NCBI GenBank assembly: GCA_964526065.1
Contig: CAZGID010000002.1
Location: forward strand, 1 to 41,861
Reading direction: 5' to 3'
From: an uncultured bacterium
GTDB lineage: Bacteria; Omnitrophota; Omnitrophia; Omnitrophales; Aquincolibacteriaceae
DNA: 41,861 nt
Notes under the pieces: model-generated
What the model was told of the DNA's origin: nothing
Database searches by the model: none
The model's input: only the letters and a program-made list of their open reading frames with translations
Shown: piece by piece, positions 1-41,861 of the stretch
How positions within the stretch are numbered: position 1 is the first letter of the stretch
Layout of the letters: each line of letters begins with the position of its first letter
Made by a program: the position numbers and the translations under genes

Positions 1-282
1 CAGAACCACCCGCACATGGCTCCCGATGTAGAATGTTCGTTGTCCAACCATAAAAAGGATGCAGATAAAATAAAACGCGAACGTCATCCCGCGATTTTTA
101 CCCGACAGCAAAGCAAATAAAGGGGGAACACTGATTAACAGTCCAAAGATAAGTTTCCCTCCCATTGAAAAGCAATACATCATAAAAAGGAAGAAGCCCT
201 GGATAGCCAGGGCGTAACCTATGGTTTTTGCCAGCTCCTTTTTTGATGAGGCCTGGGGTGCTTTTATTTTCTTAATTTTCAT
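1..282 (-). CDS. Integral membrane protein, 3' end cut by the window edge (a Wzy or O-antigen-ligase-like role is only a guess from context)
   Basis: Not in the ORF track because it runs off the window. Hand translation of the reverse strand gives an ATG at 282, 4 nt after the GT2 stop at 287-289. The frame is open for all 94 codons to base 1: MKIKKIKAPQASSKKELAKTIGYALAIQGFFLFMMYCFSMGGKLIFGLLISVPPLFALLSGKNRGMTFAFYFICILFMVGQRTFYIGSHVRVVL. Mostly hydrophobic helices. Same strand and low GC as the glycan cluster. Confidence 0.45.
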   Translation of the reverse strand, partial: MKIKKIKAPQASSKKELAKTIGYALAIQGFFLFMMYCFSMGGKLIFGLLISVPPLFALLSGKNRGMTFAFYFICILFMVGQRTFYIGSHVRVVL

Positions 283-286
283 CGCA

Positions 287-1192
287 TCATTTCTTAATGT
301 TCATCTTATGCTTAAAGGCTTGAGTTAAAACACCCGCGCTCCAAGCTAAATTGATCACAAAAAAAAGCCCTGCTGAAATAATCTTTTCCTTCAAACCTTT
401 AAAATGCGATGTTTTAAACAAAGAATCATAAAAAGGCCTGAATATAAAATTTAATATCTTCAAAATGTCTTTAGCTTTTCTTATCCGATGCGGGTAAATG
501 CAATACAAATCCTCCCATTTTTCACGGACGAGAAAATACGCGCGTCCGTACATATAATGCTGATTGATTAAACCACGAACCGTCGCACGATGGTGATGAT
601 AAACTTTAATTTCGGGATCATAATAGATTTTGTATCCCTGTCGGATAATGCGCCAGTTATAATCGACGTCTTCTCCACGAAAAAGCGATTCATCTTGAAA
701 TCCGATTTGTTCGATCGCTGCTTTTTTAAATGAAATATTTACACCTGGGAGCGTTCGAACATACTGCGCTGTCCTCCAAAAAGGAAAGGTGGTGGCATCC
801 GCGACGCGTCCTAAAAGCGTATTCTGAGTCCCAATCACGGCACCCCCCACCGCGCCGGCTTCTGGATGCTCAACATGAGCACGCTTCAAACGGCTGACCC
901 AATCCGGGAATACTTCGCCATCATCATCTGTAAACGCAATAATCTCACCCTTGCAATGAGGAATCCCGACATTGCGACTGGAAGCTAAGTTTTTATTCTC
1001 GGTTTTAATTAATTTAATATCAAATTTACTCTCCGCCGAATAGTTCCGGACCACTTGATCCGCCAGGTCGCTTCCGCCATTGACAATAATTACTTCATCG
1101 GGTTTTTCTACTGTTCCCCGAACAAGCGCATTAAGGCATTTCTCTAAAAGTTCGTGCCGGTTATAAGTGCAGATCAAGACAGAGAGATTCAT
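287..1192 (-). CDS. Family 2 glycosyltransferase (GT-A fold)
   Basis: N-terminal LSVLICTYNRHELLEKCLNAL...VIIVNGGS...FTDDDG, the typical GT2 signature with a DxD-like motif. 4-nt overlap with the upstream GT4 gene. Confidence 0.85.
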   Translation of the reverse strand: MNLSVLICTYNRHELLEKCLNALVRGTVEKPDEVIIVNGGSDLADQVVRNYSAESKFDIKLIKTENKNLASSRNVGIPHCKGEIIAFTDDDGEVFPDWVSRLKRAHVEHPEAGAVGGAVIGTQNTLLGRVADATTFPFWRTAQYVRTLPGVNISFKKAAIEQIGFQDESLFRGEDVDYNWRIIRQGYKIYYDPEIKVYHHHRATVRGLINQHYMYGRAYFLVREKWEDLYCIYPHRIRKAKDILKILNFIFRPFYDSLFKTSHFKGLKEKIISAGLFFVINLAWSAGVLTQAFKHKMNIKK

Positions 1193-2358
1193 AGTTTAGA
1201 AATGCGTGTTCTTGTATGAATTACTTGCTGATAAATGGATAAGTAATCCTCCACGACGCGATCCCAATTATAGCGTTCTTTTAAATAGTTTTGGCTGACT
1301 TCATTCCAGGCGAGACGTCCTGTTAGCACATCATGCATTTTGTGCGCCAAATCGTTTTCATTCCCGGCTTCTACGAGATAGTCGGGATTGTCCCTCATAA
1401 GTTCAGTCAATCCCCCAACGCGCGAGGCAACAACTTTCTTCCCACTATACAATGCCTCCAAAAGCATGATTCCAAATGCCTCCTGACGGGAAGGCATTAC
1501 AAATAGCTCACATTGATGGAGCAGCACGGCCATATCTTCCTGTTTCACGACGCCCAAAAACTCGACTTTATCGCCTACGCCCAAACTTGTTGCTAATTTC
1601 TTGCAGTGCTCAAGCTCCTCACCATCCCCCGCTATTTTCAGCAGCCCCTTAAAATCAATCATTTTCAGCAATTCTGCATATGCACGAATGAGAACATCGA
1701 ATCCTTTTTTGGGGACAAACCGCCCCGCCGAAAAGAGATAAGGAATAATTGCATGAACCGGCGCCCCATCAGGCGCGCGATTGGGACTAAAACCCATAGA
1801 AACTACAGCCGCTTTTTTGGGCTCATTAACCTTTGTGGCGCGCAACGCATAATTTAGGAGATGTGAGGAATTTGCAGTAATAAAGTCTGACAAAAGAAAC
1901 GTCTGCTTCAATCTCCACTGAGCAAAGCATCCCTTCTCGTCGAAGTTTTCCACATCAGCGCCATGAATAGACACGATCCACTTGAATTGGATGAACCGTC
2001 GCGCCAGGAGCAAGTATCCGGAAACTGGCCCCGCATAATGCAAATGAACGATATCATAGCCTTTACTCAATCGAAGCATCAGCTGGACAAACGTGACAGG
2101 CACCAGCGCCAAACGGACAATATACTTTATCCATAAGAAACAGTTTTTTTTAAGAGGTGCTCCACCCGTAAAATAGAGCCGCTCCACAGAAATTCCATCT
2201 AATAGCTCTAATGCTTTAAGATGCCGGTCATAACGATTGGTCAAAAGGTCGACTTTATGATTGCGGCACATTCGAACGGCAATGCATTTTACGGCCGTTT
2301 CCAGACCGCCAACGGAAGGATGATATTTCGTGCTAATCAGAAGAATCTTCAGATACAA
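1189..2358 (-). CDS. Family 4 (GT-B, Glycos_transf_1 type) glycosyltransferase
   Basis: N-terminal KILLISTKYHPSVGGLE. C-terminal FVMPSRQEAFGIMLLEALYSGKKVVASRVGGLTE, the E-x7-E nucleotide-sugar motif region of retaining GT4 enzymes. Confidence 0.85.
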   Translation of the reverse strand: MYLKILLISTKYHPSVGGLETAVKCIAVRMCRNHKVDLLTNRYDRHLKALELLDGISVERLYFTGGAPLKKNCFLWIKYIVRLALVPVTFVQLMLRLSKGYDIVHLHYAGPVSGYLLLARRFIQFKWIVSIHGADVENFDEKGCFAQWRLKQTFLLSDFITANSSHLLNYALRATKVNEPKKAAVVSMGFSPNRAPDGAPVHAIIPYLFSAGRFVPKKGFDVLIRAYAELLKMIDFKGLLKIAGDGEELEHCKKLATSLGVGDKVEFLGVVKQEDMAVLLHQCELFVMPSRQEAFGIMLLEALYSGKKVVASRVGGLTELMRDNPDYLVEAGNENDLAHKMHDVLTGRLAWNEVSQNYLKERYNWDRVVEDYLSIYQQVIHTRTRISKL

Positions 2359-2383
2359 ATACCGAGAACCACAATACCTAATA

Positions 2384-3421
2384 TCATAAATATCGATACA
2401 GCGGATTCAAAATTCTTCTTGCTGCCTCTTTAAAAAAATATCGATACCGCCTTTCAAGCGCTTGGCTCTTCTCCATGGATACGTTTTCCAAAATATTCAG
2501 AAAGAAATACATGGCATGATCAAGTGTAAATCGCAGCTTGAATAACTCCAGCGCTTTCTCCGACAGATATTTTCGGCATTTAGCATCTGTCATGCGTATG
2601 CACGCCTCCATCCATTCTTTTTTATCATTTGGAATCAAAGCGTTCACCCCATCTAAGAAAACGCCAACGGCTTCCTCGGTTGGCGAAATAATACTGGGTA
2701 ATCCAAGAGACGCCGCATGCGCTGCTTTATAAATAGACTTTCTACGCCCGGCCAGGTCGCTCGTCTTCTGCGGAAAAAAACCGACATCACAATTCAGCAT
2801 TTCGGATTCATACGTGTTTAAATTCCATTCCACCCAATCAGCTTTAATGTTTAATTTATTGATCTCGCTTTTGATTGTGTGGAATTTAGACTTGTCTAAA
2901 TTCGTAATTATTTTCAGACATACTTTTTTCTGGCTCGCTGCTTCGCCTAATGCTTCCAGCGGAATTCCACTAAGAGAGTCAAGGTTGTGCGAGTACCCGC
3001 AATATACGAATTGCGCTGCTTCCGACTTTTCCTTTTTTGGCAATAAGTCTTTTTTGGGGTCGAATCCGTGCGGCCAGTAAAATGTTCTGCGGGAATGATA
3101 ATACCGCAAATTTGGAAGGGAATCCGTCAGGATAAAATCATAGGGATAGCGGTAATAATCTTTAAAATAATGATCATTGGCATCAATGCCTATTAATTTT
3201 TTTGCTTTATAAAAACGTCCTATACTTTTTGCGGTGCGATGGAAAATAACCACGTCCACGTCATCAATAATCTTATGTGCCTCATATTCGGATACCAGAA
3301 CACTGTGATGGCCATTTCTCTGGAGCCAAAGATGCGGATGGTAAACCCGGGAAAGGAAGGCTCCTTCATTCAGATCCAGCGTTCCGGATATCCATCCAAT
3401 TCTATGTTTTTTTGAATTCAA
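2384..3421 (-). CDS. Hypothetical protein, possibly a divergent GT-B fold glycosyltransferase
   Basis: 345-aa ORF packed tightly between two GT genes. Only a weak GT-B-like C-terminal half (KSIYKAAHAASLGLPSIISPTEEAVGVFLDGVNALI). No firm motif. Confidence 0.45.
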   Translation of the reverse strand: MNSKKHRIGWISGTLDLNEGAFLSRVYHPHLWLQRNGHHSVLVSEYEAHKIIDDVDVVIFHRTAKSIGRFYKAKKLIGIDANDHYFKDYYRYPYDFILTDSLPNLRYYHSRRTFYWPHGFDPKKDLLPKKEKSEAAQFVYCGYSHNLDSLSGIPLEALGEAASQKKVCLKIITNLDKSKFHTIKSEINKLNIKADWVEWNLNTYESEMLNCDVGFFPQKTSDLAGRRKSIYKAAHAASLGLPSIISPTEEAVGVFLDGVNALIPNDKKEWMEACIRMTDAKCRKYLSEKALELFKLRFTLDHAMYFFLNILENVSMEKSQALERRYRYFFKEAARRILNPLYRYL

Positions 3422-3424
3422 AGT

Positions 3425-4525
3425 TTAAGCAGCTCTTGAGAAAATGCTGGCATATTTCTGGGCCGTTTGCTTCCACCCATGAAAGGTTTCCGCATATCGC
3501 CGGTTGTCCGCACCGGCTTTCTGCCTGTATCCATTCTCGCACGATGCGATGATCGCATTTTCTATTTCTTTATTGTTCCTCTCATTCACGTACTGAATCC
3601 CCCCGGCTGCGGAAAATTCTGTCAATGGAGGCTTTCGAGCCGCGACAACGGGCAGACCACTGGCCATCGCTTCTAAAAGCGCTAGCGGAGAGGCTTCTCC
3701 AGTTGAGAGGAACAGGAATAAGTCGGAAAGTCTATAGACTTGTTCTATTGCCTTTACAGCTCCCAGGAATCTCACATTTTTAGTTAAACCCAGCTTATCT
3801 ACCTGCTCTATCAGAGATTCTCTTTTTGGGCCGTCTCCGGCTATCAAATAAATCGCCTTTGGCCATTTCTTTATCACGGCAGGCATGCTATTCAATGCGA
3901 GATGAATATTCTTTCTTTCCTCGAATGCCGCAACAGTCAGAAACACTAAACAGTCCCGGGGAATTCCATATTCATCCCTCAGTTTATCCCTTTCTTCCAT
4001 ATTAACTGCGGGCCTAAATCTATGAATATCCGTACCGTTGGCTATCACCACCACGGATTGCTGAAAATATTGCTGCGCATCCTCAAGCACAAGATTACTT
4101 ACGCCTATTAAGGTCGCCGATTTTCTCAAGCGACTCTTTATTAACATATCGTATCGATGCGGCACCTGGGATGCTGGATAATGCAGTACCAAATAAACAC
4201 CTGCGTTACGGAAAGCGCCTAAACGATAAGCCGTCTCTTCTCCATGCCATGTAAAATTAACAATCGCTATATCGGGCTTCATTTTTCTCAAGATCATGCA
4301 ATACTGAATCGTCGAAAAGAAACTTTGAAAATATCGCGGCAATGCAATATTGTACAGATGGACCTGAGAATTTAATCTGCCCCACCTCCATTCGCCGCCA
4401 TCTTTCCGCGTCAGCAAATAGACCTGATGACCTTGCTCAGCTAATGCATTCCCCAGATCGACAGAATAACGTTCGATGCCACGACTATAGCGCCAAAGAA
4501 AGGGGGAAATAATTGCAATCCGCAT
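3425..4525 (-). CDS. Family 4 (GT-B) glycosyltransferase
   Basis: MRIAIISPF...; C-terminal LFLSTGEASPLALLEAMASGLPVVAAR, typical of the GT4/Glycos_transf_1 family. Confidence 0.85.
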   Translation of the reverse strand: MRIAIISPFLWRYSRGIERYSVDLGNALAEQGHQVYLLTRKDGGEWRWGRLNSQVHLYNIALPRYFQSFFSTIQYCMILRKMKPDIAIVNFTWHGEETAYRLGAFRNAGVYLVLHYPASQVPHRYDMLIKSRLRKSATLIGVSNLVLEDAQQYFQQSVVVIANGTDIHRFRPAVNMEERDKLRDEYGIPRDCLVFLTVAAFEERKNIHLALNSMPAVIKKWPKAIYLIAGDGPKRESLIEQVDKLGLTKNVRFLGAVKAIEQVYRLSDLFLFLSTGEASPLALLEAMASGLPVVAARKPPLTEFSAAGGIQYVNERNNKEIENAIIASCENGYRQKAGADNRRYAETFHGWKQTAQKYASIFSRAA

Positions 4526-4667
4526 ATGCGCTACCTAGATGCAAAAATCATAGGCATCCAACAAGAAGACCCTCGATTTATTCATTTTGAGCGAGCGCCA
4601 GATCCATAGCGAGGCGTAACTTTAAAAACGATACTTGATCTATCAGCTGCGATTTTTAATGCACCTT

Positions 4668-5735
4668 TCACGGCTTTTTATTAAATAGATCTAGCAGCCT
4701 CAAAAATGGGTATTTGAATAGATAAGTACAATTAATTTTTGTCATCTTTTCGTAGAGTTGGAGCTGTCGCAATTGGCCCTCCACCAATTCTTCCATAATC
4801 ATCAATGTATTTCTACGATCCACATCCCGCGTTGCTATTTCTACCGAAAGACTAAAAGGATTTTGGATGAAGTCTCTAACAAGATCATCATATGGTCCTG
4901 TATTAAGTTTCGACAGCTCAGCCGAAGCATGCTCGATGCGCGAAAGAGCTTCCCTGCAAAGAAGTTTTCTCCAGCAATTCAATTTCCATTCCCGGGCGTC
5001 CATTACTTTTTTATTTTTTTCGGCCTCAACATGCGTCTTCTTATAAACCTGTTTCAGATACCAAAAAGTCTTAAGCGGGGACCGCCTCATGAGTGAATCC
5101 GTGCCGCTGCGCACGCTAAACTCGCATGTCAGTTTTGGTATGAATTTCATCACATGTGCTTTCGTTAACCGGATCCAAAGATCCCAGTCTTCAAACACCT
5201 CCATGGACTCATCAAACCCTCCTGCCGCTAGTATTTGCTCTTTACTGACCATAACACACAAGACAGGAATAAAATTATCTGCCAGGAGTTTGTCATAATC
5301 AAATTTTGAAAAATAGGGCACATCCTTTTTCCAGCATATGAGATTCCCATTTCGAAGTTCTTCATGGGCTCGATATGCCGCTGTGTAGACCGGCCGCCCC
5401 CCCAATCCCTCGAATGCATTTACAAGTATATGCAAGTGATCTGGATAGTACCGGTCATCATCATCCAAAAATGCAATATAATTTCCTTCTGCATGCTTTA
5501 TTCCTAAATTTCTCGCAGCCGCCAATCCCATTCCCACAATACCCTGAACTTTTTTTATAGCTATTCCCGGGTTGCCCCTCCGAAATTCCTCTAAACTTCC
5601 ATCGATGCATTTTTCTCCATTGTTGACCACAATCACTTCATAATCTTTATAGCTCTGTTCTGCAATGCTATTGAGCGCGCGAAGCAGAAGACCTGGCCGA
5701 TTGTATGTAGGAACTATAATGGAGACTTTTGGCAT
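4668..5735 (-). CDS. Family 2 glycosyltransferase with a C-terminal extension
   Basis: PKVSIIVPTYNRPGLLLRALNSIAEQSYKDYEVIVVNNG...AFLDDDD, the canonical GT2 N-terminal domain. Confidence 0.85.
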   Translation of the reverse strand: MPKVSIIVPTYNRPGLLLRALNSIAEQSYKDYEVIVVNNGEKCIDGSLEEFRRGNPGIAIKKVQGIVGMGLAAARNLGIKHAEGNYIAFLDDDDRYYPDHLHILVNAFEGLGGRPVYTAAYRAHEELRNGNLICWKKDVPYFSKFDYDKLLADNFIPVLCVMVSKEQILAAGGFDESMEVFEDWDLWIRLTKAHVMKFIPKLTCEFSVRSGTDSLMRRSPLKTFWYLKQVYKKTHVEAEKNKKVMDAREWKLNCWRKLLCREALSRIEHASAELSKLNTGPYDDLVRDFIQNPFSLSVEIATRDVDRRNTLMIMEELVEGQLRQLQLYEKMTKINCTYLFKYPFLRLLDLFNKKP

Positions 5736-5749
5736 ATTAATCTGTGGAT

Positions 5750-6606
5750 TTAAGCGCCATTCTGCTTTATTGCAACAAACAGCCCTCTATCATGGTCCTC
5801 GATATAACTGCTTTTTGAAATATCTTCCAAAAAATCATATTGTTCATAAATGATATCGAAACCGATATCTTTCATAACCTGGAGCAATTCTTTTTTATGT
5901 AACCAAAACGACCTCAGGTTCCCATAAGAAGCCCATATTCTTTTTTCCATTTGCTCCGAATTCACGCCAGGCAGATGCTCGCGGAACCATCGCCCCCATT
6001 TTTCTTCGTTCATCGTCAGTGGAGATAAAGAGTAGTCAAGTTTTGCGCCTTTAAAAACTCGCCGCCTTATAAATTCCGGAAGCCTGTTGAAAATTCTCTC
6101 GCCACCAATATCGCCGGTCGCATAATGTGTATGAAGAATGAGCATTTTTTTTGCCACACTACCGAGATCCCTCAGAAAAGCAACTGGCTGATCCATGTGA
6201 TATAAAAGCCCGCTGAAAATACGGCATCGAACCTTCCATAACGCCTTACGTTCCGCGCGTCGTCTTTTATGAATTTTAAATTCGGCAACGCCAGATTTTG
6301 TGAAACGAAGTTACATTTTTTTACATTTTCCTCGCGGACCTCAATTCCCAATACGTCAAAGCCATGCCTCGCAAACTCAACCGCATAGCCTCCTTCGAGG
6401 CATCCTAAATCAACAATCTTTATTTTAGAACGTTGTTCATTACCAAAGCATTCATTTAAAGTTCTAATGATGGCCCGGCATCGCTGCTCTTCATTTAAAA
6501 GAAACTTCTTTTCGGGTTGTGTTCTTATACCGCCCCCTAAAAGAATATTATGACTGCTGAATTCCAAACTATTTTTCATATGAATCGCCCCCACGCGCCA
6601 CTGCAA
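5750..6606 (-). pseudogene. Class I SAM-dependent methyltransferase interrupted by a 1-nt frameshift
   Basis: ORF 6172-6606 carries motif I (IVDLGCLEGGY) and ends ...FDAVFSAGFYITWISQLLF*. ORF 5750-6196 continues in the other frame. Read upstream of its ATG, that frame gives FSGLLYHMDQPVAFLRDL, so the conserved FDxVFxSGLLYH block is split. One extra T in either T4 run (plus-strand A4 at 6204-6207 or 6216-6219) restores a single 285-aa ORF. Confidence 0.7.
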
Positions 6607-7644
6607 TCAAATATCAACTCCATCATTCCGAGAAATACATTCCTTAAATCGAGACTTAACATAATTTAGTACGGATCTTTTTGATACCGGGCCAAACGGA
6701 GAAACTCCAACGGTCATTGATTTCATAAAAGCAAACGCGTTAAAACTGTCAGCATTTTCCAAATAATAATTATGGATTCTTCCTTCATATTTTTTAATAT
6801 ACCTTTTTAATATTTCAGGATTTATGACGCTTTTCGGCATTTCTGCAAGAAGCCTTTCGAACCAACGATGCCCCGCACTTACAAAGACATCGGTGGCTTC
6901 ACATTCGCAATTATTTATTTGGTTGTGTAACCTCAGCTCATTCTCGCCCGCACAAATTCCCAGCCTGCATATGTATTTTAGACGAGCGGCGTTTGTCCAT
7001 TCATAAATGCCCTTTTTATTTCTCGCCGTCTCTTGTTCGCTATGACGCCTATACGAGATAAGCGCTTCCCCAATATTTGCCATGGGGAATAACAGCGCGC
7101 ACCTCGTCCACAGCTCATAATCTTCAGCCTGAGGATACCCTTCATCGTATCTGAGACCATGTTTTTCAAATAAATCTCTTCGAAAAATAGAACCGCCCTG
7201 CGTAATCGGGCATCGATCGAAAAGCAACGCAACTTTGATTTCATTGTCAGAAACCGGCAAAAATATTGTTTCCTGCGAATCCATCAGCCTGTACCACGAA
7301 CTGCTTACTCCTGTTTGTGGATATTTCTCCATAAATTCAACCTGACGTTCAATACGATGCGGTACGCTAATATCATCCGCATCCATGTGCACAATAAATT
7401 TTCCTCGCGCTTCTGCCAAACCTTCATTGCGAGTCCTAGGTATACCGACATTTTTCGAATGTGCAATGAATCTTAATCGCTTGTCAGAATAGCCTCGTAT
7501 AATCTCGTTACTGTTATCTGTTGACCCATCATCAATAATTAAAAGCTCAAAGTCCTTAAATGTTTGATTTAAAATGCTGTTAATTGCAGGCGAAAGATAA
7601 GTCGCCGCGTTATAAACCGGCATAAATACGGTTACAGGCAACAT
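6607..7644 (-). CDS. Family 2 glycosyltransferase
   Basis: VTVFMPVYNAATYLSPAINSILNQTFKDFELLIIDDGSTD...HMDADD, the GT2 signature. Confidence 0.85.
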   Translation of the reverse strand: MLPVTVFMPVYNAATYLSPAINSILNQTFKDFELLIIDDGSTDNSNEIIRGYSDKRLRFIAHSKNVGIPRTRNEGLAEARGKFIVHMDADDISVPHRIERQVEFMEKYPQTGVSSSWYRLMDSQETIFLPVSDNEIKVALLFDRCPITQGGSIFRRDLFEKHGLRYDEGYPQAEDYELWTRCALLFPMANIGEALISYRRHSEQETARNKKGIYEWTNAARLKYICRLGICAGENELRLHNQINNCECEATDVFVSAGHRWFERLLAEMPKSVINPEILKRYIKKYEGRIHNYYLENADSFNAFAFMKSMTVGVSPFGPVSKRSVLNYVKSRFKECISRNDGVDI

Positions 7645-7657
7645 TTTTTATCCAATT

Positions 7658-8575
7658 TCAAAAATTTACTGCCTTTTTTATGACGCTCACCAACGTTCGC
7701 TTTATTTTTTTTGCGGCGTTGAGCCAAGCAGGGAAATCTTTATCGGTATTGATCGGATATCCAAGATCATCCAAAAAGTATCGATAATTTCTATGGATTC
7801 GATATAGATCTAATTTTGGAAATTCCTTTCCCCAAATACCAATACTTTTGGTATCAATGCAGCGCTTTTCTGAAACATCCGCAGTGGCCCATTCGCGATC
7901 CGGATAGATATGGTCTTTCTCCCAATAACGATTCATGCCGGGGTCATATGGAATTTTTAAATAATTGCAGAGACTCTGAAGCGTTTTTTCCGGCTCTTAT
8001 GTCAAATCCTCATATTTTACGTGAAGCATTGATGGGGCCGTCGGCTTCTTTAAGGCCGTATAGATCTTAGTTTCCCATTCCATCCATCTCCTGAACGCAT
8101 TTAGATGATTATTCTTTCCATATCCAATAATATGTTTTTGTGCTTTTATCCGGTTTTTAATTCGAACCGTTGAACATGCGACATCTCTCCCGTCTCTATA
8201 GATATGAATGTATTTTGAGCTCGGATAGAAGCGAAACATGTCTTCTAAATACCAGATGTCATCGGGCGTTTTCAAAACGAGCATCGTTTTTTTTGACCTT
8301 TTTAGAAAATCCTGAAATATTTCATCAAGCACATTGAGAAACAAAGTCCTTATCATTTCCGAACTTGTCCCCCAGGATTTGACAAGCCCCTCGTTGCCCG
8401 TATCGAGAGATTGAATTAAAGCTCGAAAAGAGACGCCGCCATACCCTCCGAAAATCCATGGCGTCTCCGGAGGAGCCGCTATAGAAGGGTGCGAATCCAG
8501 CAATATCCGGAGCAAAGTCGTTCCGGAACGCGGCACGCCGAGAATAAAAACGGGTTCAATCCTTATATGATTCAT
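7658..8575 (-). pseudogene. Sulfotransferase (PAPS-dependent family) interrupted by an in-frame TAA
   Basis: ORF 7997-8575 has the 5'-PSB loop (LGVPRSGTTLL) and the 3'-PB motif (IYRDGRDVACS) and ends ...HVKYEDLT*. The same frame continues after the TAA (7997-7999) as EPEKTLQSLCNYLKIPYDPGMNRYWE..., running straight into ORF 7658-7936. The distance from 7996 to 7936 is 60 nt, a multiple of 3. YEDL-x3-PE-x3-L-x3-C-x-(F/Y)L-x-I-x-YDP is the usual sulfotransferase C-terminal block. Confidence 0.7.
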
Positions 8576-8592
8576 AAAGTCATCGCTTCTGG

Positions 8593-9231
8593 TTATTTAA
8601 TAAAGTAAACAAGATTTGCTGTAACATGCTGATGGGGCGCTTTTAATTTGAGATCCAGGGCGGCTTTATCTATAGCCTTTCTGACTTCTTCCCAGGTATA
8701 GTCATGAATGGCCAGGACACCCCCATCTTGCAGCAGACTTCCCCAATGAGATATATCAAAGTACGCTTCTTCAAATGAATGCCAGCCATCAACAAACACC
8801 ATTTTTAGACATCCTCGTTTCCAGATGCTGAATGCTTCCCGGCTCGTCATGATTAAAGGAACAACTGTATTGGTTAAATTAAAATGATTAATATTCTTTA
8901 AAAACGGGTCGAGTGAATTCAAATTCATCGGAGCCTCGGGATGGGTTTTAACATATGCAATTCCACCCGTGTGAGGGTCAATGGAAAAAACTTTTCCTAA
9001 TTTTGACATTTTTGTTCCGATCCCCAGACACACTGTGCTTTTTCCCTCAAAACTCCCTATTTCAACCACATCGCCGGTCATATTAAGGCTTTTGGCCGTA
9101 TTGAAGAGCCATTCGGCCTCCGCTGTTGCCAACCATCCATTAATTCGATTCCACTTTTTACTGAAGCTATTGAATTTTATATCCCTGTTTACCTGCATTT
9201 TCTCCTGTAATATTTTTTTCCAATGAATCAT
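8593..9231 (-). CDS. Class I SAM-dependent methyltransferase (Methyltransf_24-like)
   Basis: GDVVEIGSFEGKSTVCLG...VFSIDPH...MVFVDGWHSFEEAYFDISHW...GGVLAIHDY. Start moved to the ATG at 9231, 1 nt after the ABC gene stop, because the longer ORF-track start overlaps the ABC gene. Confidence 0.7.
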   Translation of the reverse strand: MIHWKKILQEKMQVNRDIKFNSFSKKWNRINGWLATAEAEWLFNTAKSLNMTGDVVEIGSFEGKSTVCLGIGTKMSKLGKVFSIDPHTGGIAYVKTHPEAPMNLNSLDPFLKNINHFNLTNTVVPLIMTSREAFSIWKRGCLKMVFVDGWHSFEEAYFDISHWGSLLQDGGVLAIHDYTWEEVRKAIDKAALDLKLKAPHQHVTANLVYFIK

Positions 9232-9232
9232 T

Positions 9233-11092
9233 TTATGAGCTCTTGTCGAGACGCTGCATGTGCCAGAAGGTGCTGAATTTCCCGTTCGCATCTAACAATT
9301 CAGCCATGGAACCTTGTTCAGCCACAGAGCCGTTCTCCAGCACGATAATATGGTCCGCCTTTCTTATGGTAGAAAGACGATGCGCAATGATCAAAGTGGT
9401 TTTTCCGGAGCTGGCAGTATCAATCGCCCGCTGAACCATGTCTTCTGTCTTAGAATCCAGAGCGCTGGTGGATTCATCAAAAATAATCACTTCCGGATTT
9501 TTCAACATGCATCGTGCGATTGCCACACGCTGTCTTTCTCCTGAAGACAACTGAATGCCCCGTTCACCGACCTCGCTCTCAAGGCCTTTTGGCAGTTTGA
9601 AAACCAAATCATCCAGACACGCTTTTTTCAAAACATCCTGCATCACGTTCTCTTTAACTTCGCTCTTAACACCATAACAAAGGTTCATTCGCAATGTTCC
9701 ATTAAAAAGAAGACTTTCCTGACTCACCAGGTAAATCTGGTCACGAATCGACGCAGAAGTAAAACTCCGAATATCCGATTGATCCAAAAAAATGGAATCG
9801 GGAGGACAATCATAAAAGCGGACTAAAAGATGCGCGATCGTGCTTTTTCCCGAACCGGTATGCCCCACAAGGGCTGTCATCTGCCCTTTTTTAATAAAAA
9901 AATTTAAACCATTAAAGACCGGCCGTTCTCCATAGGAGAATTGTAGATTTTTAAATCGAATACCTGTCTCAAGTTTCTTAAATACGCTGCTTCCTTCGGG
10001 CACCACATGCTTGTCTTGGTTTTCGAAGACATAGTTAATCTGCTGTAGTGGTCCATGCAACTGTGCCAGCAAGGAAATAAACCGCCCAATACCATTCACG
10101 CTGGATAGCGCCCGCCGCAACAAAAGAAAGAAAACCAGATAGGCCGCTAAATCACCCGCCCCTGACTGAACTTTGTACCAAGCCATAAAGCCTACGAGAA
10201 AGAGAAAAATAACGATGGTTATAACTTCCTGAACCACTGGAATCCCTTCGGTTTTCTTTGTCATCTGGTGCCGAATCTTGGCCATTCTAGAACTAAGAGA
10301 TTCAAATTCCTCCGTTTCTGCGTTTTCCAAATTACTCAACTTGACAAGAGGTATTCCCATGATTGTGTTGGTAATTTTTCTGCTTAATGCCTTTTGCACC
10401 TGCGCCGTGATGACCGAAGATCTACGTATTTTCTTAATGATCCAATTGAGAATCCCGTGCACCAAAGGGAATGCGAGCAATGAAACCAGAGTTACCTGCC
10501 ACGAAATGAGAAGCATAATAGTCACATAGATGATCAGACAAAGAAGCTGGACCATAAATTGGCCAATGTTTCTTAAAATTTCAGCCATATTTCCGACGTA
10601 TCCAAGAAGAAGATCGACAAGATTACCAACGCTCGTTTTGTCAAAAAAGAATTTTCCAAAACCTAAGAAACGTGAAAAAAGGCGGCTTCTTAAACGATGA
10701 CTAAAATCCATCACTTGACGCGACAGCGCGAGCACCACTACATATTGCAAACTGTTTTTAATGAGCGCAGAGGCGAAGATCACTAACAGTAGAAATACAA
10801 AGCTGGTGGCGAAAGGTCGGCCGGTGAATGCGATAAGTTCAGCACCAATCTGACCAACGTAAGGAAGCTGCAAAAAAAAGGCAAAGTTTTCTTCAATCAC
10901 ACCCTTAACGAGCGGGATCAGCAATCCAAGGCTTAGGCCTTCGAAAAAGGCGGTGAGAAGCGAAAAAACCGCAGGTATCAAAAAAGCAAATATTGACGTC
11001 CGCGTCTCGCGAAACAAGTTTCTCAAAATCCTGAGATCTTGCCCAAGTTCTCCGGAAGCAAACGATCGATAAATCTTTGATTTAATCTGCAC
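9233..11092 (-). CDS. Fused TMD-NBD ABC exporter (MsbA/PglK-like)
   Basis: Six-helix hydrophobic N-terminal half. Walker A GHTGSGKST, signature LSSGERQR, Walker B VIIFDESTSALD. Confidence 0.9.
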   Translation of the reverse strand: MQIKSKIYRSFASGELGQDLRILRNLFRETRTSIFAFLIPAVFSLLTAFFEGLSLGLLIPLVKGVIEENFAFFLQLPYVGQIGAELIAFTGRPFATSFVFLLLVIFASALIKNSLQYVVVLALSRQVMDFSHRLRSRLFSRFLGFGKFFFDKTSVGNLVDLLLGYVGNMAEILRNIGQFMVQLLCLIIYVTIMLLISWQVTLVSLLAFPLVHGILNWIIKKIRRSSVITAQVQKALSRKITNTIMGIPLVKLSNLENAETEEFESLSSRMAKIRHQMTKKTEGIPVVQEVITIVIFLFLVGFMAWYKVQSGAGDLAAYLVFFLLLRRALSSVNGIGRFISLLAQLHGPLQQINYVFENQDKHVVPEGSSVFKKLETGIRFKNLQFSYGERPVFNGLNFFIKKGQMTALVGHTGSGKSTIAHLLVRFYDCPPDSIFLDQSDIRSFTSASIRDQIYLVSQESLLFNGTLRMNLCYGVKSEVKENVMQDVLKKACLDDLVFKLPKGLESEVGERGIQLSSGERQRVAIARCMLKNPEVIIFDESTSALDSKTEDMVQRAIDTASSGKTTLIIAHRLSTIRKADHIIVLENGSVAEQGSMAELLDANGKFSTFWHMQRLDKSS

Positions 11093-11240
11093 AGATTCGC
11101 CTTATAAATCCAAAGGCCATTCCCTTATCTTTCTTTTTGCATTACAGTCATTATCCACAATCCGTGGTCGCGCATGAAAAAAGACATCGAAACTATCAGC
11201 CCGCAATGCTTGCCTCATATACATCGCTGATAAAGACATT

Positions 11241-12086
11241 TCATCTTCTAAACTGGTCATACTTCGGATTATTCCTTTTTTGCGTTACGTCTTTGTAATG
11301 AAAAACAAAAACATCCTCCGCCACATAAGACGGGATGCCCCGTTGATGCAGTCTCCGCTGAAACTCATTTTCGTTTCCTATATTTCGATTTGAAGGATCA
11401 AAATAGCAATTTCGAATAATCTTCCAAAAGCGGTTCGTCGTGAAAACTTTCGTCGCAGCCCCAAAAAAGAATCCATTAATATAGTCCAGCTTGCGTCGCG
11501 GCCGGCCGGCCAGCCGTCGCGCTATAGCATTAATATCTTCCATAGAATCAGACGGCACGTAATCATTAATAATCTTTCTTATGTGTTGCTCCGGCTGATG
11601 TCCCGGGCCATTGGTAACCGGCCCTATCAGCGATTCTCCATCCAAAGCATCCAGGTGCGAAATCAGTCTCTCGAACGCCTGATCTTGAATTACCACATCA
11701 TTATTAATGACAAATATATAATCGGCCTTGACCTTCCTTATGGCTGCATCGATCCCTGAATTCCACCCTTGAGTGAGGCCCATATTTTTAGAAAATCGAA
11801 AATATAGTAAATTTTTCGCCTTGGCCGCTTCAGTGGTCCAGAAGCTCTTTGTGCCATCATCCGAATGATCATCAATCACAACCACTACATAATTGTGTTT
11901 GCTGCTGAACGAATTCAAACAGGATTCATAGGCCCGCCGCGTATATTCCAGATAGTTATAACAAGGAAGGACAGCTGCGACCGTCTTTTTTGATCGATCA
12001 AGATCCAGCCTTGATAAACAAACTTCATCAAACTTAATACTTCTTTTTAAGCATAGCCGCGCCGTTCTTAGCCATTTTTTTATCAT
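11241..12086 (-). CDS. Family 2 glycosyltransferase
   Basis: AAVLPCYNYLEYTRRAYESCLNS...VVVIDDHSDDGT...FVINNDV, a GT2-type N-terminal domain. Confidence 0.75.
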   Translation of the reverse strand: MIKKWLRTARLCLKRSIKFDEVCLSRLDLDRSKKTVAAVLPCYNYLEYTRRAYESCLNSFSSKHNYVVVVIDDHSDDGTKSFWTTEAAKAKNLLYFRFSKNMGLTQGWNSGIDAAIRKVKADYIFVINNDVVIQDQAFERLISHLDALDGESLIGPVTNGPGHQPEQHIRKIINDYVPSDSMEDINAIARRLAGRPRRKLDYINGFFFGAATKVFTTNRFWKIIRNCYFDPSNRNIGNENEFQRRLHQRGIPSYVAEDVFVFHYKDVTQKRNNPKYDQFRR

Positions 12087-12116
12087 GAATAAACCGTCGT
12101 TCCTCTATGCATCTAC

Positions 12117-13322
12117 TCAATTTCTTCTTTTGATCGTTTCAACGATCATTCTAATTCCCGCAGCAGACTCTGCCATCAAACGCTTGCGCTGAGCCTGCAA
12201 TAGATCCGGCGGCAGCGCTAAAGCATTCATTGTGGGATCGAATAGGTTATCCGGGTCTGCAAAAAAGCTTGCCCGCGGATCGCCCCAAGTCGATAGAAAT
12301 CGCTTAATCTTTGCGATCCCGTTTAAGCAAACATACGGAATCCCAAACGACATAGCCGTTAATGTTCCATGCAGGCTTGACCCTATAAAGATATTCGCAT
12401 GGGCAATCAGCGCCATGAGTTCAAAAACATTTTTCGTATCAGGCATTTCGCAAGGGATCTTTAAATGGCTTTTTATCTCTTTCAATGCCCACGGATCTTC
12501 ATGTCTCATGGCGCGCCCAAGCGGCAATAAAACAATGTTCATTTTCGTTCTTTTTTGAATCAGCGATATTTGTTTCGCAATCACAGGAGCCTGATCTTTA
12601 ACGATCGAGCGTCTGATCTGAAAGCACATATAATTTCCCCGATTAATGATTTGTTTTACTTGCCCCGCGACCGCGTCCTTCAGCTCACTGGATGGATACA
12701 AATCAGACATCAATATGGCGGCATCGGGGGAAAGGGCCGCTATGCGGCCGTTGTGATTAATCAGGTCCTGTGTCTCTTTATCCCTCACTGAAATGCAGGC
12801 TGCTCTCTTAAGATGATTTTGGACGATCCCCAGGGTTTCTTTGGATGCTGTGAAAAGACCGCTTCCACCCACGGCGTTATAAATAACTCTGGGAGTCTTT
12901 AAAAAGTACTCGGGTTGAATCACGAACGGGTATTTCCAGGCTCCTCCGTAATATCGCTTGATAATGCGTTCCACAAGACCGGTTCCCAAAAGCCGTTTAA
13001 CGCCCCCCATGATTTTTCGTAAATATTCTGGCCATAAATATTGGGCGGCGGCTGACCAATTACCGATTCCCAGCACATCTCCCCCCACCACAATAATGCA
13101 GCTTTGTGCGGGCAGCTTCCCAGAGCGCTCAACAGCATGAATCGACTCGACTTTAAGGCCGTTATAGGCCCGGGCGTCGTAGCGACGCATCCCCGCGTAG
13201 CGAAACGCATAGCCGTCAAGCCCTTCGCTTTTTAACGCTTTGGTCATCAGAGTCGCTAACAGAAGATCACCATAATTAAATCGATCAATCGCTCCGAAAA
13301 AAAGCAGGGTGGGTAGTTTCAT
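12117..13322 (-). CDS. Polysaccharide pyruvyl transferase family protein
   Basis: N-terminal FFGAIDRFNYGDLLL and C-terminal IGSSLHGTLTAMSFGIPYVCL match the conserved ends of the PS_pyruv_trans (CsaB/WcaK-type) family. Confidence 0.8.
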   Translation of the reverse strand: MKLPTLLFFGAIDRFNYGDLLLATLMTKALKSEGLDGYAFRYAGMRRYDARAYNGLKVESIHAVERSGKLPAQSCIIVVGGDVLGIGNWSAAAQYLWPEYLRKIMGGVKRLLGTGLVERIIKRYYGGAWKYPFVIQPEYFLKTPRVIYNAVGGSGLFTASKETLGIVQNHLKRAACISVRDKETQDLINHNGRIAALSPDAAILMSDLYPSSELKDAVAGQVKQIINRGNYMCFQIRRSIVKDQAPVIAKQISLIQKRTKMNIVLLPLGRAMRHEDPWALKEIKSHLKIPCEMPDTKNVFELMALIAHANIFIGSSLHGTLTAMSFGIPYVCLNGIAKIKRFLSTWGDPRASFFADPDNLFDPTMNALALPPDLLQAQRKRLMAESAAGIRMIVETIKRRN

Positions 13323-13324
13323 TG

Positions 13325-14086
13325 TTATAAAACTTTAAGACGAAACAGGGATTGTTTGTTTTCAGTCTGATAATCAATATCACTTACACTCAGCCCTGCA
13401 TTTCGGCACAAGGATGCGAAATATTCTTTTTCATATCGAACGACATGCAGCGACCCTCTATGCTGCTTATAAAGATAGTTTTCAGGATTGATTGAGACGT
13501 CGTCGACATTTTCTTCGACATAAGCTGTGAATCTCATTTCACCCTCATCCTTTAGTACGCGCCTGGATTCATGCAAGTACACCTGAACATCCCGTGGGAG
13601 CATATGAGAGAACACAGAGTAGGCATAGACCAGATCGAAAATATTATTATTAAAAGGAAACCTAAATAGTTCGTTTATTCGCTTTTCGCTCTGTGGGTTA
13701 TACCGTTCATTTCTGACATTGATGTGAGTAAACCGAAAATGCCTGTGCCTCGGCTCCAGATAATGCCTGCACCAGTTTATTGCGTTTCTATCCACGTCGA
13801 TCCCTTCATACTGTAATTCGCCGATGACTCGCAATATGCCAAGGGCCAGACGGCCATAGCTGCATCCAATATCCAGGACCTTCGAGTGGCAATTAATACC
13901 TAATTCCTCTTTTAATCGCTGCGCTTCTTTTTCTGCCGATGACACATAGTAGTGATCATTCTTATAGAGAGAGCTGCATCTCCGGACATGGGTTAGGGGC
14001 AAGGGATATCCTTCATAAAGAACGCACTCCAGTGGATCCTTCTTGCCAAATATTCTTATTATTTCCCTTAGGATTTTAGCGGCCAT
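13325..14086 (-). CDS. Class I SAM-dependent methyltransferase
   Basis: Motif I VLDIGCSYGRLALG. Post-motif FDLVYAYSVFSHM. First low-GC gene of the cluster. Confidence 0.8.
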   Translation of the reverse strand: MAAKILREIIRIFGKKDPLECVLYEGYPLPLTHVRRCSSLYKNDHYYVSSAEKEAQRLKEELGINCHSKVLDIGCSYGRLALGILRVIGELQYEGIDVDRNAINWCRHYLEPRHRHFRFTHINVRNERYNPQSEKRINELFRFPFNNNIFDLVYAYSVFSHMLPRDVQVYLHESRRVLKDEGEMRFTAYVEENVDDVSINPENYLYKQHRGSLHVVRYEKEYFASLCRNAGLSVSDIDYQTENKQSLFRLKVL

Positions 14087-14154
14087 TCACAGCTTCGCCC
14101 TCTCAGTCCCAGGCCGGGACCTCCGAGGGCATTCTCCTTGTTGCTCTTTTTGTA

Positions 14155-14718
14155 TTACAGCACTTCTACGCAATCCGCCGGCACCTGCACGGAGACGGAC
14201 TGCATTAAAAGATCCAGCGAGATCACCAGCCGGCACTGTTTGTCCCGCTGGACAACATAGCCTTCGGCCCCTTTAAAAGGGCCTGAACGAACATAGACAC
14301 GTGTTCCTTCTTTCAAATACGGAAAGGGATCGATCGAAATATTATGATTAAGAAAAGTGCGGATGGATTCTAGATCGCGTTCCGGCACAGCAACCGGCAT
14401 GAGCGGCGAGGGCCCCACAAATCGGACGGCTCCCGGGGTCTTCAAGACATCGACGCGGTCGGAAAATGGAATCCGGACAAAAAGATAGCCCTTAAAAAGC
14501 GGCTCGGTAATTTCTTTGCGGCGGTCGCTCCAGCGGCGCTGAAAGTGGCGCAACGGCAGAAAGCTTTCGATTCCCTTACGAGTCAGGAGTTCATGCAGTT
14601 TTTTTTCATGGCGGCTGCGCGCATAAAGCGCATACCATGAAAAGTTTGTTTCAGGGGGAAGAAAAGGTTTTAAAATCCCAGGACTCTGGGGTTGCAACGC
14701 TGGAACACATCCCGTCAT
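14155..14718 (-). CDS. NusG-paralog transcription antiterminator (UpxY/RfaH/LoaP-like)
   Basis: NGN domain WYALYARSRHEKKLHELLTRKGIESFLP...EPLFKGYLFVR. KOW region EGTRVYVRSGPFKGAEGYVV. Start placed at the ATG at 14718, preceded by GGAGG with a 5-nt spacer. The ORF-track start at 14769 is a GTG with no SD. Confidence 0.8.
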   Translation of the reverse strand: MTGCVPALQPQSPGILKPFLPPETNFSWYALYARSRHEKKLHELLTRKGIESFLPLRHFQRRWSDRRKEITEPLFKGYLFVRIPFSDRVDVLKTPGAVRFVGPSPLMPVAVPERDLESIRTFLNHNISIDPFPYLKEGTRVYVRSGPFKGAEGYVVQRDKQCRLVISLDLLMQSVSVQVPADCVEVL

Positions 14719-14789
14719 CGGAGCCTCCATGGCCGGGATATGCAAAGGCCATTTCCCGCCTGCCGTCACATCCCGGGAAAATGGATGGG

Positions 14790-15002
14790 TTACTTATTGT
14801 TCATGCGTTCCATCAGCCAGGCATCAAGAATATCTTTCTTGAAACGCCATTGCCCGCCGATTTTCGTTGCCGGTATTTCCTGCTTCTTCAGCAGCCGGTA
14901 AACGGTGACCAAGTGAAATCCCAAATACTTCGCGGCTTCCTTGGGGGTCATGATCTGAGTCCGCTCCGGACGTTTCTGCGCACTCGCTTTCTGCTCTTCC
15001 AT
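14790..15002 (-). CDS. Excisionase-family helix-turn-helix DNA-binding protein
   Basis: MTPKEAAKYLGFHLVTVYRLLKKQEIPATKIGGQWRFKKDILDAWL is the typical MerR-superfamily excisionase-type HTH. AAGGAGAAATAAA precedes the ATG. Confidence 0.75.
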   Translation of the reverse strand: MEEQKASAQKRPERTQIMTPKEAAKYLGFHLVTVYRLLKKQEIPATKIGGQWRFKKDILDAWLMERMNNK

Positions 15003-15090
15003 TTTATTTCTCCTTGCTGCTCCTCAGTTTCAGTTGCTATTGACTGCAATCATTATCATTTGATCGCTTGTGTTCGAAATCTATAGAAGA

Positions 15091-15118
15091 AATATACCTT
15101 ATAACTAGAAATAATCAA
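15091..15118 (-). promoter_or_regulatory. Candidate sigma70-type promoter for the HTH / NusG-paralog / glycan operon
   Basis: Minus strand reads TTGATT (15118-15113), 16-nt spacer, TATATT (15096-15091), in an AT-rich 220-nt intergenic region. Implies a leader of about 80 nt. Confidence 0.3.
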
Positions 15119-15224
15119 GAAATGCTAGCAATTTTTATATCCGGAAGTCTAGGCTAACCCCTTGTGTAGATTGGGGTTAGGGATAAAAAAGCAGCCGGAT
15201 TAAATTTTGATCGGTTTTGTTAGA

Positions 15225-15779
15225 TCAGGGCTTTTCAAGCCCCAGATCCCGCAAATCGAAAATTGGCGTAAAGTTGTAAGCACTCAGCACTTCGGACGCG
15301 CCTTCCAGCCGGTCCACCAGGCAGATGGTCTTCACCACGCGCGCCTTGGTTTTTTCAACTTCCTGAATCGCTTTCAGCACGGACTTGCCCGTCGTCACGA
15401 CATCCTCGACCATCACAACTTTGTCGCCTTCGGCCAATGCCGGTCCTTCGATCATTCGCTGCATGCCATGCTCTTTCGCTTCTTTGCGGACAATAAAGGC
15501 CTTGATCGGATGCCCGGATTGCGAACTCAAAAGCGCAACCGCCGCCGCCATCGGATCGGCCCCAAGCGTCGGGCCGCCGATCGCATCGGCGTGCGCCTGT
15601 TGCGCCAGAGAATAAATCAGTTTCGCCGCCACAAATAACCCCTGCGGATCCAGGGTAACTTGTTTTCCATCAATATAAAAGCCGCTCGTTTTGCCCGAAG
15701 CCAGGGTGCGTTCCCCTTTCATCAGAGCCTTTTCTTTTAAAAGTTTCAGCAGAGTTTCTTTTAACTGGTTTTCGTCCAT
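15225..15779 (-). CDS. pyrE: Orotate phosphoribosyltransferase
   Basis: LASGKTSGFYIDGK..., PRPP-binding loop VVMVEDVVTTGKS. Start at the ATG at 15779, with GGAG 9 nt upstream. Confidence 0.9.
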   Translation of the reverse strand: MDENQLKETLLKLLKEKALMKGERTLASGKTSGFYIDGKQVTLDPQGLFVAAKLIYSLAQQAHADAIGGPTLGADPMAAAVALLSSQSGHPIKAFIVRKEAKEHGMQRMIEGPALAEGDKVVMVEDVVTTGKSVLKAIQEVEKTKARVVKTICLVDRLEGASEVLSAYNFTPIFDLRDLGLEKP

Positions 15780-15866
15780 GATCTTGATCTCCGTCCGTGG
15801 CTGGCGAGGGCCAAGCAAGCCCTTCTTATCTGGCTGTTGTCTCTATGATCGGCTGATCCAGAGGTT

Positions 15867-16661
15867 TCATTTAATATTTTGCGTCTCCACAATCCGGCGC
15901 ACCAGGCCCCGAAACATCTGGGCCTCGCTCGGTAAAAGGCCGCTGCGTTTAAACAGGCGATGCAAAGAAGCACGAATCCGCGGCATTTTATCGGCCTGTT
16001 CGTCATAACCCAAGGCGCGAAGCGCTTCGTCCCAGGTATCCAGCACCTGGATCACTTCCTGCTGCGTTAACAGTTCGGGGCTCCGGTCCGCGGCCTTCAA
16101 GCCGGACCATTCCCCGACGACGTGGCCCCGGCGCGGCCGGGGGGAAGCCAGTCCGGGACGCGCTTCAAACAGAGAAAAGGCCATAATCATCACGGCCTGG
16201 GCTAAATTGATCGAGGGGAATTCCGGAGAAGCCGGCAGCGTGGTAATCCAGTCACACCGCCTCAACGCATCATTATCCAGCCCCTTGGATTCGCGTCCGA
16301 ACATCAGGGCAGTACGCCGTCCCCGCTGCCGGAATTGCCGGATCTTTTTCAAGGCCGCATCATATTCGATAAACGTACCGCGCTTGGGACCGCCCCGGCG
16401 CGTCGTTCCGATGACCAGATGCAGATCCGCCACCGCCGCTTCCACCGAATCAAATTCCCGTGCCTTCTCCAGAAGATCCACAGCCGAAACGGCCATTTTG
16501 CGTCCTTTGCGGCGCCAGGCCCGCACCGGACTCACCAGTCTCAATTCATCCAATGCCATATTTTTCATGGCGCGCACCACCGCGCCGATATTGTCCGGAT
16601 TTTCCGGTTCCACCAGCAAAATTGCCGGCGCAAAATGCGCCTGGGTTTTTTCTCCGGGCAT
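15867..16661 (-). CDS. trmJ: SpoU-class tRNA/rRNA 2'-O-methyltransferase, TrmJ/LasT-like
   Basis: ILLVEPENPDNIGAVVRAMKNMALDELRLVSP and FGRESKGL...INLAQAVMIMAF are SPOUT motifs. Start is uncertain: ATG at 16661 preferred, ATG at 16697 possible. Confidence 0.75.
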   Translation of the reverse strand: MPGEKTQAHFAPAILLVEPENPDNIGAVVRAMKNMALDELRLVSPVRAWRRKGRKMAVSAVDLLEKAREFDSVEAAVADLHLVIGTTRRGGPKRGTFIEYDAALKKIRQFRQRGRRTALMFGRESKGLDNDALRRCDWITTLPASPEFPSINLAQAVMIMAFSLFEARPGLASPRPRRGHVVGEWSGLKAADRSPELLTQQEVIQVLDTWDEALRALGYDEQADKMPRIRASLHRLFKRSGLLPSEAQMFRGLVRRIVETQNIK

Positions 16662-16689
16662 TGCCGCTTTTCCCCGGCTCTTGTAAGAT
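16661..16689 (+). promoter_or_regulatory. Candidate promoter giving a leaderless glycerophosphodiesterase mRNA
   Basis: TTGCCG (16661-16666), 17-nt spacer, TAAGAT (16684-16689), 6 nt, then the ATG at 16696. No SD. Confidence 0.35.
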
Positions 16690-16695
16690 GATTTC

Positions 16696-17502
16696 ATGAC
16701 TGCTGTTTCTCCTGCGCCCCTTATTTTTGCCCACCGAGGCGCTCCGGTTCTGCATCCGGAGAATACGCTCGAGGCTTTTCGCAACGCCCTCTCTCAATAC
16801 CACGTTGATGGATTCGAACTCGATATTCAACTTTCGCGCGACGGAATCCCGATGGTCCTGCACGATGCCCGGCTGAACCGGACAACCAACGGCCGCGGCC
16901 GGACGATCCATTACCGGGCTGAGGAACTGGCGGCTCTGGACGCCGGGTATTTTTTCCGCAATGAGGCCGGCCGGTTTTCCCTTCGTGGCCAAGGTATTCA
17001 CATTCCCCGCCTCGAACAAATTTTACAGGAATTCCCTCAAACAACGCTCGCCATTGAACTCAAAGACATTCCCGATTCCGGTGTCCAGGCGGTGCTCTCG
17101 CTGATTCAACGCTTCCGGGCCGAAGGGCGTGTTATTCTCGGTTCCGAGCATCATGCTGTCAACCGGTGTGTCGCTCGCCAGGCGCCGCATTTGCGCCGCT
17201 TCTTTTCACGGCGTGATGTGCTTCAGTTTTATTTTGCTTACCGGACCGGCCGCCAACGGCCTCGGGAACACGGCCGCGTCGCTTCGCTGCCCACGCACTC
17301 GTACGGTCTTCGTCTGGATTCGCCGGGATGGATTGATTTTCTTCATGCGCATGGCGTTGCTGTGTATTTCTGGACGATCGACCGGGCCGAAGATATTCGC
17401 CGTCTGGCCAATTGCGGCGCCGATGGCCTGGTGACGAACCGTCCCGATATTGCTAATTCGATTCTTGACCGCCCACGCGGAACTGCTCCCACAAACGAAT
17501 AA
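16696..17502 (+). CDS. Glycerophosphodiester phosphodiesterase
   Basis: IFAHRGAPVLHPENTLEAF...ELDIQLSRDGIPMVLHDARLNRTTNGRG, the GDPD catalytic motifs. Confidence 0.85.
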   Translation: MTAVSPAPLIFAHRGAPVLHPENTLEAFRNALSQYHVDGFELDIQLSRDGIPMVLHDARLNRTTNGRGRTIHYRAEELAALDAGYFFRNEAGRFSLRGQGIHIPRLEQILQEFPQTTLAIELKDIPDSGVQAVLSLIQRFRAEGRVILGSEHHAVNRCVARQAPHLRRFFSRRDVLQFYFAYRTGRQRPREHGRVASLPTHSYGLRLDSPGWIDFLHAHGVAVYFWTIDRAEDIRRLANCGADGLVTNRPDIANSILDRPRGTAPTNE

Positions 17503-17827
17503 ACCGGGCCTCATAAATCATACGGTACAAATCTACCTTATCCGGAAACAACTCCCGCACTTTTTCTTCCAGCCGGCTTTTGGCAATTTCAATATCGATG
17601 GCATCGGCTTTCTCAAACAAAATCATCCGGCAAATACCGGCAGCATCCTTCTGAATTTCCTGAGCTTTTTTCCGCTCTTCTTCGTTCTGGCAATACCGCG
17701 TAATGTCATCGGCCGTTTCAAGCAGTGAAATATCCAGCCGGTGGCCGCAGCGGCACTGAATCGGCTTTTCACCTTCAAATTCGATGACATCGTATTCTTT
17801 CCCGCACTGGGGACAATGAATCGGCAT
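17453..17827 (-). CDS. Zinc-ribbon hypothetical protein
   Basis: N-terminal CPQCG...x14...CRCG zinc-ribbon pattern followed by a charged helical tail. 3' end overlaps the convergent GDPD gene by 50 nt. Confidence 0.6.
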   Translation of the reverse strand: MPIHCPQCGKEYDVIEFEGEKPIQCRCGHRLDISLLETADDITRYCQNEEERKKAQEIQKDAAGICRMILFEKADAIDIEIAKSRLEEKVRELFPDKVDLYRMIYEARFIRLWEQFRVGGQESN

Positions 17828-17843
17828 AATTTCCGCCCCGGGA

Positions 17844-18221
17844 TCAGACGTCCTGCAATTCCTGCCAGGAATAATCGGGAAGGCCCATATGGGCCGTCAG
17901 CGGTCGGACATCGTCCGTGAAAGGTGCAGCAAAAGGAAGGAGAAAGAAATCGTTCGCCCCTGAGGAAAGCCGGTACAAGCCATAAGTCATGAAGCGGAAA
18001 GGATACGTCACCGGCCACGCCTTGGGGTGGAGCCGCCGTTCTGTGACAAAAACCGTTACCGGCTCCAGCAAAATGGAAACCACGTTAATCAAACCCCGGC
18101 TCTGGACACGCACAATTTTTTTCAATGTTCCCGGGTTTTCTTCCTTCATTGCGGCACAGGCAGAACCCGGTCCGCTCAGCAGCAGTGTCATCATCAGCAT
18201 CAACCCGAAAACCTGTTTCAT
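17844..18221 (-). CDS. Secreted small protein, loosely resembling the exosortase-associated TIGR04073 family
   Basis: Start at the ATG at 18221, with AAGGAG 8 nt upstream. Signal peptide MKQVFGLMLMMTLLLSGPGSACA. RGLINVVSILLEP...G..R..SG..DFFLLPF is reminiscent of TIGR04073, but this is unverified. Confidence 0.5.
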   Translation of the reverse strand: MKQVFGLMLMMTLLLSGPGSACAAMKEENPGTLKKIVRVQSRGLINVVSILLEPVTVFVTERRLHPKAWPVTYPFRFMTYGLYRLSSGANDFFLLPFAAPFTDDVRPLTAHMGLPDYSWQELQDV

Positions 18222-18234
18222 GAATCCAGCTCCT

Positions 18235-19749
18235 TTACTTGAGTTTGAGAATGCGGTCGAGCAGTTTGCCATCCAGATGCTCTTCCGTTATATCGGCCAG
18301 ACGGTCAAAAACATCAACGGGCTTTGAAAGCTTTTGGCCGGCTTCCGGCAGCCCTCCCGCCTGACGCACTTCGTTCATAAAGGCCTCCAGAAATTCCGGA
18401 TTTTGAAAGATGCCGTGCAAATAGGTTCCGTAAAGACGCATTCCGCCGCGATCCTGCCGGATTCCTTCGGGGCGCCGGACCCTTTGCCCATTTTCTTCCC
18501 GGATCTGAAACCAGGGGCGCAGCCGGTGACGCGATGTTGTTTTTCCCATATGAATTTCATAGGCTTCCAAATCCCCATGAGAACCCGAAATCCGTGCCTG
18601 TACACGTGTAAGCGTTTTGTTGGCTCTAAAAACCGTCTCCACCGGCAAGAGTCCGAGACCTTCCATTTTTTTGTGAGAGGATTCGACTTCATAAGGATCG
18701 CGCAGCAGGTGTCCCATCATCTGGTACCCGCCGCAAATCCCGACCACCGGCACCCCCGCCTTCGCGCAGCGAAAAACATAAGCATCGAGGCCGCTGCGGC
18801 GCAGCCAGGCCAGATCCGCCATCGTACTTTTTGTCCCGGGCAAAATCAAAACATCGGGCAGAACGTTCCGCTGCGAAGCACGAATAAAGCGCACGTTCAC
18901 GCCCGGCATCCGCCGCAGCAAATCGAAATCGGTAAAATTGGAAATACGCGGCCACTGGATAATGTGCGCGAGAACGCCCTTGTTTCGCCCTCGGCCGTTC
19001 CCGGAATGAGAATCCATTCCCAGACCGGCTGTCATGGAATCCTCTTCGGGAAGATTCAAATCCGGAATAAACGGCAGCACGCCTAGAGTCGGCACACCGG
19101 TTTCCTTCTTCAACCACCGCAGTCCCGGCGTCAAAAGCGTTTCATCGCCGCGGAATTTATTGATGAGAAAAGCGCGGACGTGGCGGCGTTCCCAGGGTTT
19201 CAAAATGGAATAAGTGCCCGCCAATTGCGCAAAAATCCCGCCCCAATCAATATTTCCGACCAGAATGACGGGAGCTTCCGCCAGACGGGCAACCGTCATG
19301 TTCACCAGATCGCGGCTGCGCAGATTCACCTCGGCTGGACTGCCTGCTCCCTCAATGACAACCACATCATAGTCGCGCATCAACCGCTTCAACGACTCCC
19401 GCACGGTGGGTAGAAAGCGCTCGCGGTAGCGGGGTGCCAGAATGCCCTGGTGATTTTGCACCGGTTTTCCCAGGAGCACGGTCTGGACAGTCCGGTCGGA
19501 AGAAGGCTTCAACAAGATGGGATTCATATCCACCGTTGCCTCAACGCCGGCGGCTTCCGCCTGCACCGCCTGCGCGCGGCCGATTTCACCGCCTTCGGCC
19601 GTCACATAAGAGTTATTCGCCATGTTCTGGGCTTTAAAAGGCGCGACGCGTAAACCCCGGCGGCGAAGCATGCGGCAAAAAGCCGCCGTCAGCACACTTT
19701 TCCCGACGTGTGATCCTGTTCCCTGAATCATCAAGGTGCGGGCTTTCAT
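18235..19749 (-). CDS. cobQ: Cobyric acid synthase
   Basis: MIQGTGSHVGKSVLTAAFCRML...APFKAQNM...GICGGYQMMG (CobQ N-terminal P-loop and glutamine amidotransferase domain). Start at the ATG at 19749, in an ATGA overlap with the upstream small gene. Confidence 0.9.
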   Translation of the reverse strand: MKARTLMIQGTGSHVGKSVLTAAFCRMLRRRGLRVAPFKAQNMANNSYVTAEGGEIGRAQAVQAEAAGVEATVDMNPILLKPSSDRTVQTVLLGKPVQNHQGILAPRYRERFLPTVRESLKRLMRDYDVVVIEGAGSPAEVNLRSRDLVNMTVARLAEAPVILVGNIDWGGIFAQLAGTYSILKPWERRHVRAFLINKFRGDETLLTPGLRWLKKETGVPTLGVLPFIPDLNLPEEDSMTAGLGMDSHSGNGRGRNKGVLAHIIQWPRISNFTDFDLLRRMPGVNVRFIRASQRNVLPDVLILPGTKSTMADLAWLRRSGLDAYVFRCAKAGVPVVGICGGYQMMGHLLRDPYEVESSHKKMEGLGLLPVETVFRANKTLTRVQARISGSHGDLEAYEIHMGKTTSRHRLRPWFQIREENGQRVRRPEGIRQDRGGMRLYGTYLHGIFQNPEFLEAFMNEVRQAGGLPEAGQKLSKPVDVFDRLADITEEHLDGKLLDRILKLK

Positions 19750-19961
19750 GGGAGGGCCGGATTGCGGGCAGCCGCGCTGAGACAATCCGGACAAAGACAA
19801 TCGCCGCAGGCCAGTTGCAGCTGGGACAGCGCCGGCGGAGGAACCGCCACCTGCTGGCACCAGCATTCCGTATTGCGCAGGCATTCAAACAAAACACCGC
19901 AGCGTTCACAGACAAGGCGGCGGGGTGTCCCATCCGATTTTTTTTGCGGGGCTTCAGCCAT
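19746..19961 (-). CDS. Cysteine-rich CWC-family small protein
   Basis: CERCGVLFECLRNTECWCQQV...CGDCLCPDC, a CxxC...CWC pattern. Translationally coupled to cobQ. Confidence 0.6.
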   Translation of the reverse strand: MAEAPQKKSDGTPRRLVCERCGVLFECLRNTECWCQQVAVPPPALSQLQLACGDCLCPDCLSAAARNPALP

Positions 19962-19992
19962 GAAAACTCTCTGGGTGAACGCCCATTATAGG

Positions 19993-20030
19993 AGAGAAAA
20001 GGGGCGGGGACCAAAAAAAATCCCCGCCCC
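19993..20030 (-). terminator. Rho-independent terminator
   Basis: Minus strand: GGGGCGGGGA, T-rich loop, TCCCCGCCCC, then TTTTCTCT. A perfect 10-bp GC stem downstream of the gene ending at 20108. Confidence 0.75.
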
Positions 20031-20107
20031 TCGCGAAAACGAAGGACGGGGATACCCAGAACACGAGTGATTTTAGCCGGTGCTCATGCCCGGCATCCGA
20101 TCAAGGA

Positions 20108-20560
20108 TTAATGAGCGCGTTCGCCTGCCATCTGCACCCGTTCGCGCAGACTGGAACGGTTCTCTTCGTCCCGTGCAAACCGCCGCTGACGCGAAAGCTC
20201 CAGGGTTCTCTGGGCTTCCTGCATCTGCTGTTCAATCCGGGGGTCCACCTTAAACTGGGCACCCCGATAAGCATCGGCCGAGCTCCAGAGATGGTTGGCC
20301 AGCAAGGGGCCGATCGCCACCCAGGTAACCCCGCCACCGGCGACTCCACCAAGGATCGCCAGCGTCGTAATCGCCGCAACTTCCACACCTGCCATAATTT
20401 TTGTTTTTGTATTCCCCAGCTGCCCATTCATCGCCTGGCCGGTAGTCGGCAGCAAAAGCGAGGCGGCGGCTTCTTTGGCGCCGACAGAATACGCCGGCGG
20501 AGCGGAAAGCGAGAAAATCAGGGAAAGAGCAATCATGGAATTCAGAACTTTGGATTTCAT
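20108..20560 (-). CDS. Secreted or membrane hypothetical protein
   Basis: Start at the ATG at 20560, with GAGGAGG 9 nt upstream. Signal peptide MKSKVLNSMIALSLIFSLSAPPAYS, one Gly/Ala-rich TM segment and a charged C-terminal tail. Confidence 0.6.
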   Translation of the reverse strand: MKSKVLNSMIALSLIFSLSAPPAYSVGAKEAAASLLLPTTGQAMNGQLGNTKTKIMAGVEVAAITTLAILGGVAGGGVTWVAIGPLLANHLWSSADAYRGAQFKVDPRIEQQMQEAQRTLELSRQRRFARDEENRSSLRERVQMAGERAH

Positions 20561-20698
20561 TGGGTCATTCCTCCTCGTGGTTCTGGTTTCATGCAAGTTT
20601 ATCGGCAGGATTTTTTTCCGTCTTAAGTCGGGCTTTCCCTTAATATGAGTTTATTTTCCGAAAAGGGCGTTCTCAATGCAACAAAAAAATCGGTAAAC

Positions 20699-22192
20699 TT
20701 AGCGTGAAAGCAATTCCGTCAGCAGCCGGACACCGACCCCCGTCGCCCCTTTGGCACAATCAAAGCGCCCGCTGTTAGACCAGGCTGTGCCGGCAATGTC
20801 CAGATGTGCCCAGGCGGTCTTTTCCGGAATGAATTCCTTGAGGAACATCGCCGCGGTGATCGTCCCGCCATACGGACCGCCGACATTCAGAAGATCCGAG
20901 TGATACCCCTTAATGAATTCGCGATAATCCTCCCAGATCGGCAGCTGCCAGCAGCGCTCTCCGGTCGCTTCACCCGCCTGGATGATTTTCTGAACCAGAT
21001 TTTCGTCGTTCCCCATTAAGCCGATGGCCTTGTCGGCAAAGGTGTAGAGGCACATCCCGGTCAATGTCGCCAGATCGATCAGCATTTTGGGTTTATACTT
21101 GGCGGAATAGGACAAGGCGTCCCCCAGAATCAGCCGGCCTTCGGCGTCCGTATTGATCACTTCCACGGTTTTCCCGTTGTACATCGTAATGATGTCGCCC
21201 GGACGCTGCGGATCCTCGGCCACAGAATTCTCGGCGGTCGGCACCAGACCGACCACATGCCGTTTCAGCCCCAAATCGGCCACCACGCCCAGCGTCCCAA
21301 TGACGGTCGCAGCTCCCGACATGTCGTATTTCATCTTTTCCATGTCCTTGGACGGCTTGATCGAGATGCCGCCCGTATCAAATGTAACCCCTTTACCCAC
21401 CAGGCAGACAGTCCCCTTCGACTGATACGCCTTGCCGTACTCCAGAATAATCAGCGCCGGGGGCACGGTGCTGCCCTGGCCCACAGCCAGGATGCCGTTC
21501 ATTTTCAATTTCTCCAGTTCGGCTTTTCCGAAGACTTCGCAGTGAATCTTCTTTTTTCGCGCCATCTCTCTGGCTTCTTTCGCCAGCTGCTGCGGGTGCA
21601 AAACATTGCCCGGTTCATTAATCAAGTCGCGGGCGCGGATGACTCCTTCGGCAATCGCCAGATGCGCGGCAATTTTTTTATCGAGAGAGGCCAGAGACCC
21701 CTTGCGGGCCAGAAACGCTTCAAAACGAATATCCGCCTTTTTTCCGTTCTCTCCCTGAGTCCGGTACCGGTCGAATTCATAAAGTGCCAGTTTCTCCATT
21801 TCAGCAAAGATGCCAGCCGCTTCGGCGAGCGTGACCTCACCCGAAACAAAGGTCTCCAGGGCAATCCGGACCGTTTTCGCTTTAATGGCGCGCGCCTTGC
21901 GCACGATTTCACTGGCGGCTTTCCGGAAGCACATTTTGCGGTAATCTTTCTTCGGCCCCATCCCGACGAGAAAAAATTCATGGGCCTGAGTGTAGTCCGG
22001 ATTGTAGGTCATTAACTGCTGGGCAGGTTTGCCGTCGAAGCGCCCTTTGCTGACGGCCTGCTGGCTGGCTTCATAAGCCGCCGGTTCCAGCGTGCGCAGT
22101 TCGCGCGCCGGTCCTTCTTTTTCAAAACAGGCGGCGACAAATAAATCGGCGCGGACTTTTTTCTCGGAAGAGGGAATCAAAACCAGACTCAT
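20699..22192 (-). CDS. pepA: Leucyl aminopeptidase (M17 family)
   Basis: VGKGVTFDTGGISIKP..., NTDAEGRLILGDAL, the diagnostic M17 active-site motifs. AAAGGAG lies 6 nt before the ATG. Confidence 0.92.
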   Translation of the reverse strand: MSLVLIPSSEKKVRADLFVAACFEKEGPARELRTLEPAAYEASQQAVSKGRFDGKPAQQLMTYNPDYTQAHEFFLVGMGPKKDYRKMCFRKAASEIVRKARAIKAKTVRIALETFVSGEVTLAEAAGIFAEMEKLALYEFDRYRTQGENGKKADIRFEAFLARKGSLASLDKKIAAHLAIAEGVIRARDLINEPGNVLHPQQLAKEAREMARKKKIHCEVFGKAELEKLKMNGILAVGQGSTVPPALIILEYGKAYQSKGTVCLVGKGVTFDTGGISIKPSKDMEKMKYDMSGAATVIGTLGVVADLGLKRHVVGLVPTAENSVAEDPQRPGDIITMYNGKTVEVINTDAEGRLILGDALSYSAKYKPKMLIDLATLTGMCLYTFADKAIGLMGNDENLVQKIIQAGEATGERCWQLPIWEDYREFIKGYHSDLLNVGGPYGGTITAAMFLKEFIPEKTAWAHLDIAGTAWSNSGRFDCAKGATGVGVRLLTELLSR

Positions 22193-22209
22193 GAGAGCTC
22201 CTTTCCGGC

Positions 22210-22235
22210 GGATTTTCGTTAAATCCGTACGGATT
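22210..22235. promoter_or_regulatory. Nested inverted repeats (operator-like) in the pepA upstream region
   Basis: GGATTTT-cgtt-AAATCC-GTAC-GGATT. It contains the perfect 14-nt palindrome AATCCGTACGGATT (22222-22235), about 30 nt upstream of the pepA ATG. Confidence 0.3.
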
Positions 22236-22317
22236 GTGCGCGGGCTATTGGGACCCGCGCCTTTTCTGATGATGGGTTAATGAGTGCAACAGCCTGTCAT
22301 TTTAGCGCAAAAGTGCT

Positions 22318-22346
22318 TTGAAGCAAATGGCGTGTCGACATAGAAT
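22318..22346 (+). promoter_or_regulatory. Candidate sigma70-type promoter giving a leaderless mRNA
   Basis: TTGAAG (22318-22323), exactly 17 nt, TAGAAT (22341-22346), 6 nt (GGGGGC), then the ATG at 22353. Confidence 0.45.
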
Positions 22347-22352
22347 GGGGGC

Positions 22353-22928
22353 ATGCGCCGCGAACCTCAAAAAGGCCTGCAGGCTATTCTCTGGTGGGTT
22401 GTCTGGATTTCCCTGACAATTCTTTCTTTTTTTGGAGCCGTCGCCATCTGGTCCCCCATCATCGCCCGCCATTTCGGCAGCGTTCGCGAAGGCCAGGCGG
22501 CGGTCTTCTGGGTGATCGCCGTTTTCGGCACCTGGATGATTTTTCTGGTGCCGCTGATCGTCTACATGTATTTCCGCGTCGATAAAGCCTATGACGACGC
22601 CCGTATTCGCCGGGAAAAGGCGGCGATGCGCTTTCGTTCCATTGAAGTTCCCTCAAACAAAAGAGCCTTGCGCCCGGAAGTTGCATCTCATCTGACCCCG
22701 CTTCCTGAAACCATTCAGGGTGGTCACGTTGTTGCCCTCCGGCTGACGGACGGCCGGGAAATTCCTTACGCCTTTATTGCGCAGCGGCGGGAAATTCTGG
22801 GGCTTTATAATCAGCGGGAGATGTCCTTTACCGGCGGCGATGTCGTCCAAGTCATTCCGTACCCGGAACTGCCTCCGCTTCTGGTCGCCGCCAACTGGCT
22901 GCGGCTCGACGGTGTCAGCCTGGATTAA
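22353..22928 (+). CDS. Membrane protein with an uncharacterised C-terminal domain (paralog A)
   Basis: Two N-terminal TM helices (...VFGTWMIFLVPLIVYMYFR) and a soluble tail GGHVVALRLTDGREIPYAFIAQRREILGLYNQ...WLRLDG, shared with the gene at 23534-24307. Confidence 0.7.
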   Translation: MRREPQKGLQAILWWVVWISLTILSFFGAVAIWSPIIARHFGSVREGQAAVFWVIAVFGTWMIFLVPLIVYMYFRVDKAYDDARIRREKAAMRFRSIEVPSNKRALRPEVASHLTPLPETIQGGHVVALRLTDGREIPYAFIAQRREILGLYNQREMSFTGGDVVQVIPYPELPPLLVAANWLRLDGVSLD

Positions 22929-23293
22929 GCCGCTGCTTCCGGATTTTCTTCGCGGGATTTCTGATTGCAAACGCTTTTCAGCGTGAGGGCGGGTGCTTTC
23001 TCGATGCCTTCCGTATAAGAGAACATCGGAATGGTATCCCAGGGGCAGTGTTTCGCGCAAAGTGCACAGCCAATACAGCGTTCGATATCGACTTCCACCA
23101 CCTGCTGGAACTGGGCAAAGTCGGCGCCCGGCACAATTTCAATGCAGTCGACGGGACAAAAAACGATACAGGCTTCACAGCCCGTGCAACCGTGCTGGTC
23201 GATGACAGCCAATAGCCGGGGCTCCCGTTTGCGTTCGGGTTTGGCAGCAATTTGGGGCGGCCGGGGGCCTTTTCTTGCCGTATTTTCCGTCAT
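22925..23293 (-). CDS. 2x[4Fe-4S] ferredoxin with a basic N-terminal extension
   Basis: CTGCEACIVFCP and CIGCALCAKHCP, two CxxCxxCxxxCP motifs. Confidence 0.85.
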   Translation of the reverse strand: MTENTARKGPRPPQIAAKPERKREPRLLAVIDQHGCTGCEACIVFCPVDCIEIVPGADFAQFQQVVEVDIERCIGCALCAKHCPWDTIPMFSYTEGIEKAPALTLKSVCNQKSREENPEAAA

Positions 23294-23354
23294 CGTAAAA
23301 TCCTTACTAAGAAGATGGTAACACAGGGCCTATCGGCCTTCAACGCCCGCGACT

Positions 23355-23537
23355 TTACCCTCGGGGACGCGCCAGGCGGCATACCAGCCAGCCAAAAGCA
23401 AAAACCAGAATGGAACCGGTAAACGCGGCAATCGCGGCGCCTTCATCCCGGTCAAATTCGGTAATCCACAAACTAACCGGCATCAGGATCAAACCGGCCA
23501 GCTGAAGCAGTCGCCCGGCCCGCCAAATCCACTTCAT
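23355..23537 (-). CDS. Small two-helix membrane protein
   Basis: 60 aa with two hydrophobic segments. The ATG overlaps the stop of the upstream gene by 4 nt (ATGA). Confidence 0.5.
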   Translation of the reverse strand: MKWIWRAGRLLQLAGLILMPVSLWITEFDRDEGAAIAAFTGSILVFAFGWLVCRLARPRG

Positions 23538-24307
23538 CCACGTCTCCCGTCAAGGCGCAGCCAGCGGGCTTCTTCATAAGGCGGCAGGCTCTCGGGCTTC
23601 AGAACTTCCACCCCTTCGATTTCTTCCATCGAAAAAGAAAGCGCTTCGGCATCATAAATGCCGAGAATTTCGCGCCGGTGCAGGATAAAGACATGCGGAA
23701 TCACGCTTCCATTCCGGAGCCTCAATGAAACTACATGGCCTTCCCCAACGGTGGGGGCAATCCCTTCCAACTGCAAACGGGCCAGCCCGGGCAGCTGACG
23801 GGAGGCCTTATCATAAAAACGGGCGCGGAACTGCGGACCCGGCGCCGCTTGCTCCTGGCGTGCATCGCGAAAAATTTGATCGGCCCGCCGGTACATCAAA
23901 ATCAGAAAGGGCAGAAGGACAACCAGCCAGGTGACCAGCACCGCCTTGACCCAGGGGCCATAAATACCGGATCCTCCCAGCTCCTCCCGGTACCGCCAGC
24001 TCCAAAAGAACAAACTGCCGATCAGCGCTCCGATAAAAATCATCATGGCCGTCTGCCACGCATCCACCGCTTTTTCCTGATGCGTATTCAGCCGCTTCCA
24101 GACGCGCTCTTTCTTGCGCATAAAGGGAATGACGAGGATAAACCAGGTGCCGAAAACCGAAATCGCCCAGGTGATTTCGCGCGCGCTTCCTTCGATCGGA
24201 CCCAGCGCCTTCTCGATCAAGACCGTCCAGCCTGCCGCGGCCAGCACGAAGGAGCCGGCAAACCAGCAAATCCATCCGAGCCAGAAACGAAATCCGAAGC
24301 GGTCCAT
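23534..24307 (-). CDS. Membrane protein with an uncharacterised C-terminal domain (paralog B, duplicated TM module)
   Basis: Four TM helices. The VFGTW-type module occurs twice (VFGTWFILVIPF; LVTWLVVLLPFLILMYRR). C-terminal EGHVVSLRLRNGSVIPHVFILHRREILGIYDA...WLRLDG. Confidence 0.7.
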   Translation of the reverse strand: MDRFGFRFWLGWICWFAGSFVLAAAGWTVLIEKALGPIEGSAREITWAISVFGTWFILVIPFMRKKERVWKRLNTHQEKAVDAWQTAMMIFIGALIGSLFFWSWRYREELGGSGIYGPWVKAVLVTWLVVLLPFLILMYRRADQIFRDARQEQAAPGPQFRARFYDKASRQLPGLARLQLEGIAPTVGEGHVVSLRLRNGSVIPHVFILHRREILGIYDAEALSFSMEEIEGVEVLKPESLPPYEEARWLRLDGRRG

Positions 24308-24310
24308 AAG

Positions 24311-24724
24311 CTACATCCGATAGAGCATCCAGTAAACGACGACGCCGGTGACCGAAACGTACAGCCAGAGAGGCAATGTTTTTTTTCCGATCCGGACATG
24401 CCGCACGAAGTCACCGCGCAAACCGCGCACCAGCGTCATCACCACCATAGGAAGGATCACGACAGCCAAAATGGTGTGGGAAAGAAGAATTGTAAAATAC
24501 ACCCAGCGGATCCAGCCTTCTCCGCCAAAGCGTGTGCTGCCATGGTGATAATGATAAGACAGGTAGGAGATCAAAAAAAGAACGGAGGTCATGCAGGCCG
24601 CCAGCATACTCATGGTGTGCGCCGTAATGGCCCGCTGCCGGATAAAGATATAACCCAGCACCAGTAAAAAAGCACTGGCGAGATTCAGACCCGCGTTCAC
24701 CGCCGGCCAATGAATCTCCGGCAT
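24311..24724 (-). CDS. DUF420 family membrane protein (CtaM-like)
   Basis: MPEIHWPAVNAGLNLASAFLLVLGY...SYLSYHYHHG...ILLSHTILAVV...LWLYVSVTGVVVYWMLY. Start at the ATG at 24724, sharing one base with the permease stop (TGATG). Confidence 0.8.
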   Translation of the reverse strand: MPEIHWPAVNAGLNLASAFLLVLGYIFIRQRAITAHTMSMLAACMTSVLFLISYLSYHYHHGSTRFGGEGWIRWVYFTILLSHTILAVVILPMVVMTLVRGLRGDFVRHVRIGKKTLPLWLYVSVTGVVVYWMLYRM

Positions 24725-25506
24725 CACGTTAATTGCTCCGGGCCGCGTTCCGCGGCAAAGCGTGCGGCCAGCAGCAACGAAATAACCGCGAGCCCCGCCG
24801 TCACGGCGCAGGAAAGGGCGGCATCCGGCAGCAAGGGAAAGGCTTCCGGTCCCGAAAGCACCTGCCGCAGCGCTCCCAGCCCGTAGGTTAATGGATTGAC
24901 CTGCATCAAAACGCGGATCCATACCGGCGCGCCTTCAAGGGGAAACAGCGCTCCCGAGAGAAACCACAGCGGCATCAGCAGCAGATTCATCACCGCATGA
25001 AATCCCTGAATGGAATTCATGCGCCACGCCAGCAAAAATCCGCCGGCCGTTAAAAAGAAGGCATTCAGAAAAAGAATTCCCGCCACCTGCAAAATGGCGG
25101 CTGGCGACAACGAAAAACCCGCAACCGGCGCAAGCGCCAGAAAAAAGAGCCCCTGCAGCCAGGCTAATCCCGCTCCGCCCAAAATTTTTCCAAGCGCCAG
25201 ACTCCAGGATGGTACCGGAGCGACCAGCACGGATTGCATAAATCCCTCCTGCCGGTCCTGAATCAGGGAAAAAGTGGAAAACACGGCCGTAAAAAGCAGG
25301 ATCAAATACAGGGTGCCGGGATAGAAATAAGCGAGGTAATTCGTATCCCCCGTTCCCGCCTGAAATGAGCTTCCGAATCCGGCACCGATAAAAAGCCAAA
25401 AAATAATCGGGGAACCGAGCGCGCCGGCGACACGGCTGGGCTGACGCCAGAAACGGATCATTTCGCGCTTCCACAGCATGGCGGCAGCTAAAAGAGCGGG
25501 CTTCAT
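24724..25506 (-). CDS. ABC-2 type transporter permease
   Basis: 260 aa and six hydrophobic helices. N-terminal WKREMIRFWRQPSRV is typical of ABC-2 permeases. 4-nt overlap with the ATPase gene. Confidence 0.8.
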   Translation of the reverse strand: MKPALLAAAMLWKREMIRFWRQPSRVAGALGSPIIFWLFIGAGFGSSFQAGTGDTNYLAYFYPGTLYLILLFTAVFSTFSLIQDRQEGFMQSVLVAPVPSWSLALGKILGGAGLAWLQGLFFLALAPVAGFSLSPAAILQVAGILFLNAFFLTAGGFLLAWRMNSIQGFHAVMNLLLMPLWFLSGALFPLEGAPVWIRVLMQVNPLTYGLGALRQVLSGPEAFPLLPDAALSCAVTAGLAVISLLLAARFAAERGPEQLT

Positions 25507-26420
25507 GCGATTTCCTGAAGGTGACGGCCGGTTTTATGCATAAACACATCGGCCAGCGTCGGCTTGCGAAAAATCACCGACTGAATGCGGCCGGGAAAAG
25601 CTTCCACCAGCCGGGTCAAAAAACGATGGCCCTCGGGATGCTCAATTTGCAAGGCATCGTCCGCAATCTGAACCGGTGTTTTAAATTCCGCCTCGATTTC
25701 TTTCGCCAGATCCGCCGGAACGGCCGTCCGGATTTCAAGCACATCACCGCCGATCTGGTTTTTTAATTCCTCCGGTGCTCCCAACGCGGCAACGGTTCCC
25801 TCCGCCATAATCGCAATGCGGTCCGCATACTCCGCTTCTTCCATTAAATGCGTCGCCATCAAAATGGTGAGCCCATCGCGTTTGCGCAATAACGCCAGGT
25901 GATGCCAGAGATCCAGACGCGCTCCCGGGTCCAGACTGCCGGAGGGTTCATCCAGAATCAAAAGCGCGGGACGATGCACCAGCGCCTTGGCAATCTCAAC
26001 CCGCCGCTTGAGCCCGCCCGAAAGTTTTTCGCTGCGCTCCTGCCACCGGTCTTCGAGCCCAAATCGTGCCGCCATCTCCCGGGCCCGAGATTTCAATGCC
26101 TCTCCCGCCAGCCCGTAAAGCTGCCCCTGGTAAAGCAGATTTTCTCCTACCGTCAATTTGGGATCCAGACTGGACGACTGGAAGACCACCCCGAGCCGGC
26201 GGCGGACTTCATGCACCGCTTCGGCCACATCGCAGGCGTCGATTCGAACCTTGCCCGCCGGAATTTGAAGTAAGGTTGAGAGAATCCGCAGCAGCGTGGT
26301 TTTTCCGCTGCCGTTCGGTCCGAGGAGGCCGAAAATTTCTCCCGCATGAACTTCCAGATTTAATTCTTGCAGCGCTTTGCGGCCGTCATAAGCGTAGGTG
26401 AGTTTCTGGATTGAAATCAT
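25503..26420 (-). CDS. ABC transporter ATP-binding protein (ABC-2 subfamily partner)
   Basis: Walker A GPNGSGKTT, signature LSGGLKRR, Walker B LLILDEP. Confidence 0.9.
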   Translation of the reverse strand: MISIQKLTYAYDGRKALQELNLEVHAGEIFGLLGPNGSGKTTLLRILSTLLQIPAGKVRIDACDVAEAVHEVRRRLGVVFQSSSLDPKLTVGENLLYQGQLYGLAGEALKSRAREMAARFGLEDRWQERSEKLSGGLKRRVEIAKALVHRPALLILDEPSGSLDPGARLDLWHHLALLRKRDGLTILMATHLMEEAEYADRIAIMAEGTVAALGAPEELKNQIGGDVLEIRTAVPADLAKEIEAEFKTPVQIADDALQIEHPEGHRFLTRLVEAFPGRIQSVIFRKPTLADVFMHKTGRHLQEIA

Positions 26421-26421
26421 G

Positions 26422-27321
26422 TCAGGCTTTGTCGACCAGCATCAGAATAAAAAGCAGCGAGAGATAAATAATGGAAGCGCGGAATAAAATTCTGGCGCCG
26501 CGTTCCATGCTGCGCACACATCCGGCGCTGACCGCCACCAAAAGGATCCCGAGCAGCAAAGCCCCGCTGAAATAAAAAACGCCCGTCAGGCCGATGAGAG
26601 TCGGCAGCAGGCTGACCGGAAGCAGCACTAAGGCATAAGTAACCGACTGTTTTGCCAGCTGCCCGCCTTCGGGATCGGAGACCGAAAGCACCTGCAATCC
26701 GGCCCTCGCATAATCCTGCCGGAAAATCCAGGCAATCGCGTAAAAATGCGGCATCTGCCAGAGAAAAAGGATCATAAAAATCACGGCCGCTCCGCTGTCC
26801 CAAATGGTGCCGCGCGCTGCGGCCCAGCCGATTAACGGCGGTAAAGCGCCCGGCAAGGCCCCGACCAGCGTGCACCAGGCCGTCTGCCGTTTGAGCGGTG
26901 TATAGAGGAACAAATAACTCAGCAGGGTCAGCGCTGCAATCAGGCTCGCCAGTGAATTAACGCTCATTTCCAGGATTCCAATTCCCAGTACCGCAAGCAC
27001 CAGGCCAAACCCCAGCGCCTCGGCGGGATCCACACGGCCGGAAGGAATCGGACGGCGATGCGTGCGGGTCATCAATGCATCGACATCACGCTCCATCCAT
27101 TGATTCAACACCATGGAGGCGGCCGCCACGAGCGAAGTGCCGCCCATCATCGCCCAGAAAACCGGCGCCGGCGAAAAATTTCCGGCCGCCAGAAAATACC
27201 CGATCATCGTGCTGAAAAGCACAAGAAAAACCAGCCGCGGCTTCATAAGTTCCCAGTAATCGAGAATCAGCGCCTGCGCCTGAGCAAAACGGTCGGTCTC
27301 GTGAAAATCCCGGTTCTTCAT
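26422..27321 (-). CDS. ctaB: Protoheme IX farnesyltransferase (heme O synthase)
   Basis: WELMKPRLVFLVLFSTMIGYFLA..., DALMTRTHRRPIPSGRV, the UbiA-family CtaB/CyoE motifs. Start at the ATG at 27321, in an ATGA overlap with the ctaA stop. Confidence 0.88.
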   Translation of the reverse strand: MKNRDFHETDRFAQAQALILDYWELMKPRLVFLVLFSTMIGYFLAAGNFSPAPVFWAMMGGTSLVAAASMVLNQWMERDVDALMTRTHRRPIPSGRVDPAEALGFGLVLAVLGIGILEMSVNSLASLIAALTLLSYLFLYTPLKRQTAWCTLVGALPGALPPLIGWAAARGTIWDSGAAVIFMILFLWQMPHFYAIAWIFRQDYARAGLQVLSVSDPEGGQLAKQSVTYALVLLPVSLLPTLIGLTGVFYFSGALLLGILLVAVSAGCVRSMERGARILFRASIIYLSLLFILMLVDKA

Positions 27322-28160
27322 TGATGCGCCCTTAACGTGATCAAGACCATTAACCCCAGAATGAGGGCGCCGCCGGTTTGATGGGCCACCGTAAACCAGA
27401 CTTCCGGTCCGGACGGCGCATACCCGGCTTCCAGCAAACGTGTCACAATAAAGGAACCGATTCCCAGAAAAAACTGAATCAGCACCAGAAAACCGATCAG
27501 CCGCGTCACCCAGGGAAGAAGAAAGTCGCGGCTGTACTGCCCTGAAACGCCTAGAAAAACCCGGAGAATGTGAAACAGAACCGCAAAAGCCATCAGCACA
27601 TGCAGACCGATGGCCCATCCATTGCCGGTATGCCGCACGGTGGCGCCCAGAATTAATTGGAGATAAAGAATAACGGCCGTCACCACCATCAGCTTTCGCA
27701 GACGCGGCGCCTGGGCAGGTGCTTCTTCAACGGGCGCATGCGGACGGGAAAGAAAATAAGCAAGGGCGATCAGCAGACAAAAAAAAGTTTGTCCCAGACA
27801 AGCATGGGCAATGGAAACCGCAGACGGCAGCATGAGGATAACCGTCAATCCTCCGAGAAGCGCCTGAATCACGACAGCCGCAAGACAGATCCACGCCAGA
27901 CGCCGGACAATGCCCTTTTCACGCCAGTGAACCCACAGTGTCAGAATCAGCGTCAGAATCCCGACGGTCCCCGCAATCATGCGATGCCCGTGTTCCCAGA
28001 AAATATTGCCGACCATGGGCGGAAAAAACTGACCGTAGGAAAGCGGCCAGTCGGGAACGGCGAGACCGGCTTCATGGCTTGTGACCAGACCTCCGGCCAA
28101 AATCAACAAGAAGGTGGCAGCGACCACCAGGCGGGCATAACGTGAAAGCCAAATATCCAT
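27318..28160 (-). CDS. ctaA: Heme A synthase (COX15/CtaA family)
   Basis: LILAGGLVTSHEAGLAVPDWPLSYGQFFPPM...WEHGHRMIAG and a second His-containing half, the eight-helix CtaA pattern. Confidence 0.85.
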   Translation of the reverse strand: MDIWLSRYARLVVAATFLLILAGGLVTSHEAGLAVPDWPLSYGQFFPPMVGNIFWEHGHRMIAGTVGILTLILTLWVHWREKGIVRRLAWICLAAVVIQALLGGLTVILMLPSAVSIAHACLGQTFFCLLIALAYFLSRPHAPVEEAPAQAPRLRKLMVVTAVILYLQLILGATVRHTGNGWAIGLHVLMAFAVLFHILRVFLGVSGQYSRDFLLPWVTRLIGFLVLIQFFLGIGSFIVTRLLEAGYAPSGPEVWFTVAHQTGGALILGLMVLITLRAHQ

Positions 28161-28175
28161 GCGTCGATGAAGTTA

Positions 28176-28220
28176 TTAAATTAAAAGGGACCCTCCCGGT
28201 ATTTCATCCGGGAAGGTCCC
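28176..28220 (-). terminator. Strong rho-independent terminator between the cupredoxin gene and ctaA
   Basis: Minus strand: GGGACCTTCCCGG, 8-nt loop, CCGGGAGGGTCCC (13 bp with one G-U pair), then TTTTAATTTAA. The plus strand has no T tail. Confidence 0.8.
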
Positions 28221-28236
28221 AGGAAGATACAATCGA

Positions 28237-28938
28237 TCAGGCGGAAAAGGAAAAATCAACGGTCGAGGCAGCAGCCTCATCCACCGTGATTTCCTGAGTC
28301 TGGGTCCCGTACTTTTCGTGCCAGGCTTCCAGAACGTAGGTGCCTGCCGGCAAATCCTTGATTTCAAAAGTTCCCTGATCGCCCGTCACGCTGTAGAACG
28401 GATGCGTCAGGACCCCGGCATAAGCGTTCATCCAGGGATGGACGTCACATTTGAATTTGACCATGACTTCCGGCTCCTTGAACTGACGCTTTAACTTCAT
28501 GCCTTTGATCGGCATGCCCAGATTAAACTCTTTGGATTTTTCAGGCATCCCATGCACATTGTGAAGTGTGCTGTCGCTGTTCATGATTTCAAGCGGCTGG
28601 TCGACTTGAACGCCGAAGACATGGGGATGATACTGACAGCCTGACTGGTCCAGCTTGGCGGGTTCTTTAGGCGCGGGAAATGTCTGCCCCTCTAACCCTT
28701 CTTTGATATAAACAAAAACGTTCTGCAACGTTCCGTTTTCATTAACAACGACTTCTTCAGTATAAACCGGTCCGCTGTGCAAACTGGCGCACGTCGGATC
28801 AGCGTCCATATTAATGCGGGTCGGTTCGGGCGGTGTGCCGGAAAAGTTCACGGTTCCCGTGACGGTCGCCGCCAGGGCTGCATGACTGCCGGTCAAAAGT
28901 GCCAGCAGAGTTCCCAACATCCAGAAATGCTTCCTCAT
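28237..28938 (-). CDS. Secreted cupredoxin (type 1 copper) protein flanked by Ig-like/carboxypeptidase-regulatory-like segments
   Basis: Signal peptide MRKHFWMLGTLLALLTGSHAALA. Candidate Cu ligands are H in STLHNVH and C-x2-H-x2-M in KCDVHPWM. AAGGAGGAGG precedes the ATG. Confidence 0.7.
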   Translation of the reverse strand: MRKHFWMLGTLLALLTGSHAALAATVTGTVNFSGTPPEPTRINMDADPTCASLHSGPVYTEEVVVNENGTLQNVFVYIKEGLEGQTFPAPKEPAKLDQSGCQYHPHVFGVQVDQPLEIMNSDSTLHNVHGMPEKSKEFNLGMPIKGMKLKRQFKEPEVMVKFKCDVHPWMNAYAGVLTHPFYSVTGDQGTFEIKDLPAGTYVLEAWHEKYGTQTQEITVDEAAASTVDFSFSA

Positions 28939-28965
28939 TGTTTCCTCCTCCTTGAAGTCGCTGCC

Positions 28966-31794
28966 TCAGGAAGCCTGCGTTCCCGCAGCTGCCGGGGCCG
29001 GTTCCTGAATCCGTGCCGCCTCTTCGGGTGTGAAGACCATCATATAATCCCGGAGAGCACGGATCTGCTTGTGCATATCGCCGTCTAGTATATCACCAAC
29101 CGGGGACTGTCCGTCATAAAAGAATGTCGGCATCATCGTCCCTTCCTGGATCGCCTGCGGATCCTCGAGCCATGCCAGAATCCAGTCCGGACGAAGCCGC
29201 TCTTTTGCCATCACCAGATTCGGGGCCAGGAAAGAAGCCGATAAGCCCGCGGGCGGATTGGCCTGATGGCATTTGATGCACTGGAAGGTTTTGAAAAGCT
29301 CGCGGCCGGCCTCAATATATTCTGGTGTCGTCGGCGGAATTTCATTAGCCGTAAAGGCCGGGCCCAGCTCTGACAAGTGATTGAAATAAAGAATCAGCGT
29401 CGTGAGCTCGTGGTGATCGAAACCAAAAGTCGGCATCCGGATATTCAACCATGGCCGGATTGTGACGGGACTTTCCAGAAAGTGATAAAGCCAGGGTTCC
29501 TGCACCTTGCTGCCCTCACCCGGCAGAACCGGGGGTGCCATACCAGTATCTTCTTCATAAAGTGCCCGGACTCGTCCCTCAATACCATCCACCGTATGAC
29601 AACCCTGGCAGTTGAACTTTTTGACCAGAAAGCGTCCCGATTCGGTTTCCGCCTCCCGCTGGGTCAATACATCCTGCATTTCAAGCGGAACCTCGCCGTG
29701 CTGCAAGCTCAACAAAAATGTAACAAGCGCTCCGGCTTCTTCATCGGTAAATCCAAATTGCGGCATGCGCAATTTATCCAGATAGGGTTTTACCCTGCCT
29801 TCATCAAAACTGCGCGGATGTTTCAGTTTTTGAAAGAACCAGTCCTGACGGGTGCGGGGGATATCGATAAAACCAAAATCCAGTTTGGCCACTTCCTTGG
29901 AGCCTTCTTCCGTCAACTCGGTGCCAATCGGCTTCGCATCTTCAAATCCCTTGATGTCATGGCAGCCAAAACATCCCTGCCGCGCAATCATTTTACGGCC
30001 CAGATACTCGAGCCGCTCCTGGCGGCCCATTTTTTCCAGCTCGGCGGCGGCGTCTTCATGCCGCATTTGACCGGTCATGAAATTGAGCACCATTTCATTG
30101 ACGACTTCCGGCTTTATGACCGGCAGGCGCTGGCTCTCGAACTTTTCATTGTGATCCTGCAGCAGAAAACTGGCAATGTCGGCGGCCTCCTGATCATTCA
30201 GCCGCAGATTCGGCATCCGTGTTTCAGCATAATAGTGTTGCGGATTCTTGAGCCAGGTAAAAAGCCATTCCGGTGTCACTTTACTTCCCAGACCCGACAG
30301 GACCGGGCCGTGATCGTTCACGGCAGCGTCTCCAACGGTATGGCAGCCAAGACATCCGACAGATTCCACCAGCTGCCTCCCGCGTTCGGGGTCTCCCGCG
30401 GCCGGAAGCGTCTGCAAGGCGACGGGTTCGGAATATTTCATCAGATAAGCGGCGATACCGGCGATGGCCGCATTTTCCTTTTCAACATTCTGCGGATCAT
30501 CTGTATTTTCCAGATGAAAAATCCGCGGCATATTGGTCTCAGGACGGAATTCTTTCGGGTTATGCAGCCAGCGCACAATCCAGTCCTCGGTCAATTTGCT
30601 TTGGATATGCGTCAAACCGGGACCGGCTTTCCAAACCTCTTCAAAGCCTTCCACTTTATGACAGCCGAAACAGCCATTAACGCGCGCCAGCTCGCGGCCC
30701 TGATTCAACCGCGGCGCCTGCGGCACGTCGACGACCCCCTGATGGCACTTGGCGCAAGAAGCTTCAATATGCTGGCTCGGCAGCATCTTATCCGCCCAGA
30801 ATTCCATCGGATGCCAGCCGTATTTCTTTTTCCATTCCTCGGCTTCTTCCGCCGAAGACGGCGTATGCGCAGCGGTCACAAAACTCACGGAATGCCCGCT
30901 TCCGCCATGGCACGTCGTACAGCCGACGGTTTCCAGCGGATGCGGAGATTCGGATCCCAGATACAGATCAAGGTCGGGATGCGTCGTAAACGGCTGCGGC
31001 GCATCTTCAAACCCGGCCTGATCAATGCCGAGATGGCACGTTGTGCAGCGATCCACTTTTTGAACCCGCACGTAATAAAAATCGTCATAAATGTTTTCGA
31101 TGACGGCCTGCTGAATGCGCAAAGTCGGATTCATAAAATCCAGCATCGGGGCATTCAGGATTTCCTTGTCCCAGGAAAACGTATACTTATCCACCTTCTC
31201 TTCCAGCCGGGTGATTTCCTGCGTCAGCACCTTAAGATCGCGGTCCGCTTGCATCAGGTCGGTCATGAGTGCATCCAGCTGATTCTGCACCACTTCCTTT
31301 TCTTTTTCGATCCCTTCAACATCCCGTTGAGCCGTTTCGATTTCCTGCGCCCGAATTTCAAGACGCCGCTCAAAAGGTTCGGCCTTCTCTTCGTTTCCGT
31401 GATGCATGTGCTCTTCATAGTAATACCGGTCCGAATCCTGAAACTGTTTCAGATTCTGGTAATGGCTGTTGGCATTGGCATACGCCACATCAAGACGCGC
31501 CAGCTCCTTGCGCAAACCGGCCATTTCCTCACGCCGTTCCTCGAGGCTGATTTCGGCCGCCTGCATCTGCGCTTTCAAAGCATCAATTTTTTGCTGGTCG
31601 AGTTTCTTGCGGGCTTCTGTCAGCTCCAGTTCCGTTTTCTGACGGTTGTACGCCATAAACTTGCGCTGCCACATTTTCCATTCCCTCGAGCTGTCCTGAA
31701 AAACCATGGCAACCAGACCAATCAGAAGAAGAAGCGAGGCAACCAAAAACCAGAGGGTCGTTTTCCGTGTATTGTAAAGGCTTGGGGATGGCAT
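28966..31794 (-). CDS. Membrane-anchored octaheme c-type cytochrome with a long coiled-coil linker
   Basis: Eight CxxCH motifs: CTTCH twice, CAKCH, CFGCH twice, CLGCH, CQGCH, CIKCH. One N-terminal TM helix. Start placed at the ATG at 31794, 1 nt after the upstream stop, rather than at 31827. Confidence 0.88.
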   Translation of the reverse strand: MPSPSLYNTRKTTLWFLVASLLLLIGLVAMVFQDSSREWKMWQRKFMAYNRQKTELELTEARKKLDQQKIDALKAQMQAAEISLEERREEMAGLRKELARLDVAYANANSHYQNLKQFQDSDRYYYEEHMHHGNEEKAEPFERRLEIRAQEIETAQRDVEGIEKEKEVVQNQLDALMTDLMQADRDLKVLTQEITRLEEKVDKYTFSWDKEILNAPMLDFMNPTLRIQQAVIENIYDDFYYVRVQKVDRCTTCHLGIDQAGFEDAPQPFTTHPDLDLYLGSESPHPLETVGCTTCHGGSGHSVSFVTAAHTPSSAEEAEEWKKKYGWHPMEFWADKMLPSQHIEASCAKCHQGVVDVPQAPRLNQGRELARVNGCFGCHKVEGFEEVWKAGPGLTHIQSKLTEDWIVRWLHNPKEFRPETNMPRIFHLENTDDPQNVEKENAAIAGIAAYLMKYSEPVALQTLPAAGDPERGRQLVESVGCLGCHTVGDAAVNDHGPVLSGLGSKVTPEWLFTWLKNPQHYYAETRMPNLRLNDQEAADIASFLLQDHNEKFESQRLPVIKPEVVNEMVLNFMTGQMRHEDAAAELEKMGRQERLEYLGRKMIARQGCFGCHDIKGFEDAKPIGTELTEEGSKEVAKLDFGFIDIPRTRQDWFFQKLKHPRSFDEGRVKPYLDKLRMPQFGFTDEEAGALVTFLLSLQHGEVPLEMQDVLTQREAETESGRFLVKKFNCQGCHTVDGIEGRVRALYEEDTGMAPPVLPGEGSKVQEPWLYHFLESPVTIRPWLNIRMPTFGFDHHELTTLILYFNHLSELGPAFTANEIPPTTPEYIEAGRELFKTFQCIKCHQANPPAGLSASFLAPNLVMAKERLRPDWILAWLEDPQAIQEGTMMPTFFYDGQSPVGDILDGDMHKQIRALRDYMMVFTPEEAARIQEPAPAAAGTQAS

Positions 31795-31795
31795 A

Positions 31796-32878
31796 TCAGA
31801 TGTTGAAAAAGAACTCCGGAATAGCAACCAGATATTTGAGATTAAACGCCCAGCGCAGAATCATTTTGATCGGAAGCGACATCATGGCCAGAAAAAGAAA
31901 CATCAGGATGTGATACCGTGCCGCACCGAGCGTTTCATACATTTTTTTAAGCCGTGTTTTGGCCAGCAGCAAGGGCGGCACAATGAAATACAGCAAGACC
32001 AGAAGAATGCCGGGGGCCTCGCGGATGAACCATGCCTCCGGAAGTCCCCGGTTCAAGCCTTTGATAAAGATAAACTCGGACAGATTGACGTTGACCAGCG
32101 GCACGACTTTATGAAGATTCCAGGTTTCGAACGGACCGAAAAAGTTCCAGTTCGGGCCGCGCAAAAACGTGCCGACTCCGATCAGAAGAATCCAGAGAAT
32201 CCAGAAACCAAAAAGAAAAGCCGCAATGCCCCACCGGCGCGATTTGAAACAATAGTAACCGGAGGTTTTCGGGTCATTATCAATATAGGGAATGGCCGCC
32301 AGCCCGATAATAATCAGCGTGGGGAAAAACACACCCGCCAGCCAGGGATCAAAATAGACCAGCATTTCCTGCAGCCCTAAAAAGTACCAGGGCGCTTTGG
32401 AGGGGTTGGGAGAAATCGACGGATTGGCCGGCTCCTCCAGCGGCGCCTTCAAAAGCAATGACCAAACCACCAGCAGAACCGAACAAAAAAGTGCCACCAC
32501 AAACTCGATATAGATCAGGTAAGGAAAAACCATGACCTTTTCTTCCGCTTCAGCCTTTTCCACCGTCGGTTTGCCCGCCGCCAGCCGCCCGTCATTGATG
32601 ACAGCTTTGCGCATGGCATACCAGGTGAAATATCCGAAGATGAAAAGCATGCCCACAATCGGAACATTGTCGGGCTTGGTGACAATGGAGCGAAAGTGGT
32701 CGTCCGTCAAACCGATTCCGAAAAAGAGCACGGAAACAATCAAAGCCGGGACGGCAACCCACAGCGAGGTCATAACAGCGGGAAAAGCGATCAACAGGGC
32801 AAGCACCAGGATGGAACCGAAAAAGATACTGACCGGCGAAGAAGCCGCATTAACAAGCTCCTTGAAGACATCGATCAT
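31796..32878 (-). CDS. Cytochrome b C-terminal part (b6f subunit IV-like), extended with extra helices
   Basis: [19 protein letters not shown] corresponds to the PEWY Qo loop of subunit IV and the cytochrome b C-terminal domain. 360 aa with many TM helices. 4-nt overlap with the cytochrome b6-like gene. Confidence 0.85.
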
Positions 32879-33705
32879 AAGGGCGCGCTGATGCCTCCAT
32901 CTTTACGGATGCGCCAGAAGTGCACCGCCATGAGAATGACCGCAGCGACCGGGATCGCTACACAGTGCAGAATATAAAAGCGCAGAAGGGTGGCTTCACC
33001 GACAAATCGGCCGCCAAGCAAAGCAAACCGTGCATCCGAACCGGAATGAATCAAAGGGAATTCGCCGATTTTGAGAAGCGCGGCCCCCGGACCTTCATGC
33101 CCCAGAAACGGAGTGGCGCGCGCCATATTGCTGCCAACGGTAATTGCCCAGATGGCCAGTTGATCCCAGGGAAGCAGATAACCCGTAAAGCTGAGCAGCA
33201 TCGTCAAAACCAGCAGAATGACACCAACCACCCAGTTGAATTCACGCGGGGGTTTATAGGAACCCGTCATGAAGACCCGGAACATATGCAGCCAGACGGT
33301 AATAATCATGGCATGTGCGCCCCAGCGGTGCAGCTCGCGCATAATGCCGAACGGGACGTGTTCTCTTAAGGCGATGATGTCGTTATACGCATATTCGACG
33401 GTCGGACGGTAATAGAACATCAGAAGAATGCCGCTGACCACCAAAGTTAAAAAGATAAAGAAGGTCAGCCCGCCGGCGCACCAGGTAAAACCGAAACGCG
33501 CGCCCTGTTTGCGGATTTTGACGGGATGCAGATGGAAAAAAACGTTGGTCAGAACGGTCATGGCCCGGTCCCGGTCGTCGGTGCTGTAGCCATGGCGGAA
33601 AATAGATTTTCCGACCTGGGTCTTCAGCCGGAAATCTTTAAAGGAAGGAAGTTTGAATTTAGAAAAAAATGATGGCTTTTTTGGATCCTTGTTTTCCGCC
33701 CCCAT
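32875..33705 (-). CDS. Cytochrome b6-type subunit (N-terminal four-helix part of cytochrome b)
   Basis: [47 protein letters not shown]...[16 protein letters not shown]. Close motif-by-motif match to plastid and cyanobacterial cytochrome b6, including the C-terminal GIS-x-PL. Confidence 0.9.
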
Positions 33706-33722
33706 AACTCCCTTTCTAAATC

Positions 33723-34358
33723 CTAGAGCATCAAAAGGCTGGCCGGATTATTCCATTCGCCTTTTTCATACTGAAACTTGCGGCTCTTGTCCACCAGCAC
33801 CTGCCCGTCATCGGCCAGCAGAATCGCAAACCTCTCCAGCGGACGCGGCGCCGGACCTTCAAAGTTAATGCCGCTTTTATAAAAGCCGCTGCCATGACAC
33901 GGGCATTTGAACTTTTGCTCGTTTTCCAGCCAGCTCGGCGTGCAGCCCAAATGCGTACAAACAGTCGACAAAACATACATGCCTTCCATTGAACGCACCA
34001 CCCAGATGGCATATTTTTCTTTCCAGCGGGTATCGACCACGCCGACATCATAATCTTCCGGCTTGCCGATCTTAAAGCTCATCTTGGGTTCAAACAAAAC
34101 ATTGGGGAAAAGAAAACGGACACAGGTTGAAATTGCAACCAGCGAAGCCGCTGCAAAAGAAGCCCACGCCACATTCAGCCAGTTCACCACAAAAGCGCGG
34201 CGTGCGGGAGAAGCCGGAGCAGCGGTACGGGCCGCCGGAGCTGATGCAGCGGGGCTGGCTCCTGCCGGAGCGGCCGGACGCGGCGGCACAGGTGCCTCGG
34301 GCTTTTTATCGGCCGGGCCGCCGGCACCTGCCGGCTGATTCTTGTTCTCTTCGTTCAT
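33723..34358 (-). CDS. Rieske [2Fe-2S] subunit
   Basis: CTHLGC and CPCHGS boxes. Twin-arginine-like SPARRAFVV before the TM anchor. Ala/Pro-rich low-complexity N-terminus. Confidence 0.9.
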
Positions 34359-35221
34359 ACCGCTTTCGATTCCGTCAGTTGATTCAGGGATTGCATCGCC
34401 GCCTGCCGGACTTTGAGGCTCGGATCCTCGCCGGCAAGTTGACGAATCAGAGGGACAGCATCTTTACGTCCAAGAAGCGCGATTCCTTTAACCGCGCTGG
34501 TCATAATTTCTTCCTTTTGTTCTTCGGTCAGACCGCCTGAAGCATCCAGCGAAATGCGGTCGATCATTTGCAGTAATTCTTCATACCCTTCCGGCCTTCC
34601 CAGACGCGCTAGCGACAACGCTGCATTCCAGCGCACATCCTGATGCCGGTCATCCAGTAAAGCAATCAACGCGTCCGCGCTTGCATCCGATCCGACCGCC
34701 CCCAGCACATAGGCGGCCATTTTACGGATATGAGGATCTTCACTTTTGAGAAAATCGCGAATCTGGGCTTCGGCTGCCCGGGCTTCCTTGACGCCCAGCG
34801 CCCATAGCAAAAAGAGCTGCACATCAATATCTTTTTCCTGACTCAAAGCATTCTGCAGCGCCGGGATCACTTCGGGTTCATCAAATCGGCTGAGCGCTAC
34901 AGCCATATAAGAACGGGTTTTCGGATCGTATTCGGACCGGCTGGTCAGAATATGAATCACTTCTTTCATCACGCCGGAAGAACGAAGCAATCCTCGCCCC
35001 TGATTCAGCTCATTGGAAAGCTCATAGGCCTTTTGCCAGCGCTTGCTCGGTGTTCCGGTTTTGATTGCTGTGATGAGCGATTCGGGAGTTTCAGCTTCGC
35101 GGGTGAGCAGGACGACAGTACATAAGAGAATAGCCATCCCGACCGCGATAAGCAGCGGGAAAAGGAAGAGGCCATAAAATAATTTACGGCCGGATTCTTT
35201 CTGCTCGATGGTTCCAGTCAT
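34355..35221 (-). CDS. Membrane-anchored HEAT-repeat protein
   Basis: One N-terminal TM helix followed by repeated about 30-aa helical units (...DPHIRKMAAYVLGAVG..., ...HQDVRWNAALSLARLG..., ...SLKVRQAAMQSL...). Confidence 0.7.
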   Translation of the reverse strand: MTGTIEQKESGRKLFYGLFLFPLLIAVGMAILLCTVVLLTREAETPESLITAIKTGTPSKRWQKAYELSNELNQGRGLLRSSGVMKEVIHILTSRSEYDPKTRSYMAVALSRFDEPEVIPALQNALSQEKDIDVQLFLLWALGVKEARAAEAQIRDFLKSEDPHIRKMAAYVLGAVGSDASADALIALLDDRHQDVRWNAALSLARLGRPEGYEELLQMIDRISLDASGGLTEEQKEEIMTSAVKGIALLGRKDAVPLIRQLAGEDPSLKVRQAAMQSLNQLTESKAV

Positions 35222-35249
35222 GCTTCAATTGAGAAATTGACAACATCGG

Positions 35250-35278
35250 AATCTAACACGTTTCAGACGCCGATTCAA
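35250..35278 (-). promoter_or_regulatory. Candidate internal promoter upstream of the HEAT/Rieske/cytochrome b genes
   Basis: Minus strand TTGAAT (35278-35273), 17 nt, TAGATT (35255-35250), in the 70-nt gap after ccsA. Confidence 0.3.
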
Positions 35279-35291
35279 CAAAAGTGATCGC

Positions 35292-37004
35292 TCAGCCGGC
35301 AAAGTAGGCTTCGCTTTTTTTACGCGTATGATTTTTCCAGCCCGCCACGGCCAGCACCAGAAGATCCAGAAACACAAAGGCGAGGACATAAGGAAGACCG
35401 CCGCCGCCAAATCCATAACTGTGCAATCCCGCCGCCAACACGTAATTCACACCGTACCAGGCCATCAGCACGCCGAGAAAGGCCAGGACAATCCCCATGG
35501 AAAAGCCGAAAGGTCCCAGCCAGCCGGCATAGCGGCCATGCAAAACTAATAAATAACCGAGCAACGCGATCAAAGCCCAAGTTTCTTTCGGATCCCAGCC
35601 CCAAAAGCGCCCCCAGGAATAATTGGCCCAGACGCCCCCCAGCACGGTCCCGGAAGCCAGCAGCACAACACCAATCTGGACCGACCGGTAAAGGTAGAGC
35701 ACCAGCCGGTCCTGCATCTCGCGGCCGGCGGTGCCGGACGCAATGGCAAACACGGCCCCATGCCCCAGCCCCCAGGCCAGTGCAAAGGCGCCATAGCTGA
35801 GGGTGATAGTCAGCACATGGACCGTCAGCCACAAATTACTGCGGAGCACCGGAACAAGCGGTGTGATGAAAGGATCCAGAAGCGCCGGAAAGCTCTGCGC
35901 CACAATCAGCGCAAAGGAAGCCACAATGCCGGCCGCCAGCCGCAGGCCCGCGGTCCGGTAGAAAAAGGAAAGAATCAAGGCGAAGAGCACAATGGCCCAT
36001 GAAACCCAGATCACGGATTCATACATATTGGAAACAGGCGGGCGTCCGGCAATCATGGAACGCAAATAGAATCCGTAGGTGTGCAGCGCAAAGCCGCCCG
36101 CAAAAAACAACCAGGCCAGAAGGTTGACGCCCCATGAGATTTTTCTAAAACGTGAAACCGGCCCCATCAGGAGCAATAAAAAAACAGCGGCGGCATACAG
36201 AGGCCAGGCCCGGGCGAAAGGCTGAAGATGGTTGTAACGGCTTTCGAGTTCGAGCACGTCGCGGTTCAGCGCGATGCCGCGGGAAAGAAAGAGATTCTCG
36301 AGAGCCGCGCGAAAAGCGAGCGCATCGTCGAGGCTTTCCGGCGAGTCAAACCCTTGGCCAAGCGTAACAAAGAGCTCGCTTAAAGTTTCGCGCAGGTGCT
36401 CCGCGTCCGCCTTGGAAAAAAAAGCCGCCAGCATGGCGCCGCCTTCCGGACGCGCCAGTTGCGCCAGCGAAAGCCAGGGAGCAACCGGATTATCCGGATG
36501 AGCAACCCAGCCGGGCAATTCGCCGCGGCCGATCGCCTGGAACAGAAGCGCCCGCTCATAAATTTCGAGTCGCTTTTCATCTTCGCGGCTCAAATCCTGT
36601 TTTGCTTCGCGGCGCGCATGGGCCGCTTGAACCTTTTCAATAAACGGCGCATGCTGCAATACAATCTGCGGAGAAACGCGGCCGCGTACACTCATCCGCC
36701 CAAGATCTGCGGCCAGCGCCGGATGGTCCGCCCGCAGCAACGGCGCATCATTCCATTTCTCCGGCTCCACCATCCACTTCCAGATCGTCACGACCGGAGA
36801 GCTGCCTTCAAAACGGATTTTTCCGGTCACCGACATAACGGCTTCGCGCGCAAATGTCTCGAACGGTTTAACCCGCCCGTTGTGCTGCACGGGGATATCC
36901 GCCAGAACGGCCATCGCATTTTCCGGCTCTGCCGCGCGACCGGAAACGGGGACCAACCCCAGAAACAATAAAATCAGACCGGCGCTTTTCAAAATAATCC
37001 TCAT
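35292..37004 (-). CDS. ccsA: System II cytochrome c biogenesis protein CcsA/ResC
   Basis: WWD-type heme-handling motif WGRFWGWDPKETW, a multi-TM C-terminal half, and a signal peptide plus long periplasmic N-terminal domain. Confidence 0.88.
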   Translation of the reverse strand: MRIILKSAGLILLFLGLVPVSGRAAEPENAMAVLADIPVQHNGRVKPFETFAREAVMSVTGKIRFEGSSPVVTIWKWMVEPEKWNDAPLLRADHPALAADLGRMSVRGRVSPQIVLQHAPFIEKVQAAHARREAKQDLSREDEKRLEIYERALLFQAIGRGELPGWVAHPDNPVAPWLSLAQLARPEGGAMLAAFFSKADAEHLRETLSELFVTLGQGFDSPESLDDALAFRAALENLFLSRGIALNRDVLELESRYNHLQPFARAWPLYAAAVFLLLLMGPVSRFRKISWGVNLLAWLFFAGGFALHTYGFYLRSMIAGRPPVSNMYESVIWVSWAIVLFALILSFFYRTAGLRLAAGIVASFALIVAQSFPALLDPFITPLVPVLRSNLWLTVHVLTITLSYGAFALAWGLGHGAVFAIASGTAGREMQDRLVLYLYRSVQIGVVLLASGTVLGGVWANYSWGRFWGWDPKETWALIALLGYLLVLHGRYAGWLGPFGFSMGIVLAFLGVLMAWYGVNYVLAAGLHSYGFGGGGLPYVLAFVFLDLLVLAVAGWKNHTRKKSEAYFAG

Positions 37005-38809
37005 AATTCCTCTCCTGTTTCTTCTCCCTTTTTACGAAACCGCAGCCGCCCCTTCGAAAACATAAAAATAATCCCTCCGACCATCACGATCGTGCCGCTG
37101 TATTTCAAGAAAATACCGGGATCGCGAACCACCGAAAAAATTGAAATATCCGGCTGTCCCGGTTCCTGAATATAGCTGGCTTGAAAGACGCGGAAGTTAT
37201 TGTAATCCAGCGGCTCATTCATCGAAACCGTCGTTTTTTTCTCGATGCCCCGGAAGCCGTCCCGCAACAGGACATCACTTTCATAGGAAGCCGGCCGGTT
37301 CGTGCCCGGATAATGTTCGACACGAAAATCAACGAGCTGCAGCTGAAACCCCGCCGGAATGCGCCGCTCCGCGAAAAAGAAATGATATTTTTTCCCTCCA
37401 ATCTCAATCGCTTCGGCAAATCCCTGGGGCAGCCAGATCCGCCTTCCCGTTTCCGGAATCTCAATTTCAATCGCACGAAACACACCAGCTGCCTCACTTG
37501 TGGCGGGGACGGCTTCGAAACTTTTTTCCACGCGGGCATGCGGCATGAACGCCTTGAGCGAAAGCGATAAATCCATCCACCCGGTCGAAACCGGATCCCC
37601 TTCCTGAAGCGCGCCTTCCTGAATGCCTTCGCGGTTACGGATCTGATAAAAGAGTTTTCCTTCTTCCTCGATCAGCCGCAGTTCCCGCGCCTCTTCCGCC
37701 GCCGGATCTTCATGGCGGTAAAAAAGGCGCAGCCCAAACGCGCTGGGCTGCATTCCATGCATCGTAGGAAAATCAGGAAATCGGGCAAAGACCGTATGCT
37801 TTTCTTCACGGCCGTTCCCTTGAATTTTCAGGACAGCGGCCGGATTCTCCCACGCCTCCGGCGGCGTATCTTTTTCCTGAATTTCACGGCCGGCGATTAC
37901 GGCATTACGGTAAATCGCGGTCACCGCCCCTTCAAGACCGGTGTCGCCGATTTTAAATTCAAATGGCAGGCTCATGGATTCGGAAAGCGGAATGCGTTCC
38001 TGTTTCCCGTCCGCCATCACAAATTCGAGATACCCGGCAGGCGAGGCTTTTTCTGTTTGTGTCTTGAGCCGTTCGTCCCGGAAAGAAATGGACGCCGGTC
38101 CCAGCTGCGTGCTGCCGCGCGCCGGATCGTTTTCCATCAGCCAGAGCGTTTGATTTACAAACGAGTTTTGAAGCGTAATCTGCACCGCCGCCGGTCCGGA
38201 CTCCGCCGGCACCAGGCTCTCTTCCAGCCGGCCTTTCGGTAAATACTGCCGCAGCATGACTTCAAAGGGAATTCCGCCTTCATCGGGATGGAGCCGCTTT
38301 GTCCCCTGCCACGGAAATGCCTTGCGCTGAATCGCAAAACCCCATGGCTGCATCCGGTTTTCCGGATAAACATAAAGGTAAGGTTCCTGCGGCAGTGAAA
38401 TGCGGTATTCGCTTTTTCCTTCTTCAATGGCCATCTGGCCGTCGATCATGAAATTTTGAGTGATGTAAGACCCGATCAAAATGATGATGATGCCGGCATG
38501 CGTCGTCACAAAACCAATGTGCTTTTTCTTCCACGGCCAACGAGTCAATGCCGAAGCCGTCAGGTTCAACACCAGCAGAAAACCGAGCAAGGGAAACCAG
38601 GGCGCCTGGTAAACCAGAATGGCCGCCGCCTCGGTTCCATGAAAAGATTCGACAAAAGTTCCGGTCGCAAATACCACAATCAAAGCAGCCAGAATCAGCA
38701 GGGCCAGACGAAGGGAGGCAAAAAACAGAAATACGGCCACCGCGGCCCGCCACAAAGCGGCGCGAATTCCTCCCCGGGATTCTGTGGACTCCAGAGTTTC
38801 AAACGGCAT
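37001..38809 (-). CDS. System II cytochrome c biogenesis protein ResB/CcsB
   Basis: N-terminal TM helices, a large periplasmic domain and a C-terminal ...NNFRVFQASYIQEPG... block with a final TM helix. 4-nt overlap with ccsA. Confidence 0.85.
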   Translation of the reverse strand: MPFETLESTESRGGIRAALWRAAVAVFLFFASLRLALLILAALIVVFATGTFVESFHGTEAAAILVYQAPWFPLLGFLLVLNLTASALTRWPWKKKHIGFVTTHAGIIIILIGSYITQNFMIDGQMAIEEGKSEYRISLPQEPYLYVYPENRMQPWGFAIQRKAFPWQGTKRLHPDEGGIPFEVMLRQYLPKGRLEESLVPAESGPAAVQITLQNSFVNQTLWLMENDPARGSTQLGPASISFRDERLKTQTEKASPAGYLEFVMADGKQERIPLSESMSLPFEFKIGDTGLEGAVTAIYRNAVIAGREIQEKDTPPEAWENPAAVLKIQGNGREEKHTVFARFPDFPTMHGMQPSAFGLRLFYRHEDPAAEEARELRLIEEEGKLFYQIRNREGIQEGALQEGDPVSTGWMDLSLSLKAFMPHARVEKSFEAVPATSEAAGVFRAIEIEIPETGRRIWLPQGFAEAIEIGGKKYHFFFAERRIPAGFQLQLVDFRVEHYPGTNRPASYESDVLLRDGFRGIEKKTTVSMNEPLDYNNFRVFQASYIQEPGQPDISIFSVVRDPGIFLKYSGTIVMVGGIIFMFSKGRLRFRKKGEETGEEL

Positions 38810-38830
38810 AACGGACTTCCTATATATAGG

Positions 38831-39187
38831 TTAATGTTGAAAAAACAGCTTCAATGAAACCAGCATCAAAAAAACCGCAAACGCCCGCCGCAGCACCCCC
38901 ACCGGCAGCCGCAGTGACAGCTCGGACCCTAGCCAGGCGCCGACCATGGCAAACACCGCTATAAGCAAAACCGTTTTCCACGCCACCATACCGGACCCGG
39001 AATGCCGCAGCGTTGCCGCAATCGCCGTGGGCACCACCACGGCAATTGAAGTTCCGATGGCCAGATGCGCATCAAAATGACGCCACAAAATCAGCAGCGG
39101 AACAAAAATAGTGCCGCCACCAATGCCAAAGAGCCCGGAGGACAATCCGCCCAGCAATCCGATCACGGCCAAAAGCAGAAGTTCCAT
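38831..39187 (-). CDS. TauE/SafE (DUF81) family membrane protein, half-length
   Basis: GLLGGLSSGLFGIGGGTIFVPLL...AIGTS is the N-terminal repeat signature of the family. Only 118 aa and four helices. Confidence 0.75.
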   Translation of the reverse strand: MELLLLAVIGLLGGLSSGLFGIGGGTIFVPLLILWRHFDAHLAIGTSIAVVVPTAIAATLRHSGSGMVAWKTVLLIAVFAMVGAWLGSELSLRLPVGVLRRAFAVFLMLVSLKLFFQH

Positions 39188-39188
39188 A

Positions 39189-39602
39189 TCAGTACCCCGC
39201 CTCGTTCAAGGCCCGGTTAACGAGCTTGTCGACATAACGGATTTTTTCGTGGGTTCTCGGTACATGCGTAAAGGAAACTTTGGTAAATGATTTTTCCCGG
39301 TCCCGCACTTCGACCACCAGATCCCGGATATGCGGCGTCTTGATCCGGTATACGCCGGCCAGTTGATGCGCCACCAGCTGGCTGTCGAGATAGGCATCCA
39401 CTTCCGAAGCGCCCAGTTCGCGCGCCATTTCCAAGCCCCGGATGACACCCGTGTATTCGGCGACATTGTTAGTGGTTTCACCGATGACTTCACGATGATC
39501 CCGAAGCTTGTTACCGTCTGAATCACAGAGCAGAATGCCCACCGCCGCCGGCCCGGGATTGCCGCGGGCGCCTCCATCCGAAAATAAAAGAATTTTTTTC
39601 AT
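39189..39602 (-). CDS. Ribonuclease HI family protein (short archaeal/RVT_3-like type)
   Basis: LFSDGGARGNPGPAAVG...TNNVAEY...YLDSQLV...YVDKLVN, the DEDD catalytic pattern. The stop lies 1 nt before the TauE ATG. Confidence 0.85.
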   Translation of the reverse strand: MKKILLFSDGGARGNPGPAAVGILLCDSDGNKLRDHREVIGETTNNVAEYTGVIRGLEMARELGASEVDAYLDSQLVAHQLAGVYRIKTPHIRDLVVEVRDREKSFTKVSFTHVPRTHEKIRYVDKLVNRALNEAGY

Positions 39603-39608
39603 GCGGCA

Positions 39609-39637
39609 AGTCTAGGAGGGCTGTTCGGGAGTGTCAA
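39609..39637 (-). promoter_or_regulatory. Candidate sigma70-type promoter giving a leaderless RNase HI operon mRNA
   Basis: Minus strand TTGACA (39637-39632), exactly 17 nt, TAGACT (39614-39609), 6 nt (TGCCGC), then the ATG at 39602. No SD. Confidence 0.4.
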
Positions 39638-39661
39638 TAAAAAGAAGGTCTGAAGAAGGGA

Positions 39662-39689
39662 CGCGGGCGGAGCTTCGGCTCCGCCCGCG
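39662..39689 (-). terminator. Stable hairpin, probable terminator of the small-ORF transcript
   Basis: Perfect 12-bp stem CGCGGGCGGAGC / GCTCCGCCCGCG with a tetraloop (CGAA on the minus strand). The downstream minus-strand tail is pyrimidine-rich (TCCCTTCTTCAGACCTTCTTTTT) but not a clean U run. A second 6-bp hairpin lies at 39708-39724. Confidence 0.55.
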
Positions 39690-39729
39690 GTTCACAACGG
39701 TCTAGCGCCGGACCACGGCGCCGACTTGT

Positions 39730-39876
39730 TTAGCCCCGTGCCGTTACATACCGCAGCAGGTACAGAATACCGAGTACCAAAAATATCGGCATGAACGCAT
39801 GGAGCGACGTTCCATAATGCAGGCCGACCGTGATCCCGATAAACAAGCCTGCTAACAGATGGTCGTCGAACTTCAT
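39730..39876 (-). CDS. Small (48 aa) hydrophobic protein, missing from the ORF track
   Basis: GGGAGGTG, 8-nt spacing from GGAGG, then ATG. MKFDDHLLAGLFIGITVGLHYGTSLHAFMPIFLVLGILYLLRYVTARG. Paralogous to the next small ORF. Confidence 0.5.
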   Translation of the reverse strand: MKFDDHLLAGLFIGITVGLHYGTSLHAFMPIFLVLGILYLLRYVTARG

Positions 39877-39957
39877 GGTCATCACCTCCCTTTTCCATTC
39901 ATCAAGGCTCTGCTGAAATACGCCGGTGCTCCTTGGACCGGCTTCAGAACTTCCAGC

Positions 39958-40098
39958 TCACTGACGAATGGTTTTGAGCAGAAAAATCAAAGTCGCAACG
40001 GTCAGAATCGGAAGATACACGATCAGGGCATCGTGATAATGCAGCCCGAGAATCGCGCCTACCAGGATCCCCGTTACCATTCTCATGTCGATAGCCAT
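39958..40098 (-). CDS. Small (46 aa) hydrophobic protein, missing from the ORF track
   Basis: GGGAGGTG, 8-nt spacing from GGAGG, then ATG. MAIDMRMVTGILVGAILGLHYHDALIVYLPILTVATLIFLLKTIRQ. Shares the G-x-hydrophobic-x-G-LHY core and the second helix with the ORF at 39730-39876. Confidence 0.5.
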   Translation of the reverse strand: MAIDMRMVTGILVGAILGLHYHDALIVYLPILTVATLIFLLKTIRQ

Positions 40099-40333
40099 CC
40101 CCCGCACCTCCCTTCTTTAATAAAAAAAGCGCATCCTTTCAGTTCCAGCATCACGCGTTACCACTTCCTTAATAAGAAATAAGAAACCGTATTGTGCGTG
40201 TACTGTCTATCTGAAAAGTTGCGCTTTCTCTAACTACCCTAATGTCAACAGGATAGGGTTACTATCCCATAGACTCTTTAACCGTAGCACATGAAATAGA
40301 CGGCGTCAAAGAATGGAAAGCAAACATTCGCGG

Positions 40334-40356
40334 AACCCTTTTAAAATAAAAGGGTT
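40334..40356 (-). terminator. Weak hairpin after cysE
   Basis: AACCCTTTT, 5-nt loop, AAAAGGGTT, 8 nt downstream of the cysE stop. AU-rich stem and no clear U tail. Confidence 0.3.
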
Positions 40357-40364
40357 AGAGAAAC

Positions 40365-41039
40365 TTATTTTTCCGGATCGCGGGCGCGGTCCGGAAGGAG
40401 TTTTTCAAGCTGCTGAATTTCACGCTGGAGCTGCCGGATACGGTTTTTGAGCTCCCGGACCGGGTCCGGCAAATCCCCGTGATCCAGCGCAATCGCATGC
40501 CCCCGACCGGGTCCCTTGCGGACAATCTCGGCCGGAACCCCCACGACGGTACACTGGTCCGGCACGGAGTGAATGACGACAGAGCCGGCCCCCACTTTCA
40601 CATTATCGCCCAGTCGGATATTCCCGAGCACCTTGGCTCCGGCTCCCACCACGACATGCTTGCCGAGCGTCGGGTGACGCTTGCCGCGCTCCGTTCCCGT
40701 ACCGCCAAGGGTGACACCCTGGTACAGGGTGCAGCATTCTCCGATTTCCGTCGTCTCCCCAATCACCACACCCATCCCGTGATCGATGAAAAACCCTGGT
40801 GCGATACGGGCCCCGGGATGAATTTCAACCCCGGTCAGAAAGCGCGCCAGTTGAGAAAGGAAACGCGGAATGAAAGGAATGTGAAGCCGGTGCAGCAAAT
40901 GGGCAATGCGGTAAAACACCACGGCATGAAAACCGGAATAAAGAAAGAAGACTTCCAGAAAACCCAGCGGAGATCGGGCGGCCGGATCCCTTTCAAAACA
41001 AGCCTTAAAATCGCGGTAGATGCCGTAGAGAGGATTCAT
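40365..41039 (-). CDS. cysE: Serine O-acetyltransferase
   Basis: Hexapeptide-repeat region IHPGARIAPGFFIDHGMGVVIGETTEIGECCTLYQGVTLGGTG...KRHPTLGKHVVVGAGAKVLGNIRLGDNVKVGAGSVV, typical of CysE. Confidence 0.9.
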   Translation of the reverse strand: MNPLYGIYRDFKACFERDPAARSPLGFLEVFFLYSGFHAVVFYRIAHLLHRLHIPFIPRFLSQLARFLTGVEIHPGARIAPGFFIDHGMGVVIGETTEIGECCTLYQGVTLGGTGTERGKRHPTLGKHVVVGAGAKVLGNIRLGDNVKVGAGSVVIHSVPDQCTVVGVPAEIVRKGPGRGHAIALDHGDLPDPVRELKNRIRQLQREIQQLEKLLPDRARDPEK

Positions 41040-41135
41040 AAGCCTCGATTATTCCATGGGCTTACGCGAGCGTCAAGCTCGCGAAGCCAGTGCCCAAACA
41101 GCCTGGAATCCGAAAGAAAGAGGATTTTGCCCGTC

Positions 41136-41861
41136 TTAGGCACTGGCGGCAAACAGGCGGTCCACGATGGCGGCGAACGCAAAATCAAGCGCCGTACGCG
41201 GCACTTCGAGATGCGTTCCATTATAAACAATCACACGCTCAGAAAAAGCCCGGGGAATTTCCCGCAGCAACGCGGGTGTCACCGCCGTCCGCTCCCGCGC
41301 AGTAATAAAGTTCACGGCCGCAAAAACCGGAAAGCCCTGGGCGCCGGTCAGCTGGCTGTCGAGTTCGACATTCCGGCGCTGATCCTCGCGGCTGAGCAGG
41401 CCCTGCAAATCCGGCGGCAAATGATAAAAGAGCGCATTAGGAAATTGTTTCAAAAAGCCGCTGATGGCATCCCGGATCCCGAGCCGGTTTGCGGTATTCA
41501 AGGGGTGGAGCCCGCCATCGACCGGAAACTGTTCTTCGAATATTTCATAACCGGAGATTTCGGCATCGGAAGCCAGCACCCCGATATTCAATGAAACCCG
41601 GTTGCGATAGGCCGGCTGCGCCTGAAGCGCTTCCACACGCCGTGCAAACTCCATCACCCAGTTCTGAATTCTCTCATCCGTTGTAAACGGCATGATCCAG
41701 GCAAAGTGCAACTCATGCGTTTCCCGGCTGTCGAGATAATCGCGCATCCATTGCTCGAGCCGGTCATGATTGCGGACATCATTGAAATCCGAAAGCGGGT
41801 CGGCCGTCAATGTGGACAAGCCCGCCAGCAAGGCCATTTCAACGACATCCGGATGCCGGCC
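41136..41861 (-). CDS. Hypothetical protein, probably 5'-truncated by the window edge
   Basis: The ORF is open to the window end; the frame continues GRHPDVVE upstream of the first Met. No motif I can name. Coding is supported by length, host-like composition and the codon-aligned antisense shadow ORF. Confidence 0.5.
   Translation of the reverse strand, partial: GRHPDVVEMALLAGLSTLTADPLSDFNDVRNHDRLEQWMRDYLDSRETHELHFAWIMPFTTDERIQNWVMEFARRVEALQAQPAYRNRVSLNIGVLASDAEISGYEIFEEQFPVDGGLHPLNTANRLGIRDAISGFLKQFPNALFYHLPPDLQGLLSREDQRRNVELDSQLTGAQGFPVFAAVNFITARERTAVTPALLREIPRAFSERVIVYNGTHLEVPRTALDFAFAAIVDRLFAASA

What the first reader, a model, noticed from the sequence alone, without database searches (positions are those of the whole stretch)
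22353..24307. Convergent paralogous membrane proteins with an unrecognised about 65-aa C-terminal domain bracket a ferredoxin and a mini membrane protein
Paralog A (191 aa, 2 TM, own leaderless-type promoter, plus strand) and paralog B (257 aa, 4 TM from an internal duplication of the VFGTW-helix module, minus strand) share a tail.
A: GGHVVALRLTDGREIPYAFIAQRREILGLYNQREMSFTGGDVVQVIPYPELPPLLVAANWLRLDG
B: EGHVVSLRLRNGSVIPHVFILHRREILGIYDAEALSFSMEEIEGVEVLKPESLPPYEEARWLRLDG
Identity is roughly 40% by eye, and it is even visible at DNA level (CGGCGGGAAATTCTGGGGCTTTATAAT against CGGCGCGAAATTCTCGGCATTTATGAT). I cannot assign the domain to a known family. B is embedded in the ctaA-ctaB-ABC-DUF420 operon and is ATGA-coupled to a 60-aa two-helix protein. 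A's 3' end overlaps the ferredoxin 3' end by 4 nt. This looks like an undescribed membrane module tied to heme A and oxidase assembly or redox sensing.
Basis: partly seen in the sequence, partly recalled or inferred. Interest (0 to 1): 0.7.

Follow-up and report, generated by a model that had tools for sequence, protein, structure and literature searches.

The report
Ferredoxin-linked membrane proteins in haem-A operon
Two related, previously undescribed membrane proteins of an uncultured Omnitrophota bacterium always travel with a tiny membrane protein and a highly conserved iron-sulfur ferredoxin inside haem A, copper and cytochrome c maturation operons, so they are a concrete candidate for how electrons reach haem A synthesis in bacteria.

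Summary
A (191 aa, 22353-22928 +) and B (257 aa, 23534-24307 -) are true paralogs (BLASTP E 6e-23). B's four helices arose by internal duplication of a Trp-rich two-helix hairpin (hhalign E 2e-13).

The shared ~85-aa tail models confidently (pLDDT 90) as a helix plus five-stranded small beta-barrel. By the positive-inside rule it is cytoplasmic. It has no match in Pfam, NCBIfam, PDB sequences, Foldseek-PDB or BFVD.

The family is rare: 66 clusters among 1.84 billion representatives. All named sources are Omnitrophota.

Across about 110 related loci the conserved core is family protein -> 60-aa two-helix protein -> PsaC/NuoI-like 2[4Fe-4S] ferredoxin.
- Ferredoxin lies within 2 kb of A in 54 of 58 loci.
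- It is the next recognised same-strand gene after the mini gene in 47 of 47 loci.
- DUF420/CtaM immediately precedes B in 25 of 26 loci.

The triad sits in ctaA-ctaB(-SCO1/DUF420) operons or, in one lineage, behind resB-ccsA.

Best reading (inferred, not shown): A/B plus the mini protein dock the ferredoxin at the membrane to feed electrons to haem-cofactor maturation, most likely haem A synthesis. "Redox sensing" has no support.

The parts
22318..22346 (+). sigma-70-like promoter (TTGAAG-17-TAGAAT) ending 6 nt before A's ATG; candidate leaderless promoter
   Evidence: A conserved TAnAAT box lies 6-10 nt upstream of the ATG in at least 12 orthologous loci.
22353..22928 (+). Paralog A: 191 aa, one Trp-rich TM hairpin, a conserved juxtamembrane helix and a cytoplasmic beta-barrel tail
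   Evidence: (AF2 pLDDT 91.5)
22386..22559 (+). A TM hairpin (residues ~12-69)
   Evidence: hydropathy and positive-inside analysis; AF2 helices 7-41 and 47-91
22668..22925 (+). A tail domain (residues ~106-191): helix plus 5 strands, ending in the WLRLDG motif
   Evidence: (pLDDT 90.1)
22925..23293 (-). 2[4Fe-4S] ferredoxin, PsaC/NuoI/FwdF-like, with conserved N- and C-terminal extensions
   Evidence: It is 73-89% identical across loci and conserved end to end.
23355..23537 (-). 60-aa two-TM 'mini' protein, ATGA-coupled to B
23534..24307 (-). Paralog B: 257 aa, two TM hairpin modules plus a cytoplasmic tail
24068..24307 (-). B hairpin module 1 (residues 1-80; ends in the FMRKKE..WKRLN linker)
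23828..24067 (-). B hairpin module 2 (residues 81-160)
   Evidence: hhalign E 2.3e-13 against module 1
23537..23794 (-). B tail domain (residues ~172-257)
24311..24724 (-). DUF420 (CtaM-like) gene. The ORF runs to 24922, but the probable start is the Met at 24724, giving 137 aa like homologs. A 3-nt gap separates it from B.
   Evidence: (DUF420 7e-41, residues 73-200 of the long ORF)
24724..25506 (-). ABC-2 type permease
   Evidence: (ABC2_membrane in ortholog)
25503..26420 (-). ABC transporter ATPase
26422..27321 (-). ctaB (haem O synthase, UbiA family); probable start at 27321, ATGA-coupled to ctaA
   Evidence: (UbiA in ortholog)
27318..28160 (-). ctaA (haem A synthase, COX15-CtaA family). 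No Cys pair is visible in the first extracytoplasmic loop.
   Evidence: (COX15-CtaA in ortholog); sequence read directly

Best explanation
A and B are two paralogs of an undescribed, apparently Omnitrophota-restricted family of inner-membrane proteins. Each has one (A) or two (B) Trp-rich two-helix hairpins, a basic juxtamembrane helix and a cytoplasmic ~85-aa helix-plus-five-strand beta-barrel that ends in WLRLDG.

Together with the 60-aa two-helix protein they most likely form the membrane dock for the dedicated PsaC/NuoI-like 2[4Fe-4S] ferredoxin. The ferredoxin would be held at the cytoplasmic face next to haem-handling membrane enzymes: CtaB/CtaA here, DUF420/CtaM for B, and CcsBA in one lineage. 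From there it can deliver electrons needed for haem-cofactor maturation, most likely the O2- and electron-requiring conversion of haem O to haem A. This would be the bacterial counterpart of the ferredoxin-Cox15 couple of mitochondria.

Shown here: paralogy, domain architecture, the fold model, family rarity, and the conserved gene triad with its operon contexts.

Inferred only: cytoplasmic location of the tail (positive-inside rule), a physical complex with the ferredoxin, and electron delivery to CtaA or to haem.
For: Homology and architecture.

Fold and topology:
- The tail model is confident (pLDDT 90-91).
- K+R counts place the N terminus, the inter-hairpin linker and the tail of A, B and mini on the cytoplasmic side, the same side as an Fe-S ferredoxin.

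Linkage to the ferredoxin and the mini protein:
- Ferredoxin lies within 2 kb downstream of the A-type gene in 54/58 loci, in both convergent (28) and co-directional (26) orientation.
- The next recognised same-strand gene after mini is the ferredoxin in 47/47 loci, with a gap of 100 nt or less in 38.
- The gene before mini is A or B in at least 37/46 loci, with ATGA overlap in 8, including the window.
- The pair survives relocation. In L030 the A-Fdx pair sits far from the cta cluster on the same contig: contig range 21361-35948 against 76001-96771 for L007.

Linkage to haem genes:
- About 30 loci read cytochrome c-CarboxypepD_reg-CtaA-CtaB-(SCO1)-A-mini-Fdx as one co-directional string.
- DUF420 precedes B in 25/26 loci.
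- In 6 loci the ferredoxin is co-directional with resB-ccsA, next to a 4-TM A-like protein.
- Haem, not copper, is the common denominator of all three arrangements.

Ferredoxin properties:
- It is conserved end to end, including both extensions, at 73-89% identity while its neighbours are about 50%.
- Its nearest solved relatives are complex-bound ferredoxins: FwdF, PsaC and NuoI/TYKY. This is typical of a tightly bound subunit.

Additional redox gene: in 21 loci a PNPOx/CREG-type split-barrel gene sits between the family gene and mini.

Literature:
- Mitochondrial ferredoxin (Yah1/FDX1) supports Cox15-dependent haem A synthesis (PMC12670532).
- Haem A synthase needs O2 and radical chemistry (PMC9145763).
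- CtaM/DUF420 is required for active haem-A oxidases (PMC4958251, PMC9145763).
- Some Omnitrophia respire with cytochrome c oxidase (PMC10066038).
Against: - No experiment or complex prediction links A, B or mini physically to the ferredoxin or to CtaA.
- A, B and mini carry no invariant Cys or His and no cofactor motif. They can only be scaffolds, not electron carriers.
- All loci come from one phylum, so part of the synteny could be inheritance rather than selection.
- In the window A is convergent with, not co-transcribed with, the ferredoxin.
- No COX1 or COX2 gene is present in the 41.9-kb window. The haem A consumer is therefore not seen here.
- 4 of 58 loci lack a nearby ferredoxin, and one B locus lacks DUF420.
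- The known ferredoxin of the Cox15 system is a [2Fe-2S] adrenodoxin type, not a 2[4Fe-4S] protein.
Confidence: 0.45

Rival explanations
1. Copper route. The triad and DUF420/CtaM (with SCO1 and the ABC-2 transporter) form a split, CcoG-like cupric reductase and copper-delivery module. The membrane-docked ferredoxin would reduce Cu2+ to Cu+ for export and insertion into the oxidase.
For: - B is glued to DUF420 in 25/26 loci.
- SCO1 lies directly upstream of A in 11 loci.
- A CPMC-motif single-TM protein follows B in 15 loci.
- A 2026 study proposes that CtaM exports, and possibly helps reduce, copper, and discusses the cupric reductase CcoG (PMC13344008).
- That CcoG carries two [4Fe-4S] clusters is my own background knowledge, not read from that paper here.
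Against: - Many arrangement-II loci have A directly after CtaB with no SCO1 or DUF420.
- The resB-ccsA arrangement has no copper gene next to the ferredoxin.
- A, B and mini have no conserved Cys, His or Met ligands.
- No FixG/CcoG-type domain was detected.
Confidence: 0.2
2. Pure assembly chaperones. A and B are membrane scaffolds or chaperones for oxidase or bc-type complex subunits (in the manner of Surf1 or CtaG). Their tail binds a nascent subunit, and the adjacent ferredoxin serves another purpose.
For: - They sit in cta operons beside known assembly factors.
- They have no cofactor motifs.
- The tail domain also exists as a stand-alone small protein in unrelated contexts (hhalign 99.7%). 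This suggests a generic protein-binding module.
Against: - The ferredoxin and mini genes are the most constant neighbours: 54/58 and 47/47 loci, across three rearranged locus types and both orientations. They are more constant than any assembly-factor gene.
Confidence: 0.2
3. Redox sensor or regulator. The membrane module senses respiratory or redox state and signals through the tail.
For: Only the respiratory neighbourhood.
Against: - No kinase, HTH, PAS, GGDEF, PilZ or other signalling domain appears in any of 76 members scanned.
- There are no conserved redox-active residues.
- Tight translational coupling inside a biosynthetic operon is atypical for regulators.
Confidence: 0.05

Closest known systems
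CtaM (DUF420) and other bacterial oxidase biogenesis factors (Sco, CtaG, Surf1)
   Same: They are small integral membrane proteins encoded in or beside cta operons. B is almost invariably the gene after DUF420. CtaM is required for active haem-A oxidases but not for haem A synthesis itself (PMC9145763, PMC4958251).
   Different: There is no sequence or profile similarity to any of them. A and B have a cytoplasmic beta-barrel and a linked ferredoxin, which none of these factors has. The function of A and B is untested.
Mitochondrial ferredoxin (Yah1/FDX1)-Cox15 haem A synthesis couple
   Same: A ferredoxin on the N side of the membrane is needed for haem O to haem A conversion (PMC12670532). 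Here a dedicated ferredoxin is encoded in the ctaA-ctaB operon. The window CtaA has no visible loop cysteine pair, as in the cysteine-less type 2 enzymes of bacteria and eukaryotes (PMC12808453; sequence read).
   Different: The mitochondrial protein is a soluble [2Fe-2S] adrenodoxin-type ferredoxin with no known membrane adaptors. Here it is a 2[4Fe-4S] PsaC/NuoI-like protein with two small membrane partners. The link is inferred from synteny only.
PsaC held on photosystem I by PsaD/PsaE (own knowledge: PsaE is an SH3-like five-strand barrel)
   Same: In both cases a PsaC-like 2[4Fe-4S] protein (PDB phmmer hits to PsaC at about 1e-9) would be clamped on the cytoplasmic membrane face by small subunits, one of which is a five-stranded small beta-barrel.
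   Different: This is an analogy only. Foldseek did not return PsaE among the best 50 matches listed. The membrane partners and the pathway are unrelated.
CcoG / NapH / NosR-type membrane-bound polyferredoxins
   Same: All have a membrane anchor plus two [4Fe-4S] clusters on the cytoplasmic side and serve maturation of respiratory metal centres. CcoG is discussed as a cupric reductase in PMC13344008.
   Different: Those are single polypeptides with their own TM helices and additional domains. Here the anchor and the clusters are on separate proteins, and no FixG/NapH-type domain is detected.
Sm/Hfq-like small beta-barrels
   Same: Both show an N-terminal helix followed by five strands. Hfq chains are the best-shaped Foldseek matches (TM 0.38-0.51).
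   Different: The matches are not significant (E > 1, probability 0.16 or less). There is no sequence relationship and no RNA-related context.

Membership tests
Any Pfam-A / NCBIfam family (A, B, mini, tail) | Profile HMM match above the curated cut-off | tested here: not met
   A scan of 76 family members found no recurrent family beyond weak TM noise.
Solved structures (PDB) | Sequence-profile or fold match at a significant E-value | tested here: not met
   hmmsearch of the tail and B profiles gave best E values of 0.3 and 0.5. Foldseek of the full-length and tail models gave best E values of 1.0 and 1.6. BFVD gave a best E of 0.29.
Sm/Hfq-like (LSM) fold | N-terminal helix plus five strongly bent antiparallel strands | tested here: inconclusive
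   The secondary-structure order matches: H3-9, then E19-26, E31-38, E42-47, E59-63, E77-79. Hfq matches reach TM of only 0.38-0.51 with E > 3.
Sm/Hfq-like (LSM) fold | Sm1/Sm2 sequence motifs and ring oligomerisation | not tested
   No oligomer prediction was available. No sequence similarity was detected.
CcoG/NapH/NosR membrane polyferredoxins | TM helices and two CxxCxxCxxxCP motifs in one polypeptide | tested here: not met
   Both Cys motifs are in the separate 122-aa ferredoxin (CTGCEACIVFCP and CIGCALCAKHCP). A, B and mini have no conserved Cys.
CtaM / DUF420 | DUF420 profile match, four TM helices | tested here: not met
   DUF420 matches the upstream neighbour (7e-41), not A or B. B is its conserved neighbour.
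PilZ, NfeD-C or other TM-tethered beta-barrel domains | Pfam PilZ or NfeD profile match | tested here: not met
   No such hit at E <= 1 in the window proteins. Neither appears among the recurrent families listed for the 76 members scanned.
Polymorphic-toxin immunity proteins (stand-alone relatives of the tail) | Small gene immediately downstream of a toxin (e.g. RHS/YD) C-terminal cassette | tested here: inconclusive
   One stand-alone homolog (P0302) directly follows an orphan YD-shell fragment (L034). Three other contexts show no toxin. A and B themselves are never in such a context.
New family defined here (hairpin + WLRLDG tail) | Trp-rich TM hairpin(s) (W..W...F...W...VFG.W....P) plus a C-terminal barrel with GH.V, E.LG.Y and WLRLDG | tested here: met
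   Both A and B carry all the motifs. 174 and 173 homologs were found at E <= 1e-3.

The most novel reading that the evidence does not exclude
The family protein, the mini protein and the ferredoxin form a dedicated membrane-docked ferredoxin complex that reduces haem, or haem-bound enzymes, at the cytoplasmic face. It would be the long-missing bacterial electron donor for haem A synthase (and possibly for haem O synthase and CcsBA, which need ferrous haem). It would be built from a protein family and a small beta-barrel domain with no described relatives.
Probability: 0.3. Interest if true: 0.8.

Novelty: new variant of a known kind. Interest (0 to 1): 0.6.

Why it matters
No ferredoxin or other protein that feeds electrons to bacterial haem A synthase (CtaA) is named in the review of bacterial oxidase assembly factors I searched (PMC9145763). 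To my knowledge that donor is still unidentified. Only in mitochondria is a ferredoxin implicated.

This locus gives a concrete, testable candidate: a dedicated, extremely conserved 2[4Fe-4S] ferredoxin hard-wired into ctaA-ctaB operons together with two small membrane partners.

It also defines an unannotated protein family and a new small beta-barrel domain. It adds a conserved partner for DUF420/CtaM, whose role in oxidase maturation is still debated. Finally, it improves annotation of the respiratory gene clusters of Omnitrophota, a widespread phylum with no isolated representative.

Tried and rejected
- **Known-domain assignment of the tail.** Pfam, NCBIfam, PADLOC, PHROGs, PDB sequence profiles, Foldseek-PDB (full-length and tail-only models) and BFVD all gave nothing significant.
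- **Two long hits of the tail profile.** P0273 and P0282 have 9 matched stretches each but turned out to be cadherin/Big_9 repeat proteins. I treated them as repeat artefacts.
- **Direct BLASTP of B's two halves.** It failed. Profile comparison was needed.
- **Look-up of the window's own B protein** in the assembly index found nothing.
- **Stand-alone homologs of the tail.** They are true homologs (hhalign 99.7%), but their contexts are heterogeneous: one RHS-cassette position, the others unrelated. They did not inform function.
- **An 'immunity protein' reading for A and B** was rejected, because A and B never sit near toxin genes.
- **The 63-aa ORF next to the ferredoxin in L032** is not homologous to the mini protein.
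- **COX1/COX2.** I looked for these genes in the window and found none.
Full report
**1. The observation**

- A: 22353..22928, + strand, 191 aa.
- A 122-aa ferredoxin: 22925..23293, - strand.
- A 60-aa ORF ('mini'): 23355..23537, - strand.
- B: 23534..24307, - strand, 257 aa.

BLASTP of A against B gives 39% identity over 137 residues (E 6e-23). That alignment covers the last transmembrane helix, the juxtamembrane helix and the whole tail. A second hit (E 2e-9) aligns A's N-terminal hairpin with B's first hairpin.

The sequence confirms two junctions. The B stop and mini start overlap as ATGA (23534-23537). The stop codons of A and the ferredoxin overlap within TTAA (22925-22928).

The claim that B arose by internal duplication is not visible by BLASTP of the two halves of the window protein (E 1.4). 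It is clear at profile level. Modules 1-80 and 81-160 of 34 B orthologs align with 98% probability, E 2.3e-13, over 69 columns.

The only sigma-70-like site in 22150-24400 is TTGAAG-17-TAGAAT, ending 6 nt before A's ATG. This is not more than chance on its own. However, a TAnAAT box 6-10 nt upstream of the start codon, with no Shine-Dalgarno sequence, recurs in at least 12 orthologous loci. A leaderless or near-leaderless message is therefore plausible.

**2. The proteins**

Hydropathy and the positive-inside rule place the N termini, the K/R-rich linkers and the tails of A, B and mini in the cytoplasm. A has two TM helices, B has four and mini has two.

AlphaFold2 on a 76-sequence alignment gives a confident model of A (pLDDT 91.5). 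It shows two long helices (7-41 and 47-91) followed by a compact beta domain. The tail alone models at pLDDT 90.1 as a short helix plus five strands.

Family alignments show many invariant Trp, Phe, Gly and Pro residues in the hairpins. In A there is an almost invariant KVDKAYEDARIRRE helix, and in B an FMRKKEQIWKRLN linker. In the tail the motifs GH.V, E.LG.Y and the C-terminal WLRLDG are conserved. There is no invariant Cys or His.

**3. No known family**

Nothing significant was found for A, B, mini or the tail in any of these searches:
- Pfam, NCBIfam, PADLOC and PHROGs.
- PDB sequence profiles (best E 0.3).
- Foldseek against PDB with the full-length model (best E 1.0) or the tail model (best E 1.6).
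- BFVD (best E 0.29).

The best-shaped matches are Hfq/Sm-like barrels (TM 0.38-0.51). The fold class is therefore a small Sm/SH3-like beta-barrel, without evidence of homology.

**4. Distribution**

B has 174 and A has 173 homologs at E <= 1e-3 among 5.8 billion clustered proteins. All are 40-60% identical to the window proteins. Every named source is an Omnitrophota MAG. A third architecture (~275 aa) is an A-like protein with an extra B-like first hairpin.

A tail-only profile searched against 1.84 billion representatives found only 66 clusters. These include stand-alone 70-100-aa proteins that are true homologs of the tail (hhalign 99.7%, E 2.8e-26). They carry no annotation. Their contexts are heterogeneous: one lies directly after an orphan RHS/YD cassette, the others are unrelated. 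Two long hits were cadherin-repeat artefacts.

A scan of one genome per GTDB species found B in 26 loci. All are labelled Omnitrophota or carry generic 'uncultured' labels.

**5. Gene neighbourhood, the decisive evidence**

I mapped window proteins by tblastn onto 29 B-anchored loci and 80 A-anchored metagenome loci. Three arrangements recur.

- **(I) The window type:** ctaA-ctaB-ABC-ABC-(SCO1)-DUF420-B-...-mini-Fdx on one strand. A is convergent on the ferredoxin and divergent from pepA.
- **(II) About 30 loci:** multihaem cytochrome c - CarboxypepD_reg-like - CtaA - CtaB - (SCO1) - A - mini - Fdx, all co-directional. Usually there is no B or DUF420.
- **(III) Six loci:** resB-ccsA-Fdx, convergent on the 4-TM A-like protein.

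The counts are as follows.
- Ferredoxin lies within 2 kb downstream of the A-type gene in 54 of 58 loci with enough sequence (28 convergent, 26 co-directional).
- The next recognised same-strand gene after mini is the ferredoxin in 47 of 47 loci, with a gap of 100 nt or less in 38.
- The gene before mini is A or B in at least 37 of 46 loci, with an ATGA overlap in 8.
- DUF420 is immediately upstream of B in 25 of 26 loci. The exception follows tatC.
- 33 of 42 loci of at least 6 kb carry at least one of ctaA, ctaB, SCO1, DUF420, resB or ccsA.

The A-Fdx pair also persists when it is separated from the cta cluster on the same contig (L030 against L007).

The conserved core is therefore family protein -> mini -> ferredoxin. 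It is attached to haem-handling genes.

Optional inserts occur in other loci and are absent from the window:
- a PNPOx/CREG-type split-barrel gene between the family gene and mini (21 loci; Pfam E 1e-13 to 1e-16);
- a CPMC-motif single-TM protein (15 loci);
- a DegT-type aminotransferase between mini and the ferredoxin (9 loci).

**6. The ferredoxin**

It carries two CxxCxxCxxxCP motifs. It is 73-89% identical across loci whose other proteins are about 50% identical. It is conserved end to end, including a basic N-terminal and a C-terminal extension.

Its nearest solved relatives are complex-bound ferredoxins: FwdF polyferredoxin, PsaC and NuoI/TYKY. This pattern fits a subunit with extensive, fixed protein contacts.

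**7. Window context**

Upstream of ctaA on the same strand lie:
- a CarboxypepD_reg-like protein;
- a 953-aa multihaem cytochrome c with a FixO-like segment;
- a 360-aa ORF without Pfam match;
- cytochrome b;
- a Rieske protein;
- a HEAT-repeat protein;
- ccsA and resB.

The cta part is translationally coupled almost throughout. There are ATGA overlaps at ctaA/ctaB, at ABC ATPase/permease and at B/mini. Only 1-3 nt separate the other junctions.

No COX1 or COX2 gene lies in the window. The left third of the window is a polysaccharide-synthesis cluster.

**8. Mechanism**

What is established:
- a new two-paralog membrane family with a cytoplasmic small barrel;
- a conserved triad with a mini membrane protein and a dedicated 2[4Fe-4S] ferredoxin;
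- embedding of that triad in haem A, copper and cytochrome c maturation operons.

What I infer: A/B and mini are scaffolds, since they have no cofactor ligands. They would dock the ferredoxin on the cytoplasmic face beside CtaB/CtaA (and DUF420, or CcsBA) to supply electrons.

The literature gives the rationale.
- Haem A synthase needs O2 and radical chemistry (PMC9145763).
- In mitochondria a ferredoxin (Yah1/FDX1) supports Cox15 (PMC12670532).
- No ferredoxin or other electron donor for the bacterial enzyme is named in the bacterial oxidase-assembly review I searched (PMC9145763).
- CtaM/DUF420 is needed for active haem-A oxidases, with a still-debated role (PMC4958251, PMC9145763, PMC13344008).
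- Some Omnitrophia respire with cytochrome c oxidase (PMC10066038).

From my own knowledge, haem O synthase and cytochrome c haem ligation use ferrous haem. This would unify arrangements I to III under a 'haem reduction' role.

Haem, rather than copper, is the common denominator of all three arrangements. For that reason I rank the CcoG-like copper-reductase reading second. A pure chaperone role and a sensor role rank lower.

**9. Novelty and verdict**

The family, the tail domain and the triad are not described in any library or paper I could search. The process they attach to, respiratory cofactor maturation with a ferredoxin, is a known kind. I therefore rate this a new variant of a known kind.

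The 'haem A / oxidase assembly' interpretation is supported by conserved synteny and refined to a ferredoxin-centred triad. 'Redox sensing' is unsupported. Function remains inferred. The decisive tests are complex prediction or pull-down, and haem A reconstitution in E. coli.

Noticed in passing
window 28240-38809 (- strand): A large respiratory supercluster lies upstream of ctaA. It contains resB, ccsA, a HEAT-repeat protein, Rieske, cytochrome b, a 360-aa ORF without Pfam match, a 953-aa multihaem cytochrome c with a FixO-like segment, and a CarboxypepD_reg-like protein. The cytochrome c-CarboxypepD_reg-ctaA-ctaB string is conserved in about 20 related loci.
   Followed up: partly
window 31799-32878 (-): A 360-aa ORF between cytochrome b and the multihaem cytochrome c has no Pfam match. 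A 359-aa gene occupies the same position in L031.
   Followed up: no
window 24311-24922 (-): The mechanical DUF420 ORF (203 aa) is about 65 residues longer than its homologs (139-140 aa) and overlaps the ABC permease gene. The likely start is the Met at 24724, which overlaps the permease stop by 1 nt.
   Followed up: partly
window 22925-23293 (-) and orthologs: The ferredoxin is far more conserved (73-89% identity, including both terminal extensions) than every neighbouring protein (about 45-60%). This suggests many fixed protein contacts.
   Followed up: yes
L026 10774-11518; L006 9455-10292; 21 and 15 loci respectively: Related loci carry two extra genes between the family gene and mini. One is a PNPOx/CREG-type split-barrel protein, ATGA-coupled to mini in L026. 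The other is a small single-TM protein with a conserved CPMC motif. Both are absent from the window.
   Followed up: partly
L001 9063-10166 and 8 other loci: A DegT/DnrJ-type aminotransferase gene is inserted between mini and the ferredoxin in nine loci. Its relation to the module is unexplained.
   Followed up: no
L034 3379-6420: A stand-alone homolog of the tail domain (P0302, 73 aa) lies immediately after an orphan RHS/YD-shell fragment. This is the classic position of a polymorphic-toxin immunity gene. The other stand-alone homologs checked are in unrelated contexts.
   Followed up: partly
L002/L003 8974-15872: In loci without ctaA/ctaB nearby, DUF420-B is followed by a complete Fe-S assembly cluster (iscA-like, Rrf2, sufB/C/D, sufS, nifU, nfu) and preceded by complex I genes.
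   Followed up: no
window 20699-22192 (-) and about 13 loci: An M17 leucyl aminopeptidase (pepA) gene is the conserved divergent neighbour of A whenever A is not inside the cta operon. No functional reason is apparent.
   Followed up: no
L001 11495-16792: A giant ORF (3756 aa called, cut by the locus end) combines protein kinase and SecA domains, right next to the A gene in that Omnitrophota contig.
   Followed up: no
window 287-14769 (-): A long polysaccharide-biosynthesis cluster includes several GT2/GT4 glycosyltransferases, methyltransferases, a sulfotransferase, a pyruvyl transferase and an ABC exporter. It is headed by a NusG-like paralog at 14158-14769.
   Followed up: no
L004, L005, L008, L009, L015, L019, L022, L025: Several GTDB-representative MAGs carrying the B/DUF420 pair are titled 'uncultured Planctomycetia bacterium'. 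All specifically named homolog sources are Omnitrophota, so these look like loose taxonomic labels.
   Followed up: no
window 38834-39602 (-): A 118-aa ORF matches only the C-terminal half of TauE/SafE, so it may be a truncated gene. Next to it is an RNase H/RVT_3-like 137-aa ORF.
   Followed up: no

Follow-up and report, generated by a model that had tools for sequence, protein, structure and literature searches.

Gene content of the locus

We found eight intact genes on the minus strand at positions 22925-28160 of the window (the whole 41,861-nt stretch of DNA that was analysed), with no internal stops in any of the ORFs. In gene order these encode CtaA, CtaB, an ABC ATPase, an ABC-2 permease, a DUF420/CtaM protein, a 257-aa membrane protein (paralog B), a 60-aa protein (mini) and a 2x[4Fe-4S] ferredoxin, confirming the ORFs and families listed in a preliminary description of this DNA. 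They are not a free-standing unit and form the tail of a 16-kb same-strand cluster, with the string resB-ccsA-HEAT-Rieske-cytb-cytb'-octahaem c-blue copper (28237-38809) lying 5' of them. The features are as follows:

22353..22928, plus strand: paralog A, 191 aa, two TM helices, a shortened member of the paralog B family (35% identical to paralog B itself)
22925..23293, minus strand: 2x[4Fe-4S] ferredoxin, 122 aa (Fer4 families; two CxxCxxCxxxCP motifs)
23355..23537, minus strand: mini, 60 aa, two TM helices (two hydrophobic segments)
23534..24307, minus strand: paralog B, 257 aa, four TM helices (family alignment; no Pfam/NCBIfam match)
24311..24727, minus strand: DUF420/CtaM-family membrane protein, about 137 aa, four TM helices (PF04238, 141.7 bits)
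24724..25506, minus strand: ABC-2 (type V) permease of a cta-linked subfamily, 260 aa (PF01061, 106.6 bits)
25503..26420, minus strand: ABC ATPase, partner of the ABC-2 permease, 305 aa (PF00005)
26422..27321, minus strand: ctaB, heme O synthase (protoheme IX farnesyltransferase), 299 aa (TIGR01473, UbiA Pfam)
27318..28160, minus strand: ctaA, heme A synthase, 280 aa (PF02628, 85.5 bits against a cut-off of 29.9)
28187..28220, minus strand: terminator-like hairpin in the gap separating the blue copper gene from ctaA (13-bp stem, 10 GC pairs, then the T-run TTTTAATTTA)
28237..28938, minus strand: secreted blue copper (type 1 Cu-like) protein, 233 aa (H126, C164, H167, M170; PF13620)
28966..31827, minus strand: membrane-anchored octahaem cytochrome c, 953 aa (eight CxxCH; cytochrome c Pfam)
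31796-32878, minus strand: cytochrome b C-terminal/subunit IV-like protein (PF00032)
32875-33705, minus strand: cytochrome b N-terminal part (PF00033/PF13631)
33723-34358, minus strand: Rieske protein (PF00355)
34355-35221, minus strand: HEAT-repeat protein (PF13646)
35292-37004, minus strand: ccsA, System II cytochrome c maturation (PF01578)
37001-38809, minus strand: resB/ccsB, System II cytochrome c maturation (PF05140)

All eight genes had been described as tightly coupled, which held for seven of them: ctaA and ctaB overlap by 4 nt (ATGA), a 1-nt gap separates ctaB from the ATPase gene, the ATPase and permease genes overlap by 4 nt, the permease and DUF420 genes share one base or overlap by 4 nt (DUF420 starting at either ATG 24724 or GTG 24727), paralog B follows after 3 nt and overlaps mini by a further 4-nt ATGA. 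The ferredoxin gene lies 61 nt beyond mini and is thus coupled less tightly than the other seven. Neighbouring Rieske/cytochrome b genes (31796..34358) also overlap by 4 nt.

Database matches to CtaA carry the name Omnitrophota, the cytochrome b shares 91% identity with its counterpart in GWA2_52_8 (Omnitrophia/Omnitrophales), and the public runs containing the window sequence are activated sludge and wastewater metagenomes. Evidence at the RNA level consists of two 151-nt contigs inside ctaA, from a library which may contain DNA. In the explanation which we consider likely as a whole, these eight genes make up the half of a conserved respiratory supercluster that is devoted to cofactor biogenesis, in an Omnitrophota bacterium (class Omnitrophia-like) from activated sludge.

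Heme synthases and oxidase genes

CtaA lacks cysteines (class D), its third outer loop is very short, and it matched B. subtilis CtaA 6A2J (phmmer E=3.6e-10). Judged from its alignment, the four heme-binding histidines and the catalytic glutamate are all retained, with E56, H59, H119, H187, H260, R60 and R176 invariant in 29 homologues, including those of lineages without COX genes at the locus. CtaB scored 276 bits against TIGR01473 (cut-off 210) and 184.8 bits against the UbiA Pfam family, and ctaB lay directly 3' of ctaA in 76 of 80 related loci. From these family assignments CtaB would farnesylate heme B to heme O, CtaA would oxidise heme O to heme A and DUF420/CtaM would act at a late step in the maturation of a heme A oxidase.

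The upstream genes are also shared with relatives. The blue copper gene was directly 5' of ctaA in 38 of 77 related loci, its H126, C164, H167 and M170 (C-x2-H-x2-M) were invariant in 70 homologues and its C-terminal domain is CarboxypepD_reg-like (PF13620). An octahaem cytochrome c gene follows the cytochrome b genes in relatives too, and the order resB-ccsA-HEAT is the same in loci L003, L087 and L176.

As the preliminary description had stated, no oxidase subunit, Sco or CtaG gene lies in the window: tblastn with Omnitrophota COX1, COX2, COX3, COX4 and Sco queries (E<=10) found no such genes in its 41.8 kb, the only match being the COX2 N-terminal cupredoxin-like domain against the upstream 233-aa gene, and Pfam scans of the called genes found no COX, Sco or CtaG families. 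The same description had stressed the missing oxidase genes, but we did not find their absence to be unusual. In sister lineages that also have the ABC pair, COX2-COX1 is inserted after the copper protein gene and ahead of ctaA, and Sco separates the permease gene from DUF420. L090/L091 read HEAT-Rieske-cytb-MHC-cupredoxin-COX2-COX1-ctaA-ctaB-ABC-ABC2-Sco-DUF420-paralog B-mini-DegT-ferredoxin-paralog A-M17, collinear with the window except for COX2-COX1, Sco, an 86-aa gene and DegT, and L007 and L018 have the same arrangement. In six Omnitrophota lineages (the window, L087, L002, L003, L175 and L176) COX2-COX1 is absent at the locus while ctaA, ctaB, the ABC genes and DUF420 are intact with their invariant residues. 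As COX1 was missing within 6-10 kb at 33 of the 54 loci from this CtaA clade, a neighbourhood of this kind is ordinary; absence of an oxidase from the genome does not follow, and a 42-kb contig cannot show it. The heme A oxidase which this module would serve is most likely encoded elsewhere in the genome.

It is possible, though we think it unlikely, that the lineage has no heme-copper oxidase and that its heme A or heme O goes to some other client. The farnesylated heme would then serve the Rieske/cytochrome b-octahaem complex, much as heme A serves the cytochrome b analogues of Sulfolobales, or would leave the cell through the ABC-2 pump. The six lineages above, which keep ctaA-ctaB-ABC-DUF420 beside Rieske/cytb without COX2-COX1, are consistent with this, as are L010 and L035, which have the order Rieske/cytb-MHC-cupredoxin-ctaA-ctaB-paralog A-ferredoxin and no COX, ABC, Sco or DUF420 genes in their flanks. 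Sco has also been lost in the window and L002, by a deletion separate from that of COX2-COX1, making loss of that oxidase more parsimonious than relocation. None of the Omnitrophota-type COX1 proteins annotated in nr maps to two PGAP-annotated assemblies without COX at the locus, a weak negative. Heme a is also present in archaeal quinol-oxidising 'ba' complexes, according to PMC12808453. However, each genome was judged for COX absence on 20-42 kb, and a divergent oxidase would have gone unlisted at less than about 67% identity; the window keeps DUF420/CtaM, whose sole known role is as an oxidase maturation factor (PMC9145763), L003, L175 and L176 keep Sco, the COX-less local arrangement is the majority in Acidobacteriota and the habitat is aerated sludge.

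Still less probable is that the eight genes are a decaying remnant after oxidase loss, which we regard as very unlikely. The absence of COX2-COX1 and Sco, present in sister lineages, would fit decay, as would the lack of an obvious ctaA ribosome-binding site and the terminator-like hairpin directly 5' of ctaA. Opposed to this are eight intact ORFs with conserved catalytic and ligand residues, the translational coupling kept between genes and the persistence of the COX-less arrangement across lineages whose CtaA proteins are only 53-63% identical.

The hairpin lies in the 76-nt gap 5' of ctaA where relatives have COX2-COX1, and was the strongest site in a scan of 22000-39500. Similar GC-rich hairpins occur at the blue copper/ctaA junction in L003 and L010. 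By its position ahead of ctaA the hairpin raises the question of a promoter for the eight genes, and to that extent counts against the favoured explanation.

The ABC-2 pair as part of the cta module

The motifs of the ATPase are intact (Walker A, GPNGSGKT; signature, LSGG; Walker B, LLILDE; H-loop), and among solved structures it comes closest to the ABCA lipid transporters (nucleotide-binding domains of ABCA3/A4/A1, E about 1e-71 to 1e-64). In the permease, 39 columns were invariant among 19 orthologues from four phyla, including W161, H170, N174 and W181. In Omnitrophota, Acidobacteriota, Latescibacterota and one Nitrospirae MAG, the gene for this permease subfamily directly follows ctaB and the ATPase gene and precedes (Sco)-DUF420. 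The ABC pair was present in 18 of 69 CtaA-anchored genome loci, from four phyla. In an independent, permease-anchored scan of metagenomes, with loci from at least four phyla, ctaA/ctaB were directly upstream in 31 of 35 loci, the ATPase gene was upstream in 48 of 51, DUF420 was downstream in 39 of 50 and Sco was adjacent in 19 of 50.

The proposal that the pair handles a cofactor rather than exporting drugs is well supported by conservation of the linkage in these loci, and the pair is a conserved, integral component of the cta module rather than a drug pump. We think it improbable that the pair is an unrelated exporter (of drugs, lipid or glycan) which is in the operon by chance. Its best NCBIfam matches are to DrrA/DrrB-type and NodI/J-type subfamilies, and an actinobacterial ABC-2 pair adjoining Rv1456c is viewed in the open literature as a drug pump or glycolipid flippase; but every one of these scores, including those of the ATPase against DrrA and NodI, is below the curated cut-off, conservation of the permease is unusually high, and its placing after ctaB and before DUF420 spans several phyla and cluster layouts.

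In the favoured explanation, the type V exporter would be driven by ATP and would transport a hydrophobic cofactor, or pass it on, on the outer side of the membrane. Because CtaB acts on the inner side, whereas heme is bound by CtaA and Cox1 close to the outer side, farnesylated heme would be the most likely cargo. Copper is an alternative cargo, with Sco, DUF420 or the blue copper protein as its recipient, and the adjacency of Sco would fit it as well as heme. The genes for the client oxidase (COX2-COX1) and Sco lie within the cluster in the sister lineages; in the window's lineage the oxidase would most likely be encoded elsewhere. The interest of the locus lies less in the missing oxidase genes, which are unremarkable, than in the pump, a candidate oxidase assembly factor recurring beside heme A genes in several phyla, and in the ferredoxin, a candidate for the same process with weaker recurrence.

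The ferredoxin and its membrane protein neighbours

The ferredoxin belongs to a family whose members are 113-130 aa long, extended by a basic N-terminus and marked by a CPWD motif, found near cta modules in most Omnitrophota loci (69-93% identical in Omnitrophota-type loci) and a subset of Acidobacteriota (about 40% identical, same architecture). It is missing in most loci overall, occurring near the cta module in only 9 of 61 and 9 of 28. Of the linkages expected to be conserved in relatives, that of the ABC pair was found in at least four phyla and that of the ferredoxin near a minority of cta modules; by gene order the latter is a lineage-restricted neighbour.

The preliminary description had proposed the ferredoxin as a redox partner of CtaA. 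As a cytoplasmic 2x[4Fe-4S] protein it may act as electron donor to CtaA, with the paralog A/B membrane proteins possibly serving as its dock, and recurrence in Omnitrophota and Acidobacteriota lends this some weak support. In L035 ctaA-ctaB-paralog A-ferredoxin are translationally coupled (ctaB and paralog A overlap, paralog A and ferredoxin abut), and L010 has ctaB-paralog A-mini-ferredoxin. We give even chances to the ferredoxin being a mere syntenic housekeeping neighbour with no specific heme A role, sitting where the cta cluster meets a separate syntenic block (M17 peptidase). The L174 copy (84% identical) adjoins the M17 gene with no cta, paralog A or Rieske gene within 10 kb, a DegT aminotransferase gene intervenes between ferredoxin and cta genes in L003, L090 and L176 and three unrelated genes do so in L005, and the cta modules of L002, L009 and L175 have no ferredoxin. 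The 61-nt gap in the window points the same way, as does the conservation of the ferredoxin (76-93% versus 45-65% for its neighbours), expected for a protein with many partners. However, besides the coupling in L035 and the order in L010, Acidobacteriota encode a ferredoxin of the same architecture 1.4-6.6 kb away from DUF420 and oppositely oriented, a recurrence which inherited synteny alone explains poorly.

Near cta genes, paralog A/B membrane proteins always accompany the ferredoxin. Paralog B, which had no match in Pfam and NCBIfam searches, ends in a conserved beta domain, about 85 aa long and probably cytoplasmic (AF2 model, pLDDT 76-86), and for which Foldseek against the PDB gave no match better than E=1.8. 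It follows DUF420 in L002, L007, L018, L090, L092, L095 and L176. Mini homologues are found just 5' of the ferredoxin, or with the DegT gene between, in L003, L005, L010, L018, L090, L092, L173 and L176. Paralog A shares the C-terminal domain of paralog B, and its gene is convergent with that of the ferredoxin; it adjoins the ferredoxin in L003, L005, L090, L095, L172 and L176, and is directly 3' of ctaB in L010 and L035.

The heme A module and the genes upstream of it

All eight minus-strand open reading frames between positions 22925 and 28160 were found to be intact, and both the genes and their junctions agree with the preliminary description. Together they form a cta/cox biogenesis module with a conserved ABC-2 component and lineage-specific ferredoxin and membrane partners.

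Junctions of the eight-gene segment
ctaA (heme A synthase)/ctaB (heme O synthase), minus strand: ATGA overlap
ctaB to ABC ATPase (25503-26420), minus strand: 1-nt gap
ABC ATPase/ABC-2 permease (24724-25506), minus strand: 4-nt overlap
ABC-2 permease/DUF420 (CtaM), minus strand: one base in common if the start is ATG, 4 nt if it is the upstream GTG
DUF420 to paralog B (257-aa membrane protein), minus strand: 3-nt gap
Paralog B/60-aa gene (mini), minus strand: ATGA overlap
60-aa gene to ferredoxin, minus strand: 61-nt gap

The ctaB product is a heme O synthase, matching the TIGR01473 equivalog over its full length (276.3 bits against a cut-off of 210.3). CtaA matched PF02628 (85.5 bits against a cut-off of 29.9) in two stretches, reflecting its internal duplication, and phmmer matched it to the solved B. 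subtilis (6A2J, E = 3.6e-10) and Aquifex (8AW5, E = 1.8e-7) enzymes. The conserved glutamate and the four heme-ligand histidines are in place: E56, H59, H119, H187 and H260, invariant among 29 homologues, align with E57, H60, H123, H216 and H278 of B. subtilis. By family the protein is a heme A synthase, predicted to convert heme O to heme A. Its first outer loop (TSHEAGLAVPDWPLSYGQFFPP) has no cysteine pair of the kind found in classes A-C, which places it in the cysteine-less class D defined in PMC8239418; a further difference from the B. subtilis class is the very short third outer loop, of only about 10 residues. The DUF420 protein (PF04238, 141.7 bits) has four hydrophobic segments and belongs to the CtaM family, and its gene was found 3' of the cta genes in 55/69 loci.

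The window resembles the cta genes with which B. subtilis and S. aureus make heme A and mature their oxidases (ctaA, ctaB and ctaM, with Sco; PMC9145763) in grouping heme O synthase, heme A synthase and DUF420/CtaM. Related loci from other genomes and metagenomes (numbered with the prefix L) add Sco and COX2-COX1, the genes for oxidase subunits II and I, to the operon. In contrast to the known sets, the window has an ABC-2 pair inserted between ctaB and DUF420 and has no structural oxidase genes, and its module follows on from a cluster of Rieske/cytochrome b, octahaem c and blue copper genes.

The eight genes are the 3' end of a same-strand string which starts at 38809 and includes the following members.

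Genes of the string upstream of ctaA
Upstream of ctaA, minus strand: resB/ccsB and ccsA, System II cytochrome c maturation
Upstream of ctaA, minus strand: HEAT-repeat protein
Upstream of ctaA, minus strand: Rieske protein and split cytochrome b
Upstream of ctaA, minus strand: 953-aa cytochrome c with eight CxxCH motifs (octahaem c)
28237-28938, minus strand, before ctaA: secreted 233-aa protein (putative blue copper protein)

His126, Cys164, His167 and Met170 of the 233-aa protein (C-x2-H-x2-M), invariant in 70 homologues, make up a putative type 1 copper ligand set; the only Pfam match was PF13620, with no cupredoxin profile. In relatives (L090 6618-8216; L005 6896-8380) COX2 has the domain with these ligands once more at its N-terminus, fused before COX2_TM/COX2 and sharing 64% identity with the window's protein.

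Most of the 76-nt gap between the blue copper gene and ctaA is occupied by a strong terminator-like hairpin (28187-28220, minus strand) with a 13-bp stem, 10 GC pairs and a T-run. It lies at the exact site at which relatives carry COX2-COX1 and leaves about 17-27 nt to the ctaA start; comparable hairpins were found at the same junction in L003 and L010. Given this hairpin, the biogenesis genes are probably expressed at a lower level by read-through, or from an unrecognised promoter of their own. A search of the window against Rfam gave no family match, and the hairpin is accordingly no known riboswitch. One "RNA-Seq" metagenome contained two 151-nt contigs inside ctaA, too little for inference of expression or co-transcription.

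Three further observations concern this region and its counterparts. L175 (3508-13385) lacks Rieske, cytochrome b and octahaem genes and has the order resB-ccsA-180 aa-blue copper-88 aa-ctaA-ctaB-ABC-ABC2-Sco-DUF420, so the link of the cta/ABC module to the bc-type complex is not a strict one. Inside the Omnitrophota cox/cta cluster of L173, positions 8679-9335 encode a protein that scores 31 bits (cut-off 22.7) with PF01786, the family of di-iron alternative oxidases. In the window, an 809-aa plus-strand ORF (29377-31806) is antisense to nearly all of the octahaem cytochrome c gene, whose codon bias probably gave rise to it.

The ABC-2 pair between ctaB and DUF420

The permease (PF01061, 106.6 bits) and the ATPase (PF00005, 121.3 bits; Walker A, Walker B, signature and H-loop motifs all intact) form a type V ABC-2 exporter. 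In the CtaA-anchored set the pair followed ctaB in 18/69 loci, belonging to Omnitrophota, Acidobacteriota, Latescibacterota and one Nitrospirae MAG. A second, independent scan was anchored on the permease and covered JGI metagenome contigs.

Neighbours of the permease gene in the permease-anchored JGI scan
ATPase directly 5' of the permease: 48/51 loci
ctaA or ctaB 5' of the permease: 31/35 loci
DUF420 3' of the permease: 39/50 loci
Sco immediately 3' of the permease: 19/50 loci

The linkage of the pair to ctaA/ctaB is thus conserved in at least four phyla, and this strong cross-phylum linkage supports the earlier suggestion of a cofactor role for the pair over drug efflux. Across 19 orthologues the permease has 39 invariant columns, including W161, H170, N174 and W181, and a mean column identity of 60%, an unusually high level of conservation for a permease. 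Scores for DrrAB fell below the cut-offs (TIGR01188, 249.6 against 312.45; TIGR01247, 160.3 against 223.05), as did those for NodIJ and the PQQ-associated ABC family against their curated cut-offs. The gene linkage, the conservation and the sub-cut-off DrrAB and NodIJ scores together mark the ABC pair as a component dedicated to the cta module and not as a drug pump.

The closest solved nucleotide-binding domains to the ATPase are those of ABCA lipid transporters, and the permease profile is weakly similar to ABCG transmembrane domains. Type V exporters have lipid-like substrates. Heme O is made at the inner membrane face, whereas the heme sites of CtaA and Cox1 lie near the outer one, as the UbiA and CtaA structures indicate. 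On these last two grounds we favour farnesylated heme as the molecule that the pair may carry. Heme-handling ABC transporters include CcmAB, CydDC, HrtAB and mammalian ABCG2, which the pair resembles as an ATP-driven membrane transporter genetically tied to heme cofactor delivery. However, the permease belongs to a different sequence family from CcmB, CydDC and HrtB, and its linkage is to farnesylated heme synthesis, not to cytochrome c, cytochrome bd or heme detoxification.

The main alternative is copper, delivered via Sco, DUF420 or the blue copper protein. NosDFY is an ABC-2-type machine for loading copper into nitrous oxide reductase, and the window is similar to it in that an ABC ATPase and a six-helix ABC-2 permease are encoded with metal-centre maturation genes, with Sco often directly after a permease of the window type (19/50 loci). 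Unlike NosDFY, the window has no NosD or NosL partner, none having been seen in the window or the related loci, and its permease is of the PF01061 type and not NosY-like (PF12679, 17.3 bits against a cut-off of 27.2). No copper-binding motif was identified. Replacement of COX3/COX4 by the ABC pair was rejected, as the pair is found together with COX3 in L019, L038 and L041.

A further comparison can be drawn with M. tuberculosis Rv1456c, which adjoins the ABC-2 pair Rv1457c/Rv1458c and which we take to be a COX15/CtaA-family protein. If so, here too an ABC-2 pair would be in translational coupling with the gene for a heme A synthase. The actinobacterial order is reversed, with the ABC pair before the ctaA-like gene, and neither ctaB nor DUF420 is adjacent to the pair. 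In the open literature the genes of Rv1456c-Rv1457c-Rv1458c and of the four-gene mptB-ABC-ABC2 locus of C. glutamicum are described as conserved and coupled, and the three-gene set is treated as a drug pump or glycolipid flippase; we found no link between Rv1456c and ctaA in open papers. Should Rv1456c be of the CtaA family, the actinobacterial ABC-2 "drug pump" may merit re-reading as a respiratory assembly factor.

These results bear on two questions, the electron source for bacterial heme A synthase and the route by which farnesylated heme and copper reach subunit I, for which the window locus and about 100 related loci supply candidates. The ABC-2 subfamily is a concrete conserved one: in at least four phyla its place is almost always after ctaB and before (Sco)-DUF420. 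The term "ABC" is absent from the two searched reviews of oxidase assembly and CtaA evolution. The ferredoxin and the membrane-protein family which travel with ctaAB in some lineages are further candidates.

The ferredoxin and its neighbouring membrane proteins

The ferredoxin contains two CxxCxxCxxxCP motifs, at residues 36 and 73, and matched Fer4_21 (48.5 bits against a cut-off of 35). It is of the bacterial 2x[4Fe-4S] type, as the preliminary description had it: 4Fe-4S families were the sole matches, and the [2Fe-2S] fold and cysteine pattern of the adrenodoxin/Yah1 type were not found. Members of this family are 113-130 aa long; their basic N-terminal segment finishes with "LAVI..CTGC", and their C-terminal part has the motif "CPWD". 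In yeast, heme A synthase Cox15 has the ferredoxin Yah1 and the reductase Arh1 as partners. The window is similar in combining a heme A synthase with a soluble iron-sulfur carrier as its proposed partner, but differs in the cluster type, in having no reductase gene adjoining the ferredoxin, and in a linkage that is limited to some lineages, with one counter-example.

Ferredoxins with 69-93% identity were found near cta modules in the window and in L003, L005, L010, L018, L035, L090, L092, L095, L173 and L176, and a subset of Acidobacteriota has one which is about 40% identical, on the opposite strand, 1.4-6.6 kb from DUF420. Among loci with enough downstream sequence, 9/61 genome loci and 9/28 metagenome loci had the ferredoxin near the module, which is far above chance for a single gene, yet a minority.

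We regard the ferredoxin as a reasonable candidate electron donor of CtaA, a reading that is plausible but weak; it may equally be a housekeeping ferredoxin at a synteny border. In L174 an 84% identical ferredoxin adjoins M17, the peptidase gene which borders the cluster, at a locus with no cta genes; L002, L009 and L175 have cta modules with no ferredoxin, and in several loci unrelated genes intervene between the two, all of which speaks against a specific link. In favour of such a link, ctaA-ctaB-paralog A-ferredoxin are translationally coupled in L035 (paralog A is a 191-aa short form of paralog B), every Omnitrophota-type locus with the ferredoxin next to cta genes also has a paralog A/B member or mini with it, and paralogs A and B were not found in L174.

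In L035 (3258-12626) and L010 (2-6418), from MAGs labelled Planctomycetia, the cluster is at its most compact (Rieske/cytb-octahaem c-blue copper-ctaA-ctaB-paralog A-(mini)-ferredoxin) and ctaAB and the ferredoxin are coupled more tightly than in any other locus observed, with no ABC pair, DUF420, Sco or COX genes in their flanks. Among Acidobacteriota-type loci, the ferredoxin homologue of L115 (9613-10978) is convergent with a 307-aa protein which, judged by eye, has a TM helix at its N-terminus and a stretch of HEAT-like repeats, and tblastn HEAT matches adjoin the ferredoxin in L046, L052 and L061.

Paralog B is a protein of four TM helices whose conserved C-terminal beta domain is probably cytoplasmic, and no relative of known function was detected. 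Its predicted model, built from a two-sequence input alignment, had a mean pLDDT of 67, with the beta domain moderately confident; the best Foldseek match in the PDB was an Sm-like variant at E = 1.8. Three Omnitrophota cta clusters (L002 15229-15687, L173 9319-9825, L175 13390-13842) have a PNPOx/CREG-like FMN-binding barrel protein next after DUF420 or paralog B, and this protein could act instead as a partner in flavin redox or heme handling.

Oxidase genes and the remainder of the contig

The best homologues of CtaA, with 48-64% identity, bear the name Omnitrophota or Omnitrophica, the cytochrome b shares 91% identity with its counterpart in MAG GWA2_52_8 (Omnitrophia, Omnitrophales), and the window sequence is present in public runs from activated sludge and wastewater metagenomes. 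We compared 80 loci, drawn from context look-ups and a CtaA-alignment scan of GTDB representative genomes. L090/L091, whose CtaA is 58% identical to the window's, have the order HEAT-Rieske-cytb-cytb'-octahaem c-blue copper-COX2-COX1-ctaA-ctaB-ABC-ABC2-Sco-DUF420-paralog B-86 aa-mini-DegT-ferredoxin-paralog A-M17, with which the window is collinear save for COX2-COX1, Sco, the 86-aa gene and DegT. L007 and L018 (GWA2_52_8) have the same arrangement, with COX1 and COX2 in the matching position. The ABC pair thus shares an operon with oxidase genes in these relatives, and it is just the structural genes that are missing from the window.

Tblastn (E ≤ 10) with COX1-4 and Sco of close relatives found no remnant in the 41.8-kb window, the sole match being to the cupredoxin-like N-terminal domain of COX2. 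This agrees with the earlier statement that the window has no oxidase subunit or Sco gene; with the subunit I and II genes missing, it does not hold a heme-copper oxidase operon. The emphasis placed on this absence, as something unusual, was not supported. COX2-COX1 are also missing at the locus in L087 (the closest relative, 63%), L002, L003, L175 and L176, of which L175 and L176 lie on contigs of 481 kb and 430 kb. No COX1 was found in 33/54 CtaA-anchored loci flanked by 6 kb or more on each side, nor in 21/25 permease-anchored metagenome loci, so a heme A module with no local oxidase is the common state in the clade; the COX1-less loci are mostly labelled Acidobacteriota. A six-protein concatenated NJ tree had too little support (bootstrap 13-30%) to show whether the COX-less lineages are a single clade, leaving one loss and several losses indistinguishable. 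All invariant CtaA residues, including the glutamate and four histidines, are kept in the Omnitrophota lineages with no COX2-COX1, which indicates that their cta genes are under selection and not decaying.

The window is one whole contig, so the absence applies to the locus only and calls for caution against over-reading. We think it rather probable that a heme-copper oxidase is encoded elsewhere in this genome. Another heme A oxidase is favoured by the retained DUF420/CtaM, by the Sco genes still present in L003, L175 and L176, and by the aerated habitat. In a COX1 search with the protein of L090, the COX1 of L007 was not among the 120 matches listed. By accession blocks, seven nr-named Omnitrophota COX1 proteins did not match the CtaA of GCA_020632475.1 or GCA_030698625.1, a weak negative because divergent oxidases and unnamed proteins fall outside its coverage. 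The separate losses of Sco in the window and in L002 lean towards true loss of that particular oxidase. Beside an oxidase elsewhere and the unlikely case that heme A serves a client other than an oxidase, the likelihood that remains is undecided or falls to a recent loss. A precedent for such a client, a Rieske/cytochrome b-type complex using heme A, is found in the Sulfolobales terminal oxidase and "ba" complexes, which have heme A in cytochrome b analogues (PMC12808453); these are archaeal, and nothing found here points to a heme other than heme B in the window's cytochrome b.

The boldest reading is one we doubt strongly: that the lineage makes heme O/A with no heme-copper oxidase at all, the heme being used in the adjacent Rieske/cytochrome b-octahaem complex or moved outward by the ABC-2 pump. 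If true, it would mean bacterial use of heme A outside oxidases. This low estimate is shared with a milder version, in which the ABC pair would be dedicated to delivering farnesyl-heme (or copper) and the ferredoxin would be the electron donor that bacterial heme A synthase has so far been missing.

The genes 3' of the segment are paralog A (convergent with the ferredoxin), the M17 peptidase, housekeeping genes and then a low-GC glycan biosynthesis island. This 14-kb block (1-14100 and 14155-14769; GC 41-45% against 52-59% elsewhere) consists of minus-strand genes for GT2/GT4 glycosyltransferases, methyltransferases, a sulfotransferase, a pyruvyl transferase and an ABC exporter, with a NusG paralogue immediately 5' of it. 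The block has the look of a glycan island equipped with an antiterminator of its own and was possibly acquired horizontally. A TauE/SafE-family ORF at 38831-39187 covers only profile positions 129-237 of 237, indicating a half-size or truncated transporter gene, and is adjoined by an RNase H-like (RVT_3) gene at 39189-39602.
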